64,000 nucleotides of DNA from an uncultured Rothia sp. (GTDB lineage Bacteria > Actinomycetota > Actinomycetes > Actinomycetales > Micrococcaceae), in NCBI RefSeq assembly GCF_916049665.1, contig NZ_CAJZIE010000001.1, positions 1,223 to 65,222 on the forward strand, in the 5' to 3' direction. Of the stretch, positions 1 to 64,000 are shown piece by piece. A program made the translations under genes and the position numbers. The notes under the pieces are model-generated. The model was not told the DNA's origin. It saw only the letters and a list, made by a program, of their open reading frames with translations, and searched no databases. Every line of letters starts with the position of its first letter. Position 1 is the first letter of the stretch.

Positions 1-856
1 AGACGAAAACGGCGTTGAGCTCTTCAACGATGGGGCCGGTGCAGGAGAAGGTCAGGTCCTTCCACTCCAAGCCCTTCTTAATGTTTTCGGGCATGTCGTA
101 GGAGCGGTGAATAGCGTTCTGCGAACCGGAGAACGCGACGCGTCCGTCCACGACGAGGACCTTGCGGTGGTTACGCAGGTCGGGTCGCTGCCACTTGAGT
201 TTCCACGGTTTGAGCGGCAGCATGAGGCGCCACTGCATACCCGAGTCGTTGAGCATTTTCACGAGTTTCTTATAGGACGGGTATTTGCGGGAGCCGATGT
301 GGTCGATGAGTACGCGCACCTGTACACCGCGTTCGTGGGCTGCGAAGAGGGCGTCCCAGAGGACTGCGCTCGCCTCGTCGTAGGCGGTGATGTAGAACTC
401 GAAGTGCACGTATTTGGTGGCGCGGTCGACTTCTTCCGCCATGGCGACCATTGCCTCGTGGTTGTCGGTGTGGAGGGTGAATTGGTTGCCGCCGACCAGG
501 GGGAGTGAGCCCAGGGTGTAGTTGAGCTGGCTGGCTGCCTTTGCGGGGTCGGAGAGGTCGTCGGTGCGGGTGAGGAAGGGCTTGTTCTCGCTGACTTCGC
601 GGATCAAGTCGTTCATGGCGTGTTGGCGTGCGCGGCGGTAGGCGGGCAGGCGCGAGGAGCCGAAGACGAGGAATGCGATGAACCCTACGAAGGGGATGAA
701 GAAGATGGCCATGAGCCAGCCCAGTGCAACCACGGGTTTGCGGTTGTAGGGGAGCCAACAGAGGGCTGCGAGTCGGATGAGGATATCGGCTATGCCGAGT
801 GCGAGGCGCAGCCAGTCGGGCAGGAAGTCGAGGGAGGTGGGGGCAAACAAGTTCAC
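1..856 (-). CDS. cls: cardiolipin synthase (phospholipase D family), N-terminal ~285 aa; 3' end runs past the window start
   Basis: Manual minus-strand translation gives N-terminal hydrophobic segments ('LALGIADILIRLAALCWL', 'GWLMAIFFIPFVGFIAFLVF') then an HxKxxxxD motif 'NHRKVLVVDGRVAFSGSQN' near position 150. Candidate GTG start at 854-856. Absent from the ORF track because no stop codon lies in the window. Confidence 0.7.
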   Translation of the reverse strand, partial: MNLFAPTSLDFLPDWLRLALGIADILIRLAALCWLPYNRKPVVALGWLMAIFFIPFVGFIAFLVFGSSRLPAYRRARQHAMNDLIREVSENKPFLTRTDDLSDPAKAASQLNYTLGSLPLVGGNQFTLHTDNHEAMVAMAEEVDRATKYVHFEFYITAYDEASAVLWDALFAAHERGVQVRVLIDHIGSRKYPSYKKLVKMLNDSGMQWRLMLPLKPWKLKWQRPDLRNHRKVLVVDGRVAFSGSQNAIHRSYDMPENIKKGLEWKDLTFSCTGPIVEELNAVFV

Positions 857-989
857 CCGTCTATTATGCCAGTATTTCGTGTGGGGCTTGGGAGAGCGGG
901 TTTGCCGCTTCGTATGTGATGTGTCGGTATTGTGTGCCAGCGGCGGGGCTGGAGTTTAGCTGGCTATGCTGTGAGCCTTAACGCTAAAA

Positions 990-1703
990 ATGCACTTGAG
1001 CATTGTGTGCAGTGGTGAAATAATTGCAGTTATGCAGAAAAAGGAACAGAGTCTTCGCGAACGCCGCCGCGAACAAACCTGGACGGCAATCCACGAAGCA
1101 GCCCTCAAACGCGTCCGCGACCACGGGATGCGCGGAACCACCGTTGAAGAAATCGCCCAGGAGGCGGGCGTCTCCCCGCGTACCTTCTTCAACTACTTCC
1201 CCTCCAAAGAGGACGCCGTCCTGGGTCTGCGTGAACCGGTGGTCAGCGAGGAAATCCTCGAAACAGACCGCGCCCACGAGGATGACAACACGATTATTCG
1301 TGTAACCCATCTTCTCTGGGAGGTCATTTTCCAGAGCTTCCACTACGCCAAGGGCAAGGACCCTCGAGCTCCCTATCAGGAGTTCCCCGAGTCCGCGAAG
1401 CGAATGAAAATGCACTACATGAAGTGCGAACAGGTGCTCACCGAGTACCTGAACACCATCGACTGGGTGGCTTTTGATGCTGCTGGTCGCCGCGGCCCCT
1501 TCCCGCGCCGAAACCCGGCTGACCCGCTGACCGATCACTTCCGCGAGCGATCGCGCGCAAAGGTCCAGCTTGCCTCCGCGGTGCTTCGTCAGCTGGAGTT
1601 TGCCCGCAACCTGGAGGACAAAGAGGATATCGCCCGCGGTATTCGCCAGACGGTGAAGACCTTCCAGTTCCTGCTTTTTGAGCAGAGTCGACCTGCAATC
1701 TAG
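990..1703 (+). CDS. TetR family transcriptional regulator (alternative start at 1032, 'MQKKEQ')
   Basis: HTH signature 'TTVEEIAQEAGVSPRTFFNYFPSKEDAV' and an all-alpha C-terminal domain. Lies directly upstream of an MFS efflux gene, the classic TetR/efflux pairing. Confidence 0.8.
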   Translation: MHLSIVCSGEIIAVMQKKEQSLRERRREQTWTAIHEAALKRVRDHGMRGTTVEEIAQEAGVSPRTFFNYFPSKEDAVLGLREPVVSEEILETDRAHEDDNTIIRVTHLLWEVIFQSFHYAKGKDPRAPYQEFPESAKRMKMHYMKCEQVLTEYLNTIDWVAFDAAGRRGPFPRRNPADPLTDHFRERSRAKVQLASAVLRQLEFARNLEDKEDIARGIRQTVKTFQFLLFEQSRPAI

Positions 1704-1844
1704 CGGCGGTTTACTACTGCAAACGGCAAAGCCCGCCGGAACCAAATCGGGGCGACCAAATCGGGGCGACCGATTCGAGCAACCGAATCAAGAACCTGGC
1801 GGACACATAACAGAAACATATAGAACGTAACTAAGGATTAAACG

Positions 1845-3572
1845 ATGAGTACAGAGGAAAAGAAGCTACCTCAGCCGCCAGCCGGTGAGACTAAGCAGGA
1901 AAGTAAAAACCGCATCCGCGCCATGTTCCTGGGCTTGGTCATTGTGATGCTCATGTCCTCGCTGAACCAGACGATTCTGGCGCCGTCGCTGCCCACGATC
2001 GTCGGTGAGCTTCACGGCGTGGAGCACATGAGCTGGGTGATTACCATTTTCATCCTGCTGTCGACGATTACGATGCCGGTCTACGGCAAGCTTTCTGACC
2101 AGTTCGGACGCAAGCCCTTCCTGATTTTTGCGATTGTCGCTTTCATGGCGGGTTCGGTTGTTGGCGCGCTCGCGCAGAACATGAACTGGCTGATTTTTGC
2201 TCGCGCCCTGCAGGGTCTGGGCGGTGGTGGCCTGATGATTCTTTCTCAGGCGGTGATTGCTGACGTGATCCCTCCTCGCGACCGAGGCCGCTACATGGGT
2301 ATTATCGGTGGCGTTTTCGCGTTCTCGTCGGTGGCTGGTCCGCTGATTGGCGGCTGGATTACTGAGGGCCCGGGTTGGCGTTGGGCGTTTTGGCTGAATC
2401 TGCCGTTGGCTATTTTGTCGATTCTCGCGGTGATTTTCTTGCTGCCGCACCGCCCGTTCCGTGAGCGTGAGAAGCACAGCATCGACTACCTTGGTTCGTT
2501 GATTTTGATGGCGGGTACGAGTGCGCTCGTGCTTGCTACGATCTGGGGCGGTAACCAGTACGAGTGGACGTCGCCGCAGATTATTGGTCTGCTGATTTTC
2601 TCGGTGGTTGCTGCGCTGGTGTTCATCCCGGTGGAGAACCGTGCGGCTGAGCCGGTTATGCCCATGTACCTGTTCAAGAACCGTAACTTCCTGCTGACTC
2701 TGGGTGCTTCGCTGGCGCTGGGCGTGGCGATGTTCGGTGCGGTGGAGTACATCCCGACCTATCTGCAGATGGCGCTGGGCGTGAGTGCTACGGTGGCTGG
2801 CCTGCTGATGATCCCGATGATGGGTGTCATGCTGGTGGTGTCGATTGTGACGGGCCGCGTGGTGTCGAAGACCGGTCGCTATAAGAGTTACGTGACGACC
2901 GGTACCGCGGTTGTGGCGTTGGGCCTGTTCCTGCTGTCGACTGTGACTGTTGAGACTCCGACCTGGCTGTTCTGTATATACCTTGCGGTGATGGGTGCCG
3001 GTCTGGGTATGTCTATGCAGTTCTTGACTCTGATTGTTCAGAATGCGTTCCCGGTGAGTGTGGTTGGTACCGCGACGGCGTCGAATAACTTCTTCCGTCA
3101 GGTGGGTGCTACTGTGGGTGCCTCGCTGGTGGGTGGTCTGTTTACCTCGCGTCTGACGTCGCTGATTTCTGAGCGTATGCCGCAGCAGGCGCTGCAGTCT
3201 TCGGGTAGCCATGCGTCTTCGTCTCTGACTCCTGAGCTGGTGGCGTCTTTGCCGGAGCCGGTGCACGGCATCATTGTGAATGCGTATAACGATGCGCTGA
3301 TTCCGCTGTTCCTGTACCTGGTGCCGCTGGGCCTGGTGTCTACGCTGCTTCTGTTCTTCATTCGTGAGGATGCGCTGGCGACGACCCTGGAGACTGAGCC
3401 GGCTGTTGATATTGCCCGTGCGGCGACCGGTGCGATTCCGGTAATTACTCCGGAGATGGCTGCTAAGGATGCGCAGGCTTTGAAGAGCATTCACGGCTCT
3501 GCTCGTGCTCGTATTGATGAGTCGTTGAGTTCGGAGGCTTCGCCGGATTCGGAGCCTAACGCTAAGAGCTAG
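1845..3572 (+). CDS. MFS transporter, DHA2 (EmrB/QacA-like) drug:H+ antiporter family, ~14 TMS
   Basis: 575 aa and highly hydrophobic. MFS motif 'GKLSDQFGRKP' and a long 14-TMS architecture typical of DHA2. Sits next to a TetR gene. Confidence 0.85.
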   Translation: MSTEEKKLPQPPAGETKQESKNRIRAMFLGLVIVMLMSSLNQTILAPSLPTIVGELHGVEHMSWVITIFILLSTITMPVYGKLSDQFGRKPFLIFAIVAFMAGSVVGALAQNMNWLIFARALQGLGGGGLMILSQAVIADVIPPRDRGRYMGIIGGVFAFSSVAGPLIGGWITEGPGWRWAFWLNLPLAILSILAVIFLLPHRPFREREKHSIDYLGSLILMAGTSALVLATIWGGNQYEWTSPQIIGLLIFSVVAALVFIPVENRAAEPVMPMYLFKNRNFLLTLGASLALGVAMFGAVEYIPTYLQMALGVSATVAGLLMIPMMGVMLVVSIVTGRVVSKTGRYKSYVTTGTAVVALGLFLLSTVTVETPTWLFCIYLAVMGAGLGMSMQFLTLIVQNAFPVSVVGTATASNNFFRQVGATVGASLVGGLFTSRLTSLISERMPQQALQSSGSHASSSLTPELVASLPEPVHGIIVNAYNDALIPLFLYLVPLGLVSTLLLFFIREDALATTLETEPAVDIARAATGAIPVITPEMAAKDAQALKSIHGSARARIDESLSSEASPDSEPNAKS

Positions 3573-3616
3573 GGTCTTAGCACTAGATGCGGAGGCGTTG
3601 CCTTCCTATATAAGTG

Positions 3617-3661
3617 GCGCCCCGGTGCGAGTCGTGTGCTCGTGTCGGGGCGCTGTTTTTG
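3617..3661 (+). terminator. rho-independent terminator after the MFS gene
   Basis: GC-rich hairpin 'gcgccccggtgcgagtcgtgtgctcgtgtcggggcgc' followed by TTTTT. Confidence 0.6.
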
Positions 3662-4088
3662 GCTGAGTTGCCTTAAATAGCGCGCTTAAGAGGTGTGCCT
3701 TAGTGCTTGGTTTAGGGGTTGGAAGTGTTGGTTTAGTCCCTTAAATAGTGGGTTTACGTGGTGTTTTGCCCCGTTAAAACGCTTATCGAAAAGGTTATTA
3801 CGTCCCTATGTCGAGAGAATTGTTTCCGATGTAAAATTTTCGTAAAAATTGTTAATCCGCCCCTTTTCCCCGGTATTCCGGGGCATTTTTTTACCCAGCT
3901 CCCTTTTAGCTTGCATACAGGCTGTTCTAAGGGGTGAAAGTGCCCAATGTGGGTTTGGTGGAAGTGTTACAGGCTATATAAGATAAAGTACATATGCTCC
4001 TAGTGACAGTCATCACGAAGCAGTGCGCTAGGACAGCATGACACACATGCCTTAACACCGACATCTACACAAGGAGGGGAACCGTCCC

Positions 4089-5084
4089 ATGTTTAGGTAC
4101 ATCCTCCAGCGATCGCTGACGTACCTCGTCATGGTCTTTATTACGACCACGATGGGTTACTTTGCAGCGGTTACTGCCCTGAAGCCTGCCCTCTTGGAGC
4201 AGGAAAAGGTTCCGAAGCCTAGCCCCGAGCAGGTGAACCGTAACTTCGCATCCCTGGGTCTCGATCCCGAAATGAACCCCTGGGACCGCTACGTTCAGTG
4301 GCTGACCAATGTGGTCACCAAGTTCGATTGGGGCCGTAGCCCCAACGGCGCGTACATTAACCAGGAATTTGGCCAGCGCGTGTGGGTTTCTACCCGCCTG
4401 CTGCTGGTGGCTACCATTCTCTCGATTGTGATTGGTATTGCCCTGGGTGTGTACTCGGCAGCTCGCCAGTACAAGTTCTCTGACCGTGTTATCACCGGTT
4501 ACTCCTACCTGGTCTACATCATCCCCGCTCCCGTTGCTTACTTCGTGGTGCAGCAGGGCGCGACCACTATCAACAACATCGCCGTTGCTAATGGTGGAGA
4601 GAAGATTTTCTATGTGACCGGTATTTCGACTCCGGGTCTGACCGGATTCTGGGAAATCACCATGGATATGGCGGCGCACTACGTCGTGCCGACCTTCTGT
4701 ATGACCATCTTCGGTTGGGCTGGTTACCAGATTGCACAGCGTCAGTACCTGCTCGATAACGTGAACGCTGACTTCGTGCGTACCGCTCGTGCTAAGGGCT
4801 TGACCCGTAACCAGGCGATTACTCGCCACGCACTGCGCGTCTCCTTCATCCCCGTGGCACAGTCCATCGCGTACCAGATTCCGATGATTTTTGCGGGTGC
4901 ATTCTTCGCCGAGACCGTCTTTGCATGGCCCGGTATCGGTAAGTGGTCGATTGACTCCATTTCCGCGCAGGACGTGAACGCTGCGACCGTGACCCTCGCG
5001 TACGGTTCTGCACTGTTCGCTGTCGGTGCGATCATCGCTGATATCGCTACCACCATCGTCGACCCCCGAGTGAGGATCTCATGA
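4089..5084 (+). CDS. oppB: ABC transporter permease, OppB/DppB family
   Basis: 331 aa with 6 predicted TM segments and an N-terminal 'ILQRSLTYLVMVF' typical of OppB/DppB. RBS 'aaggagggga' upstream. Start of a translationally coupled operon with the next two genes. Confidence 0.85.
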   Translation: MFRYILQRSLTYLVMVFITTTMGYFAAVTALKPALLEQEKVPKPSPEQVNRNFASLGLDPEMNPWDRYVQWLTNVVTKFDWGRSPNGAYINQEFGQRVWVSTRLLLVATILSIVIGIALGVYSAARQYKFSDRVITGYSYLVYIIPAPVAYFVVQQGATTINNIAVANGGEKIFYVTGISTPGLTGFWEITMDMAAHYVVPTFCMTIFGWAGYQIAQRQYLLDNVNADFVRTARAKGLTRNQAITRHALRVSFIPVAQSIAYQIPMIFAGAFFAETVFAWPGIGKWSIDSISAQDVNAATVTLAYGSALFAVGAIIADIATTIVDPRVRIS

Positions 5085-6082
5085 GTCAGGTAACTGCAAC
5101 TTCCTCCGTACCGGTGGTACAGGAGAACGGTGACTTCAAGGTCATCAACAAGAGCGTTATTATTCTGCGCCGCTTCCTGCGTAACAAGGCTGCAGTCTTC
5201 GGTCTGTGCGTGTTCATCGGCATGGGTCTGTTCGGTCTGTTCGGTAAGTACCTGACCAAGTACAAGCCCAACGACATTGACTACATGGCGCTGGGTGAAG
5301 GCCCCTCGGCCGAGCACTGGTTCGGTACCACCATCGCGGGTAATGACGTGTTCGCCATGATGTCTGAGGCCGTCTGGACCTCTCTCCAGATTGGTGTGGT
5401 CGTCGGTTTGGCCACTGTGTTCATCTCCGCAGTTTACGGTTGTGTGATGGCGTACTTCGGTGGCTGGATTGACAAGATTATGCTGTTCATCCTCGAGACC
5501 CTGATCATGGTTCCCTCGCTGCTGATTCTGGCAATTCTGATTAACGGTCAGGTTGGTAAGCAGATTCAGAAGAGCGTCCCCACCTGGGTTCTGCTCTCTG
5601 CAGTGCTGATTGCCTTCGGCTGGATGGGTAGCGCCCGTGTTATTCGTGCAATGGCGCAGTCCCTCATCAACCGCGACTTCGTGAAGGCTGCACGCTACAT
5701 GGGTGTGCACCCCTTCAAGATTGTGATGCGCCACCTGGTTCCGAACATTGGCTCCCTGCTGGTTCTGAACTTCACCAGCGGCATCATGGGCGCTGTGCTC
5801 TCTGAGGTCGCTTACTCCTTCATCGGCATCGGTATTAAGTACCCCAACTACTCGCTGGGCTCGCTGATTTCGGATGCTTCGCAGCAGATTAACACCCTGC
5901 CGCACATGTTCTGGTTCCCGGTTCTGTTCTTCTTCCTGCTGGTTGGTCCGCTGGCCCTCATGAACGACGGTCTGCGTGACGCATTCGACCCGACTTCGAT
6001 GTCGGTCGGTAAGATCAAGAAGTCCAAGAAGAACGAGAAGGCAGAGGCACCCGCTGCCGCTGCAAAGGAGGCGAAGAACTAA
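5081..6082 (+). CDS. oppC: ABC transporter permease, OppC/DppC family
   Basis: Overlaps oppB by 4 nt (ATGA). Polytopic membrane protein with the ABC-transmembrane-domain region typical of OppC. Confidence 0.85.
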   Translation: MSQVTATSSVPVVQENGDFKVINKSVIILRRFLRNKAAVFGLCVFIGMGLFGLFGKYLTKYKPNDIDYMALGEGPSAEHWFGTTIAGNDVFAMMSEAVWTSLQIGVVVGLATVFISAVYGCVMAYFGGWIDKIMLFILETLIMVPSLLILAILINGQVGKQIQKSVPTWVLLSAVLIAFGWMGSARVIRAMAQSLINRDFVKAARYMGVHPFKIVMRHLVPNIGSLLVLNFTSGIMGAVLSEVAYSFIGIGIKYPNYSLGSLISDASQQINTLPHMFWFPVLFFFLLVGPLALMNDGLRDAFDPTSMSVGKIKKSKKNEKAEAPAAAAKEAKN

Positions 6083-8175
6083 TGAGTACCTCTCCCGTTC
6101 TGAGCGTTAAGGACCTCAACGTCCGCTTCAATACTGAGAATGGCGTCGTGCACGCTGTTCGCGGTGTGAACTTTGACCTGTACCCCGGTAAGACCCTGGG
6201 TATTGTGGGTGAGTCCGGTTCCGGTAAGTCCGTTGCCTCCATGGCAATCATGGGTCTGCACCCGACTACCGCTGACATCACCGGTTCGGTCAAGTACAAC
6301 GGCACCGAGCTGCTGGGCTTGAGCGATAAGGAAATGTGCGCATACCGCGGCAAGGAGATCTCTATGATCTTCCAGGATCCGCTGTCCTCTCTGACCCCCG
6401 TGTACACCATTGGTGATCAGATTGCTGAGGTGCTCAAGGTCCACAACAAGGGCATGAGCAAGCAGGCTATCAAGGACCGTTCCATCGAACTGATGCGTAT
6501 GGTGGGTATTCCCTCGCCGGCTGACCGCCTGCGTTCCTTCCCGCACGAGTTCTCCGGTGGTATGCGTCAGCGCATCATGATCGCTATGGCGATTGCGAAT
6601 GACCCCCGCGTGCTCATCGCCGATGAGCCCACCACCGCACTGGATGTGACCATTCAGGCGCAGGTGCTGGAGGTTATGCAGAAGGCTCAGGATGAGACCG
6701 GCGCAGCGACCATCATGATTACCCACGACCTCGGTGTTGTGGCTGGTATGGCTGACGACATTCTGGTGATGTACGCCGGTAAGCCGGTGGAGATTGCGAA
6801 GGCAGAAGACCTGTACAAGCATCCCTCCCACCCGTACACCATCGGTCTGCTGGGTGCGGTCCCGCGTGTGGACCGTTCCGAGAAGGTCTCCCTGGTACCC
6901 ATCGAGGGTACCCCTCCGAACCTGATTAACCCGGTGACCGCGTGCTCCTTCCGCCCGCGTTGCCCCATCGCTAAAAGCGGTGGCCAGTGCTGCCAGGACT
7001 CCAACGGCGAGCCCGATCTGCAGCTGCTGGAAGGCGTTGGCGAGGGCCACTACTCCTCCTGCACCATCTCTCAGGAGCTGGTCGGTAAGACCGCAGACGA
7101 GCTGTACCCGGTTCCGGAACCCCCGGTATCGAAGTACGACGGCATCCCGCGTGAGGAGCGTGCCCCCGTCCTGGAGGTCCGCAACGTCAAGAAGCACTTC
7201 CCGCTCATGAAGGGTGCGCTGATTAAGCGCCGCGTGGGCACTGTGAAGGCTGTGAACGGCGTGTCCTTCGACATTCGCGAGGGCGAGTGCTTCTCCATCG
7301 TGGGTGAGTCCGGTTGTGGTAAGACCACCACCCTGCTGGAAATCATGGAGTTCAACAAGAACACCGACGGTGAGATTCTGATTAACGGAACCTCCACCAA
7401 GGACGGCAAGTCCGCAGGTGAGATTCTTGAGCTGCGTAAGAACCAGCAGATGGTGTTCCAGGACCCCACCGGTGCTCTGGATCCGCGCTTCACCGTTTAC
7501 GAGGTGCTGGCTGAGCCCCTGGAAAACCAGGGCATGAACAAGGCAGACATCAAGAAGCGCGTCATCGAGCTGATGCACATTGTGGGTCTGCAGCCCGACC
7601 ACGTGAACCGCTTCCCGAACCAGTTCTCTGGCGGTCAGCGTCAGCGTATCGGTATTGCTCGTGCGCTTGCCGTTAACCCTAAGCTCGTGGTTCTGGATGA
7701 GCCGGTGTCCGCACTGGACGTGTCCGTCCAGGCTGGTGTGATCAACCTGCTGGAGGAGTTGCGTGCAAACCTGGGCCTGAGCTACCTGATGGTTGCTCAC
7801 GACCTCGCGGTGATTCGCCACGCATCCGACCGCGTTGCAGTGATGTACCTGGGTCGTATTGTTGAGATCGGTGACGTCGACCAGGTGTTCGACAACCCGA
7901 TTCACCCGTACACCCGTGCACTGCTCTCGGCGATTCCGGTTCCGGATCCCGAGGTTGAGGCAAAGCGCCACCGCATTATGCTTGAGGGCGACCTGCCCAC
8001 TCCGGTGAACGCGCCTAAGGGTTGTGGCTTCTCGAGCCGTTGCCCGGTCTTCAAGCTGCTGCCTGAGGACAAGAAGCGTCGTTGCCTGGAGGAGATGCCG
8101 GAACTGACCCCCGTTGAGGGCCAGGATCACGGTTATGCTTGCTACTACCCTGAGGCTGAGGCCGCTACGGTGTAG
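6082..8175 (+). CDS. oppD: ABC transporter ATP-binding protein with two fused ATPase domains (OppD-OppF fusion)
   Basis: Two Walker A motifs ('GESGSGKS' and 'GESGCGKT'), two 'LSGGQRQR/FSGGMRQR' signature motifs, and Opp-type C-terminal Cys-containing extensions. Overlaps the oppC stop (TAATG). Confidence 0.9.
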   Translation: MSTSPVLSVKDLNVRFNTENGVVHAVRGVNFDLYPGKTLGIVGESGSGKSVASMAIMGLHPTTADITGSVKYNGTELLGLSDKEMCAYRGKEISMIFQDPLSSLTPVYTIGDQIAEVLKVHNKGMSKQAIKDRSIELMRMVGIPSPADRLRSFPHEFSGGMRQRIMIAMAIANDPRVLIADEPTTALDVTIQAQVLEVMQKAQDETGAATIMITHDLGVVAGMADDILVMYAGKPVEIAKAEDLYKHPSHPYTIGLLGAVPRVDRSEKVSLVPIEGTPPNLINPVTACSFRPRCPIAKSGGQCCQDSNGEPDLQLLEGVGEGHYSSCTISQELVGKTADELYPVPEPPVSKYDGIPREERAPVLEVRNVKKHFPLMKGALIKRRVGTVKAVNGVSFDIREGECFSIVGESGCGKTTTLLEIMEFNKNTDGEILINGTSTKDGKSAGEILELRKNQQMVFQDPTGALDPRFTVYEVLAEPLENQGMNKADIKKRVIELMHIVGLQPDHVNRFPNQFSGGQRQRIGIARALAVNPKLVVLDEPVSALDVSVQAGVINLLEELRANLGLSYLMVAHDLAVIRHASDRVAVMYLGRIVEIGDVDQVFDNPIHPYTRALLSAIPVPDPEVEAKRHRIMLEGDLPTPVNAPKGCGFSSRCPVFKLLPEDKKRRCLEEMPELTPVEGQDHGYACYYPEAEAATV

Positions 8176-8207
8176 CTCTAGAGTCGGCTGAATAAGTCGC
8201 ATGTGTG

Positions 8208-8251
8208 CCGAGGGGCGAATATTCGTTGAATATTCGCCCCTCGGGTTTTTT
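8208..8251 (+). terminator. rho-independent terminator after oppD
   Basis: Hairpin 'ccgaggggcgaatattcgttgaatattcgcccctcgg' followed by TTTTTT. Confidence 0.7.
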
Positions 8252-8604
8252 ATGCCCGGTATTGGTGGGCTGTACGTTGTTCGAGATTGTCACCTAGTGA
8301 GACGGTGCGAGCCGCAGAATGTGGCGCTAGGCACTGAAACCACCAAGAAAACAGGAAAAACTGCACTGACTAGGCGTAACCTTTCTCACCATTCAAGATA
8401 TGAATATTTATGGAAGAGCTTTCCTGCTGGCAGTAAGCCATAATTAAGCCTGTGGGTGCGCCGCTAGGGGCGTACCTCAAGGAACACATTCATAGACCGG
8501 CACTAATTCATCGCTCACCGCACCCTATTGCGGCGCATGAGCAGGGAATCCTTGACGCTTTCCTGCAGGATTATTGAGGGTCAAACGTATAAGAGGACAC
8601 TCTC

Positions 8605-10305
8605 ATGGAGAAGAATTTCATCCTGAACCGTCGTACCGTTCTCGGTGGCGCTGCAGCACTGGGTACCGTGGGCGTACTGGCTGCGTGCGGCTCGTCCAAG
8701 GACTCCAAGGCAACCACCAAGGGTGCAACCGTGGGCACCGATGCCAAGGAGCTTTATGACCTTGGCGAGGCCGCTGTTTCTGAGCTGAAGGATGGCGGCA
8801 CTCTGCGCCTGGCTGTTCCGGGTATTGGTCCGGACTTCAACCTTTTCAGCGCGGACGGCAACTCCCTGTACACCCAGACCGCTATGAGCCCCGTGGCTTA
8901 CGCAGGCCTGTGGCAGGGTGACCCCCTGGGTAAGCGCACTCTGGCTCCCGAGTTTGCGAAGAGCTTCGATGTCGCCGAAGAAAACGGTCTGCCCGTCGTC
9001 TCCATTGAGCTGAACCCCCAGGCTAAGTTCAACGATGGTACCCCCATCGACTACAAGGCTCTGCAGGCTACCTGGAACATCCTCAAGAGCACCGATGGTG
9101 ACTACAAGGTCGGAAGCAGCGGCATCTACAGCAGCATTGCTTCCGTGGATCGCGACGGTGATGACTTCAAGGTGAAGGTAACCTTCTCCGCACCTTACTA
9201 CCCGCTGAATACCCTCTTCGCTGGCATTGTGCACCCGGCTCTGCTGGACAAGGAACTCTTCAACACTGGTTTCGTTGACAAGCCGCACCCCGAGTACTGG
9301 GTTGGCCCCTTCACCATTGCTGAAGGTGGTTGGAACTCGACCGAGAAGACCCTGACCCTGACCCGCAACGACAAGTGGTGGGGCGAGAAGCCCGTTCTGG
9401 AGCGCATTGTCTTCCGTCAGATGGATCCCGCTGCTGAGCGCGCGGCATTCAAGAACGATGAGCTTGATGCGATTGGTGCTACCACCGCTTCCGCATACAA
9501 GGAGCTCAAGGACGTTGCTAACATCGAGATCCGCCGAGGCTCTCGCCTGTTCTCCGGTGGCGTGACCATGAACCCCGCCCGCATGCAGGATGTTGCTCTG
9601 CGCCGCGCTGTGGTTACTGGTCTGAACCGTGAGGCTCTCGCCAAGGTTCGTTTCCAGGGCCTGGATTACGAAGAGAAGCTTCCCAACTCGATGATTCACA
9701 TGCCCTTCAACGAGTACTACCAGGACACCTACCCGACCCCGAACAACGATGCTGCTGCAGCATCCAAGATTCTGGAAGATGCAGGCTACACCAAGAACGG
9801 TGAGTTCTACGAGAAGGACGGCAAGCAGGCTGCCTTCAAGTTCTCCATCTTCGGTGAGGATCCCACCTCCAAGGCTGTCGGTCAGACCCTGGTTCAGCAG
9901 CTGAAGTCCGTAGGTATTAATGCTGAGCTCGACTCCCGTGCTGTTAGCGAGTTTAACAAGACCATGGCCTCCAAGGACTACGACGCAACCTCCTCCGGTT
10001 TCGCTCCGAGCTCCCCGGATGCTACCGAGGCTACCGAGCAGTTCTACATGCGCCGTAAGCCTGAGGAAGCCGGTTCCGATGAGATCAATGAGATGATCGC
10101 AAAGATGAAGCTCATTGCTGACGACAAGGAACGCAACCAGGCTTGCAATGAGATCGAGAAGAAGCACCTGGCTGAGTTCGCAGTGCTGATTCCGCTCATG
10201 AACGGCCCCGAGTACAAGTTCGTGAAGAAGGGTCTGCGCAACTACGGCGTGTCCCTCTTCCAGGGCACCGGCATTCACTGGGAGAAGGTTGGTTGGGCTA
10301 AGTAA
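8605..10305 (+). CDS. ABC transporter substrate-binding lipoprotein, family 5 (peptide/nickel/opine type), paralog 1
   Basis: RBS 'aagagga'. Signal 'NRRTVLGGAAALGTVGVLAACGSS' is a twin-Arg-like lipobox. Conserved family-5 motifs 'KFNDGTPI' and 'NDKWWGEKP'. Confidence 0.85.
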   Translation: MEKNFILNRRTVLGGAAALGTVGVLAACGSSKDSKATTKGATVGTDAKELYDLGEAAVSELKDGGTLRLAVPGIGPDFNLFSADGNSLYTQTAMSPVAYAGLWQGDPLGKRTLAPEFAKSFDVAEENGLPVVSIELNPQAKFNDGTPIDYKALQATWNILKSTDGDYKVGSSGIYSSIASVDRDGDDFKVKVTFSAPYYPLNTLFAGIVHPALLDKELFNTGFVDKPHPEYWVGPFTIAEGGWNSTEKTLTLTRNDKWWGEKPVLERIVFRQMDPAAERAAFKNDELDAIGATTASAYKELKDVANIEIRRGSRLFSGGVTMNPARMQDVALRRAVVTGLNREALAKVRFQGLDYEEKLPNSMIHMPFNEYYQDTYPTPNNDAAAASKILEDAGYTKNGEFYEKDGKQAAFKFSIFGEDPTSKAVGQTLVQQLKSVGINAELDSRAVSEFNKTMASKDYDATSSGFAPSSPDATEATEQFYMRRKPEEAGSDEINEMIAKMKLIADDKERNQACNEIEKKHLAEFAVLIPLMNGPEYKFVKKGLRNYGVSLFQGTGIHWEKVGWAK

Positions 10306-10352
10306 GTCCTCATCCCTTCACCTCCTAGGTGAATAGCCTAGAGCTATTGAAA

Positions 10353-10387
10353 GTGTCCACCCGGATTATCCGGGTGGACACTTTTTG
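10353..10387 (+). terminator. rho-independent terminator after SBP paralog 1
   Basis: Hairpin 'gtgtccacccggattatccgggtggacac' followed by TTTTT. Confidence 0.7.
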
Positions 10388-10671
10388 CATTTCTGGAGGG
10401 GGCTTTGGGTGCTTTTGTGTACCTATGTGGGGGAGTGATGGTATAGCTATCCGGCAAAATCCGAAAAATTCGCGCAAAAACAGGGTATTCATAGTATGAA
10501 TATTCAAAAAATACGATAAATATTAAGAAATATTGTGAAAATGCTTGGTTTTCGCTCTCGAGGTGCGCTACAGTGAAGTCATACAAAGTTATGCAGTGCT
10601 CTGCATAAATAATCATTACTTCGGGAATACGGGGTACACCCGCCCGCACAAGACAGAAGGAAACCACTCCC

Positions 10672-12402
10672 ATGACCGCCAACACCGCATACACCGCGAG
10701 TAGCCACGAAGCGACCAAGAACAGCTTCAGCCGCCGCGCGCTCATTGGCGGCACCGCGGCTCTGGGAGCTGTAGGTCTGCTCAGCGCCTGCGGCAACGGC
10801 AGCGCAAGCTCTGAAAAGACCAAGGCCGCCGGCGCCGGTGCCAATATCGAAGACCTCTACAACATCAACGCTCAGGACGTGAACAGCCTGAAGAAGGGCG
10901 GCACTCTGCGCCTGCCCGCCGGATCCATCGGCCCGAACTTTAACTTCTACACCCAGAGCGGTAACACCAGCGATAACGTCAACGTTATGAGCACCATCAG
11001 CCAGGCTGGCATGTGGAACCTCGACTTTGACGGTACCTACAAGCTGAACACCGACTTCGCTGTCTCCTTCGAGCACAGCAAGAAGGATGACAAGATTCAG
11101 GTTGCCGTCAAGCTCAACCCCAAGGCTGTCTTCAATGATGGCACCCCCATCACCTACAAGGCGCTCCAGTCCACCTGGAACATCTTCAAGAGCCTGGATA
11201 ACGGCTACAACATTGTCACCAGCGGCATCTACGAATTCGTCGAATCCGTAGAAAAGGGCGAAGACGACTACAGTGCAATCGTCACCTTCTCCAAGCCCTT
11301 CTACCCGCTGCAGAGCCTCTTCTCTGAGATTCTGCACCCCGCACTGGAAGACGTCGAGCTCTTCAACAACGGCTTCGTGGATGCGCCCCACCCCGAGTAC
11401 TGGGCCGGCCCCTTCACCCTGGCGGATAAGGGCTGGGACTCCACCGCGAAGACCTTCAGTGTTGTACCCAACGATAAGTGGTGGGGCACCAAGCCCCTGC
11501 TGGACAAGATTGTCTTTACCCAGATGGAGTCCAGCGCTGCACGTGCCGCGTTCAAGAATGATGAAATTGACGCTATCGGTGCAAGCACCTCCTCCACCTA
11601 TGCCGAGGTGAAGAACATTGCGGGTACCGAACTGCGTAAGGGTACCCGCCTCTACGCCGGTGGCCTGGATATTAATCCCCGTCGCGTCAAGGATGCTGCC
11701 CTGCGTAAGGCAATCTTCGTCGGCACCAACCGTGAAGCACTGGCAAAGATTCAGTTCCAGGGTCTGCCCTATGAGGAGGCTATTCCCGGTTCGATGATTC
11801 ACATGCCCTTCTCGCCCTACTACCAGGATTCTTACCCGACCCCGAATAACAGCGTTTCGGAGGCGCAGAAGATTCTGGAGGCCGCCGGCTACACCAAGAA
11901 CGGCGACTACTACGAGAAGGACGGCACGAAGGCTGGCTGCGCAGTGGTGGTCTTCGGTGACGATCCGACCAACAAGGGTAAGGCTCAGACCTTCACTCAG
12001 CAGATGAAGGATGTCGGTATCGAGATCCGGATTGATCAGCACGCCGATAGCGAGTTCGCCACCATTCTGGGCAACTGGGACTACGATATTTCCTTCAGCG
12101 GCTACTCGGTCTCTGCTGACGCGACCGAGAGTACCAAGCAGTTCTACTACTCCGAGAACAACGAAGGTATCGGCAGCAAGGAAATCGATGCCCTCATCGA
12201 CGCCATGACCCTCATTGAGGATGACAAGGAACGTAACCTCGCCTGCAACGAGATTGAGAAGAAGCACATGGCGGAGTTCGCCTTCCTGGGCACCATTACG
12301 AACGGTCCTGACTTTGTGATGGTCAAGAAGACTCTGGCTAACTACGGTCCGCGCCTGTACAAGTCGATGGACTGGGCTGCTGTGGGCTGGATGAACTCCT
12401 AA
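10672..12402 (+). CDS. ABC transporter substrate-binding lipoprotein, family 5, paralog 2
   Basis: RBS 'gaaggaaa'. Signal 'SRRALIGGTAALGAVGLLSACG'. Shares 'KAVFNDGTPI', 'PNDKWWG' and 'GYTKNGDYYEKDGT' motifs with its neighbours. Confidence 0.85.
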   Translation: MTANTAYTASSHEATKNSFSRRALIGGTAALGAVGLLSACGNGSASSEKTKAAGAGANIEDLYNINAQDVNSLKKGGTLRLPAGSIGPNFNFYTQSGNTSDNVNVMSTISQAGMWNLDFDGTYKLNTDFAVSFEHSKKDDKIQVAVKLNPKAVFNDGTPITYKALQSTWNIFKSLDNGYNIVTSGIYEFVESVEKGEDDYSAIVTFSKPFYPLQSLFSEILHPALEDVELFNNGFVDAPHPEYWAGPFTLADKGWDSTAKTFSVVPNDKWWGTKPLLDKIVFTQMESSAARAAFKNDEIDAIGASTSSTYAEVKNIAGTELRKGTRLYAGGLDINPRRVKDAALRKAIFVGTNREALAKIQFQGLPYEEAIPGSMIHMPFSPYYQDSYPTPNNSVSEAQKILEAAGYTKNGDYYEKDGTKAGCAVVVFGDDPTNKGKAQTFTQQMKDVGIEIRIDQHADSEFATILGNWDYDISFSGYSVSADATESTKQFYYSENNEGIGSKEIDALIDAMTLIEDDKERNLACNEIEKKHMAEFAFLGTITNGPDFVMVKKTLANYGPRLYKSMDWAAVGWMNS

Positions 12403-12810
12403 AAGGTGCCTGTCTTGCGAGCGGGTCGAATGCGTATATGCGCGTTCGGCCCGCTTTGCTGTGCCCGTTGGCTATTTCTGGAGGTGGGGGAGGGGTGTTG
12501 CGCGAAGGATAGTGGGGTTGTGTCGATATGGATTTAGGCCCGCTGCATTAGGGTCGGGCGTAATAATTGAGAAATATTTATCGTGTTGCGCACCTGTAGT
12601 GATTTATGTGGTGTACACTACTAAAAATATTAAATGTGGCTTAGAACATAGCTTTAGGTCACATTATTTTGCATGGCTTGACCTGCCCGCCCATCACCGC
12701 AGATAGCAGGCGCTCCTGCAGACGGAAACCCCGCCTCCAGAGCACGCAAGCCACCCACTCTACACTGCAAACACTGCATCAGCGCAGTCCACACCCACAA
12801 GGAGCCCATC

Positions 12811-14511
12811 ATGAGCCCCCACCCCATCCCCTCCCTCTCCGGATTCAACCCGATCATGAGCCGCCGCGTACTGTTCGGCGGCGCAACCGCCGTCGCTGCT
12901 GCCGGCGTACTGAGCGCTTGTGGCTCCTCGTCCTCCAAGACCGAGCACAAGGCAAGCGAAACCCCGTTCTATGAAATCAACGAGCAGGATGCCTCGAAGC
13001 TCAAGCAGGGCGGTACCCTGAACCTGAGCACTTACTCCCTTGGTCCGGACTTCAACCGCTTCTCCCAGAACGGCTCGAGCACCTCCGTCTCCGAAACCAT
13101 GGGCGTTATCGCCGGTGCCGGCATCTGGCGCAGCACCTTCAAGGGCGAAGATGAGCTCGACCCCAACTACTGCCTCGGCTTCGAAGCTAAGGAAGTAGAC
13201 GGCAAGATCACCGCAGAGGTTCGTCTGAACCCCAAGGCAGTCTTCAACGACGGCACCCCCATCGACATCGATGCACTCAAGGCAACCTGGCAGATCCAGC
13301 GTGACCCCGACGGTGAATACAAGATTGCCGCAGCAGGTATCTACGAGTACATCGAAAGCGTTGAAGCTATCGATGGCGACCGCTACCACGCACGCGTTGT
13401 TTTCAAGACTGCGCACAACCCCGTCAAGGGTCTGCTCTTCGGCGGAATCCTGCACCCGGCGATGCTCGACGTAAACCTCTTCAATGAAGGCTTCGTGGAC
13501 AACCCCCACCCCGAGCTCGGTTGCGGCCCCTTCACCCTGGCACCCAACGGCTGGAACTCCTCCGAGAAGACCTTCACTGCTGTGCCCAACGACAAGTGGT
13601 GGGGTGAGAAGCCCAAGCTGGACCGCATCGTCGTGCGTGAAATGGCAGACGCTGCAGCTCGCGCCGCCTACAAGAACGGCGAGCTGGACGTCGTGGAATC
13701 ACGTACCCTCAGCGCCTACAACGAGATGAAGGACGTTGCAAACTCTGAAATCCGCCGCGGTCGCCGCCTCTTCGCCGGTGGTATGAACCTGAACGCACAG
13801 CACATCACCGATGTTGCCGTGCGTAAGGCAATCTTCCTGGGTATCGATCGCGGTGCTCTGGCAAAGATTCGCTTCCAGGGTCTGCCCTACGAAGAAGAAG
13901 TTCCCGGCTCGATGCTTCTGTTGGGTTCCTCCCAGTACTACCGCGACAACTACCCGGCACGTAACCCGGAGGAAGCACGCAAGGTCCTGGAGAAGGCAGG
14001 CTACACCAAGTCCGGCGACTTCTACGCGAAGGACGGCAAGACCATCACCTTGAAGCTGACCACCTTCGGTGATGACGCCACCACCAAGGGCCAGGCACAG
14101 ACCTTCATCCAGAGCATGAAGGAAATCGGCATTAACTTCGAGCTCGATTCGCGTGCACAGTCTGAATTCTCGAAGGTTGTTGGTAACCGCGAGTACGACG
14201 TAAGCATTTCGGGCTTCGGCGTGACCTCCGAGCCGACCAGTGCAGCCGAGTACTTCTACCACTCCAAGAACTGGAACGGCGTCGGCACCCCCGAAATCGA
14301 CGCTATGGTCGACGAGATGGTCACCATCCTCGATGACGCTAAGCGCGCCGAGAAGTGCAACGAAATTGAGAAGAAGCACATGAGCGAGGTTTGCCTCTTC
14401 ATCCCCTTCCTCAATGGCCCGGACTTCAAGGCATGCCGCCCGAAGCTCGCTAACTACGGTGCGTTCCTCTTCAAGACCACCGACTGGTCTACCGTCGGCT
14501 GGATGGCATAA
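12811..14511 (+). CDS. ABC transporter substrate-binding lipoprotein, family 5, paralog 3
   Basis: Strong SD 'aaggag' 6 nt before the ATG at 12811. Lipobox 'MSRRVLFGGATAVAAAGVLSACG' begins 15 codons in. Same conserved motifs as the other paralogs. Confidence 0.85.
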   Translation: MSPHPIPSLSGFNPIMSRRVLFGGATAVAAAGVLSACGSSSSKTEHKASETPFYEINEQDASKLKQGGTLNLSTYSLGPDFNRFSQNGSSTSVSETMGVIAGAGIWRSTFKGEDELDPNYCLGFEAKEVDGKITAEVRLNPKAVFNDGTPIDIDALKATWQIQRDPDGEYKIAAAGIYEYIESVEAIDGDRYHARVVFKTAHNPVKGLLFGGILHPAMLDVNLFNEGFVDNPHPELGCGPFTLAPNGWNSSEKTFTAVPNDKWWGEKPKLDRIVVREMADAAARAAYKNGELDVVESRTLSAYNEMKDVANSEIRRGRRLFAGGMNLNAQHITDVAVRKAIFLGIDRGALAKIRFQGLPYEEEVPGSMLLLGSSQYYRDNYPARNPEEARKVLEKAGYTKSGDFYAKDGKTITLKLTTFGDDATTKGQAQTFIQSMKEIGINFELDSRAQSEFSKVVGNREYDVSISGFGVTSEPTSAAEYFYHSKNWNGVGTPEIDAMVDEMVTILDDAKRAEKCNEIEKKHMSEVCLFIPFLNGPDFKACRPKLANYGAFLFKTTDWSTVGWMA

Positions 14512-14523
14512 GCCGCAGTTTTA

Positions 14524-14580
14524 AGCTCCCTGCCCCCTATACGTTTTCGCAGTGTCGTATAGGGGTGGGGAGCTTTTTCT
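14524..14580 (+). terminator. rho-independent terminator after SBP paralog 3
   Basis: Hairpin 'agctccctgccccctatacg...cgtataggggtggggagct' followed by TTTTT. Confidence 0.65.
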
Positions 14581-14840
14581 TGTGGAGGGTTCAGTGCGCT
14601 TTAGTTGCCCCGACGCTGTGCTTGTAACTTGTAACGACTCTCAAAGTACCGGGTGTGACGCGCTCGCGCGCCAATGCTACATAATATTTCATTTTTTAGT
14701 TTTCGCACGCGGCTTCCGCATGATGATGCGGTTTCAGGCGCTGAACCCGTGATTTTTAGACGGTGTATAGTTCTTCCACGGATTGGACTGTGGTCTGCGT
14801 CGCTTCTTTTGGGGGTATACTGTGTTTCAACCACAAACAA

Positions 14841-14856
14841 TGTGGGGGCTCTCACA
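14841..14856. promoter_or_regulatory. CRP/GlxR-like palindrome TGTGG-N6-TCACA upstream of SBP paralog 4
   Basis: 'TGTGGgggctcTCACA' matches the Crp family consensus TGTGA-N6-TCACA. It lies ~100 bp upstream of the start codon. Confidence 0.4.
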
Positions 14857-14954
14857 AAGGTGATGGGCGGGAGCTTCGGCGCTCCCGAAAAATCAGCGCA
14901 CAACACGGTGCGCTTATCGAATAGCACCCGAGCCCTCCGGCATGAGGAGAATAC

Positions 14955-16664
14955 ATGACTCATCTACGTATTAATCGCCGTACCCTGCTGACCGGCACCG
15001 TTGCCCTGGGTACCGTCGGCCTGCTCGCTGCATGCGGCGGCGGCTCTGACAAGAAGATCAGCGGTAAGGCTGCATCAAGCACCGAGGAAATCGTCAAGAA
15101 CCTCGAAATCAACAAGCAGGACCGCTCCTCCCTCAAGCAGGGTGGCGAGTTCCGCGGTAGCGTCTCCGCAGTCGGCCCGAACTTCAACATTCTGACTCAG
15201 AGCGGCTACACCACCGAGAACCTCACCGCATTCGGTGGCGCCTGCAACATCCCCTCCGCTATCGGCTTCACCTCCCTAAGCCCTGCTGGCGAATACAGCC
15301 TCAACGACGACTATGTCAGCGACTACAAGGCAGAGACCGTTGGCGGCGTGCAGACCATCACCTTCAAGCTCAACTCTAAGGCTGTCTTCAATGACGGCAC
15401 CCCCGTTGACGTTGAGGCAATCCGCGCCGCGTGGACCGTCTACCGCAACCCTGATGACGGCTACAACGTTATCGCCGCTCCCTTCTGGCAGCAGGTAGCA
15501 TCCATCGACCCCGTGGATGGCGACAAGACCCGCGTCAAGATCGTCATGTCCAAGCCCCTGTACCCCGCTGAGACCCTCGGCCTGCTCGGTCTGCACCCCG
15601 CACTGACCGACAAGGAGCTCTTCAATAACGGCTTCGTGAACAAACCCATGGATCAGTACTGGTCCGGCCCCTTCAAGATTGGCGAGTGGAACTCTTCGGC
15701 TAAGACCCTCACCCTCGTGCCCAACGACAAGTGGTGGGGCGAGAAGCCTCTGCTGGATCGCATCATCTGGCGCGAAATGGGCGACGAAGCAGAGCGCGCA
15801 GCGTTCAAGAACGGCGAGCTGGACAGCATCGGCTTTGCTGGCCTGGCAACCTACAACGCCGTCAAGGGTCAGCCCGGTGTTCAGATTCGCTCCGGCCAGA
15901 GCGTTGGCGTGATCAACCTGCAGTTCAACCCGACCCGCGTGACCGACACCGCCCTGCGCCGTGCAGTCTTCGCCGCGGTTGACCGCTCCCAGCTGGCTAA
16001 GGTCAAGTTCGGCCAGATCAACTGGGAAGAGCCGCTGACCGGCTCCATGATCGCTATGCCCTTCCAGAAGGGCTACCAGAACAACATGCCGTCCAACCCC
16101 GGCGCCGAGGCTGCGGCAAAGATCCTGGAAGCAGCAGGCTACTCCAAGAATGGCGACTACTACGCCAAGGACGGCAAGACTGCAGGCTTCTCCATCACCT
16201 ACTTCGGTTCGGATGCAACCTCCCTGGCTCAGTTCCAGAACCTCGAGCAGCAGCTCAAGGCAGCAGGTATTAAGCTCGAGCAGGACAACCAGCCGCAGTC
16301 CCAGTTCAACTCCGTGATGGGCTCTAAGCAGTACGACTGCGCCTTCTCCGGCTGGGGTATTGGTGCTGACCCCGCAGACAGTGTTCAGTACTTCTACACC
16401 AGCGAAATCAACGAAGGTGTGGGCGATCCCGAGCTGGATAAGTTCATCGCGTCTATTTACGAGAAGGAATCCCACGAGGAGCAGTTGAAGATGGCTGCTG
16501 AGGCTGAGAAGCAGCACATGGAGAAGGTCGCTATTTACTTCCCCTACGCTAACGGCCCCAGCTACGCAGCTGTGAAGGAGAAGCTGGCTAACTATGGTCC
16601 TTCCCTCTTCGCAACCAGCTACACCGACCCCAAGCGCTGGGTCAATGTGGGTTGGCAGAACTAA
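14955..16664 (+). CDS. ABC transporter substrate-binding lipoprotein, family 5, paralog 4
   Basis: RBS 'gaggag'. Signal 'NRRTLLTGTVALGTVGLLAACGGG' is near-identical to those of paralogs 5 and 6. Confidence 0.85.
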   Translation: MTHLRINRRTLLTGTVALGTVGLLAACGGGSDKKISGKAASSTEEIVKNLEINKQDRSSLKQGGEFRGSVSAVGPNFNILTQSGYTTENLTAFGGACNIPSAIGFTSLSPAGEYSLNDDYVSDYKAETVGGVQTITFKLNSKAVFNDGTPVDVEAIRAAWTVYRNPDDGYNVIAAPFWQQVASIDPVDGDKTRVKIVMSKPLYPAETLGLLGLHPALTDKELFNNGFVNKPMDQYWSGPFKIGEWNSSAKTLTLVPNDKWWGEKPLLDRIIWREMGDEAERAAFKNGELDSIGFAGLATYNAVKGQPGVQIRSGQSVGVINLQFNPTRVTDTALRRAVFAAVDRSQLAKVKFGQINWEEPLTGSMIAMPFQKGYQNNMPSNPGAEAAAKILEAAGYSKNGDYYAKDGKTAGFSITYFGSDATSLAQFQNLEQQLKAAGIKLEQDNQPQSQFNSVMGSKQYDCAFSGWGIGADPADSVQYFYTSEINEGVGDPELDKFIASIYEKESHEEQLKMAAEAEKQHMEKVAIYFPYANGPSYAAVKEKLANYGPSLFATSYTDPKRWVNVGWQN

Positions 16665-16914
16665 AGCCACAGGTTAATTTTCTGGATTCCTATTCGGTAG
16701 TTTCTGAATTTTCGGAGGCGCCGGTTCAGGTCTCCAGAAGGGTAAAGTCCCGCGGTATTCCGCCTCAGTGGCGGGGTACTGCGGGGCTTTTCTGTGTTTT
16801 TGATGGGGGGTTTGTGGTGGGGTGGTTTCGGGGATTGGCTGAAATATTTTCCCTAAAACGGTGAACTAGGTCATAGTGCGTGGGAAATGTGTGTATACTA
16901 ATCTCAATGCAAAA

Positions 16915-16930
16915 TGTGCGTGCTGTCACA
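16915..16930. promoter_or_regulatory. CRP/GlxR-like palindrome TGTGC-N6-TCACA upstream of SBP paralog 5
   Basis: 'TGTGCgtgctgTCACA' lies ~65 bp upstream of the start, followed by the same 'TCACAAAGGTG' string seen at paralog 4. Confidence 0.4.
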
Positions 16931-16995
16931 AAGGTGTGCGGGTTGTGTTCCCCCGCGTACAGCAAAGCAGCATCCCACCTAACTGAGGAAAACTA

Positions 16996-18702
16996 ATGAC
17001 CACTTTCACCCTCAACCGTCGTACCCTGCTCACCGGCACCGTTGCCCTGGGTACCGTCGGCCTGCTCGCAGCCTGCGGCGGCAACTCCTCCAAGAACGAA
17101 ACCAGCGCTCTCTCCGCCGGCGACGACCTCTCCAAGGCAGTCTCCTACAACGAGAAGGACCGCTCCGCCCTCAAGGACGGCGGCGAGCTGCGACTGAGCG
17201 CAGACGGCATTGGCCCGAACTTCAACATCCTCAACACCAACGGCTACACCGCCGGTAACCTGAATATTCAGGCGGCTATCAACTCTGCCTTCACCGGCGG
17301 CTTCTACGCTGACTTCCGCGGCGAGTCGCACATGAACAAGGACTACGTCACCGAATACAAGGCGCAGACCGTTGACGGCGTGCAGACCGTGACCTTCAAG
17401 ATCAACCCCAAGGCAGCCTTCAACGACGGTACCCCCATCGACGTGAACGCCGTCAAGAGCTACCAGACCATCTACACCGCCGCGGCATCCGGTTCGGACT
17501 ACCAGATCACCCCCTCGCCCATCTGGGAACAGGTCGCAAGCGTCGAGGCTGTGGACGGCGATACCCGCCACGTGAAGGTCACCATGTCCAAGCCCTGGTA
17601 CCCCATCGAAGGCAGCTTCACCTCGTTCCTGCACCCGGCATTCGCCGACCCCAAGTTCTTCAACGACGGCCTGAACGACAAGCCCCTCGACCAGTACTGG
17701 GCAGGTCCCTTCAAGGTCGGCGAGTGGAACTCCTCCTCCAAGGTGCTCACCGTCGTCCGCAACGAGAAGTGGTGGGGCACCAAGCCCGCTCTTGAGCGCA
17801 TCACCTGGCGTGAAATGAGCTCCCAGGCAGAGCAGGCAGCTTACAAGAACGGCGAAATCGACTACGTGGATGCCAGCACCCTCAGCTCCTACAACGAGCT
17901 CTCCGGCGTGGCAAACACCGACATTCGCAAGGGTAGCGCTCTCAGCGTGGGCAACTACGAAATCAACCCCGAAAAGGTGCCCCTGCCCGTCCGCCGCGCA
18001 TTCGTTGCAGCCCTCAACCGTGAGCAGCTGCAGAAGCTGCGCTACGAGAAGCTCGGCTGGAAGGAAACCCTGCCCGGCTCCATGTGCATGCTGCCCATGC
18101 AGGAAGGCTACCAGGACAACTACCCGACCAAGCTCGGCAAGGACGTCGCTACCAAGATCCTTGAGGACGCAGGCTACACCAAGTCCGGTGACTACTACAC
18201 CAAGGACGGCGCTAAGGTCTCCTACCCGGTCATCACCTTCGGTAGCGACCCGGTTGTCAGCTCCACCGCGCAGTTCCTCGTCCAGCAGATGAAGGAAATC
18301 GGCGTTGAACTGACCATCGAGAACCACGGTGCCTCTGAAATGTCGAGCATCATCTCCTCGAAGAACTTCGCGATTAAGACCGGTGGCTACGGCATCACCA
18401 CCTCCCCGGTGGATGCGGCGAACTACTTCTACATCTCCGAGACCAACAACGGTCACGGTAAGGATCTGGACTCGCTGGCAGCAACCATGATGTCCACCGA
18501 GGACCCGAAGGAACAGCTCAAGATCATGAACGAGCTGGAGAAGCGCCACCTGGACGAGGTCGCCATCTACGTGCCCACCCACAACGGCCCGAACTTCAAG
18601 GCGTGCCGTAAGGGCCTGGCGAACTACGGCCCCATGCTCTTCGGCCTGCCCTACTACAACCCGAACGTATGGATCAACGTCGGTTGGGAGAAGCAAAACT
18701 AA
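16996..18702 (+). CDS. ABC transporter substrate-binding lipoprotein, family 5, paralog 5
   Basis: RBS 'gaggaaa'. Signal 'NRRTLLTGTVALGTVGLLAACGGN'. Confidence 0.85.
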   Translation: MTTFTLNRRTLLTGTVALGTVGLLAACGGNSSKNETSALSAGDDLSKAVSYNEKDRSALKDGGELRLSADGIGPNFNILNTNGYTAGNLNIQAAINSAFTGGFYADFRGESHMNKDYVTEYKAQTVDGVQTVTFKINPKAAFNDGTPIDVNAVKSYQTIYTAAASGSDYQITPSPIWEQVASVEAVDGDTRHVKVTMSKPWYPIEGSFTSFLHPAFADPKFFNDGLNDKPLDQYWAGPFKVGEWNSSSKVLTVVRNEKWWGTKPALERITWREMSSQAEQAAYKNGEIDYVDASTLSSYNELSGVANTDIRKGSALSVGNYEINPEKVPLPVRRAFVAALNREQLQKLRYEKLGWKETLPGSMCMLPMQEGYQDNYPTKLGKDVATKILEDAGYTKSGDYYTKDGAKVSYPVITFGSDPVVSSTAQFLVQQMKEIGVELTIENHGASEMSSIISSKNFAIKTGGYGITTSPVDAANYFYISETNNGHGKDLDSLAATMMSTEDPKEQLKIMNELEKRHLDEVAIYVPTHNGPNFKACRKGLANYGPMLFGLPYYNPNVWINVGWEKQN

Positions 18703-18951
18703 GCGTTGAGCACCGCTCACACACTCCATAAGGGGTAAAAGCGCTACAGCGGCGTGTTACAAAAGGATTAAAACCTTCTGTAGCACGCCGCTTTCCCGTT
18801 CCTAAGAGAGTCGCACGGATATACTTAAAACAAATGTGGGCATTCTGCCCGCAACCCCGGCAGAGACTGTCCTCCCGCCGGGTTGGAGTGTGGGTTACGC
18901 ACCGTTCGCGTACCGCCTCCACAACACTGCGAATACTCTAGGAGAAATTCC

Positions 18952-20655
18952 ATGAAGAGCATGTCTGTCTCTCGCCGTACCCTCCTGACCGGCACCGTTG
19001 CCCTCGGCACCGTTGGTCTACTGGCTGCCTGCGGCAGCTCGAAGGAAAAGGTTGGCGGTAGCGCCGCTAACAACGCTGAAGATATTCTGAAGAACCTTCA
19101 GGTCAACAAGCAGGACCGTTCCTCCCTCAAGCAGGGTGGCACCCTGACCCTCGCGGCTACCGCCCTGGGCCCCAACTTCAACCTGCAGACCCAGAGCGGC
19201 TACACCTCCAGCAACCTGGACGCTCTGGCACCCTGCAACATTCCCGCCGTGATGGGCTTCTACACCATGAGCCCCGAAGGCGAAGGTACCCTCAACCCCG
19301 AGTTCTGCACCGAGCACAAGACCGAGACCGTCGATGGCGTGCAGACCGCGACCTTCAAGATCAACCCCAAGGCTGCCTTCAACGACGGCACCCCCATGGA
19401 CGTGAACGCTGTTCGCGCCGTGTGGAAGGTCTACCGCGCAACCACCGACAACCCCTACCACATCACCGACAACACCATGTGGCAGCAGGTTGAGAGCATC
19501 GAGGCTGTGGACGGCGACAACTTCCACGTCAAGGTCACCATGAAGGCTCCGTACTACCCCTCCGAGGGTCTGTGCGCCTTCGCAATCCACCCCGCCCTGG
19601 AAGACGTCAACCTCTTCAACGAAGGCTTCGTTGACAAGCCCCTCGACCAGTACTGGGCAGGTCCCTTCAAGGTTGGCGAGTGGAACTCCTCCCAGAAGGT
19701 GCTCACCCTGGTCAAGAACGACAAGTGGTGGGGCGAGAAGCCGGTGCTGGACCGCATCATCTGGCGTCAGATGGACTCCGAAGCAATCCGTGCAAGCTTC
19801 AAGAACGGCGAACTGGACGCCTTCACCTTCGTTGGCGCAACCAGCTACAACGCTGTGAAGGGCCAGGCAGGCACCGAGATTCGCCAGAGCCAGAACACCA
19901 ACGTCAACATCATTCAGCTGAACCCCAAGCGCATCGAGGACCTGGCACTGCGCCGCGCAATCCTCGCTTCTGTGGACCGCGAGCAGATTGCTAAGGCATA
20001 CTTCTCGCAGCTCGGCTGGACCGAGCCGCTGCCCGGCTCCATCATCGCAATGCCGTTCCAGAAGGGCTACCAGAACAACTACGCTGGTGACACCGGTGCA
20101 CAGGCAGCTGGCAAGATTCTGGAGGCAGCAGGCTACTCCAAGTCCGGCGACTACTACGCTAAGGACGGCAAGGTTGCTGGCTTCGCCCTGACCTCCTTCG
20201 GTTCCGAGGCTGTCTACCAGGCGGTCTACCAGATTCTGGAGCAGCAGCTGAAGTCCGCAGGTATCCGCCTGAGCGCTGACAACCAGCCGCAGTCGAACTC
20301 CAACTCCGTGCTCGGCCAGAAGAGCTACGAAGCAATCTTCACCGGTTGGGGCGTTCTGCCCGACCTGGCTTCCTCGGCACCCTACTTCTTCACCACCGAG
20401 GTGTTCGGAGTCGGTGACCCCGAAGTTGATAAGCTCATCGAGAAGCTGCAGAACACCGAGAAGGAAGACGAGCGCATCAAGATCGCTAACGAGGCGGAGA
20501 AGCTCTACTACGAGAAGGTCGCAGTGTACCTGCCCTACGCAAACGGCCCGATGTACGCCGCTGTCAAGGCTAAGGTTGCGAACTACGGTCCGTCCCTGTT
20601 CAAGCAGAGCTACACCAGCGCTGACTACTGGGTCAACGTTGGCTGGCAGGAGTAG
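18952..20655 (+). CDS. ABC transporter substrate-binding lipoprotein, family 5, paralog 6 (track ORF starts at 18883; the RBS-supported start is 18952)
   Basis: RBS 'aggaga' precedes the ATG at 18952. Signal 'MKSMSVSRRTLLTGTVALGTVGLLAACGSS'. Confidence 0.85.
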   Translation: MKSMSVSRRTLLTGTVALGTVGLLAACGSSKEKVGGSAANNAEDILKNLQVNKQDRSSLKQGGTLTLAATALGPNFNLQTQSGYTSSNLDALAPCNIPAVMGFYTMSPEGEGTLNPEFCTEHKTETVDGVQTATFKINPKAAFNDGTPMDVNAVRAVWKVYRATTDNPYHITDNTMWQQVESIEAVDGDNFHVKVTMKAPYYPSEGLCAFAIHPALEDVNLFNEGFVDKPLDQYWAGPFKVGEWNSSQKVLTLVKNDKWWGEKPVLDRIIWRQMDSEAIRASFKNGELDAFTFVGATSYNAVKGQAGTEIRQSQNTNVNIIQLNPKRIEDLALRRAILASVDREQIAKAYFSQLGWTEPLPGSIIAMPFQKGYQNNYAGDTGAQAAGKILEAAGYSKSGDYYAKDGKVAGFALTSFGSEAVYQAVYQILEQQLKSAGIRLSADNQPQSNSNSVLGQKSYEAIFTGWGVLPDLASSAPYFFTTEVFGVGDPEVDKLIEKLQNTEKEDERIKIANEAEKLYYEKVAVYLPYANGPMYAAVKAKVANYGPSLFKQSYTSADYWVNVGWQE

Positions 20656-20697
20656 TACCGCTTACGGTAACGCTCTAGCCGTCCTGTAGGACTCGAA

Positions 20698-20746
20698 ATC
20701 CCGGGTACTCTCACGAGAGAGTGCCCGGGATTTTTTGTGCCCTTTA
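20698..20746 (+). terminator. rho-independent terminator closing the SBP array
   Basis: Hairpin 'cccgggtactctcacgagagagtgcccggg' followed by TTTTTT. Confidence 0.7.
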
Positions 20747-20796
20747 GCCGGATATGTAATTACAAAAAACGAGGGGAGCGCCACTCTAACTGGCTG

Positions 20797-21840
20797 CTAC
20801 CACTCGCCCAGGTACAGGGCACGCTCCTGCAGGTACCTCAACATCTTCGGGTTCTGCCGCAGATAGAAGATGCGGTAAATGCCGCCTCCAGCGACGATGA
20901 AAGCCAGCGGGAAACCTAAAATCACGAGCACACGGCTCATATTGGCGGACAGATCAAAAGGATCACCGCTGGTTGCCACCAGTACAATCCAGAGAGAATA
21001 GCCCACGCAGGCGAGCAGAGTGCCCCACATGCCGCGCACGAGCCAGCTTACCAGTGTCACCGCAATGACCCACGCCAGCGCCAACGTGAACTGGTGACGC
21101 TCCGCCTGAGCCCAGGGAAGCGCCCCCACGTAAATAATTGCGGGGATGCCCAGGTACCCGGGGATATTCAGCGAGGCAAGAATGTTCACACAAAAATAGC
21201 CCAAGAAAATAGCGCTCAACGATGAGGACAGGAACAGGTGCAGGGGAATCATGCCGTCGCCGCTATAGACGGCGGTCGGGCCCGCGTACACGGTTTCAAA
21301 CATGAGGGTCAGCGGAGTCATCATGTACTCAATCCAGACGACCAGCGCAAAAGCACCGAAAATGCCCAGAGCTTGCATCAGAGCAATCAACCGTGAACGC
21401 GCATCGTGAGGAATGGTGAAGCTCTGACCCTTCGCCTTGACGCCGCAGAGATGAACGACAGCCACCATTGCCGCGATGCACAGTACCCAGCGCACGAGGA
21501 CCCCCGGCAGCTCAGGAAGACCTCCATAAGCCCCCGTAGCGGGGTCGCCCCAGGCTCCGGGGAGCAGCGTAATAGCGTGAGTGCCCTCGGGGAGGCTGGT
21601 GGAGGAAGCAAACCGGTGCGGCTCGTAGATAACCCACCACAGAAGGCACGCTGGAATCAGCGCGGAGAGCTTACGCAACAGAACCGGAAACGGCGCGGAC
21701 TCGTAGACGAGCGCCTCAAGATTGAGCCGGCGCATCAGCCGCCGAACAGGAGAAAGAGCGCGTAGCTCTTTTTGCTGCTCTTCCCACACTCCGGTATCCC
21801 ACGTCCTAGTATCAGAAGACATCATCGTACTCCATATCAC
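20797..21840 (-). CDS. hypothetical polytopic integral membrane protein (Trp/Leu-rich, ~8 TMS), function unknown
   Basis: 347 aa ORF with coding-like GC3 and multiple hydrophobic helices. No motif I can recognise. Convergent with the SBP array. Confidence 0.5.
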   Translation of the reverse strand: MIWSTMMSSDTRTWDTGVWEEQQKELRALSPVRRLMRRLNLEALVYESAPFPVLLRKLSALIPACLLWWVIYEPHRFASSTSLPEGTHAITLLPGAWGDPATGAYGGLPELPGVLVRWVLCIAAMVAVVHLCGVKAKGQSFTIPHDARSRLIALMQALGIFGAFALVVWIEYMMTPLTLMFETVYAGPTAVYSGDGMIPLHLFLSSSLSAIFLGYFCVNILASLNIPGYLGIPAIIYVGALPWAQAERHQFTLALAWVIAVTLVSWLVRGMWGTLLACVGYSLWIVLVATSGDPFDLSANMSRVLVILGFPLAFIVAGGGIYRIFYLRQNPKMLRYLQERALYLGEW

Positions 21841-22003
21841 CTGAGAACTTCCTTGTTGAGCGTATTCTTACATTAGCAGAAATACCCCCGGCTAGTGCAT
21901 ACGCCCAAGCAAAACCTGCCTAAAGAATCAGTACATAAGAGAACAGGCATAAGGAAAGGGGCCCCACCATAATGGTGGGGCCCCTTAGAGCCTATAAAGG
22001 GAA

Positions 22004-24076
22004 CTACTTAGTGGTCACCTTCAGGACAGTGCTCAGGTTCTGGTGAGCAACGCCCGGCAGACCCTTCACCTCAGCGAACTTGCGGGTGTTGGTCACGATA
22101 ACCGGGGTAATCAGCGGGTAACCCGCCTCCTTGATAACCTCAGGATCGAACTCAATCAGAGCGTCGCCAGCAGCAACAACATCGCCCTTAGCAACCTTCA
22201 CGCTGAAGCCCTTACCGTCCAGGTTCACGGTATCCAGACCAACGTGAATCAGCAGCTCAATGCCGTTCTCCAGCTTCAGACCCACAGCGTGGCCCGAGGG
22301 GTAGGTTGCAGCAACCTTACCGGCTGCGGGAGCAACAACAGTGGTACCGGTCGGCTCAATTGCCACACCCTCGCCCAGCTTGCCAGCAGCGAAAATCGGG
22401 TCCGGAACATCAGACAGAGCAACAGCAGTACCCTCAAGAGGAGCGTGCAGCTCAATGACCTCACCAGCGGAAGCAGCGGGTGCAGCAGCCGCGGTCGCAG
22501 CAGCGGCAGCAGCCGGAGCAGCCTTAGCGGCAACAGCCTCAGCCTTAGGAGCGGCCTCAGCATCCTCAGCCTTACGCTCCGCAGCGTGCCTTACAGCGTC
22601 AGCCTTCGACTCGTAACCGAACAGCAGAACACCGGTCATAGCGCCGAAGAACGCAATAGCCAGACCAATCACGTACAGGTAGGAAGGCTGCATAGCCGGA
22701 ATCGACAGCAGCGAAGTGAACGCGAACGCGTAGGACTTAACGCCCAGGAAGGAAATGGTAGCACCACCAATAACAGCGGGAACCAGAATAATCGGAATCA
22801 CGCGCTTGTAGCGGAGCACAACACCGTACAGGGACGGCTCAGAAATACCACCGAGCAGACCGGACATCGACGCACCAACAGCGGTCTGGCGCAGCTCGCG
22901 GTCGTGCTTAGCCTTAATAGCCACACCGGTGACCAGGCCGAACACAGCGAAGTTGTAAGCACCCATGGGGGACTGAATGAAGTCAGTACCCATGGTCTGC
23001 AGGTTGTTAATCATGACAGCGTTCAGCGGCCAGTGCAGACCCAGCGGAACCATGAACAGGTACAGGCCAGCAATCAGAGCACCAACCAGAGCCGGAGCAA
23101 CGTCGTTAACCATCTTCAGGAAGTCAGAGATACCCATAGCCACACCAATGCCGATGGGGCCAACCAGGAACGCGGTCACCGGAACCAGAATGATGACCGA
23201 AATCATCGGCACGAACACCATCTGCAGCATCGAAGGAATAACCTTCTTCAGGAAGCGCTCAAGCGGAGCCAGCAGAGCAGCAGCCAGCAGCGGGGGGAAG
23301 ACCTGACCGGTGTAGCTGAATGCGTACAGCGGCAGATCCAGACCGAAGAACGGAACGTTCAGGATCTTGGTAGTGGGGTCAGCCAGAGCGGTCAAATCGG
23401 TGAAGGTACTGGTCATCAGCGCAGCGGGGATAGCCGCACCAACCCACATGTTCGCGCCCAGACGCTTAGCGGCGGTAGCGCCCAGCATGATGGGCATGAA
23501 GTTCAGAACCGACAGCGAAGCAGCCTTCAGGATGTACCAGAAAGCGAACTGCTGCATCCACTGGTTGTTCAGAGCCTTAGCTTCCGCAGGGTCAGCCACA
23601 CGAGCACCGTTAATGATGTCAATGTTCACGCTCTGACCGGTCAAGTCAGTGTACTGACCGAAGAAGCCCAGCTGCTGCATGAACACAATCAGGGTCAGAA
23701 TCATCGAGGTACCCAGAAGCGCCCACAGCAGAGGACGGAAGGAGTCAGACAGAACGTCGAAGACGTTGGTAAGCCAGCCGGACTTCTTACCCTCAGCCTC
23801 AACCTTGGTGTCACCCTCAGCGTGGCCGGACATAGAAGGCAGAGCGTTGATCTCGTTGTACACAGCCTCAACGCGATCGCCCAGAACAACCTGAGTCTGG
23901 CCGGACTGCTCAATCACAGAGAGAACGCCGGGCAGGCCCTCAATCTTCTTGTTCTGCACTGCATCGTTAGACACAGGAGTGACACGAAGGCGGGTTGCGC
24001 AGTGAGTAATGTGCGCGATGTTCTCGGGGCCACCCAGGCCGTCAAGAATCTTCTCGCCAAGTTCGCGGTTATTCAC
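22004..24076 (-). CDS. PTS transporter subunit EIIBCA, glucose/glucoside family
   Basis: N-terminal IIB domain with catalytic Cys 'HCATRLR', a central polytopic IIC domain, an Ala/Pro-rich linker, and a C-terminal IIA-Glc domain ('IHVGLDTVNLDGKGF'). Confidence 0.85.
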   Translation of the reverse strand: MNNRELGEKILDGLGGPENIAHITHCATRLRVTPVSNDAVQNKKIEGLPGVLSVIEQSGQTQVVLGDRVEAVYNEINALPSMSGHAEGDTKVEAEGKKSGWLTNVFDVLSDSFRPLLWALLGTSMILTLIVFMQQLGFFGQYTDLTGQSVNIDIINGARVADPAEAKALNNQWMQQFAFWYILKAASLSVLNFMPIMLGATAAKRLGANMWVGAAIPAALMTSTFTDLTALADPTTKILNVPFFGLDLPLYAFSYTGQVFPPLLAAALLAPLERFLKKVIPSMLQMVFVPMISVIILVPVTAFLVGPIGIGVAMGISDFLKMVNDVAPALVGALIAGLYLFMVPLGLHWPLNAVMINNLQTMGTDFIQSPMGAYNFAVFGLVTGVAIKAKHDRELRQTAVGASMSGLLGGISEPSLYGVVLRYKRVIPIILVPAVIGGATISFLGVKSYAFAFTSLLSIPAMQPSYLYVIGLAIAFFGAMTGVLLFGYESKADAVRHAAERKAEDAEAAPKAEAVAAKAAPAAAAAATAAAAPAASAGEVIELHAPLEGTAVALSDVPDPIFAAGKLGEGVAIEPTGTTVVAPAAGKVAATYPSGHAVGLKLENGIELLIHVGLDTVNLDGKGFSVKVAKGDVVAAGDALIEFDPEVIKEAGYPLITPVIVTNTRKFAEVKGLPGVAHQNLSTVLKVTTK

Positions 24077-24146
24077 GATACTTCCTTAGATATGCGGTCA
24101 ATGTCTACTCAACGTTGCTACAGGAGGCTGCGCTCGCTGAAGAAAA

Positions 24147-24215
24147 CCCAAACGGGGGAACCCCAGAACGGGGAAACCCAGAACGGGGAAACCCAGAAGC
24201 GGGAAACGCCCCAGA
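24147..24215. repeat. about 4.5 tandem copies of a 15-nt unit (CCCAGAACGGGGAAA on the plus strand; TTTCCCCGTTCTGGG in the PTS sense strand) in the PTS leader
   Basis: Direct reading: cccaaacgggggaa / ccccagaacggggaaa / cccagaacggggaaa / cccagaagcgggaaa, located 70-140 nt upstream of the PTS start codon. Confidence 0.8.
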
Positions 24216-24672
24216 AAACACAAAAGACCCGAGTCTCTCGACCACCGGAAGCACTACACTTTGTGCCCACTATGGAGCTTCGGTACAGCAAATAGAGGGG
24301 ATTATCGGCAGATACAAACTGCCGTCCCATACGGTGTTGAGTAACTCAGGTCTTGCCTGCCAAACCAGTAACAACCCTGAAGAAGGTTTCCCTTCTCAAA
24401 TAGTTCCCTGTAACTCTAAGGGTTTTCCCAGGTTAAGAGCAAGGTGAGAGAGAAAAGCTATCAGAAGCTGTTAAATGTTTCACTCAAGTGATAGCTGGGA
24501 CACACCATCGGCAGTGCTAGTAGGAGTGCCCAGACTGGCTCCGGAACGCTCCGGAACATTCCGGCACGCCCCAGACCGGGTGCCCCTCGAAGACGCCGCT
24601 CATGAAGACGCGGAAGGGCCCCGCATCCACAGGATACGGGGCCCACACGCTACCGAAGCAGCTACCTTTCGA

Positions 24673-27294
24673 CTACTTAGTCGGGAAGAAATTCAGCGGA
24701 GCAACCTCCAGCTCAGGGTAATTACGCTTCTGCCAACGGCGGTTACGATGCGCATTCACCTCAATCAGAGCCGCACCCAGGGCGCCGGCACCAACCGCGG
24801 TCCACAGCAGATGCGGAAGCACCGTAACGAACTGGTGGTACTCCACCAGAACCGGCACGAACAGCGCCGCGAAGAACACCGCAAGCAATGCGCCAAACAG
24901 CAGAACACGAGCACGGTTGAACGGGCGAGCCACCGCAGCCAAGTTCCACAGACCCATCATCACCAGGGTGATGAACGAAGCCGTCTGAATCTGACGGATA
25001 TCCTCAACACCCATGCCGCGAGCCGTGAACGTCACCGCCAACAGCATCGCAACCACAATAATCGAGTTCGGAACCGTGTAATTCAGCACGCGGCGCAAGA
25101 AGCCCGGCACGTAACGGCGCGAATTCGGTAGCAGAGTCAACGCGAAGGACGACGCGCCCACAATCAAGAAGTCAGCGGTCGAGTACTGACGCGGCAAGAA
25201 CGGGAAGGTCAAACCGAAGAGGCTGAACAGAACACCCAGCAGAATCGCGAAACCGGTCTTCGTCAAGAACAGGTTCGCCACCATCTCAATGTTCGTAATG
25301 ACCTGACGGCCCTGCTCCAGGGCAGCCGGCAGGGACGAGAACTTACCGTCCAGCAGAACCAGACGAGAAACAGCCTTCGTCGCAGGGGCCGCGTTACCCA
25401 TCGCAATACCCAAGCTTGCATGCTTGAGCGCCAGAGCGTCATTAATACCGTCACCGGTCATTGCCACCACATGGCCGCGCTCCTTCAGAGCAATCACCAT
25501 GTTCTTCTTCTGCTCGGGCGACACACGACCGAAAATGTTGTGAGTAGCCGCAGCCTCGGCAAGCTCCGGGCCGTCCTCGGGCAGAGTCGACGCGTCAACC
25601 GCACCAGCGGAGGTGTCCATACCCGCGGTCTTCGCAGCCGCCGCCACAGTGAACGGGTTATCACCCGAGAAGACCTTCAGAGTCACGCCCTGACGGTGGA
25701 AATACTCCACAATCTCAGGCGCATCCGCACGCACGTTCTCACGGAAAATCACGAACAGAACCGGGGTAGCATCCGACGGGATCTTCTGGATCGGCTCATC
25801 CTTCTCATTGCGGACCACCGCAGAAGCATGCGCCAAAACCATCGTGCGCAGACCCAACGCCGCCAGTTCGGCCGCACGCTCACGCTCAGCGGTGCCCTTG
25901 GCGAGAAGCGCCTCCGGAGCACCCAGAAGCCAAGCACCCGAATCCTTAAACTCAATCGCGCTAAAACGCAGAGCCGAGGAGAACGGCACAATACCGGTCA
26001 CCGACGCTGACGAAGCATCCGGGAAGCCACCGGTCAGAGCCGCAGCGGTCGGGTTCGCGTTCTCATCGTGACCAAACCACGCCAGCGCCTCATTCCAGCC
26101 GGCAGGTAGAGAAGCACGCCAAGAAGTGTGCTCGGCAGAGTCGGCATCCGGGCCCTCAGCCTCAGCAGCGGTGTCCAGCGGGCGCACCGAATCAAAAATC
26201 ACGCCGCCCTCAGTCAGGGTGCCGGTCTTATCGAAGCAGACCACGTCCACACGAGCCAGAACCTCAACCGCAGGCTGTTCCTGCACCAGGATGTTGTGCT
26301 TACGACCCAGCGTCACAGCCGCCGCAGCAAACGCCAGGGTAGTCATCAGCGCCAGGCCCTGCGGAATCATCGAAGCAACCGAGGACACCACAGCAATAGA
26401 AACCTGCTCCCACAGGTTGTTCTGCTGCACGGTCTCCAGGCCGCCAGCCGCCTGAATCTGACCCCACAACACCACAGGAATAATGACCGCAAGACCCACC
26501 GTAATCCAGCGGACTACACGGTTCAGCGCATCACGCAGCTCAGACTGAATACGCGAGAACTGGCGCGCCTCGTCAGAAATCTTGCTTGCACGAGAATTCG
26601 CACCCACGTGCGAGAGCAGGACGCGGCCGGTACCACCCAGCACACTCGACGCCGACAGCACCATATCGCCGGGGCGCTTAGCAATCGGGTCGTTCTCACC
26701 GGTCAGCAGGGACTCATCCAGCTCCAAAGAATCGGAGGTGAGCACAACAGCATCCGCGGGAACCTGATCGCCGCGCTTGAGGATGACAACGTCACCCTCA
26801 ACCAGCTGCTCCATCGGAACCTCGATGGTCTTACCGTCACGCACAGCGGTCGCGGGGGATCGGTCCAGCAGAGAGATGCGGTCCAGCTCAAGCTTCGCCT
26901 TGTACTCCTGCACAAAACCAATCACCACGTTAGCGATAACAGCCGCCAGGAAGAGCAAATCAGCCCAACGCTGGTACATGATCACTACAGCGCCACAGGC
27001 ACCCAACACAAAGTTAAAGACCGTGAACAGATGCGCACGCATAATGCTCCACAGCGTGCGGGAAGACTTATTGTTCTGGGTATTGACCTTACCCTCAGCC
27101 GTCAGGCGTGCAACATCATCGCTACTCAAGCCGTGCTGGGCAATATCGAAAGATCCGCTATGCGGTGTTTCAGAATATTCGGGAATGTAGCCGGCAACGG
27201 CAGCCGTTGCCGTTTTCTGCTGAGGATCCATGCAGGGGTCTCTTTCTCGAATGGGTGGAATGCAGAACTGAATAGAGTTCAGCATTGCGGACAC
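24673..27294 (-). CDS. cation-transporting P-type ATPase (P2-type; Ca2+/Mg2+-like)
   Basis: Phosphorylation motif 'CFDKTGTLTEGG', hinge 'MTGDGINDALALKHASLGIAMG', and 10 predicted TMS. Confidence 0.85.
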   Translation of the reverse strand: MSAMLNSIQFCIPPIRERDPCMDPQQKTATAAVAGYIPEYSETPHSGSFDIAQHGLSSDDVARLTAEGKVNTQNNKSSRTLWSIMRAHLFTVFNFVLGACGAVVIMYQRWADLLFLAAVIANVVIGFVQEYKAKLELDRISLLDRSPATAVRDGKTIEVPMEQLVEGDVVILKRGDQVPADAVVLTSDSLELDESLLTGENDPIAKRPGDMVLSASSVLGGTGRVLLSHVGANSRASKISDEARQFSRIQSELRDALNRVVRWITVGLAVIIPVVLWGQIQAAGGLETVQQNNLWEQVSIAVVSSVASMIPQGLALMTTLAFAAAAVTLGRKHNILVQEQPAVEVLARVDVVCFDKTGTLTEGGVIFDSVRPLDTAAEAEGPDADSAEHTSWRASLPAGWNEALAWFGHDENANPTAAALTGGFPDASSASVTGIVPFSSALRFSAIEFKDSGAWLLGAPEALLAKGTAERERAAELAALGLRTMVLAHASAVVRNEKDEPIQKIPSDATPVLFVIFRENVRADAPEIVEYFHRQGVTLKVFSGDNPFTVAAAAKTAGMDTSAGAVDASTLPEDGPELAEAAATHNIFGRVSPEQKKNMVIALKERGHVVAMTGDGINDALALKHASLGIAMGNAAPATKAVSRLVLLDGKFSSLPAALEQGRQVITNIEMVANLFLTKTGFAILLGVLFSLFGLTFPFLPRQYSTADFLIVGASSFALTLLPNSRRYVPGFLRRVLNYTVPNSIIVVAMLLAVTFTARGMGVEDIRQIQTASFITLVMMGLWNLAAVARPFNRARVLLFGALLAVFFAALFVPVLVEYHQFVTVLPHLLWTAVGAGALGAALIEVNAHRNRRWQKRNYPELEVAPLNFFPTK

Positions 27295-27472
27295 TACCTT
27301 TCAGTGTATCCGTGCAAGCGGGGATAAAGATAATCTCCGCCCTGTAATGAGCTGATAGTTACAGTCATCCCAGAACGGAGATTTAATATATGCGAATACT
27401 GGCATATTTTGAGGTAGAAAGTGTTTGCTGAGCGGTTCGCTAACGCTTCTGTAGAATCAGCGCGCTAGCAGG

Positions 27473-28243
27473 TCAGCGCTCCGGCAGAATCAACAAACGA
27501 TTCGTCACCGGATGCCTCAACACCTCAATCGGATGCTGATACACCTCAGACAACAACTCCGCCGAACACACCTGCTCAGGGGTGCCCGAAGCAACCACCT
27601 CGCCACCACGCAACAACACCATACGGTCAGAATACGCAGCCGCTACATCCAGGTCATGAAGCACGGTCAACACCGCGGCACCCTCGGCAGCCAACTCACG
27701 GCTCACCCGCAACGTCTGCTCCTGATGTGTAATATCCAACGCCGCAGTCGGCTCATCCAAAAGAATCAGCGGAGTCTGCTGAGCAAACACACGTGCCAAA
27801 TGCGCACGGCCACTTTCGCCACCGGACAGGGTCGTAATATCGCGATCCGACAAATGAGTCACCGACGTGCGCTCCATCATCGAAGCGACCACGGCATCAT
27901 CCTCTTCAGCGCGCTCCGTACCCTTCCACGGGGTGCGGCCCATCTGAACCACTTCATGCACCGTGTACGAAAACGCCACATTCAACTTCTGCAGTAGCAT
28001 CGCACGCTGACGAGCCATCTGACGGGCAGGAATCGAACCCAGGGGGGCGCCATCCAGCAGAATCTCACCGCTACTGCGCGCAATATCACCAGCAATCACA
28101 CCCAACAGAGTGGACTTACCGGCACCATTGGGACCAATTAGCGACACAACCTCGCCCGCAGAAACCGACAGAGACACATCATTCAGAATCTGGCGCCCAC
28201 CAGCGTTAAAACACACACCGGACAGGCTTAACAACTCACTCAC
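27473..28243 (-). CDS. hmuV: heme/iron-siderophore ABC transporter ATP-binding protein
   Basis: Walker A 'GPNGAGKST'. FecE/HmuV-like size of 256 aa. Overlaps the permease upstream. Confidence 0.8.
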   Translation of the reverse strand: MSELLSLSGVCFNAGGRQILNDVSLSVSAGEVVSLIGPNGAGKSTLLGVIAGDIARSSGEILLDGAPLGSIPARQMARQRAMLLQKLNVAFSYTVHEVVQMGRTPWKGTERAEEDDAVVASMMERTSVTHLSDRDITTLSGGESGRAHLARVFAQQTPLILLDEPTAALDITHQEQTLRVSRELAAEGAAVLTVLHDLDVAAAYSDRMVLLRGGEVVASGTPEQVCSAELLSEVYQHPIEVLRHPVTNRLLILPER

Positions 28244-29319
28244 GAAGCACCTCCGCCCTGACCCAGAGAACGACGCAACAAGACAAAGAACGTCGGGCCG
28301 CCCACCAGAGCCGTAAAAATACCAATCGGCAAATCAGCAAAAGGCACCAGCGTACGCGCACCCAAATCAGATAGCGCAATCAACAGAGCGCCACCCAACG
28401 CCGAAGCCGGCAACAGTACACGATTCGACGGACCCAAAATCATGCGCAACAGGTGAGGAATAATCAGACCAATAAACGCAATAATGCCCGCATACGCCAC
28501 CGCGGCACCCGTCAACAAAGCCGTCGCCGCAATAGACACCGCACGTAGGCGCTCCACATTCACACCCGAATGCTGCGCCGCGCGCTCACCCAACGCCAGA
28601 ACATCCAGCGAAGAAGCCATCACGAAACACGCCACCAAGCCAATCAGAATGACCGGCCACACGCTCGCAACAGCCTTCCACGTGGCGCCGTTCAGCGAAC
28701 CCATCTGCCAGAACACAATCTGATCGCGGCTCGTCGTATCAGCAATGAACATGAGGAACGCAATAATCGCATTCGCCACCGCGGTCACCGCAATACCCGT
28801 CAAAATCATCGACAGGACCTTAGCACGCCCCGAAGAACGCGACAGGAAATACACCAGCGCGGTAGCCGCCAGCGCACCCACAAACGCGAACGCGGGAGTC
28901 GTGAAAATGCCGAAGAACTGCAGGTTCAACACAATCGACAAACACGCGCCAACCGCCGCACCCGAGGAAACACCAATCACGCCCGGCTCAGCCAGCGGGT
29001 TACCGAACACCGACTGCATCACCGCACCGGAAGTGCCCAACGCGGCACCCACCAGCACACCCAACAGCACACGCGGGAAACGGATATTCCACAGCGTATT
29101 ATCGGCAAGCTGCATCGCCGGGTTCTCCGGCACAAAACCCAGACGGCGGCCCACAGAAGCAATCACCTGATCAGTCGGGATATTGTACTGACCCAAACCC
29201 GCAGACAGCACCATCACGGCGCACAGCGCCACCGCCAAAAACGTAAACGTCAGACCGGCACGACGCCGACGCGACGCACGATAATCCCTCGCGCCCGCCG
29301 CACTCTTCACGGCAGCCAC
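28240..29319 (-). CDS. hmuU: heme/iron ABC transporter permease, FecCD family
   Basis: 359 aa polytopic protein with FecCD-type architecture. Translationally coupled to hmuT and hmuV. Confidence 0.8.
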   Translation of the reverse strand: MAAVKSAAGARDYRASRRRRAGLTFTFLAVALCAVMVLSAGLGQYNIPTDQVIASVGRRLGFVPENPAMQLADNTLWNIRFPRVLLGVLVGAALGTSGAVMQSVFGNPLAEPGVIGVSSGAAVGACLSIVLNLQFFGIFTTPAFAFVGALAATALVYFLSRSSGRAKVLSMILTGIAVTAVANAIIAFLMFIADTTSRDQIVFWQMGSLNGATWKAVASVWPVILIGLVACFVMASSLDVLALGERAAQHSGVNVERLRAVSIAATALLTGAAVAYAGIIAFIGLIIPHLLRMILGPSNRVLLPASALGGALLIALSDLGARTLVPFADLPIGIFTALVGGPTFFVLLRRSLGQGGGAS

Positions 29320-30482
29320 TACTGGGCTCCCGCAGGAGTCGAGTACGCAGCCTTAGCCAGCGACAGCAACACCGCCGGAGTATTCGGGCCGTAGGACAGA
29401 ATCTGACCGTCACCCATATCGATAATGCGCTTATTCTTACCGGCAGTCGTCTCACCCACACCCGGGCGAGCCAAGAAACCATCCAAACCACCGGTGGACT
29501 TAATGCCGCCGCTCATGGTCAGAATGACGTCCGGGTTCAGCTTCACCAGCGCCTCACTGGTCGCCGGAATAATATTCGTCGCGTTCTGCTCAGACGCCAC
29601 ATCCTTGCCGCCAATAGCCTGAATCAAATCATCAGCGCCAGAGCCCTTACCGAGCACGAAGAACACGCCAGCGGTACCGCGCACGTACAGGAACGCGAAC
29701 GACACCTGCTGCTCGCCCTTCGGTGCAACCTCCTTGAGTACCTGCAGGGCGTAATCCAGGTCCTTCTGCACGCGGGCGGCAACCTGCTCGCCCGCCTCCG
29801 GAACACCCAGCGCCTGCGCCACAGCCTTGAGCTGCGGAATGATCTTATCCATGCGGCGCTCATGGTCGAAGACCACAACGGTCACACCCGCCGCGCGCAG
29901 CTGATCCACAATCTCAATCGGGCCGTTGCTCTTATCCCACAGCACCAGGTCAGGGGAGGTCGCCAGAATCGCCTCAGCATTCAGGTCGTGACCGTTCTGA
30001 GTCACCAGCGGAAGATGAGCCAGCGACTGCTCCGTCGAGGAGGTGACGCGACCCACCAGGCGGCCGCCCAGACCCAATGCAATCATCTGCTGAGCCAGAG
30101 TGCCGTACAGGTCCAGCGCCAGCACACGGTCAGCGGACTTAACGGTCACCTCAGTGCCGTTGAAATCCTTGAACGTCACGGGGAAAGCCGGAGTGGGGGT
30201 ATCGACCATCGGCTGAATTTCGGGGGTATCCGCCGCGCTATTGGGGCCGCGCAGAGCCTTCTGATCAGGGGCAATAGAAGAACGCAGCTGATCTGCCAGG
30301 TTCTCCAAAACGGTGCGGGTGCTCTGCTCATCCACCACAGCCTGCGACGTGTTCGAAGAAGCAGACGGGTTCTGAGTACCCACGCCGCAAGAGCTCAACA
30401 GGAACGCGGAGGTGATGGAGAACGCCGCATACTTCATTGCATCGCGGCGGTTCAGGGCAGAAGAAGAAAGAGAAGAAAACAT
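29319..30482 (-). CDS. hmuT: heme ABC transporter substrate-binding lipoprotein (class III periplasmic binding protein)
   Basis: Lipobox 'AFLLSSCG'. Periplasmic binding protein fold typical of HmuT/FecB. Sits in an operon with the FecCD permease and ATPase. Confidence 0.75.
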   Translation of the reverse strand: MFSSLSSSALNRRDAMKYAAFSITSAFLLSSCGVGTQNPSASSNTSQAVVDEQSTRTVLENLADQLRSSIAPDQKALRGPNSAADTPEIQPMVDTPTPAFPVTFKDFNGTEVTVKSADRVLALDLYGTLAQQMIALGLGGRLVGRVTSSTEQSLAHLPLVTQNGHDLNAEAILATSPDLVLWDKSNGPIEIVDQLRAAGVTVVVFDHERRMDKIIPQLKAVAQALGVPEAGEQVAARVQKDLDYALQVLKEVAPKGEQQVSFAFLYVRGTAGVFFVLGKGSGADDLIQAIGGKDVASEQNATNIIPATSEALVKLNPDVILTMSGGIKSTGGLDGFLARPGVGETTAGKNKRIIDMGDGQILSYGPNTPAVLLSLAKAAYSTPAGAQ

Positions 30483-30666
30483 CGTCGTCTCACAGAGAAA
30501 AAGGGAGCTAGAAAAACTGGGGTAGGTGCCGGGGCAAAATCTGGCACCTGAAGCGGGGGTGCAGTGAAAATCTGCACCCCCGCACGGACCGTGTCAGCTC
30601 ACCGGTGAACCTCATGGTTGAGTCTCACGGGCGAGCCGACAGTGTGGGCATCCTCGTGAGGTGCCG

Positions 30667-33021
30667 CTATGCCTTCTTGCGGCGGCGAGTGTACACGACG
30701 GTACCCGCACCGGCCGCGACAGCGATGAAGCCAGCAACCAGGGTGCCCTCAACACCGGACGCACCGGTGGAAGCCAGGGGCTTGCCGGTGACCGGGTCGC
30801 AACCCTCACCCTCGTAGACGGTCTCGGTCACGGTCTTGGTGGTGGTCTTAGCGCCGTTGATTGCTGCGGAGAAGCTCAGCGGAGCCATGTCCTTACCAGC
30901 CTCGTAGAAGCCAGCGAATGCCTTCGCGCCCTCAGCGGTCAGAGCGGTTGCCGCACCGTTGACGCTCACAGCCTCGGCGGAGCTCTGCAGACCGGACAGA
31001 TCCACCTTCAGCAGTGCCACCTCACCGTAGTTAGTTGCCTTGCCGGAGGAGTCATTGCTGTTCATGGTCGCGTAGAGAGTACCGGAATTGCCGTTAATCT
31101 CGAGGCGCGGGTTCGCAATGGTGGTGTCCAGAATGCCGTGGTGACCGGTGAAACGAACCGAACCGCTGAAGGAGATGGAACCCTTACCGCCCTTGAAGGT
31201 GCCGGTGCCGTTAGACCAGTTGAACGCATCCGAAGAGTAGGAGGTGCCGTTCAGCTCCCAGCTACCGTTCGCGATGCCGCCGCGCACGTAGTTGCGGAAG
31301 GAATCACGCACGCCCCAGCCGAGGTTAGCGCTCTTAATGGTGCCGTCGGATGCGCCCTGCTCCTGTACCTCGCGGGTGCGGGTGACGGGTACGCAGACAG
31401 GCTGTGCCGGGTTGTTGCTGACAGAGCCATTCGAGGAGGAACCGCCGTTAGAGACGCTGCCGGAGGTGCCTGCCGAACCACCAGAACCGGAGCCGCTCGC
31501 GCCGGAGTTACCGGAGGAGTTCGAGGAGCTGTTATCGGAGGAGCCGTTCTCAGAACCCTTGTTGTCGGAGGACTTGTCCTCAGAGACGCGCGGAACCTCA
31601 ACGGTGTTCTCCGCGGTCTGCTCGCTGAGCTTTACGGAGAAGCTCAGCGGTGCCATGGCGTTGTCGGAGCCGCGGTACTGGCCCGCGAAGAGAACCTCGG
31701 AGCCTTCATTGGTGAGGGCAACCGCCGCGTTCTGCGCGGAGAAAACCCCGTCCTTCACGCTCGCGCCGGAGAGGTCTACCTCGGCGATAGCCAAGCCGGT
31801 CTTGGAGATGGACTTACCGTCGCGGGTCAGCGCGTCAACATCGGCGACCAAGGTGCCCTTACCGTTGACGACGACCAGGCGCATGTTCTTGATGGTGCTC
31901 TTGAGCTGACCGTTGTGGCCGGTGAACTCTGCGGTGCCCGCAAAGTTGATCTGACCGGTCTTGGTCTCGGGGTTGTACACGCCGGATGCCTGAGTGTACT
32001 TCAGGCCGCCTGCCGCGGTCTTCTCCAGACCGTCAACGTTCACGGAGCCGTGGGCGAAGCTGGTCAGGTACTTCAGGAAGGACTCGCGGATATCCCAGCT
32101 GAGGGTGCCGGACTCGACGACGTTGCCGGTGACCTTCTCTTCACGCTTGGGCTCGGTGGTTGCGGCGGGGGAGGAGGGCACCGCGGAGGTGGGGGCTGCG
32201 CTCGGCGCTGCAGAAGTGGGCTCGGCGGGCTTGGGTGCCTCGCTGGTCGGTGCGGAGGAAGGCTCGCTGCTGGGCTCTGCGGTCGGCGCTGCAGTCGGCT
32301 CGGCGCTGGGCTCAGTGGAAGGTGCGGGCGCGGGTGCTTCCTTGGTCACGATGGTTGCGGAGAAGCCGAGCGCATCCAGCTCCTGACCTGCCTTGTAGAA
32401 GCCGGCGAAGGCGCCGGTTGCCTCTTCGGAGAGCTTGACGCGGGTGCCGTTTTCTTCGTCAACGCTGGGCAGGGTGATGGTGTTACCCTCAACCTTCAGG
32501 CCGGAGGCGTTGAAGGTACCGATGGTCATGTTCTTGGTTTCGACCAGGTCGTTCGGGGTGGTGTTGCCGTTGTAGGGGCGCGACTGAACGTTGGCGCGCA
32601 CGGTGCCCACGCCGTCCTTAATGGTGACGGAGAGGTCGGAGATGATGACTTCCAGCAGGCCGTGGTGTGCGGTGTAGTGGATCGAGGAACCGGTGAAGGT
32701 GACGGAGTATTCGCCGTTGGCTACGGTGCCTTCGGCGGAGGTGAAGTGGTAGGAGCCGTCTTCGTTGGTGGTGACGCCGGTCAGTTCCTGAGAGCCCTGG
32801 GAGAAGGGGCCGTTGATGTAGGAGCGGAAGGACTTCTTCAGACCCCAGTTGACGGTGACGTCCTGCAGGCTCTGCTCTGAGGCTGCGGTTACCTCACTGG
32901 CGCTGATGTGGGAGTTGGTTTCAGCTGCGAAGGCTGCGGGTACGCCGGCGACGCCGCTGAGGCCGATGGTTGCTGAAGCCAAGAACGCCCAAGTGCGCTT
33001 GGTGAGAGAGGGGGTAGACAT
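30667..33021 (-). CDS. htaA: cell-wall-anchored heme-binding protein, HtaA-like, with three CR domains and an LAxTG (LASTG) sortase signal
   Basis: N-terminal signal peptide. Three repeats with the HtaA CR-domain signature (e.g. 'SFRNYV...VRFTGHHGILDTTIANPRLEINGNSGTLYA', with conserved Y and H). Ser/Gly/Asn-rich and Pro/Ala/Glu-rich linkers. C-terminal 'LASTG', a hydrophobic segment and 'RRRKKA'. Adjacent to hmuTUV. Confidence 0.8.
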   Translation of the reverse strand: MSTPSLTKRTWAFLASATIGLSGVAGVPAAFAAETNSHISASEVTAASEQSLQDVTVNWGLKKSFRSYINGPFSQGSQELTGVTTNEDGSYHFTSAEGTVANGEYSVTFTGSSIHYTAHHGLLEVIISDLSVTIKDGVGTVRANVQSRPYNGNTTPNDLVETKNMTIGTFNASGLKVEGNTITLPSVDEENGTRVKLSEEATGAFAGFYKAGQELDALGFSATIVTKEAPAPAPSTEPSAEPTAAPTAEPSSEPSSAPTSEAPKPAEPTSAAPSAAPTSAVPSSPAATTEPKREEKVTGNVVESGTLSWDIRESFLKYLTSFAHGSVNVDGLEKTAAGGLKYTQASGVYNPETKTGQINFAGTAEFTGHNGQLKSTIKNMRLVVVNGKGTLVADVDALTRDGKSISKTGLAIAEVDLSGASVKDGVFSAQNAAVALTNEGSEVLFAGQYRGSDNAMAPLSFSVKLSEQTAENTVEVPRVSEDKSSDNKGSENGSSDNSSSNSSGNSGASGSGSGGSAGTSGSVSNGGSSSNGSVSNNPAQPVCVPVTRTREVQEQGASDGTIKSANLGWGVRDSFRNYVRGGIANGSWELNGTSYSSDAFNWSNGTGTFKGGKGSISFSGSVRFTGHHGILDTTIANPRLEINGNSGTLYATMNSNDSSGKATNYGEVALLKVDLSGLQSSAEAVSVNGAATALTAEGAKAFAGFYEAGKDMAPLSFSAAINGAKTTTKTVTETVYEGEGCDPVTGKPLASTGASGVEGTLVAGFIAVAAGAGTVVYTRRRKKA

Positions 33022-33117
33022 TCGGTGTCTCCTTGAATTAGTGATTGTGGTGTTCGTATCAAGTCTAGACCTATTAGCCTATGTTTGTGTAACTTAATGC
33101 CTAGGGTGACTTGTGCA

Positions 33118-33134
33118 TAAGGTTTACCTTAGCA
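33118..33134. promoter_or_regulatory. DtxR/IdeR-like palindrome (TAAGGTTTACCTTA) in the htaA-hmuO divergent region
   Basis: Perfect 6-2-6 palindrome resembling the iron-box half-sites TTAGG...CCTAA. Lies ~100 bp upstream of the htaA start. Confidence 0.4.
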
Positions 33135-33167
33135 AATTTTTTGTGGGGGCTATTGCCAAAACTGGTT

Positions 33168-33211
33168 TTTGGTGACAATATGTCATTAACAGTTTGGTGA
33201 CACAGTGTCAT
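33168..33211. promoter_or_regulatory. two tandem palindromic operators (TTTGGTGACA-N-TGTCAT) upstream of hmuO
   Basis: 'tttggtgacaatatgtcat' and 'tttggtgacacagtgtcat' are spaced 25 bp apart, at -88 to -45 relative to the hmuO ATG. Confidence 0.5.
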
Positions 33212-33255
33212 CAAAACCTTTATTGTTCACCCACAAGTCGCTATAGGAGCTCACC

Positions 33256-33918
33256 ATGACTATTACCGCCCCCGAAACCACCCAGGAACGCTTCTCCGCA
33301 CGCCTGAAGGAAAGCACCAAGCACGTCCACGACAACGCCGAACACTCCACCTTCATGGAAGACCTCATGGGCGGCGCCCTCAACACCGAGGCATACCTGC
33401 GCCTCATCAACCAGTACGTGCACATCTACGAAGCACTCGAAGCAGTCTCCGCACACTACCGCGCAGAACCCAACCCCATCACCGAACCCTTCACCCAGCC
33501 CGGCCTCGACCGCGCAGAATACATCCGTGCAGACATCCGCGCACTCGGCCAGGAAGGCGACATCGATGCGCCCCTGCCCGCAACCGCAGAGTACGTAGAG
33601 CGCATCCGCGCCACCATCAACTCCCCCGAACGCTACCTCGCACACCACTACCTGCGCTACCTCGGCGACCTCTCCGGCGGCCAGGCCGTCGCAGCGCTCG
33701 TCAACCGCCACTACGGCATCCCCGCCGAAGCACTGAGCATGTACCGCTTCACCGAACTGCCCAAGCCCAAGGTCTTCAAGGACGGCTACCGCGAACTGCT
33801 CGACAACGCACCCCTGACCGACGAACAGCGCGAGGCCCTCATCGAAGAGTGCATCGAAGGCTTCCGCATCAACGCCTCCCTGTTCGCGCAGCTGGGCCGC
33901 CAGGTCGCTGAGGCATAA
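33256..33918 (+). CDS. hmuO: heme oxygenase
   Basis: 'FSARLKESTKHVHDNAEHSTFMEDLM' matches the heme oxygenase proximal-helix region (catalytic His). 220 aa. RBS 'aggag'. Divergent from the htaA-hmuTUV cluster. Confidence 0.85.
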   Translation: MTITAPETTQERFSARLKESTKHVHDNAEHSTFMEDLMGGALNTEAYLRLINQYVHIYEALEAVSAHYRAEPNPITEPFTQPGLDRAEYIRADIRALGQEGDIDAPLPATAEYVERIRATINSPERYLAHHYLRYLGDLSGGQAVAALVNRHYGIPAEALSMYRFTELPKPKVFKDGYRELLDNAPLTDEQREALIEECIEGFRINASLFAQLGRQVAEA

Positions 33919-33993
33919 ACCCAGAACGCGCATAAACAGAACGCCTCAACGCACAACCTCTCACCGCTCAGTGCACAAGCCCGCGGGCATAAC

Positions 33994-34029
33994 AAAAGGG
34001 CGGATGCTTTCACAAGCATCCGCCCCTTT
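33994..34029. terminator. bidirectional terminator between hmuO (+) and purL (-)
   Basis: AAAA-'gggcggatgctt tcac aagcatccgccc'-TTT. Confidence 0.65.
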
Positions 34030-34056
34030 CGGCGTTAGTCTCAAACTAGTCGAAGA

Positions 34057-36375
34057 CTAGCCCTTCGCAACCTCACCGAAGTAAGAAGCGAGAGTACCCT
34101 CGTGAGCTGCACGCAGCTCATCCAGGTCAATGGAAACCTCATCCTGGAAGTCCAGAGCGTTCGACGCAGCATCCACCACACCAATACGTGCGAAGGGGAA
34201 CTGGCGAGCGGTGCACATATCCTTGAAGCGCACCTCCTCAGAACGCGGAACCGAAACCACAACGCGGCCCAGGGACTCCGAGAACAGCAGGGTGAACAGG
34301 TCCAGACCGTCACGCTCAGCAACCTCACCCAGACCAATGCGGGCACCGGTGTTGAAACGCAGGCAAGCCTCCGACAGAGCGGCAGCCAGACCACCAGCAG
34401 ACACGTCGTGTGCGGCATCAATCATGCCGTCACGAGACATGTTCACCAGCATGTCACCCAGCTGACGCTCCAGAGCCAGATCAACCTTCGGCGGCTGACC
34501 GCCCAGGTGACCCTTGAAGCGAGCCCACTCGGAGCCGTCCAGCTCATCGCGGGTGGTACCCAGCAGGTAGATAGCCTGACCATCATGCTCAGGAGCCCAA
34601 CCCGACGGGGTGCGGCGGGTGACGTCATCCATAACGCCCATCATCGCCACCACGGGGGTCGGGTTAATAGCCTTGCCACCGGTCTGGTTGTACAGGGACA
34701 CGTTACCGCCGGTCACCGGAACACCCAGCTCCATGCAACCGTCAGCCAGGCCGCGAACAGCCTCAGCGAACTGCCACATGACGTCCGGATCCTCGGGAGA
34801 ACCGAAGTTCAGGCAGTCAGACACAGCCACGGGGCGTGCACCAACGGTAGCCACGTTACGGTACGCCTCAGCCAAGGACGCGCGAGCACCCTCGTACGGA
34901 TCCAGGTAGGTGAAACGCGGGGAGGCGTCGGTCGCCAGAGCAACACCGAGGTTGGTGTTCTCGTCCACGCGCACCACGCCGCCGTCATCCGGCATGGACA
35001 GGGCGGTGTTGCCCTGAACGTAGCGGTCGTACTGGTTGGTAATCCAGGACTTGGAGCACATGTTCGGGGACGCCATGAACGCCTTGATTGCCTCGCCCAG
35101 CTCCTTGCCACGCGGGCGGGATTCGTCAGCAGCCGAACCGGTGAAGTGGTTAGCCTGAACATCGTCCTGCCACTCGGGGCGTGCGTAGGGACGCTCGTAG
35201 GTGGGGCCGTCGTGTGCAACGGTGCGGGGGTCAACGTCCACGATGACCTCGCCGTCCCACTCGATGACCAGGCGACCGGAGTCGGTCACCTCACCGAGGA
35301 AGGAGTACTCCACGCCCCACTTGTTCATGATCGCTTCGAAGCGCTCCACGTTCTCAGGGGAGACAACAGCCATCATGCGTTCCTGAGACTCAGACATCAG
35401 AATCTCGCCGGGGGTCAGGGTGGGGTCACGCAGCAGAACCTTGGTCAGGTCGACGTGCATGCCGCCTTCACCGTTAGAAGCCAGCTCGCTGGTTGCGCAG
35501 GAAATACCCGCAGCACCCAGGTCCTGAATACCCTCAACCACGGAGCCCTTGAACAGCTCCAGGCAGCACTCAATCAGAACCTTCTCAGCGAAGGGGTCGC
35601 CCACCTGAACGGCAGGACGCTTCGAGGGCTTGGTATCATCGAAGGACTCCGACGCCAGCACCGACGCACCGCCGATGCCGTCGCCACCGGTGCGCGCACC
35701 GAAGAGGACAACCTTGTTGCCCACGCCCGATGCGTTCGCCAGGCGGATGTCCTCGTGGCGCATAATGCCCACAGCCAGTGCGTTGACCAGCGGGTTTGCC
35801 TGGTAGCAGGAATCGAACTCAACCTCGCCACCGATGTTCGGCAGGCCCAGGGAGTTACCGTAACCACCAATACCAGCAACCACGCCGCCAATAACGCGGG
35901 CGGTGTCCGGGTGATCAATCGCGCCGAAACGCAGCGGATCCATCACAGCAATCGGGCGTGCACCCATCGAAATAATGTCACGCACAATACCGCCCACACC
36001 GGTCGCAGCACCCTGGTAGGGCTCCACGTACGAGGGGTGGTTGTGAGACTCAATCTTGAAGGTAACAGCCCAGCCGTCACCAATATCGGTCACACCGGCG
36101 TTCTCACCGATACCGACCATCAGGTCCTTCTTCATCTCATCGGTGACCTTCGCACCGAACTGCTTCAGATGAACCTTAGAAGACTTGTAGGAGCAGTGCT
36201 CGGACCACATGACCGAGTACATTGCCAGCTCAGCCGCGGTAGGGCGGCGACCCAGAATCTCCTTAATGTCCTCGAACTCGTTCTCCTTCAGGCCCAGTTC
36301 AGCCCAGGGGAGTTCGGTGTCCGGGGTTGCCGCCGCGTGCTCGACGGTGTCGAGGTTAAACTGCTTTTCGCTCAT
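34057..36375 (-). CDS. purL: phosphoribosylformylglycinamidine synthase subunit PurL
   Basis: 772 aa. N-terminal '[17 protein letters not shown]' and two PurM-like domains. Confidence 0.9.
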
Positions 36376-36400
36376 AACTTCTTAGAATCCTTGTCGTGCG

Positions 36401-37213
36401 TTAGCGGGCGTTAATCAGGTTGGCAAGAACCGAGGTGAACACGCCGAGACCATCGGCGCCACCGCGCAGAGAAACCTCACCAAAACCGGAAGAGGAAGGA
36501 CCGAAGCCGGGCTCCACAGCGTGCTCCGGGTGCGGCATCAGGCCGACCACGTTACCGCGCTCATTGCTGATGCCAGCAATGTCGTTACGGGAACCGTTCG
36601 GGTTGAAACCAACGTAGCGGAACACCACGCGGCCCTCAGCCTCCAGCGCCTCCAGGGTCTTCGCGTCAGCAACATACTGACCGTCCTGGTTCTTCAGAGG
36701 AACAACAATCTCCTGGCCTGCAGCGTAATCGCTCGTCCAGGAGGTGGAGTTATTCTCAATGCGCAGAACCTGGTCACGGCAAATGAACTTGCGGTGATCG
36801 TTCTTAATCATCGAACCGGGCAGCAGGTGAGACTCAGTCAGAATCTGGAAACCATTGCAAATACCCAGAACAGGCAGGGGTGAAGAACCGGAGGTACCAG
36901 CAGCGTTAGCGGCATCAATCACCGAACGCATCACGGGAGCCTTCGCAGCAATAGCGCCGGCACGCAGGTAGTCACCGTAGGAGAAACCGCCGGGAATAAT
37001 GACGGCGTCAACGTTCTTCAGGTCAGCGTCGTCGTGCCACAGCTCAACGACGGTACCGCCAGCCAGACGGACAGCACGCGCAGCGTCACGGTCATCCAGA
37101 GTGCCGGGGAAAGTCACCACACCAACGCGTGCATCAGCGAAGGCGGGGTTCGGGGAATAAGTAGAAAAGTCGCCAACCAGGGGGACTTCAGTAGGTGCGA
37201 GGGACTCTGCCAT
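36401..37213 (-). CDS. purQ: phosphoribosylformylglycinamidine synthase glutamine amidotransferase subunit PurQ
   Basis: '[19 protein letters not shown]' and the catalytic region match PurQ. SD 'ggagga' precedes the ATG at 37213. It carries a ~28 aa N-terminal extension relative to typical PurQ. Confidence 0.8.
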
Positions 37214-37218
37214 AGGTA

Positions 37219-37473
37219 TTAGTCCTCCAGAACCGAAACGTTCACAACGTCTTCGATGACGGGGTTCGACAGCAGCTCTTCAGCAGCCTTGCGGGCAGCT
37301 GCGAGGTGCTCCTCAGTAGCCTCACCCTCGACGGTCAGCTCGAAGCGCTTACCCTGGCGAACATCCACGAAGGAATCAACGCCGATACGGGGCAGTTCGT
37401 GAGAAATAGCCTTACCCTGCGGGTCAAGAATTTCGGGCTTGAGCATAACATCAACAACAATACGGGCCATGTG
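37219..37473 (-). CDS. purS: phosphoribosylformylglycinamidine synthase subunit PurS
   Basis: '[22 protein letters not shown]...' is the canonical ~84 aa PurS. The track ORF extends upstream to 37518, but the Met at 37473 fits the PurS N-terminus. Confidence 0.8.
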
Positions 37474-37592
37474 TGGGCACTCCTTGGGTGCGTGGGTTCT
37501 GTATGAGCCGTATCTCATCTTACCGTACTAACGACCGTAACGGGGGTATGCGTTCGGTTGGTGGATACCCTAAGAGGCTCGAATCACGTCTT

Positions 37593-38543
37593 TTACGCCT
37601 CGAGGGGCGGAAGATAGCGCTCGCACACCGCAAGCAGGCGCTCACGCAGCTCAATCGAACGCTCCGACAGCTCACGCTGAATCCGCACGTACTCGGCCTT
37701 ACCCTCGGTCGTCTCCACCGGAATCGGCTCGTACCCCCAGTCACGAATATCGTAGGGGGCCGCGCGCATATCCAGTTCGCGCGCATCCCACGCCAGATCG
37801 AAACAATCCATGACCAGGGTCGAATCAACCAGCGGCAGAAGCTTGTACGCCCACTTGTACACGTCCATATTCGCGTGCAGGCATGCCGGCTGCTCCAGTA
37901 CGCGCTGCAACTCGCGGGTCGGCTGTAGCTCGTTCATCGGTGCTGCCTGCGGCATGAAGAAACGGAACGCATCAAAGTGCGAGCAGCGGATGCGGTGCTC
38001 CTCCACCACGCGGTCCGTGCCCTCCGCACCCAGGCGCAGCTGTAGGTAGTCGTGGCGGATATTGTTCTCCACCGACTTGTACGCCATCGCCCACTCGTGC
38101 ATGCCGAAGCATCCGAACTGGCCCTTCTTCGCGGCGGTGTTGCGCAGGATCTCGTGGGTGAAGGCGAGAGCGGTAGCACGGCGCTCCACAAAATCGGTGA
38201 CGTCCACAGTGACGGCGGAGGCGGCATCCACCCGGGCACGCGCCTGCTCGGGGGTGCAACCCGCCTCGAGCAGCTCCCGCTCGGTTGCGAGGCGGTAAAA
38301 ACGCCAGGAGGCGCGCTCGGGCGCATCCAGCAGAATGACCCCGGCGCCGGGGTGCCAGCGCTTGAACTGGCCGGGCTTGAGAGTGTAGTAGGTGAAGAGG
38401 AAGTCCTCAACGGGGTGCACCTCGTGGCGGGCGCGACGCTGCGCAAACGGGTCAGCGTAGCGGCCGGCACGCGCCTCATGCGCTACCGCGGCGGCACGCC
38501 ACTCGGAGCCATCCATCACCTGGGAAAACACAACACTACTCAT
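37593..38543 (-). CDS. conserved hypothetical protein (resembles an actinobacterial family annotated as '3-methyladenine DNA glycosylase'-like)
   Basis: 316 aa with coding GC3 bias and motifs 'FTYYTLKPGQ' and 'GMHEWAMAY'. Family assignment is from memory and is uncertain. Confidence 0.4.
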   Translation of the reverse strand: MSSVVFSQVMDGSEWRAAAVAHEARAGRYADPFAQRRARHEVHPVEDFLFTYYTLKPGQFKRWHPGAGVILLDAPERASWRFYRLATERELLEAGCTPEQARARVDAASAVTVDVTDFVERRATALAFTHEILRNTAAKKGQFGCFGMHEWAMAYKSVENNIRHDYLQLRLGAEGTDRVVEEHRIRCSHFDAFRFFMPQAAPMNELQPTRELQRVLEQPACLHANMDVYKWAYKLLPLVDSTLVMDCFDLAWDARELDMRAAPYDIRDWGYEPIPVETTEGKAEYVRIQRELSERSIELRERLLAVCERYLPPLEA

Positions 38544-38595
38544 GCTTCTAGCCTAAACGATGCCGCGACAAGGTAGTGCAGGAGGTTAAGCGACT

Positions 38596-39153
38596 TCATT
38601 CAGTGAAGGTGCCAACAAGGCCGTGTTCCTCCTCGAGCTCCCAGAGCTCTTTGAGGGCTTGCTCCTTCTGCGAAACAGCCTTCTTGAGCAGCTCCTTGCG
38701 GAAAGCGTCAGCATCCTCAGTACGGATACGGAAGTGGCTACCCACCTTATGCGCAGGCAGTTCACCGGTACGAATAGCCTTCATAAGCGTGGGACGGGAA
38801 ATACCGATACGCTGAGCCGCAACGGTCGTCGTCAAATCGTGAGGGACAACCTGAACGTCAATACTCTGGCCCTGCGCTAGGGCGTGGAGAACGTGCTGAA
38901 TGACCTGGTTGAGGGCATCACCAAGCTGCTGGCTTTCTCGGCCTGAAACAGTCAGCTCAATAGTGGTTTCTTCAGAGTTCTTAAGAATCTCCCGTGCCTC
39001 TGCGCGAGCCTGGTTGAGGGTATCTTCCTCCAGAGGACTGATTAGGGCGGTGGTCATCATCTTCTCCTTGGGGTTGGGTGAATAAGCGTCTGAAGGCACC
39101 ACGTCGATGGGGTGCATATCATCCGGTGAGAGGCTCATCCATGGTTGATACAA
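38596..39153 (-). CDS. helix-turn-helix DNA-binding protein, excisionase/MerR-like HTH (start may be the internal 'MMTTAL' ~39058)
   Basis: HTH 'LTTTVAAQRIGISRPTLMKAIRTGELPAHKVGSHFRI' followed by a charged coiled-coil-like tail. Confidence 0.6.
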   Translation of the reverse strand: MYQPWMSLSPDDMHPIDVVPSDAYSPNPKEKMMTTALISPLEEDTLNQARAEAREILKNSEETTIELTVSGRESQQLGDALNQVIQHVLHALAQGQSIDVQVVPHDLTTTVAAQRIGISRPTLMKAIRTGELPAHKVGSHFRIRTEDADAFRKELLKKAVSQKEQALKELWELEEEHGLVGTFTE

Positions 39154-39163
39154 CCTTACCCCT

Positions 39164-39201
39164 AACTGAAATAACTGTAAAGCATTTCAGTTATTTCAGT
39201 T
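39164..39201. promoter_or_regulatory. 14-bp perfect inverted repeat (AACTGAAATAACTG-N10-CAGTTATTTCAGTT), AT-rich, immediately upstream of the HTH gene
   Basis: Read directly from the sequence. Unusually AT-rich for this genome. Candidate operator. Confidence 0.5.
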
Positions 39202-39207
39202 GTAGGC

Positions 39208-39256
39208 AGAAAAAGGGGAGGGGCGGTACTGGAATAAACCAGCACCGCCCCTCCCG
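39208..39256 (-). terminator. rho-independent terminator of lysC (minus strand)
   Basis: 12-bp perfect stem 'gggaggggcggt...accgcccctccc' with a U-run on the minus strand (AAAAA on the plus strand at 39210-39214). Confidence 0.75.
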
Positions 39257-39293
39257 AAGCGTGCAGCTCACAAACGAGCTAACCACCTAAACC

Positions 39294-40589
39294 TTAGCGG
39301 CCAGTACCACCGTAAACAGTAGCCTCACCCTCGGCATCCAGACCGAACGCAGTGTGCACCGCGCGAACAGCCTCATCCAGCTTGCTCAGCTCAGTAATCA
39401 CCGAAATACGGATCTCAGAGGTCGAAATCATGTCAATGTTCACGCCAGCAGCAGACAGTGCCTCGAAGAAGGTGAACGAAACACCCGGGTTGGTCTTCAT
39501 ACCCGCGCCAACCAGCGACAGCTTACCAACCGACTCGTTGTAAATAACCTCCTGGAAGCCCAGCTCAGCCTTAGCATCCTCCAGAGCCTTCAGCGCGGTC
39601 GGGCCCTGCGCCTGATCCAGAGTGAAGGAAATATCGGTCACGCCCGGGCGGTCAGTGGGAACGTTCTGAACAATCATGTCCAGGTTCACCTTCGCCTCGT
39701 TCAGCAGGCCGAACACCTTCGCTGCCGAACCGGGAACATCCGGAACACCAACAACGGTAATCTTTGCGCGGGTGCGATCATGCGCAACACCAGAAATCAG
39801 GGGCTGTTCCAAGGGAATCTCCTTCAGATGGGTGGGGGTCAGTTCCGCGGACTCCTCCGGGATCACAATGGTGCCTTCAAGGTTCGAGAACGAAGAACGC
39901 ACGTGAAGCTTCAAATTAAAACGACGAGCATACTCGACACTGCGCAGGTGCAGAATCTTCGCACCATTCGCCGCCATCTCCAGCATCTCCTCGCTAGTGA
40001 CGGTATCCAGCTTATGCGCGGTCGGCACGATGCGCGGGTCGGCAGTGAACACGCCGTCAACATCCGAGTAAATCTCGCACACATCAGCGTTCAGGGCAGC
40101 AGCCAGAGCAACAGCGGTCGTATCAGAACCGCCGCGGCCCAGGGTCGTAATGTCGCCGCTCTGACGGTTCATGCCCTGGAAACCAGCCACAATCGCAATG
40201 TTGCCAGCCTCAATCGACTCACGGATACGGTCAGGGTTGACCTCCACCAGACGCGCAGAACCGTGCACGCCGTCAGTAATCATGCCTGCCTGAGAACCAG
40301 TGAAAGACTGGGCCTTAGCACCCAGGTCGTTAATAGCCATCGATAGGATGGCAGTCGAAATGCGTTCACCGGCAGTCAGCAGCATGTCCAGCTCACGGGA
40401 AGGAGTGACATTGCTGGTGACTTCTGCGGCAAGGTCGAGCAGCTCATCGGTGGTGTCACCCATAGCGGACACCACGACGACCACATCGTTACCTGCCTTC
40501 TGAGTGTCCACGACGCGGCGGGCAACGCGCTTGACGCCCTCCGCATCCGCTACGGAGGAACCGCCGAACTTTTGGACGATCAGGCTCAT
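39294..40589 (-). CDS. lysC: aspartate kinase
   Basis: '[27 protein letters not shown]...[15 protein letters not shown]' plus C-terminal tandem ACT domains. SD 'ggag' precedes the ATG at 40589 (track ORF extends to 40643). Confidence 0.9.
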
Positions 40590-40777
40590 AGATATCTCCA
40601 GGTCAGTTACTTTGTGTGCTACCGGCAGACGCCGGCTCCTCACCTATAGTAGACGGCGTTCAGTGCAGGCGGCGAACTGCACCCCCGTATGTATTGCCCC
40701 GTGAAATATTACGTAGTATTACGCGGTAGCGACGCGGGGTGCGGAGGCGGGTACAGCAAGCCCTCGGAAGCGAGTTT

Positions 40778-41893
40778 TTAGGTCCACGGGTTCACGTAAG
40801 TGACACCCGGCAGCGGCGGAACATCCGGCTTCGGGGTGCGCAACGGGGCGTTCTGAATCGAGCGGATCTTCTCCTCATAATCGGGGGTGCGGAACACCTC
40901 CGGAGCATCCTCCGACTGCTCAGGCGCGGGCGCCTCTGCGGGGTCGGAGGCGGCGCTCGCCGGAGCCTCCTCGGCAGAGTCTTCGCCCAGGTCAGGGGTG
41001 GATTCCGCGGCGGTTTCAGCATCGGCAGGGGAGTCCTCATCGCGGGATTCCTCAGCCCCCTGCAGAACCTGCTCAATCAGCTGCTCATCCACGGTGCCCT
41101 GCACGCCTTCAGCCGCCTGCGGGGCGGAAACGGCAGAAACCTCAGAATCCAGGTCATCGAACATGCTCGAATTCCAGCGGCGACGGGTCTGCTTCGCCTC
41201 CTGAGCCTGAACCTGAGCCGCCTGCTCACGCTCCTGCTCCTCCTCGCGGTTCACGCGCTCAAAATCCTCGGCGGCAGTATGAGCCACCGCCGTGCCCTCG
41301 CTAATGACGCGGCGACCCTCCAATGCGCGGCCCAGGGTAATCTCATCCGCGTACTCCAGGTCGCCACCGACCGGCAGACCCGACGCCAGGCGCGAGAGGC
41401 GCACACCCAACGGCACGAGCATGCGCGAGAGGTAGGTTGCGGTCGCCTCACCCTCAAGGTTCGGGTCCATCGCCAGAATAATCTCTTGGATACGCTCATC
41501 CGCCAGGCGGGACACCAGCTCGCGGATACGCAGCTGCTCCGGGCCCACGCCCGCCAGCGGGTTAATGGCGCCGCCGAGCACGTGGTAACGACCGGTAAAG
41601 GAGCGGGTACGCTCAATCGCGACCACGTCCTTGGACTCCTCGACCACGCACAGCACCGACGGGTCGCGGCGCTCATCACGGCAAATCGAGCACAGTTTCG
41701 TCTCGGAGACGTTACCGCACTCCTCACAGAAGCTCACGCTGGTTTTCACCGTGGAAATCGCGTTGGCCAGGCGTGCCATATCGGCAGCGTCCGCATTCAG
41801 AATGTGAAAAGCGATGCGCTGAGCCGACTTAGGACCCACGCCCGGCAGGCGTCCGAGCTCGTCAATGAGGTTTTGAACTGCTCCCTCGTACAA
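40778..41893 (-). CDS. recR: recombination protein RecR with a ~170 aa acidic low-complexity C-terminal extension
   Basis: The first ~200 aa are canonical RecR (HhH '[17 protein letters not shown]', C4 zinc finger '[16 protein letters not shown]', Toprim). The remaining ~170 aa are Glu/Asp/Ala/Gln/Pro-rich. Confidence 0.85.
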
Positions 41894-42073
41894 GGCTTCT
41901 CCTTCTGATGCGGTGTTTCGTTCCGGGTGTCGGTATCCGGGTGACGGTAAGAGTATGCCCCAAACCCCTGACAGTTTAGGGCTGTTTCGCGCAGCGGGTA
42001 TGAGGCGGGAATGAGTGCGCCCGCCATCGGCGCGATGGCGGGCGCGGCACCTGCCGGGTGTTAGAACCCCGGA

Positions 42074-45040
42074 TTAGGGCTGGTGCAGGGGGCGTTCGTC
42101 AATGACGGTGCCACCAATAACTTTTTCAATAGCGCGCAGGCCGATGAAGGTGCTGTTTTCGACCTTCTCGTCATCCTCAGAGACATAGTCCTCATCGGAT
42201 GCGGCGCGTGCCGGGCGAGCAGCCTGTGCCGGTGCTACAGGTTCCGGTACAGCGGGCTGGGCGAGCTTCTCCTCGCGTGCCGGTGCGTTATCGACCGGGG
42301 CATTATCAACCGGAGCCGCCTGCGGGGGAGTAGCCAACGGGCCAGCCGGAGCAATTGGTGCTACGGGTGCAAGCGGACCTGCAGGCTCAACCGGAGCAGC
42401 AAGCGGGCCTGCCGGCTCAATCGGGGCTACCGAATCCTGCGGAGGCGCTCCCAGCGGACCCGCCGGGGCAACCGGAGGCGCGAGCGGACCAGCCGGCGCT
42501 ACAGGCTCGACGGGCATTGCAGGTGCAGGAGGCGTTGCGGGTGCAGGGGGCGCCTCAACCGGCTCGGCGTAGGGAGGCTCATCCTCAAAAGGGGGCTCCT
42601 CCTCGTAGGGCGGTTCCTCTACATGAAGGGGTTCCTGCTGCGGAACTCCGCTACCGGATGCGGCGAAGGAATCACGCTCACCAAAACCACCCGCCGGGCC
42701 CGCCTGTGCCGCCGGAGCCTCCTGAATCGGTGACTGCGGGGCAACCTGGGGTTCGGGCGCGAGAGGACCAGTCGGAGCAGCCTGCTGGGGCGCCTCCTCG
42801 GGGGCGCTCTGCGGAATCGGGGTAACCTCCCACGCACCCAGGGGCGCATCCACGCTGGTGGACTCGGGGCTGTTTGCGCCGGTCAGCGGCTGACCGTGGC
42901 GACGCCACGCATCCTCACCGCCGCGCGGACCATCAGCCAGAGGCGCCGGCTGAGAGGGCTGCGGGGGAGTCTGCTGAACGGGCTGCTGAGGTGCCTGCGG
43001 TGCAGGAACCGCCGTAGCAGGGGGCTGTACGGGGGTAGGCTGCGCTACGGGCGCCGCCGCCGGGACGGGCTTAGCCTGCTCGCCGGGCTTCGCCACCTGT
43101 GCGTGAATGGTCACCTGACGGCGCAGGAACTCGCTCACGCGGGCGGTCAGCTCGGGTACGAAGCCCTTGACCGCGCGCAGGGTCGCAATGTCGGCGCTCA
43201 CGTACAGGGTTGCGCCGTCCATGCGGGCGGGGCGAACCTTCATCAGCTGCTCAGCCGCACCGGGAACGCTCATTCGGTTTAGGATGGCGCGCCAATTACC
43301 CTGAACCGCCGACAGCGGATCATTCGGGTCAAGTTTCAAGGGTGCGGAGGGGGTGGCCGCCGGAGCGGCATCAGCTACGTGAGAAGCCGGGGCATTGGAT
43401 GCCGTCGGGGCGTTACCCGTCGGGGGAGTGCCAGCCGGAGCTACAGGTGCCTGAGTTGCAGGGGCCTGTGCTGCGGGTGTCTGTGCTACGGGTGCAAGAG
43501 GCGCGGCGCTAAGCGGGGCGCCAGAAGACTGCGGGGTAGCCGCAGCAAGAGGCGCACCAGCCAGCGGGGGAGCACCCGCGCTGGCATGCTGAGAACCGCC
43601 CAGCTGAGAACTAGCCTGCTGGGCGGGCTGAGTCGCCTCCTGAACAGGCGCGCTAGAAGCATTAGGGGCCTGGGCATTAGCCGCCGGAGTCTTAGGGGTC
43701 AGACCAGCCGCAGCCATACCCGCCGCACGAGCCGCAGACATGCCGCCCTGCGCCGGAACAGAACCGGCAGAACCAGCAGCACCAGAAGCCACGCGGCGCT
43801 CCAAAACCTGCAGGCGAGAAGCCAAGGCCGCAACCTCCGCACCACCGGCAGAACCCTCCGCAGCAGGCAGAAGCAGACGAGCACACAGCAACTCCAGCTG
43901 AAGCTGCGGATTCGCCGCACCCGTCATACCATTCAGAGTCTCATTGACCGTACCCGCGGCAACCATCAGCTCACGCTCACCCAAAGCCTGAGCCTGCTGA
44001 CCCAGGCGCTCCAACTGGTCCTGCGGAACACCCTGCAAAATCTGGCCGGCAGCCTGCGGAACAGCCTTCACCACAATCAAATCACGCAGACGCTCCAGCA
44101 GATCCTCCACAAAACGGCGAGGATCCTGACCGGTCGCCACCACACGCGACACCGCGCCAAAGAGAGTCGGGGCATCCTTCGCGCCCAACGCATCAATGAC
44201 CTCATCCAGAAGCTGCGCGTGGGTATAACCCAGCAGCGCCACCGCACGGTCATACTCAATACCGTTCTGCGACGACGCGCCAGCCATCAACTGGTCAAGA
44301 ATCGACAGCGAGTCACGCACCGAGCCGCCGCCGGCACGAATCACCAGCTGCAGCACGCCCGGCTCCACCGCCACCTGCTCCTGATCGCACAGACCCTGCA
44401 GATACGGCAGAAGAACCTCCGGCGGCACCAGGCGGAACGGGTAATGGTGAGTACGCGAACGAATCGTACCCAGCACCTTATTCGGCTCGGTCGTCGCGAA
44501 GATAAACTTCACGTGCTCCGGCGGCTCCTCCACAATCTTCAGCAACGCATTGAAACCCTCACGGGTCACCATATGTGCCTCATCAATAATGAAGATCTTG
44601 TAACGGTCACGCACCGGCGCCAAAGTAGCGCGCTCACGCAGGTCACGGGCATGATCCACACCGCCGTGGCTCGCCGCATCCATCTCAATCACGTCAAGGG
44701 AACCGCCACCATCACGCGAGAGCTCACGGCACGAATCGCACACACCACACGGAGTAGGAGTCGGACCCTGCGCACAGTTCAGGCAGCGCGCCAAAATACG
44801 CGCCGACGTGGTCTTACCGCAACCACGCGGACCCGAAAACAGGTACGCGTGATTCACACGGTTCTTCTCCAGAGCGACCATAAGAGGTTCGGTCACGTGC
44901 TCCTGCCCGATAACCTCAGCGAAGGTCTCGGGGCGATAACGACGATAAAGGGCAGTGCTCACAGCAACCTCTTCAACTCGGGGTGCGGATAGGACAATCC
45001 CTACCATTTTAGACGCTCCACCCCCGGCACGAGTGGTCAC
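42074..45040 (-). CDS. dnaX: DNA polymerase III subunits gamma/tau (exact start uncertain; GTG near 'VSTALYRRYRPETF' is possible)
   Basis: 'YRRYRPETFAEVIGQEHV...LFSGPRGCGKTTSARILARCLNC...CGVCDSC' with an AAA+ domain, followed by a very long Pro/Ala-rich tau region. Confidence 0.85.
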   Translation of the reverse strand: MTTRAGGGASKMVGIVLSAPRVEEVAVSTALYRRYRPETFAEVIGQEHVTEPLMVALEKNRVNHAYLFSGPRGCGKTTSARILARCLNCAQGPTPTPCGVCDSCRELSRDGGGSLDVIEMDAASHGGVDHARDLRERATLAPVRDRYKIFIIDEAHMVTREGFNALLKIVEEPPEHVKFIFATTEPNKVLGTIRSRTHHYPFRLVPPEVLLPYLQGLCDQEQVAVEPGVLQLVIRAGGGSVRDSLSILDQLMAGASSQNGIEYDRAVALLGYTHAQLLDEVIDALGAKDAPTLFGAVSRVVATGQDPRRFVEDLLERLRDLIVVKAVPQAAGQILQGVPQDQLERLGQQAQALGERELMVAAGTVNETLNGMTGAANPQLQLELLCARLLLPAAEGSAGGAEVAALASRLQVLERRVASGAAGSAGSVPAQGGMSAARAAGMAAAGLTPKTPAANAQAPNASSAPVQEATQPAQQASSQLGGSQHASAGAPPLAGAPLAAATPQSSGAPLSAAPLAPVAQTPAAQAPATQAPVAPAGTPPTGNAPTASNAPASHVADAAPAATPSAPLKLDPNDPLSAVQGNWRAILNRMSVPGAAEQLMKVRPARMDGATLYVSADIATLRAVKGFVPELTARVSEFLRRQVTIHAQVAKPGEQAKPVPAAAPVAQPTPVQPPATAVPAPQAPQQPVQQTPPQPSQPAPLADGPRGGEDAWRRHGQPLTGANSPESTSVDAPLGAWEVTPIPQSAPEEAPQQAAPTGPLAPEPQVAPQSPIQEAPAAQAGPAGGFGERDSFAASGSGVPQQEPLHVEEPPYEEEPPFEDEPPYAEPVEAPPAPATPPAPAMPVEPVAPAGPLAPPVAPAGPLGAPPQDSVAPIEPAGPLAAPVEPAGPLAPVAPIAPAGPLATPPQAAPVDNAPVDNAPAREEKLAQPAVPEPVAPAQAARPARAASDEDYVSEDDEKVENSTFIGLRAIEKVIGGTVIDERPLHQP

Positions 45041-45182
45041 CAGTCACCGGCGAACACACCACCACAACACCGCCACCGTGACACCTACCGTGGATGCTCA
45101 CCCGGGTGGCATGTACGCCCACAGAAATACCGCGGATGCACCGAATTCCCAAGAACCCAAAAATCCGGTACACTGGTTCTTG

Positions 45183-45270
45183 CCTCTTACGTGGCGTTAT
45201 CTTGGAAAACTCCCCCAGGACCGGAAGGTAGCAAGGGTATTCGAGCTATGGCGGGTGCGTAGGAGGTTTT
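45183..45270 (+). ncRNA. ffs: signal recognition particle RNA (4.5S, small SRP RNA)
   Basis: Domain IV signature 'CAGGACCGGAAGGTAGCAAGG' (compare E. coli CAGGUCCGGAAGGAAGCAGCCAAGG). The 5' arm 'cctcttacgtggcg' pairs with the 3' arm 'cgggtgcgtaggagg', followed by a U-run. The position next to dnaX matches the common ffs-dnaX linkage. Ends are approximate. Confidence 0.55.
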
Positions 45271-45615
45271 TTCATGCCCAAAAACGGGTACCTGGATAGT
45301 TCACACCCGTCATATGCACTGCGTGCCCGCTCCGCTGGCGCTCCGCGGCTTCGGATCCGGATTTCCGCCTCTCTAGAGCTCGGTGGCTTCGACGCAGGAT
45401 TTATTGCCTCGCGCGCTCGGAATCCTGCGTCTCAGTTCGCGAGCTCAGAATCCGGATCCTCAGCGGTTGCGTAAGGGGTTTTTCTATGCCTAAAAGTAAG
45501 ACACAAGCCCCCACAAATGTGCTTTCTATTACTTTTGCCGCCTAGGGCTTGCGTGCCCGGCAAAAGCGTAGTAAAGTTTTATTCGTTGCCTACGCAATGC
45601 GTAGAAAACATAGCT

Positions 45616-45704
45616 GGAGGATTCGCCTAGCGGCCTATGGCGCACGCCTGGAACGCGTGTTGGGTTAACAGCCCTCGGGGGTTCAAATCCCCCATCCTCC
45701 GCCA
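45616..45704 (+). tRNA. tRNA-Ser (anticodon GGA), CCA encoded
   Basis: Manual fold: acceptor GGAGGAU/AUCCUCC, D-arm, anticodon stem CACGC/GCGUG with loop CUGGAAC, long variable arm UUGGGUUAACAGCCCUC, T-arm GGGGG-UUCAAAU-CCCCC, 3' GCCA. Confidence 0.85.
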
Positions 45705-45707
45705 CCG

Positions 45708-45744
45708 ATCCCCGGTCTTAGCTTCTAAGACCGGGGATTTTTTA
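45708..45744 (+). terminator. rho-independent terminator after tRNA-Ser
   Basis: Hairpin 'atccccggtcttagcttctaagaccggggat' followed by TTTTTT. Confidence 0.75.
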
Positions 45745-45824
45745 TACCCCTTGGTACTATTTCTTCAGAACCCCCACGGTTCCACGCGCCGCCGAGGCGC
45801 CTCGCACCTGCAGAAAGCACCACC

Positions 45825-46148
45825 ATGATCTTCAAAAAAGTAGGCGACAGTCGCCCCTACCCCCAGCACGGCATGACCCACGCCGACTGGGGAGGAATCC
45901 CGCCGCAGCAGGTACGCCTCGACACCCTCATCACCACCCAAAAAACCCTCAACCTCGAGACCCTACTCGCCGAAGACTCCACCTTCTACGGCGACCTCTT
46001 CCCGCACGTCGTCAAATGGGGTGGCGAACTCTACCTCGAAGACGGCGTGCACCGCGCGCTCCGAAACGCCCTGCACCGCCGCGCCGTCATGTACGCGCGC
46101 GTACTCGACCTGGACTCCATCTCACCGGCACTGCTGCCCGGTGCGTAA
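45825..46148 (+). CDS. small ParB/sulfiredoxin-like domain protein (107 aa), hypothetical
   Basis: High GC3. The region 'IPPQQVRLDTLITTQ...ELYLEDGVHRALRNALHRRAVMYARVLD' resembles the ParB/Srx nuclease-fold core (DGxHR...A). Confidence 0.4.
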   Translation: MIFKKVGDSRPYPQHGMTHADWGGIPPQQVRLDTLITTQKTLNLETLLAEDSTFYGDLFPHVVKWGGELYLEDGVHRALRNALHRRAVMYARVLDLDSISPALLPGA

Positions 46149-46256
46149 CCCCCCCCGAATACAGAAAAAGCCGCGGACCGATGCAAAGAAGCATCAGGTC
46201 CGCGGCATTTTTAGTGACGTATAACTGCTACGTATTTGTTGCTTAGGGCGCCACGC

Positions 46257-46952
46257 TTAGGATGCGACCTTCAGGCCCGCCTCCTGCACCGGGGACTGCT
46301 CCGGCAGAGACTCCTCGGAGTCCAGGCGAACAGGGTTGCCCTCGGCGTCAAAACGCGCTCCGAGGCCCATCTGAATAAAACGGATGGTATTCAGAATCTG
46401 GCGCTCGCGGGTCTCCTCGTCCGGCGCGTCCTCGGCGCGACCGGCGCTTGAGGAGAGGGAGCCGTGCACGAGCATCGCCAGTTCGCGAATGTCGTTCTTC
46501 GGAATGTAGTTCTCGGCAATGGCGGCAGAAAGAATATGCGCGAGCACCATCTGCAGCTCGTGAACGTGCTTGCCGAGCTTCGCGTAGGACTCGGGGGAGA
46601 GCATGGAGCGCATCGCAGGGCCCGGAGGCAGGTGGCGGCGCGCCAGGTCGTTGATTTGCAAGCGAATGTAGACCGCGAGCTGGTCAATCGGGTTTTCGAT
46701 GCCCTCCAGGCCGACGCGCAGCTCGTTGAGGAAGCGTTCGGTCTCGTCCAGGGCGTAGGCGACCAGCAGTTCGCCCATGTCGGCGAAGTAGTTGTAGACC
46801 GCGGTGCGGCCGATTCCGGCGTTCTTGGCGACGTCGGTCATGGTCAGGCCGGAGAGGCCGCGGTTGTAGAGGATCTCGCCGAAGGAGTTGAGGATGGCGC
46901 GCTTGGTGTTTTCGCGCTGGGCGGCGTTGGTTGCTGCAGAAATACGAGGCAT
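46257..46952 (-). CDS. TetR family transcriptional regulator
   Basis: HTH 'LTMTDVAKNAGIGRTAVYNYFADMGELL'. Confidence 0.8.
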   Translation of the reverse strand: MPRISAATNAAQRENTKRAILNSFGEILYNRGLSGLTMTDVAKNAGIGRTAVYNYFADMGELLVAYALDETERFLNELRVGLEGIENPIDQLAVYIRLQINDLARRHLPPGPAMRSMLSPESYAKLGKHVHELQMVLAHILSAAIAENYIPKNDIRELAMLVHGSLSSSAGRAEDAPDEETRERQILNTIRFIQMGLGARFDAEGNPVRLDSEESLPEQSPVQEAGLKVAS

Positions 46953-47061
46953 AGTGACACTCTACCCCAAATCGTCAGCAAATGACGAATTTATCGAATG
47001 TGTCACCAAGAAATTTGCCCAATCCATGCGAATTTTCATGTTTATGACAGAACAACCGCCC

Positions 47062-48150
47062 CTAGAGGAACCCCAAACGCGTAGCCACCGCCAAATCAGC
47101 ACCCACCAACGACGCAATCGGATACCCCGTATGGCCACGCCCCGGAGTCACCTGCAGAAGAGTCCGCGCCCCCAAACTCTCGTAGAACGCGCTACCCTCC
47201 TGCACCGCAATCCGCGCCGACCAACTCCCCTCAGAACTCGTCGCCATACGCCGACGACCCGACGGCGAGCGCCCATCCAGCACACCCACATGCCAGCTCA
47301 TCAGCAGACGCTTATGCGAAGAAGGGTTCAGCGCAGCCTGCTCACGCACCCGCGCGGGCACGCCGTCAGCGCCGCCGCCACCGATGAAGGCCGCGCCACC
47401 TCCGCGAATCCACTCAATATCGTGCGACAGTAGCTCGTAGCTGAGGAACTCCGCGCCGCCCGAATAGCCCGCAAGCCACACGCGGCTCATATCCACCCCG
47501 TACGCCAGGGCAATCTCCTCAATGAGAGCGCGGACCATCCTGCCGTTCGAACGGGCGCGAACCCACCAGTTATAGGTCAGCGGAGGCGCATAGGCACCAA
47601 CATCCCTCAGTCGAGGCTCCCGCAGGCTACCCGGCGACAGCACCGGCACGGACAGCATATTGAACTCAGCCGCCACCTTCGCCAACTCTGTACGCAACGG
47701 GGAGGTGCGGCGTAGCAGACGACTACCGGCACGCGAGAGATGATCACCATCAAAATAGAACAGCACACCGGGCGCGGAATCAGACTCGGTCAGAAGGTGC
47801 AGGTTATCGACCCGGTAGTAGATATTGCGGCCGCGATGCGTAAACGACCGGTAGCCGAGAAGCTCAGAGGACGCCAGCAGCATCGGCTCAAGAAGGGAAA
47901 TGCCGGTACGAACCGCATGTGCCGCATAGGTCAGCAGCGGATGCAACCGTGGAATATGTGCGCTGAGCCTACGCTGATTGCGGTGCCGCCTCTTCTGCGC
48001 TCGACGTGCAGAACGCCGTAGCGAACGTCGTATCGAGGCGCGTAGAGCACGACCCGTACCCGCTTCCAGCAGGGATGCCACCTGCTCAGTACGGTGAGCG
48101 CCGCTGCGGTAAACTCCGCTACGGTGAACTCTGCGGCTCAGTCTCTTCAT
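47062..48150 (-). CDS. alpha/beta hydrolase (esterase/lipase-like); the N-terminal ~65 aa are Arg-rich, so the start is possibly over-called
   Basis: Nucleophile elbow 'LAGYSGGAEF' (GxSxG) and 'GGGGADGVP'. Lies upstream of the TetR gene on the same strand. Confidence 0.55.
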   Translation of the reverse strand: MKRLSRRVHRSGVYRSGAHRTEQVASLLEAGTGRALRASIRRSLRRSARRAQKRRHRNQRRLSAHIPRLHPLLTYAAHAVRTGISLLEPMLLASSELLGYRSFTHRGRNIYYRVDNLHLLTESDSAPGVLFYFDGDHLSRAGSRLLRRTSPLRTELAKVAAEFNMLSVPVLSPGSLREPRLRDVGAYAPPLTYNWWVRARSNGRMVRALIEEIALAYGVDMSRVWLAGYSGGAEFLSYELLSHDIEWIRGGGAAFIGGGGADGVPARVREQAALNPSSHKRLLMSWHVGVLDGRSPSGRRRMATSSEGSWSARIAVQEGSAFYESLGARTLLQVTPGRGHTGYPIASLVGADLAVATRLGFL

Positions 48151-48362
48151 ATCTCCATTGTAAATGTGCGGGTTCTGCCGCTACCGGGATGAGATGGTGC
48201 CGCAGGCATTCCATGCCGGGTAACCGGGTGCATAGAGCGTCCACACTCTTGAAAGAGGCGCAGAAACCTGCCGCCGTCACGGCATATAGGTACTATTAGA
48301 TAGGCTCGGGTGGCAGGCGAGCCGGTGAGTAGCGCCCTGCATAGCGCGCTCACCCACCACGC

Positions 48363-49151
48363 GTGAGGGCGGTGTCCTCGCGTCAAGAAACACATCGCAT
48401 GAAGAAAGACTTGGGGAAAGTAATGGCTAAACCCGTTAGCGAATCTAAGGCTCAGACGAGCACCGTCAAGGTGCCCTGGGCTGGTCGCCGCGGCTACTTT
48501 GATCTGCTGCTGGGCGCGTCCTGCGTCATCCTGATCATTTCGAATATTGGTGCAACCAAGGGTGTGGAATTCGGTCCGCTGCCCTTCGAACTGCCCCTCA
48601 TCGGTAACACCATCGTCACCGATGGTGGTTTCTTCCTTTTCCCTCTCGCCTACGTTATTGGCGACCTTCTCTCTGAGGTGTACGGCTTTAAGCGTGCCCG
48701 CCGCGCCATTGTGGCGTCCTTCGCCTCGGCTGCTTTTGCCGCCCTGTGCTTCCTGCTGATTGTGCACCTGCCGCCGGCAAGCTTCTACACCGGCCAGGAT
48801 TCGTTCGCACAGGTTCTCGGCCCGGTCTGGCAGATTTTTGCGGGCTCCCTGCTCGGCTACCTGTTCGGTCAGACCCTGAACGCCTGGGTCATGGTAGCGA
48901 TGAAGAAGGCAAGCAAGGGTCGTTTCCTCTGGCTGCGCATGATTGTCTCCACCCTGGTTGGCGAGTTGCTCGACACCCTCATCTTCTGCTCGATCGCCGC
49001 ACCGGTACTCGGCATCGAGACCATCGAAGCGTTCATCAACTACGTGCTGATTGGCTATATCTATAAGTGCCTGGTCGAGGTGCTCCTCATGCCGATCAGC
49101 TACCCGATTATTGGTTGGTTCAAGCGTCACGAACTCGAGTACGTGGCATAA
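48363..49151 (+). CDS. yhhQ: queuosine precursor transporter, YhhQ/DUF165 family (likely start at 48402 or 48423)
   Basis: 'LIISNIGATKGVEFGPL...FPLAYVIGDLLSEVYGFKRARRAI' is the characteristic YhhQ core. 6 TMS. Confidence 0.75.
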   Translation: MRAVSSRQETHRMKKDLGKVMAKPVSESKAQTSTVKVPWAGRRGYFDLLLGASCVILIISNIGATKGVEFGPLPFELPLIGNTIVTDGGFFLFPLAYVIGDLLSEVYGFKRARRAIVASFASAAFAALCFLLIVHLPPASFYTGQDSFAQVLGPVWQIFAGSLLGYLFGQTLNAWVMVAMKKASKGRFLWLRMIVSTLVGELLDTLIFCSIAAPVLGIETIEAFINYVLIGYIYKCLVEVLLMPISYPIIGWFKRHELEYVA

Positions 49152-49258
49152 GCTAACCTCCTTACAGCTGATGTGCAGAGCCGCCCGGCCTAACGACTGG
49201 GCGGCATTGCCATTTCAGCTTTATTCAATACACAGCATGTCTAAGAAAGAGATACGTT

Positions 49259-50713
49259 ATGTCTAAACTGCAGGGGAACACCCCCGAGCAGTCGGAGAAG
49301 AACGACTCGCTGAATCGTTCCCTCTCCCACGGCCAGTTGACCATGATTGCGATGGGCTTGGCGCTGGGTACGGGCCTGTTCCTGGGCTCCTCCTCCGCCA
49401 TTAAAATTGCAGGCCCCGGCGCAATCCTCTCTTACGCTATTGGTGCGATGATTGCGGCAACCATTGCCGCGTGCGCGGGCGAAATGTCCGTGCGTCACCC
49501 CGTCCAGGGCGGTTTTGGCACCATTGCGAGCCGATACCTGAACCCCTTTAGCGGCTACCTGACTCGCTGGGCGTATTGGGCATGCACCGTGCCGCTGGCG
49601 GGTGCTGAGCTGGTGGCGGTTGGCCACTACATGGCGTACTGGTTCCCGGACGTTCCCCTGGCTGTGTTCGTTGCCCTCTTCGGCGCGATTATTCTGGTGC
49701 TGAACCTGGTGAGCGTGAAGTCCTTCGGCGCCCTGGAGTTCATGCTCTCTTCGATTAAGGTTTCTGCCGTCATCGTGTTCATGGTGATTGGTGTGCTGCT
49801 GGTGTTCGTGGGTCTGCCCGGTCATGCCGCGGCGGGTACCGCAAACCTCGTGAACGACGGCGGCTTCCTGCCCAACGGCCCGGCATCCATCTGGATTTCG
49901 ATGGCTGTTGTCATGTTCTCCTTCGGCGGTGTGGAAATGATTTCTCTCTCCGCAGCGGAGGCGAAAGACCCGGCACGCTCGGTGGCAACCAGCGTGAAGG
50001 CAATGATTTGGCGCCTGTCCACCTTCTACGTGGTGTCCATGGCGATTATTCTGTGCCTGGTGCCCTGGCAGACCGCCGCACAGAACTCGGAGCTGACCGA
50101 GTCGCCGTTCGTGCTCGTCTTCTCTGAACTGGGTATCCCCTTCGCGGCGGACATCATGAACTTCGTGGTGCTCGTTGCTGCGCTCTCTGGCGCTAACGCC
50201 TCCCTGTACGCGGCAACTCGCCTGCTGCACGCCCTGGGCTCTGACCGTATGGCTCCCGCAGTGGCTGCCCGCACCTCCTCGCGCGGTGTGCCGGTCGTAG
50301 CTCTGCTGATTTCCTTCACCGGCGTTGTTGTGGCGACCGTGATGGCTGTTGCCAAGATTGGCGACATCTTTGCCCTGCTCATGGCGCTGGTGACCCTGTG
50401 CATCCTGATTGTGTGGATCATGATTCTGCTGACCTACCAGGCGTACAAGAAGGACCAGAAGGATGCCTCCTCCTTCACCGTGCTGGGTGGCCGCATCACC
50501 GCTGGCCTGGCTCTGGCGGGTGTTCTGGCGACCCTGGCGGCAATGTTCATGCTGCCCGGCTCGGGTGTTCAGGAATCCATCATGGTCGGCATCGTCTTCT
50601 TCGTGCTGATTTCTATTGGCTACGCCATCTCCTCGAAGGTTAAGGGCGGTTATGAGCGCCCCGACCTGGACGCTATGCACGCCGACGAGGATACCAGCGC
50701 GGCACAGCACTAA
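49259..50713 (+). CDS. amino acid permease, APC family
   Basis: 'LSHGQLTMIAMGLALGTGLFLGSSSAIKIAGP' is an APC signature. 12 TMS. Confidence 0.85.
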   Translation: MSKLQGNTPEQSEKNDSLNRSLSHGQLTMIAMGLALGTGLFLGSSSAIKIAGPGAILSYAIGAMIAATIAACAGEMSVRHPVQGGFGTIASRYLNPFSGYLTRWAYWACTVPLAGAELVAVGHYMAYWFPDVPLAVFVALFGAIILVLNLVSVKSFGALEFMLSSIKVSAVIVFMVIGVLLVFVGLPGHAAAGTANLVNDGGFLPNGPASIWISMAVVMFSFGGVEMISLSAAEAKDPARSVATSVKAMIWRLSTFYVVSMAIILCLVPWQTAAQNSELTESPFVLVFSELGIPFAADIMNFVVLVAALSGANASLYAATRLLHALGSDRMAPAVAARTSSRGVPVVALLISFTGVVVATVMAVAKIGDIFALLMALVTLCILIVWIMILLTYQAYKKDQKDASSFTVLGGRITAGLALAGVLATLAAMFMLPGSGVQESIMVGIVFFVLISIGYAISSKVKGGYERPDLDAMHADEDTSAAQH

Positions 50714-50744
50714 ATAGCGTGAAAGCCTCGCGAGGCTGAACCAT

Positions 50745-50797
50745 GAAAGGCACCGGATGGGGGAGCAACCCCGTTCGGTGCCTTTTGCTTTCTGCGG
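50745..50797 (+). terminator. rho-independent terminator after permease 1
   Basis: Hairpin 'ggcaccggatgggggagcaaccccgttcggtgcc' followed by TTTTGCTTTC. Confidence 0.6.
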
Positions 50798-50838
50798 GTT
50801 CTGGCGGCGCCGTTCTGAACGGCTCGGGCGTGCCCGTA

Positions 50839-50854
50839 GAATAGTTAACTATTC
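50839..50854. promoter_or_regulatory. 16-bp perfect palindrome GAATAGTTAACTATTC upstream of permease 2
   Basis: Read directly from the sequence, ~95 bp upstream of the GTG start at 50948. Confidence 0.5.
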
Positions 50855-50947
50855 GCACCTGTCACCGAGGACATGAGGCCGCGGGAGCCGGGTGCGAGCA
50901 CACATTGCACATCACGCCCCTAAGGCGTACTGACGGAAGGCACCTTC

Positions 50948-52453
50948 GTGTCCCACAACGACGATACCCGCAGCCACGCTGCAGCGGGGACCGCCGGATC
51001 GCGCACCCTGAAGCGTTCGCTGTCCCACGGACAGATGACCATGATTGTGATGGGTTCTGCGCTCGGTACGGGCCTCTTCTTGGGTTCGGGCACCGCCATT
51101 GCGATGGCTGGTCCTGCGGTCATTCTCACCTACGCTATTGGTTCTGCGCTCGCTTCGGTGATTGGCGCGGCAACCGGTGAAATGGCGGTTCGCTACCCTG
51201 TCCGTGGCGGTTTCGGTACTATTGCTACCCGCTACTTGGGCCCCTTCGCGGGCTTTTTGACTCGCATTGCCTACTGGACTGCGACTGTTCTGATTGCCGG
51301 TGTTGAGCTGGTATCGGTGGCAACCTACCTGAATTATTGGTGGCCGCAGTTGCCTCTGTGGGTTGGTATTGCTGTGTTTGGTGTGGCGCTGATTGTGCTG
51401 AATCTGACCAGCGTGAAGTCTTTTGGCATGCTGGAGTTCTTCCTGTCTTCGATTAAGGTCATTTCGATTGTTGCCTTCCTGCTGGTGGGCCTGTGCCTGG
51501 TTTTCTTCGGCCTGCCCGGTCACGCCGCGGTGGGTACCGCAAACCTCTTCAACGACGGCGGTTTCATGCCTAACGGCCCTCAGTCGGTGTGGCTGTCGCT
51601 GGCTGTTGTGATGTTCTCCTTCGGCGGTATTGAGATGATTTCGATCTCTGCTGCGGAGGCGAAGGACCCCTCCCGTTCGGTGCGTTCCTCGGCGAAGGCG
51701 ATGATGATTCGCCTGGCGACCTTCTACGTGCTGGCAGTTCTGATTGTTGTGGCTATTATTCCGTGGCGTTCGGCGTCGGGCCTGGGCGATGCGGTGGAAG
51801 CTTCCCCGTTCGTTCTGGTCTTTGAGCAGCTGGGTGTGCACGGTGTGGCGCACTTCGTGAACTTTGTGGTGCTGATTGCGGCGCTGTCGAGCGCGAACGC
51901 GAACCTGTACGCGGGTGCGCGTCTGATGCACTCGCTGGCGGTTGACGGTATGGCGCCTATCCAGCTGGCTCAGGTGAACCGTGCCGGCGTTCCGGCGCGT
52001 GCGGTATGGCTATCAACCAGCGGTATGGTGATTGCTATTCTGCTGGCTCTGTACAGCCCGAAGGAAGCGTTCCTCTCCATGATTTTTGTGATTATGGTGT
52101 GCGCGCTGACCGTGTGGGTTCTGATTCTTTTCGCGTACATCGTGTACAAGCGTGTTGAACCGGCAACGGGCGGTTTCCGCCTGTGGGGTGGCCAGTTCAC
52201 CGCAGCGGTGGGCGTTCTGCTGCTCTTCGCGGTGTGGGTTGCGCTCTTCATGGTGCGCGGTTCCATGGTTCCGGCAATTGTGGGCGTGGGCTACTTTGTG
52301 GTGCTGAGCCTGCTGTACTTCGCCCGTATTCGCCACACTCACATGATTGATGAGCAGACCTTCGTGGAGGCTCAGCAGGCAACTGCCGAGTATGACGCCA
52401 TGAAGTACGACGCTGATCATGCCCTGGAGACTGCGGCAAAGCTGGGCCGTTAG
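50948..52453 (+). CDS. amino acid permease, APC family (paralog of the upstream gene; GTG start)
   Basis: 'LSHGQMTMIVMGSALGTGLFLGSGTAIAMAGP'. Collinear and similar to the upstream permease throughout. Confidence 0.85.
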   Translation: MSHNDDTRSHAAAGTAGSRTLKRSLSHGQMTMIVMGSALGTGLFLGSGTAIAMAGPAVILTYAIGSALASVIGAATGEMAVRYPVRGGFGTIATRYLGPFAGFLTRIAYWTATVLIAGVELVSVATYLNYWWPQLPLWVGIAVFGVALIVLNLTSVKSFGMLEFFLSSIKVISIVAFLLVGLCLVFFGLPGHAAVGTANLFNDGGFMPNGPQSVWLSLAVVMFSFGGIEMISISAAEAKDPSRSVRSSAKAMMIRLATFYVLAVLIVVAIIPWRSASGLGDAVEASPFVLVFEQLGVHGVAHFVNFVVLIAALSSANANLYAGARLMHSLAVDGMAPIQLAQVNRAGVPARAVWLSTSGMVIAILLALYSPKEAFLSMIFVIMVCALTVWVLILFAYIVYKRVEPATGGFRLWGGQFTAAVGVLLLFAVWVALFMVRGSMVPAIVGVGYFVVLSLLYFARIRHTHMIDEQTFVEAQQATAEYDAMKYDADHALETAAKLGR

Positions 52454-52641
52454 GTTCTGCAGCTGCCGGGAGGGCCTGTGTTGGGGTCTGTAGAGACTCC
52501 AAGAAGGTAATAAACGAAAAATACGGAAAATTTCTGGAATTCCTCGTAATAAACCCGTAAAAATACCGTGGGCTCTCAGAGCGGGTCTATGATAGACAGT
52601 GAACCGTATGATCTTGTATGCGTTCAAATGTCTGTGTGTTG

Positions 52642-52690
52642 GATGAGGCTCGAAAGCATCGTAGCTTTCGAGCCTCATCATTTTAATTTC
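52642..52690 (+). terminator. perfect 16-bp-stem hairpin plus T-rich tract (terminator or sRNA 3' end)
   Basis: 'gatgaggctcgaaagc atcgta gctttcgagcctcatc' followed by 'attttaatttctg'. Confidence 0.6.
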
Positions 52691-52797
52691 TGAACATATT
52701 TTTAGAGCATTAAACCTAGATAATGTGTTCATTTGCTTTATAGTGCGAACCTGTGTGAACAGCCCCCTCAAAGCGGCGGGGGAGTAGAGTTAAAACC

Positions 52798-53310
52798 ATG
52801 CAAAGCCACGAAAACACCCCCGAAAAGAACGCCGCCTCTGAGGCTGGTACCACCGACGAACTGCTGGTGCACGTTCCCGCCCGCTGGGGCGACATGGACG
52901 CTTACGGCCACGTCAACAACGTTGCAATCCTCTCGGTCATGGAAGAAGCCCGCGTGGCGCTCTTCGGCCCGCCTCCGTCGTCCGGTGAGAAGCCAAGCGT
53001 GGCACCGCAGCCTCCGATTCCGCTGTTCGAGCTGGTCGCCGAGGGCGTGCAGGCACTCATCGCCGAGCACGGCATCCGCTACCTGGCTCAGCTGCCCTAC
53101 ACCGGCGAGCCCGTACCCGTGCGTGCGCGCGTGGAGAAGGTCAGCGCGGCATCCGTGCGGATTGGCTACTCGATTCTCTCCCCGGTGGACGGCCGCGAAT
53201 GCGTGCGTGCCTTCACCGTGCTGGCGTTCTGGGATTCCGTGGCGGGGCGGCTGACCCGACTCAGCCCCGAGCAGCGTGACCTGCTGAGCTCCTACCTGCC
53301 GCAGAAGTAG
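52798..53310 (+). CDS. acyl-CoA thioesterase, hotdog fold (YbgC/4HBT-like)
   Basis: 'VPARWGDMDAYGHVNNVAILSVMEEARV' is a typical 4HBT motif. Confidence 0.7.
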   Translation: MQSHENTPEKNAASEAGTTDELLVHVPARWGDMDAYGHVNNVAILSVMEEARVALFGPPPSSGEKPSVAPQPPIPLFELVAEGVQALIAEHGIRYLAQLPYTGEPVPVRARVEKVSAASVRIGYSILSPVDGRECVRAFTVLAFWDSVAGRLTRLSPEQRDLLSSYLPQK

Positions 53311-53415
53311 GGGCTGGTGCTCCGCTGTAATAAAACGGTCTTGAACGGGGTGAAGCGTATGCTTTAAATACCTTCTGCAAAGGGTGCAAAAGGTTCATTC
53401 CCGGGAGAGATAACG

Positions 53416-54537
53416 ATGTCGTTTCACCACACTCAGGCAGGCCCCGCCGGTTGGGGTCGCCGCACGATGCGCGCCACCGGATGCGCCGCCGCCCTGCTTC
53501 TTGCCCTGACCGGCTGTTTTGGCGGTTCTCAGAGCGAAAACTCCTCGTCGACCCCCAACCCCTCCGGCACGGCTAACCACTCGCAGTACCCGCTCCCTTC
53601 CTCCACCGCGTCCCCGTCACCGACGAAGAAGACCGAGCCGACCGTCACCGAGACTCAGGCGCCGGCTCCCGCAGAGAGCGCCGAGGCGAAGGCGTCCGAG
53701 TCCTCCGCACCGGCTGAGGCGAAGGAAACCCCCGCCGCGGCAGCAAGCTCCACCGGTGACACTCCTCGCGCGCCCGAAAAGGTGGAGGCTGAACGCGCCT
53801 CCGCCGGCGAGCGCTGCGGGCATATTGGTCGTAAGGGCTACTTGAAGACCGGTGCGGAGATCATGGTGCTGCGCGGTACCGTGGACTGCGCTCACGCGCT
53901 GGATGTGCTGACCGAGTACGTCACCACCCCGCGTGCCGACGACAACATGACCCAGCATCAGGTTGCGAAGGTTCAGGACGCCACCTGCTACTGGAACCCG
54001 CAGTACGAGATGGCGGAGAACCGTCGTGAGGACCGCGGCGCCCCCGAATGCACTATTGGCGAGGATGTCGCCTTCGTGGCTCGCCTGCAGAACCCGGACG
54101 CTCCTGACATTCCGTTCCTCATGGATCCTGCCCGGTACGATTCTGGTGCCGGCTACTACCGTTTCAAGAGCTACGATGAGCGCACCGTCTGCGAGTTGAA
54201 TGCCGCTGAGTCGACTCTGACCTGTGAGCGTCGTCTGGGCGGTCAGCTCACCGATGGTAACGGCGCGGTGGGTCGTACCTTCTCAGCGCCGGTGCGCATC
54301 ACCCGCATGAATTTTGCTACGGGTGCCTACGATGAGCGCGTGGAGGATGTCGCCCCCGCGACCCTGCATGCCGAGAGCACGACTGCGAACACGCTCATGT
54401 TGCGTCCGAATAATGTGACGACATTCCCTGCGGCTTCCGGCAAGCAGATTACCTGCTACGGCGAACCGGAGGATGGCATGATGACCTGCCACGATGGCGG
54501 AACCTACTCGGTTCCGATTGGTGGCGGTCAGCTCTAA
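53416..54537 (+). CDS. secreted lipoprotein with a Pro/Ser/Thr/Ala-rich linker and a Cys-containing C-terminal domain, unknown function
   Basis: RBS 'gggagag'. Lipobox 'LLLALTGCFGG'. Low-complexity linker. C-terminal domain conserved with the next gene. Confidence 0.6.
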   Translation: MSFHHTQAGPAGWGRRTMRATGCAAALLLALTGCFGGSQSENSSSTPNPSGTANHSQYPLPSSTASPSPTKKTEPTVTETQAPAPAESAEAKASESSAPAEAKETPAAAASSTGDTPRAPEKVEAERASAGERCGHIGRKGYLKTGAEIMVLRGTVDCAHALDVLTEYVTTPRADDNMTQHQVAKVQDATCYWNPQYEMAENRREDRGAPECTIGEDVAFVARLQNPDAPDIPFLMDPARYDSGAGYYRFKSYDERTVCELNAAESTLTCERRLGGQLTDGNGAVGRTFSAPVRITRMNFATGAYDERVEDVAPATLHAESTTANTLMLRPNNVTTFPAASGKQITCYGEPEDGMMTCHDGGTYSVPIGGGQL

Positions 54538-54728
54538 AACGGAGCACGCGGGCATAATGTTTGTCGATAGCTCAGGAGGGGCTCCCCGCAATGCTGGGGA
54601 GCCCTTCCTTTCGTGCTCTTGGGGCTATTTCGCGAGTCCTTGAGATGTCATATCCACATAGCTAGCTCACAGGTAGCGTCTTTAGAATACTGGTTAGGAA
54701 CCCGAACCGATGACGCAGAAAGGTCACC

Positions 54729-55430
54729 ATGCATCCGGCACAGAAGCACTCTACCCAGACTTCTTCTACTACTCTCCGCACCGCTAAGCGTTACAGCCCC
54801 GTGGCGCTCGGTGCCACGCTCCTGCTTGCCCTGTCGGCATGCTCCGGAGGTGCCACTACCGCCTCCCCGAGCGCTACCGCAACCCCCAGCCCCAGCGCTA
54901 CGAGCGCGAAGGCGACCCCTTCGCCCACCCGCACCGCAACGGTTACTGAAAGCACCCCGACCGCCGGTACTGTGCACACCCCCACCGCGGCGGCTACCGT
55001 TACCCCGGGCACCATCACCACCGCAAGCCCCTCGGCGACCGTGCAGGCGAGCGCGGCGGCGAGCTCCTCCGCATCGGCGAAGGCCGGTTCGAACGCTTCG
55101 GCGAGCGCATCGAGCACTGCGAGCCTGTCCAGCTCGGATGTTCAGTCTGCTGGCGGTAGCTGTGGCAGCATGGACGCTACCGGCTACCTGAAGCACAACG
55201 GAGTTGTTCAGGTGACCTCAGGTGCGGTGGATTGCCTGTTTGCGCGTGAGCTGGTCCGCCAGTTTGTGATGCAGAATCCCGCGGAGGTGACCGGTAAGGC
55301 GAATGGTGAGCGTACCGTCATGTCGGCGCGCTGCTACTGGAAGCCGGGTGACGGCGCGGATCGTGCGACCCCCGAGTGCGTGTCCCTGGATGGTGGTAGC
55401 ACCGTCATTACCGTGAAGCTGACTAACTAG
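54729..55430 (+). CDS. secreted lipoprotein, paralog of the upstream gene (shared 4-Cys domain), unknown function
   Basis: Lipobox 'LLLALSACSGG'. Thr/Ala/Ser/Pro-rich linker. 'CGSMDATGYLKHNGVVQVTSGAVDCLFA...ARCYWKPGDG...PECV' aligns with 'CGHIGRKGYLKTGAEIMVLRGTVDCAHA...ATCYWNPQ...PECT' in the upstream gene. Confidence 0.6.
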   Translation: MHPAQKHSTQTSSTTLRTAKRYSPVALGATLLLALSACSGGATTASPSATATPSPSATSAKATPSPTRTATVTESTPTAGTVHTPTAAATVTPGTITTASPSATVQASAAASSSASAKAGSNASASASSTASLSSSDVQSAGGSCGSMDATGYLKHNGVVQVTSGAVDCLFARELVRQFVMQNPAEVTGKANGERTVMSARCYWKPGDGADRATPECVSLDGGSTVITVKLTN

Positions 55431-55471
55431 CCTGCGGCTCACCCCCGCAAGGTTTAGGCGTTAAACGCAAG

Positions 55472-55512
55472 CGCCGCGTTGACGAGTGATTCGTCAACGC
55501 GGCGCTTTGCTG
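55472..55512. terminator. bidirectional terminator, 15-bp perfect stem
   Basis: 'gcgccgcgttgacga gtgat tcgtcaacgcggcgc' followed by TTTG. Lies between the convergent lipoprotein (+) and SRPBCC (-) genes. Confidence 0.6.
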
Positions 55513-55548
55513 TCTCGAGGCTATCTCGAGGAGTCGGCACGGCGAGGT

Positions 55549-56058
55549 TTAGAGCTCCCCGCGGGCACGGGCGGCGAGCACATCGTCCAGGCGGGCGAAG
55601 GTCGAACGCCAGGTGGTGCGCACCTCCTCATGGACCGAGGCGGGCATGGGGCCAATCTCGATAACGATGCGGGTACCGGAGCCCACGCCGTCAGAGGTGA
55701 TCACGGTTTCGGGGAAGAAACGGTGACGCTGGTACACCAGCACGCTACCGGGGTTGCCCAGGTGGTCGGGCAGCTGCTCGGCGTACTCGATCTCCTTGAA
55801 CGGCTCAATGCTCAAAAAGCGGCTCTGCAGGATGCAGGATACCGAGGGGTCGACCTCGTTAATCATGGAGAGGCGCTGCAGACCGCCGACGACGGGCTCC
55901 ACGACAACGTCGGTGGGGCGCACGTGCCAGCCGGCGGGGCCGTACCAGCGGACCAGCAGTTTGGGGTCCAGGTAGGCGCCGAAGACGTCCTCGACCGGTG
56001 CGGCGATCTCGTGGTCGAAGACGAGAAGCTCCTCATCGGGAACATGAGTGATGCTCAT
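55549..56058 (-). CDS. SRPBCC family protein (AHSA1 / polyketide-cyclase-like)
   Basis: 169 aa with 'FDHEIAAPVEDVFGAYLDPKLLVRWYGPAGW', typical of the Aha1/SRPBCC domain. Confidence 0.6.
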   Translation of the reverse strand: MSITHVPDEELLVFDHEIAAPVEDVFGAYLDPKLLVRWYGPAGWHVRPTDVVVEPVVGGLQRLSMINEVDPSVSCILQSRFLSIEPFKEIEYAEQLPDHLGNPGSVLVYQRHRFFPETVITSDGVGSGTRIVIEIGPMPASVHEEVRTTWRSTFARLDDVLAARARGEL

Positions 56059-56090
56059 AGGGTTCTCCTTACGCGGGTTGAAGAGCGGGT

Positions 56091-57515
<1,425 letters not shown>

Positions 57516-57525
57516 TCAGCCAAGC

Positions 57526-58500
57526 TTAGCCGGCAAAGTCGCCGAGCATATCCACGGTCGGCACGAAGAAGAGGGTGCCGGTCACCGCGGTGCTGAAGTC
57601 CAGCAGGCGGTCGTAATTAGCGCCGTCCACTCCCATGAACATGTTCATGAGCATCTTCTGAACGGTCGAGAAGGTGCTGGCGTAGCAGATGAAGTAGGTG
57701 CCCAGCTCGTTGTTACCCACGGTGCCGAAGGGCATGTTGTCGCGAATAACCTTGAAGTCGTCACCGATATTGGCGATGGCGGAGTGCGAGTTGGCGGGCT
57801 TTTCGTCCTCGCTCATCTCGATGTCGTCGTGCTTGGATCGGCCGATGACCTTCTCCTGCTCGGACACGGGCAGACTATTCCACGCGGTCATGTCGTGAAT
57901 GTACTTCTGCACGAACTGGTAGCTGCCGCCCTTGTACATGGGGTCATTGTCACCGATGAGACCGAAGTATTCGCGTGCCGCGGGGGTCTGCGGGTTCTCG
58001 GTGCCGTCCACAAAGCCGATGATGGAGCGGCCGTCCCAGTAGCGGAAGCCGTGCACCTCATCGAGCACCTCGGCAATATCGCGCAGAGCCGCGGTAATAG
58101 CGGACGCCATATCGTAGGCGACCGACGGCTGGGTCGCGCGGATGTGGAAGTGCAGATCGCCGGGAGTGGATACCGCGGTGTGCTTGGGGCCCCTAATCTC
58201 CTCGAACTCCACGAGCTCCTGCGGCAGCGGCTTGGGCAAATCCAGGGTCAGCCACGCGCTGTGGCTGATGCCCAGCACAATGCTGGCGTTCTCGGGTGAG
58301 TAGCGGTTCGCGGCGGTGTGGTTGAGGTTAATGACGAGCCCGCAGAGGTTCTGGAACCCCTCAAGGAGCGCATCCTGCGAGATGCCCTCCTTGAACTTCC
58401 AGACCATGAAGATGGTGTTGGAGTTCGGGCTGGCGGTGACCTGTTGTGATTCTGGTGCAAACATAAAACTCACCGTACGCCCGTGTACACGCCCCCGCAA
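57526..58500 (-). CDS. Dyp-type peroxidase (probable start at the internal 'MFAPES' ~58464)
   Basis: 'GFVDGTENP' is the DyP GXXDG motif region. ~310 aa core. Confidence 0.7.
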   Translation of the reverse strand: MRGRVHGRTVSFMFAPESQQVTASPNSNTIFMVWKFKEGISQDALLEGFQNLCGLVINLNHTAANRYSPENASIVLGISHSAWLTLDLPKPLPQELVEFEEIRGPKHTAVSTPGDLHFHIRATQPSVAYDMASAITAALRDIAEVLDEVHGFRYWDGRSIIGFVDGTENPQTPAAREYFGLIGDNDPMYKGGSYQFVQKYIHDMTAWNSLPVSEQEKVIGRSKHDDIEMSEDEKPANSHSAIANIGDDFKVIRDNMPFGTVGNNELGTYFICYASTFSTVQKMLMNMFMGVDGANYDRLLDFSTAVTGTLFFVPTVDMLGDFAG

Positions 58501-58579
58501 TGAACCCAGCCCTAACCTTCTGCGCCAGCGTGAGAATACATTGGCGGGAGAAGATTAGGGCTGTATCAACGATAAGAAT

Positions 58580-59842
58580 TTAGAAGCCGTGGGAGGCGAG
58601 GTCGCGGGCATGCGCCAGACGCGCCGCCGTCTCAAAAATAGTCCACGCCTGCACCTGAGTGGACAGCTCCACCGGCGCACCGGGCTTCACGACCTTACTC
58701 ATCGGCTCGGTGAACCGCGGGGAGAACTGTACGAGCGCCTTACCGCGAATCTCGTTCGGGTCAATGCCGTACTCGTTCATCGGCAGGTCGGGGTCGAATT
58801 CGCGGCGGCCCTCCCACAGGGCGCGGGCGGTCGAGTACACCAGGGTCGAGGCGAGCGCTCGCGCCTCGTCACTGAGCAGCGGCGAGGATGCCGCCATGCC
58901 CAGGTAGCGCACGAGAATGCCGGTGAACAGGCCGCCGTCGCCGTCGCCGTGCGAGATGAGGATGCGGCGGCGCGCACCGGAGAGGAACTCCACCTCTTCG
59001 GTCATATGCTTGACGATGCCGACGATGAGGCGTTCGGCGCGTTCTGCGGGGTCCACCTCGCAGGGCACGCCGGAGGCGGCGAGGCTCAGCAGGGCACCCA
59101 GGGCGGTTCCCTGGTTGTAGGTGTATTCGCCGCGTTCGTAGTCGTACTCGTCGCCGCGCACGTTCACACCGTCAATATAGAGCGAACGTTCTGCATCCCA
59201 GAGGGTTTCATTCATCCAGTCCATGAGCGCGGCGGCAGTCTTTGGGTCACCCGCACGCACATACGCCAGGGCGGTCGGCGCGGTCGCCGCAGCATTCACG
59301 AAATCACGCTTGGACTTGCGCCAACTCATGCCGCCCACCGGGGAGAAACCCTTCGCCAGCTGCTCAAAGAGAGCCGCACCAGCATCCTGAGCGGCAACAT
59401 CGTTCGCACCGGTCAGCTCAATGCAGAAGGAATTCATGCGGCCCACAGCGAGGGTCAGCCACGCCATATCGTCAAAGTAGTCGTTCGCGAAGCGGCCGTA
59501 GTTACGAACATTAATGCCGCGCAACAGCGCGCGGGCACGGTGCAACTCCTCCTGGGCGGCGGTGATATCGCCCTCGCGTAGGTGACGCTGGCCGGCATCA
59601 ATCACACAGTCCAGCAGGTGCGCCTGCCACCAGTAATGCCAAATGTTCAGGCGCTGGCTCAGCGGGCGCGGGTCCGGCACCTGCACCGAACCGATGAGGG
59701 CGCCGGGCACGCCGAGGATGCGGTGCACGAAGGTGTCGGTGACGCTGGCGGCTGCGGCAGCGGCATGCGAGGAGGTGCGCTCGGCGTACTCGCTAATCGA
59801 CTCCAGAGACTGCGCGTTGTGGGAAGACGGCTGGGAATTCAT
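58580..59842 (-). CDS. glycoside hydrolase family 76-like (six-hairpin) protein
   Basis: 'LNIWHYWWQAHLLDCVIDAGQ' and overall similarity to GH76-type proteins. The start is set at 'MNSQPSS'; the upstream ~100 codons of the track ORF are low-complexity. Confidence 0.45.
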   Translation of the reverse strand: MNSQPSSHNAQSLESISEYAERTSSHAAAAAASVTDTFVHRILGVPGALIGSVQVPDPRPLSQRLNIWHYWWQAHLLDCVIDAGQRHLREGDITAAQEELHRARALLRGINVRNYGRFANDYFDDMAWLTLAVGRMNSFCIELTGANDVAAQDAGAALFEQLAKGFSPVGGMSWRKSKRDFVNAAATAPTALAYVRAGDPKTAAALMDWMNETLWDAERSLYIDGVNVRGDEYDYERGEYTYNQGTALGALLSLAASGVPCEVDPAERAERLIVGIVKHMTEEVEFLSGARRRILISHGDGDGGLFTGILVRYLGMAASSPLLSDEARALASTLVYSTARALWEGRREFDPDLPMNEYGIDPNEIRGKALVQFSPRFTEPMSKVVKPGAPVELSTQVQAWTIFETAARLAHARDLASHGF

Positions 59843-60005
59843 GGACCCTCTGTAGTTGCGGTGAAGTATTACGTCTGAAATTATCCCACTTTTTGCCCTC
59901 TGAACGCCCGGACGCTGTGGGCGGGCTCTCGGGTGTGACCCCTTTTCGAGAGCCCGCCGAGAAGATGCACCGCAGGGAACGGGATGAACGCCACTCAAAA
60001 ACGGG

Positions 60006-61139
60006 TTAGGCGGCGGCAACCAGCGAGCGGCCGCTGTACAGGTCCACCCGCTCACCGGTGATGGGGTGTTCAAAGTGCAGGCTGTACGCCAGTAGCTGCA
60101 GCGGGTACTCGGGGCGGTCGGGTGCGTCGGGGAGTACCTGCGGATAGAGTACATCGCCCAAAATGGGGGAACCGAGCATATTCAGGTGCGCCCGCAGCTG
60201 GTGCGTCTTGCCGGTGTGAGGCGCCAAATCATAGAGCGCCCATTCTCTATTCGGTTCCGCGCGCCAGCCCTCAACCGCCTGCGCGCTCGGGGTGAAAGTC
60301 TGCAGAATCTTCGCGGTCGTGAGCGTATTCGGCTCCACGCCCTGCGCCGCGCACTGCTCCTCAGAAAGCTGCTGAACCTGCAGCTGGTCGCGAATCTTCT
60401 GAATATGTGAACGCACCTGTAGCCCCTCCGCACTCAGCGCCCGCTCGGCGGCGGCGGGGTCAGCGGGAACCGGCGCCACGGCGCGGTAGGTCTTCGACAC
60501 CCGACGGTGCTGAAACATCATCTGGAAGGGGCGGCGCGCCTCCACGGTCTTAGCAAAAAGTAGCACGCCCGCGGTCGGGCGGTCCAGGCGGTGAATCGGA
60601 ATCAGCAGCGGGTTCTGCTCACGCACCCGCAGCTTGGTCAGCGCGGTCTGCGCAATATAAGCACCGCGCGGGGTGGTCGGCAGAAAATGCGGCTTATCAA
60701 TCGCCAGCACGTGCTCGTCCTCGTAGAGCACCGGCATATCGGAGGGTAGCTCCGGCTCATCGGCAAGCTCGCGGAAGTACCAGATGCGCTCGCCCGGCAT
60801 GTAGGGGCTATCGCTGGTCAGCACCGTGCCGTCATCCAGGCGCACCTCGCCGGTATTAAAGCGGGCGTGAATAATCTGCGGGTCGTTCGGGTAGAAACGC
60901 GCAATCAGATAATCCGCGACGGTCGTCGGGGTGGTGCTGGTCGCGGAGCTACCGTTTGGGGCAAGCTCGGCGGGGAGCTCCTCTAGGTGCGGCAGAATCA
61001 GCTGAATCGGGTCAATGCCGTTCTTCTGTGCCAGCGGAGGGGTCAGGAGGCGGCGGTGTGTGCGGCGTGCAGGCTTCGCCTGGTAGTTTGCGCCGGGCTG
61101 CGTACTGGGCTGCGTGCGGGTGGTGTTCTGTGCGGGCAT
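60006..61139 (-). CDS. pseudouridine synthase, RluA family
   Basis: Catalytic motif 'HRLDRPTAGVLLFAKT'. Confidence 0.75.
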   Translation of the reverse strand: MPAQNTTRTQPSTQPGANYQAKPARRTHRRLLTPPLAQKNGIDPIQLILPHLEELPAELAPNGSSATSTTPTTVADYLIARFYPNDPQIIHARFNTGEVRLDDGTVLTSDSPYMPGERIWYFRELADEPELPSDMPVLYEDEHVLAIDKPHFLPTTPRGAYIAQTALTKLRVREQNPLLIPIHRLDRPTAGVLLFAKTVEARRPFQMMFQHRRVSKTYRAVAPVPADPAAAERALSAEGLQVRSHIQKIRDQLQVQQLSEEQCAAQGVEPNTLTTAKILQTFTPSAQAVEGWRAEPNREWALYDLAPHTGKTHQLRAHLNMLGSPILGDVLYPQVLPDAPDRPEYPLQLLAYSLHFEHPITGERVDLYSGRSLVAAA

Positions 61140-61193
61140 GGCTCTACTCTACCGCCTGCGCGGGGCTGGTTGGTGGCGGCCCAGATGAGCCAG

Positions 61194-61235
61194 GCTGAAC
61201 CGGGCTGAACCGGGCTGAACCGGGCTGTCTACCGG
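61194..61235. repeat. 10-bp tandem repeat (GCTGAACCGG) x3 plus a degenerate copy
   Basis: Read directly from the sequence, just upstream of the RluA-family gene start. Confidence 0.8.
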
Positions 61236-61684
61236 ATGAAGCGGGTGGAAATATTGCCGTGGGTCTGGCTGTGGGGTTGCGAAAATCAGATTTGTCTGAC
61301 ACTCATGAATGTTTGTGCGAATGCTTGGAGCAAAAAACGAAAACTTCACAAATTTTTGAAATTATTGGACATTTAATTTAAAAAAACTGCATTAATTTTA
61401 CAAAAAACAGTGTTTAAGTGCGGTATTTTCGAAAATGCTGTCAAATCAGAAACTAATAACCCTCAATTTAGACCCTGTGGTTTTTCTAAGTATATAAGAT
61501 GTAAAGCAATTAAAGACCTGCTAACCTGGGCATCCTACGTCATAAACGCCTTAATAAAGGCTGGAAACCGCCTTAAAGCGGTACGATTAAGACACAGAAG
61601 TTCGATATTTCGAACGAAGGGGTCGAAATGTGACAGAAACAGCGCAAGGGCGCAGAGATTAAAGGAACACCCCCGATTAAGGCG

Positions 61685-62317
61685 GTGCAATCGGACAATT
61701 CCAAAGCACCGGAAAATGCGATAGGAGAGGTTATGGAACATTCACAAAAGAATGCGGAGCCTCGCACCGGTGCCCTGCGCATGGAACCGCACGAACGCGA
61801 AGAGCAAATTCTGAAAATTGCTGCAGAACATTTCGCTCAACGTGGCGTGCTCGGTGCCTCCATGAGCGCTATTGCCCGCGACGCCGGCATCACGCGAGCC
61901 CTGCTCTACCACTACTTCCCCGGCAAGGACTCCCTGGCGGCAGCCGTCACCCGACGCGAAGCCAACGCAGTCCTTGAGGCTCTTGGCGAGCACCACGAAA
62001 ACCCCGAGGAAGCACTCCGCAGGGCACTGCGCACCTACTTCCTCGTGGTGGCGGGCGTCCCCACCCCCGGCGGGGAGGACTTCCCGAACAACCCCACCGA
62101 CTACCTCGAGTGGATGCTCGAGCGCACCGGCATGCCGATTAATGACCGCACCCGCGTCATTCTCGGAGGCTGGTTGCAGCTCGTCGACTACTTCGCCCTG
62201 CACGTCGTGCAGCTCAACCCCCGCGATCAGCGCACCGTTCGTTCCCGCGGGCTCGGGCTCGAAGAAGCCATCGACCTGTGCCTGGGTGCCGTTGACACCC
62301 TCACCGGCGGCTACTAG
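61685..62317 (+). CDS. TetR family transcriptional regulator (start possibly at 61724, 'MEHSQKN')
   Basis: HTH 'ASMSAIARDAGITRALLYHYFPGKDSL'. Confidence 0.8.
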   Translation: MQSDNSKAPENAIGEVMEHSQKNAEPRTGALRMEPHEREEQILKIAAEHFAQRGVLGASMSAIARDAGITRALLYHYFPGKDSLAAAVTRREANAVLEALGEHHENPEEALRRALRTYFLVVAGVPTPGGEDFPNNPTDYLEWMLERTGMPINDRTRVILGGWLQLVDYFALHVVQLNPRDQRTVRSRGLGLEEAIDLCLGAVDTLTGGY

Positions 62318-62612
62318 CCGACAATTCTGAAGGTACTAGGCGAGCACCCTAGACTTCCCGCTCCGATGTTTGGTTATGTGCTCCACGGCAAAGATGACGT
62401 GGATATCCGGGCGGTTATTCCTCCGCTACGCCGCCTGCGACGTGGTGGACTCCGGGAACACCACCCGGTTCGTGAGTAGGGAAACATAATGCCCCGCATC
62501 CCCTTCCGTGAGGGTGTGGGGCATTATGCTGCTCAGATTTTGTGATGTTCAGGTTGAGGTTAAAGGAATTAGCTTAACTTGAGGCTGAGCCTGAGACCCT
62601 GTGCGGAGGGCG

Positions 62613-64000
62613 CTAAATGGAGCGTCGCAACGACAGCCCGCGAACCGTCGCGTAGAAACCCTGCGCCTGCAATGCTGCGCGCAGTGCCTCCACCGGATGC
62701 TCCACGATTTCGCTACCGGAGGTGCCCAGCGTGGATGCGTTCAGGGTGTGGGTGCCCAAAAGCTCCACATCGTTGACCTTCTCCACCGAAATCTTCTCCG
62801 CACCACCGGCAGACACCAGGCGCGCCAGGGCGGGGGCAGCCGCCTCCAGAAGCACCGGGTCGGTGGTAAACGCCAGCAGAGTCTTCGCGCCACGCTCCAC
62901 GTACAGCACCGGGGCGCCGTTCACCAGTACCACGCAGGCGCCCGCCTTACGCGCCGGGCGGTGCTTCACCGGGCCCTCGCCTTCGTGCGCAAAGGAGGGA
63001 ATCGGGGGCCAGCTCAACGCCGCACCGTACGGGTTCGCCGGGTCGGTCGCCGCCAGAAGGGTCACCGTGAACGTGCCGTACACCTGCTCCGTATCGGTAC
63101 GCTGCGGGGTATAGGCGCTCGCACCAAAAGCCTGCGGACCTGCGGGAATGCTGAGATTATCGGCGGTGGAACGCAACAGATCCACCGTCGCCGGGGCGGC
63201 AAACTGAGCCGCGCCCAAACCCTCAATAAAGTAGCCGCGACGCACCAGCGCACGATCCTCAGCCGCCGAATAAATCCGGTACAGCTGCGAGAACCCGCCG
63301 GCAGAATCCTCCACCTGCAGGCACCCGCGAGTCAGCACGCCGTAGCGGTCCAGCAGCAGGTCGGCACGTGCGAGCGCCGCAACCGTCGCCTCTACCGGCT
63401 CCTGAAGGAGTGTGTCCACGCGCGAGAAACGGCCGCTATCCTGCGGTGCAACTGCGGGAGCGGCGGTATGGAGCCCGCCGCGGAGGGAATTGCCACGCAG
63501 GGAACGCAGGCCGCGCCCGGTGGCAGGCGCAGAGTAGCCGCTGGAACCATAACTATCAGCGCCGAAACTGCCCGCCATGCCGTTACCCATGGAGGCGCGC
63601 GCCGCCGCAATACGACCCGCACCGCGGCGACCCACCCGCGTCAGACGCGCAGCAAGTGCCGGAGTCGGATGCGCACTGCGGACACCGGCAAGCATCGCCC
63701 GAACCGGTGCGAAACTATCGTTCGTCACCGCGCCAGACCACACAAGCCGCCACAGCGCTGCCGAAACCTCCGCCGCATCCGGAAAAGTCACCACCTGACC
63801 GGCGGGCGCAGCCGCACTCATCAGCTGCGCCACCCGCTCACGCAGCGCCGGCACGAACAGGCCGCCGTGAGCCAGCGCCTCATAAATGGCGTGCTCGAGC
63901 GTGCCCGGAGTCTGCAGAGCCTCCCAGAGCTCGGGATTCTCTGCGTGCAGCAGCTGCTCCGGGTAGTCCTCGCCCAGAGTCAGCGAAGAGCTCTCGCTCA
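62613..64000 (-). CDS. lhr: C-terminal portion of a large Lhr-type ATP-dependent helicase (partial; continues beyond the window end)
   Basis: Open frame with no start in the window and coding GC3 bias. 'VTFPDAAEVSAALWRLVWSGAVTNDSFAPVRAML' resembles the Lhr C-terminal domain. Assignment is tentative. Confidence 0.45.
   Translation of the reverse strand, partial: SESSSLTLGEDYPEQLLHAENPELWEALQTPGTLEHAIYEALAHGGLFVPALRERVAQLMSAAAPAGQVVTFPDAAEVSAALWRLVWSGAVTNDSFAPVRAMLAGVRSAHPTPALAARLTRVGRRGAGRIAAARASMGNGMAGSFGADSYGSSGYSAPATGRGLRSLRGNSLRGGLHTAAPAVAPQDSGRFSRVDTLLQEPVEATVAALARADLLLDRYGVLTRGCLQVEDSAGGFSQLYRIYSAAEDRALVRRGYFIEGLGAAQFAAPATVDLLRSTADNLSIPAGPQAFGASAYTPQRTDTEQVYGTFTVTLLAATDPANPYGAALSWPPIPSFAHEGEGPVKHRPARKAGACVVLVNGAPVLYVERGAKTLLAFTTDPVLLEAAAPALARLVSAGGAEKISVEKVNDVELLGTHTLNASTLGTSGSEIVEHPVEALRAALQAQGFYATVRGLSLRRSI

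Follow-up and report, generated by a model that had tools for sequence, protein, structure and literature searches.

Conserved tandem palindromes at the hmuO promoter of Rothia are candidate operators of a TetR-family repressor

In Rothia, the heme oxygenase gene hmuO is preceded by two tandem palindromes, here termed O1 and O2. These are probably the operators of a repressor that would control the hmuO promoter, a dimeric helix-turn-helix protein that most likely belongs to the TetR family. The occurrence of operators similar to those of the Firmicutes heme sensor HrtR at Rothia hmuO points to an undescribed way to switch on heme breakdown in this bacterial group. We infer both the identity of the repressor and heme as its ligand from DNA sequence comparisons.

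To our knowledge, the control of host-heme degradation in Gram-positive bacteria is known in detail only in Corynebacterium, with DtxR and the two-component systems HrrSA and ChrSA, and the TetR-type heme sensors known to us all regulate heme efflux in Firmicutes. Should a heme-released repressor act on the Rothia operators, we would know of no earlier HrtR-style switch that controls a heme oxygenase, nor of an earlier one in Actinobacteria. The same problem, i.e., the control of hmuO by iron and heme, would then be solved by repression and not by activation. Rothia mucilaginosa, an abundant commensal of the mouth and the airways, can act as an opportunistic pathogen and competes for iron, and hence a switch at hmuO bears on the ecology of the species.

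The Divergent htaA/hmuO Region

The window, which is the whole 64-kb stretch of DNA that was analysed, carries hmuO and a heme-uptake operon in divergent orientation:

27473-33021, minus strand: divergent heme-uptake operon htaA-hmuT-hmuU-hmuV (three HtaA domains, Peripla_BP_2, FecCD, ABC_tran)
30667-33021, minus strand: htaA, three HtaA domains (Pfam, E 1e-123)
33256-33918, plus strand: hmuO, heme oxygenase, presumed regulated gene (Pfam PF01126, E 1e-46)
33245-33249, plus strand: hmuO ribosome-binding site AGGAG, 6 nt 5' of the ATG at 33256

The intergenic gap between htaA and hmuO is 234 bp long and contains the tandem palindromes as well as an iron-box-like palindrome. The original prediction of a divergent htaA/hmuO control region is borne out by the Pfam assignments of the flanking genes. 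In a homologue search, the HmuO protein was 95-98% identical to R. mucilaginosa genomes. The purL and purQ genes are located downstream of hmuO. Regulators of the Corynebacterium type had also been proposed, a claim that loses its footing because the host is a Rothia (Micrococcaceae) and not a Corynebacterium, so that the regulators of the latter are not to be simply assumed.

Tandem Palindromes Upstream of hmuO

Both operators follow the 21-bp palindromic consensus TTGGTGACA-N3-TGTCACCAA:

33169-33189, no strand: operator O1, TTGGTGACA-ATA-TGTCATTAA, 21-bp palindrome with the core TGACA-N3-TGTCA at 33173-33185 and two mismatches to the consensus
33194-33214, no strand: operator O2, TTGGTGACA-CAG-TGTCATCAA, 21-bp palindrome with one mismatch to the consensus

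The stretches TTTGGTGACAATATGTCAT (33168-33186) and TTTGGTGACACAGTGTCAT (33193-33211) lie 25 bp apart from start to start, in agreement with the earlier description of two TGACA/TGTCA palindromes at this distance. The spacer of N(1-3) given in that description has to be corrected, as both copies read TGACA-N3-TGTCA; the apparent difference stems from one extra C:G pair in the second copy. The 13-mer TGACA-N3-TGTCA is not rare in itself, with two matches found at up to one mismatch and 1.5 expected in the 64-kb window. The 21-mer TTGGTGACANNNTGTCACCAA with up to three mismatches was likewise found twice in the window, where 0.02 matches were expected, and none of 100 shuffles gave two. Both O1/O2 and the iron-box motif gain weight because they are conserved in other species.

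A total of 61 hmuO loci were collected, and 36 Micrococcaceae loci (296 kb) were used for the operator count. The latter stem from Rothia mucilaginosa, R. aeria, a dentocariosa-like Rothia species, R. nasimurium, R. kristinae, Kocuria massiliensis and 'Curtobacterium sp. S6'. At up to one mismatch, 59/59 matches to TGACA-N3-TGTCA in these 36 loci are found no more than 150 bp upstream of hmuO, and none occurs elsewhere in the 296 kb. The tandem palindromes are thus real and strongly conserved sites tied to hmuO, in all likelihood protein-binding sites. In the loci compared, the motif was not found upstream of hmuO in R. nasisuis and in more distant actinobacteria (Rhodococcus and others). R. 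kristinae (locus L025) keeps the hmuO operators, and a same-strand open reading frame without Pfam match, a doubtful call, is annotated upstream. The operators seem to track hmuO and not htaA.

The half-site reads TT[GA]NTGACA. Of 36 half-sites, 35-36 keep TGACA; the outer pair of T's hardly varies, and positions 3 and 4 correspond to [GA]N. The operator arms do not differ among Rothia species, Kocuria-like genomes and 'Curtobacterium sp. S6', and perfect 9-3-9 palindromes are present at loci L021, L033, L035 and L164. Among the loci, the distance between O1 and O2 ranges from 25 to 27 bp. Invariant arms, a free spacer and variation that is symmetric and not compensatory suggest a site for a symmetric protein dimer. 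Furthermore, a metagenome scan with the perfect 21-mer was carried out. Most of the matches listed are coding sequence inside Bro-N domain genes, the only further hmuO loci among the matches listed are L139 and L164, and no regulator emerged among them.

Predicted Promoters and Operator Geometry

Conservation among the loci was used to predict the core promoters of hmuO and htaA, and an alternative hmuO promoter was obtained from a consensus scan:

33153-33158, plus strand: predicted hmuO -35, TTGCCA
33173-33181, plus strand: predicted hmuO extended -10, TG-A-CAATAT, inside O1
33197-33226, plus strand: alternative hmuO promoter GTGACA/18/TATTGT (consensus scan)
33062-33091, minus strand: predicted htaA promoter with -35 TACACA (33086-33091), 18-bp spacer and -10 TAGACT (33062-33067)

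The hexamer TTGNNN is located 17 bp upstream of a CANNNT within O1 in R. mucilaginosa, R. aeria and loci L021, L024, L033, L035 and L164. In every lineage compared, those with a single operator included, this CANNNT covers the middle of O1 and has TGn in front of it. The single-operator lineages (R. nasimurium, L033) retain the copy that overlaps the predicted -10. R. mucilaginosa and R. aeria always have ATA as the O1 spacer, whereas the O2 spacer is hypervariable among R. mucilaginosa strains (CAG, TCA, TTG, CGG, TCG, TGG, CTA) with fixed arms. This difference can be attributed to ATA being part of the predicted -10. O2 would lie just downstream of the predicted transcription start and cover roughly +5 to +25. 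O1 over the predicted -10 together with O2 just downstream is the arrangement of a repressor and not of an activator, which makes repression the likely mode of action. On the opposite strand, the htaA hexamers and their 18-bp spacing are kept in R. mucilaginosa, R. aeria (L020) and L021, and the spacer sequence differs.

Resemblance to HrtR Operators

HrtR of Lactococcus lactis is a TetR-family intracellular heme sensor (PDB 3VOK, 3VOX, 3VP5). Proteins of the HrtR type combine a TetR_N domain with the C-terminal domain PF21626, are encoded beside their own operator and are autoregulated. Heme binding via His72 and His149 releases the protein from DNA. Repression by HrtR occurs via a 15-nt palindrome and is lifted when heme releases HrtR (PMC10368836, PMC12839281). 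A full-text literature search for the HrtR operator sequence string gave nothing relevant. The HrtR sequence from PDB 3VOK was used for a homologue search, and the upstream DNA of the homologues was inspected.

The sequence ATGACACAGTGTCAT is located just downstream of the hrtRBA -10 in two Lactococcus lactis-type loci and in L. garvieae, and O2 of the window matches 14/15 bases of the Lactococcus ATGACACAGTGTCAT. An HrtR homologue from Helcococcus (39% identity) is preceded by tandem sites, TGACA-CCG-TGTCA and TGACA-GGG-TGTCA, which are 31 bp apart and straddle the -10; the first is positioned between the -35 TTGACA and the -10 TATAAT. Hence, as read from these upstream sequences, the HrtR-family operator is TGACA-N3-TGTCA, the spacer can vary, and some loci carry the operator in tandem across the core promoter. 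The core of O1/O2 is identical to this palindrome upstream of the hrtR genes of Lactococcus, L. garvieae and Helcococcus. It seems unlikely that half-site and spacing would both coincide by chance with those of one of the ten or so heme regulators known (about 1 in 500 by a rough estimate).

Rothia and L. lactis share the operator core, which lies over or just after the -10 (in Rothia, the predicted -10), and different spacers are found within the family (CAG, CCG, GGG). The tandem layout of two operators is common to Rothia hmuO and the Helcococcus HrtR homologue. The targets are heme-handling in both systems, but Rothia would control a heme oxygenase, i.e., degradation, and Lactococcus the HrtBA efflux pump. 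Moreover, the Rothia regulator is not encoded beside the operator, the host is an actinobacterium, and the outer half-site is TTGG..CCAA in Rothia and of the AAA..TTT type in the Lactococcus flanks. A second TetR-type regulator, FhtR of Enterococcus faecalis, binds two 14-nt palindromes in the -35/-10 region of the hrtBA promoter, where heme relieves repression (PMC7858072). Two tandem palindromic TetR-type operators at a heme-responsive promoter are therefore a feature of E. faecalis and, provided that Rothia hmuO responds to heme as we propose, of Rothia as well. The FhtR operator sequence (TTATCAATCGATAA) is unrelated, and the FhtR target is efflux.

A Candidate Regulator

The window encodes two TetR proteins, at 46257-46952 (TetR1) and 61685-62317. 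PF21626 or a specific HrtR match was absent from both in sequence and PDB searches, neither is adjoined by an FtsX/ABC pair of the HrtBA kind, and no O1/O2-like N3 palindromes were found upstream of the two genes. The best 120 HrtR homologues carried only Firmicutes names or none, with no actinobacterial name among them. TetR1 and its promoter nevertheless merit a closer look:

46257-46952, minus strand: TetR1, candidate regulator, an uncharacterised Micrococcaceae TetR-family protein (TetR_N)
46951-47009, minus strand: TetR1 promoter sites of the O1/O2 half-site family, with TTGCTGACG-N13-TGTCACTAT abutting the start codon and a second unit TTGGTGACA-N13-CGTCATTTG

TetR1 is 67-96% identical across Rothia and Kocuria. 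In the Kocuria-like contig L139, a TetR protein with 72% identity to TetR1 of the window is encoded directly after hmuV, and the TetR1 ortholog of 'Curtobacterium sp. S6' takes the same position. At L190, TetR1 is found inside the heme cluster, between hmuV and a second htaA. Elsewhere, the neighbourhood is fixed (Vut_1 or PfkB, TetR1, a VapB-like gene, dnaX, recR, ask) and heme genes are absent nearby. The window has this fixed neighbourhood, 13 kb from hmuO. As TetR1 keeps its usual neighbours in genomes without nearby heme genes, the adjacency in Kocuria-like genomes may reflect regional synteny.

The motif TT[GA]NTGAC[AG]-N13-TGTC[AG] occurs once per locus in 10/10 TetR1 loci (230 kb). In 8/8 anchored loci, the site begins 29 nt upstream of the TetR1 start codon, and thus its right half abuts the ATG. 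Its left half equals the hmuO half-site (TTGGTGACA, TTGATGACA or TTACTGACA). When the window was scanned with a half-site position weight matrix and spacers of 0-20, the TetR1 promoter gave the best matches outside hmuO, with a score that was reached by 25-59% of shuffles and is not significant. One TetR dimer in the N3 mode could not span the 13-nt spacer at the TetR1 promoter.

Comparison of TetR1 with HrtR yields generic TetR similarity (pairwise E 0.003, 21% identity). An AlphaFold model of TetR1 (pLDDT 75) was compared with the PDB using Foldseek and matched generic TetR folds with TM 0.4-0.5; HrtR was not among the top matches, and the comparison is uninformative. In a MAFFT alignment, His149 of HrtR shares a column with the invariant His163 of TetR1, at 15% identity and in an alignment that is unreliable. 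One source names a TetR1 homologue FasR, an identity we rejected. TetR1 scores 19.8 bits with the NCBIfam FasR equivalog, for which the cut-off is 330, and its PDB search gave no match to the FasR structures 6O6N-P. The M. tuberculosis FasR site TACCCGTACGTAGAACTCGCCAGTA (PMC7382501) is unrelated. TetR1 matches no other named equivalog. A TetR-MFS pair beside hmuO in Kocuria-like loci was discarded as well; its promoter lacks the operator, its TetR is no ortholog of the two TetR proteins of the window, and we regard it as an unrelated efflux pair.

With its half-sites upstream, TetR1 is a possible hmuO repressor, an assignment that we make tentatively. Somewhat more speculative is the notion that the TetR1 family might constitute an undescribed group of heme-responsive repressors. 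Such proteins would combine the half-site specificity of HrtR (TGACA) with an unrelated ligand-binding domain, binding as N3 dimers at hmuO and in an N13 mode over their own leaderless promoter.

Alternative Explanations

O1 and O2 might instead be the sites of a heme-responsive response regulator of the NarL/LuxR family (HrrA/ChrA-like) that activates hmuO, an arrangement we regard as improbable. The half-site TTGGTGACA resembles the half-site TTSGGGACT of DosR, another NarL-family regulator, which is a point for an activator. With the alternative promoter at 33197-33226, moreover, O2 would cover part of the -35 and the centre of O1 would fall at about -62, both typical activator positions. 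That alternative promoter is not conserved in R. aeria and L021; TTGNNN-17-CANNNT over O1, by contrast, is kept in every lineage, and the species with a single operator keep the copy overlapping the -10 (L024, L033). Activation of hmuO by heme-responsive two-component regulators of the HrrA/ChrA type is known from Corynebacterium (PMC7337898), but the C. glutamicum HrrA motif CMAMCDAAAGKTKGA (PMC12327846) is unlike O1/O2 and unlike the iron box. Of the genes of the window that were tested, none was identified as a response regulator or a histidine kinase. Of the original prediction of a heme-regulator site, for an activator or a repressor, the repressor geometry is thus retained, and the two-component HrrA/ChrA class is disfavoured by motif and position. 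An explanation at the RNA level, in which the O2 hairpin in the hmuO 5' leader serves as an attenuator, terminator or protein-binding stem-loop, is very unlikely. O2 followed by ACCTTTATTG was flagged as terminator-like with 10 pairs, and 95% of the alignment cells can pair if G-U is allowed. Only one pair changed on both sides, however, and the covariation score of 0.134 was reached by 69/500 shuffles; the five inner pairs are invariant in sequence, folding of the leader is not better than that of shuffled sequences (z = -0.44), and the T-run is absent in L033, L035 and L025. O1, which has the same sequence, overlaps the predicted -10 and so would not be transcribed.

A repressor bound to O1 and O2 could also sense biliverdin, a redox signal or a metal, with the identity to the HrtR core being a coincidence of short 5-mers. 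The shared core is defined by 10 bases only, the HrtR-type C-terminal domain was not found in the Rothia sequence searched, and TetR1, assuming that it is the regulator, is also kept in genomes and settings that have nothing to do with heme. Against this stands the combination of half-site, N3 spacing, free spacer, predicted core-promoter position and tandem layout, all of which recur at HrtR-family loci. In addition, the sites occur at the heme oxygenase promoter and nowhere else within the 296 kb, and a catabolic enzyme is most simply controlled through induction by its substrate. A ligand other than heme is hence unlikely, albeit less so than an activator.

According to the favoured explanation of a heme-released TetR-type repressor, a repressor dimer on O1 would cover the extended -10 when no inducer is present. 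A second dimer on O2 would cover the first ~25 transcribed bases, and both dimers would block RNA polymerase. Heme entering via HtaA-HmuTUV would bind the repressor, which would leave the DNA, and heme oxygenase would be made. This would correspond to the logic of Lactococcus HrtR, applied to heme degradation instead of efflux. As the sites are short, precisely defined and conserved, the hypothesis is directly testable. In actinobacterial biosensors, the hmuO operators could moreover be used as a compact promoter that responds to heme.

The Iron-Box-Like Palindrome

The second motif of the intergenic region is situated between the two divergent promoters:

33118-33136, no strand: IdeR/DtxR-like box TAAGGTTTACCTTAGCAAA with four mismatches to the consensus TWAGGTWAGSCTWACCTWA

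A perfect palindrome TAAGGT-TT-ACCTTA had been predicted here. The palindrome is indeed perfect over 14 bp, but it spans 33118-33131 and does not extend to 33134. Its distance from the htaA start codon is 97 bp, matching the ~100 bp proposed. Across species, the conserved core of the box corresponds to these 14 bp (33118-33131) and reads T[AGT]AGG-N4-CCT[TA]A, with arms that are kept and a free N4 spacer. Variants comprise TAAGGCAAGCCTTA (L033), TAAGGCAAGCCTAA (L024), TTAGGGGCACCTAA (L190) and TGAGGTATACCTTA, the last of which is found in many R. mucilaginosa strains, so that the 'perfect' iron-box palindrome is strain-specific.

With up to four mismatches to TWAGGTWAGSCTWACCTWA, the box is the sole match in the window, where 0.73 are expected by chance in 64 kb, which alone is not significant. 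A second copy was not found within the 64-kb window, and no DtxR-family protein is encoded among the window genes scanned. In 9/12 representative loci, no other IdeR-like match anywhere in the locus is better than the box, which is found there at -106 to -177 from hmuO. The TWAGG and CCTWA pentamers are common to the Rothia box and the 19-bp IdeR/DtxR box TWAGGTWAGSCTWACCTWA, whereas the Rothia-group box deviates from the 19-mer by 3-6 mismatches depending on the species and its second dimer sub-site is weak. Pentamers 1 and 3 of the 19-mer, the sub-site of one dimer in DtxR/IdeR-DNA structures, have the same N4 spacing. T[AGT]AGG-N4-CCT[TA]A is likely the site of an IdeR/DtxR-family iron repressor.

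The box between the divergent promoters would then provide an iron input via an IdeR/DtxR-family repressor that acts mainly on htaA-hmuTUV, and the idea of separate inputs for iron and heme remains a reasonable reading. In both Rothia and Corynebacterium, hmuO is found beside the hta/hmu cluster, and an iron box with a separate heme input is probably conserved. The systems differ in the heme input, which is an activating response regulator with the motif CMAMCDAAAGKTKGA in Corynebacterium and an apparent repressor with a different palindrome in Rothia. They also differ in the iron box, which in Rothia is a 14-bp TWAGG-N4-CCTWA core and not a good 19-mer.

The predicted assignment as a DtxR/IdeR-like box is strengthened by conservation at the orthologous position, but the statistical support for the box is weak, and its position in R. 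mucilaginosa is ill suited to repression. In this species, it overlaps neither predicted core promoter, with the htaA promoter ~25 bp and the hmuO -35 16 bp away, and its centre is at about -61 from the predicted hmuO start and about -72 from the predicted htaA start. In Kocuria-like loci, the box is located between the -35 TTGATT and the -10 TAnnnT of the predicted htaA promoter, and TTGATT-16/18-TAnnnT surrounds it at L033, L035 and L190. Relative to these predicted hexamers, its placement in Kocuria-like loci is classic repression geometry.

Copies of the operator palindrome outside the hmuO control region

The perfect form of the hmuO operator palindrome, TTGGTGACA-N3-TGTCACCAA, is also found inside ORFs of approximately 270–300 aa on metagenome contigs among loci L064–L183, according to the matches listed. 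One such coding copy serves as an example:

L084, 3884–3904: perfect palindrome within an ORF of a metagenome contig

A domain scan of this ORF, the sole ORF scanned, revealed a Bro-N domain. Among the same listed matches, the coding palindrome is mostly longer (about 31 bp, TTCAGTTGGTGACAAATTGTCACCAACTGAA), encodes the peptide ELVTNCHQL and is conserved in nucleotide sequence across contigs ranging from 30% to 63% GC. This conservation at the DNA level within a coding region suggests that the long palindrome has a DNA-level function of its own.

Tandem arrangements occur on other contigs as well. On a metagenome contig of 67% GC (L108, 2740–2850), a GGTGACACCGTGTCACC-like motif is repeated three or four times in tandem, 3′ of a gene for an ECF sigma factor and an ORF of 437 aa; the contig stops short of the next gene. 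In Helcococcus kunzii (L193, 1068–1120), two tandem operators are placed around a near-consensus promoter at a gene resembling that of the heme sensor HrtR, and downstream of this gene a DUF2871 protein is encoded in place of the heme efflux pump HrtB/HrtA.

The entire hmuO control region is bracketed by an imperfect inverted repeat, CCTAGGGTGACTTGTG / CACAAGTCGCTATAGG, with 81% complementarity:

33100–33115: left arm
33232–33247: right arm

The left arm is almost constant in R. mucilaginosa (a single substitution in one strain); the right arm is variable, without compensatory changes. The bracketing repeat probably reflects chance.

Genes around the heme cluster and TetR1

In HtaA (30667–33021) the HtaA domain occurs three times. 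The C-terminus of the protein weakly matches the LAVTG sortase-signal model of Micrococcaceae, which suggests anchoring to the cell wall through a non-LPXTG sortase motif. Directly 3′ of hmuO in R. aeria (L020, 4949–5680), a low-GC3 ORF for a HipA C-terminal (toxin kinase) protein replaces purL. A P-type ATPase gene (24673–27294) follows hmuV on the same strand, whereas in Kocuria-like genomes this position is held by a VapB-like gene and TetR1, the TetR-family candidate regulator of hmuO. In the window, the pair is located as follows:

45825–46952: VapB-like gene and TetR1 (compared with loci L139 and L184–L191)

The VapB-like protein (~105 aa, Pfam PF23719; 70% identity between Rothia and a Kocuria-like contig) carries a DGVHRA motif, which resembles the DGxHR motif of ParB/Srx. 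Its gene is paired with TetR1 and adjoins dnaX-recR-ask in most Micrococcaceae loci examined; none was called at TetR1 in L188 and L190.

A Dyp-type peroxidase gene (57526–58500; heme enzyme or EfeB-like protein) adjoins the tRNA-guanine transglycosylase gene tgt, and neither operator-like nor box-like sites were found in its vicinity. Elsewhere in the window, five ORFs of ~570–590 aa each lie in tandem (8605–20655):

8605–10305, + strand: ORF
10672–12402, + strand: ORF
12811–14511, + strand: ORF
14955–16664, + strand: ORF
18883–20655, + strand: ORF

Both ORFs tested of the five encode family-5 solute-binding proteins (SBP_bac_5), suggesting a paralogous array.
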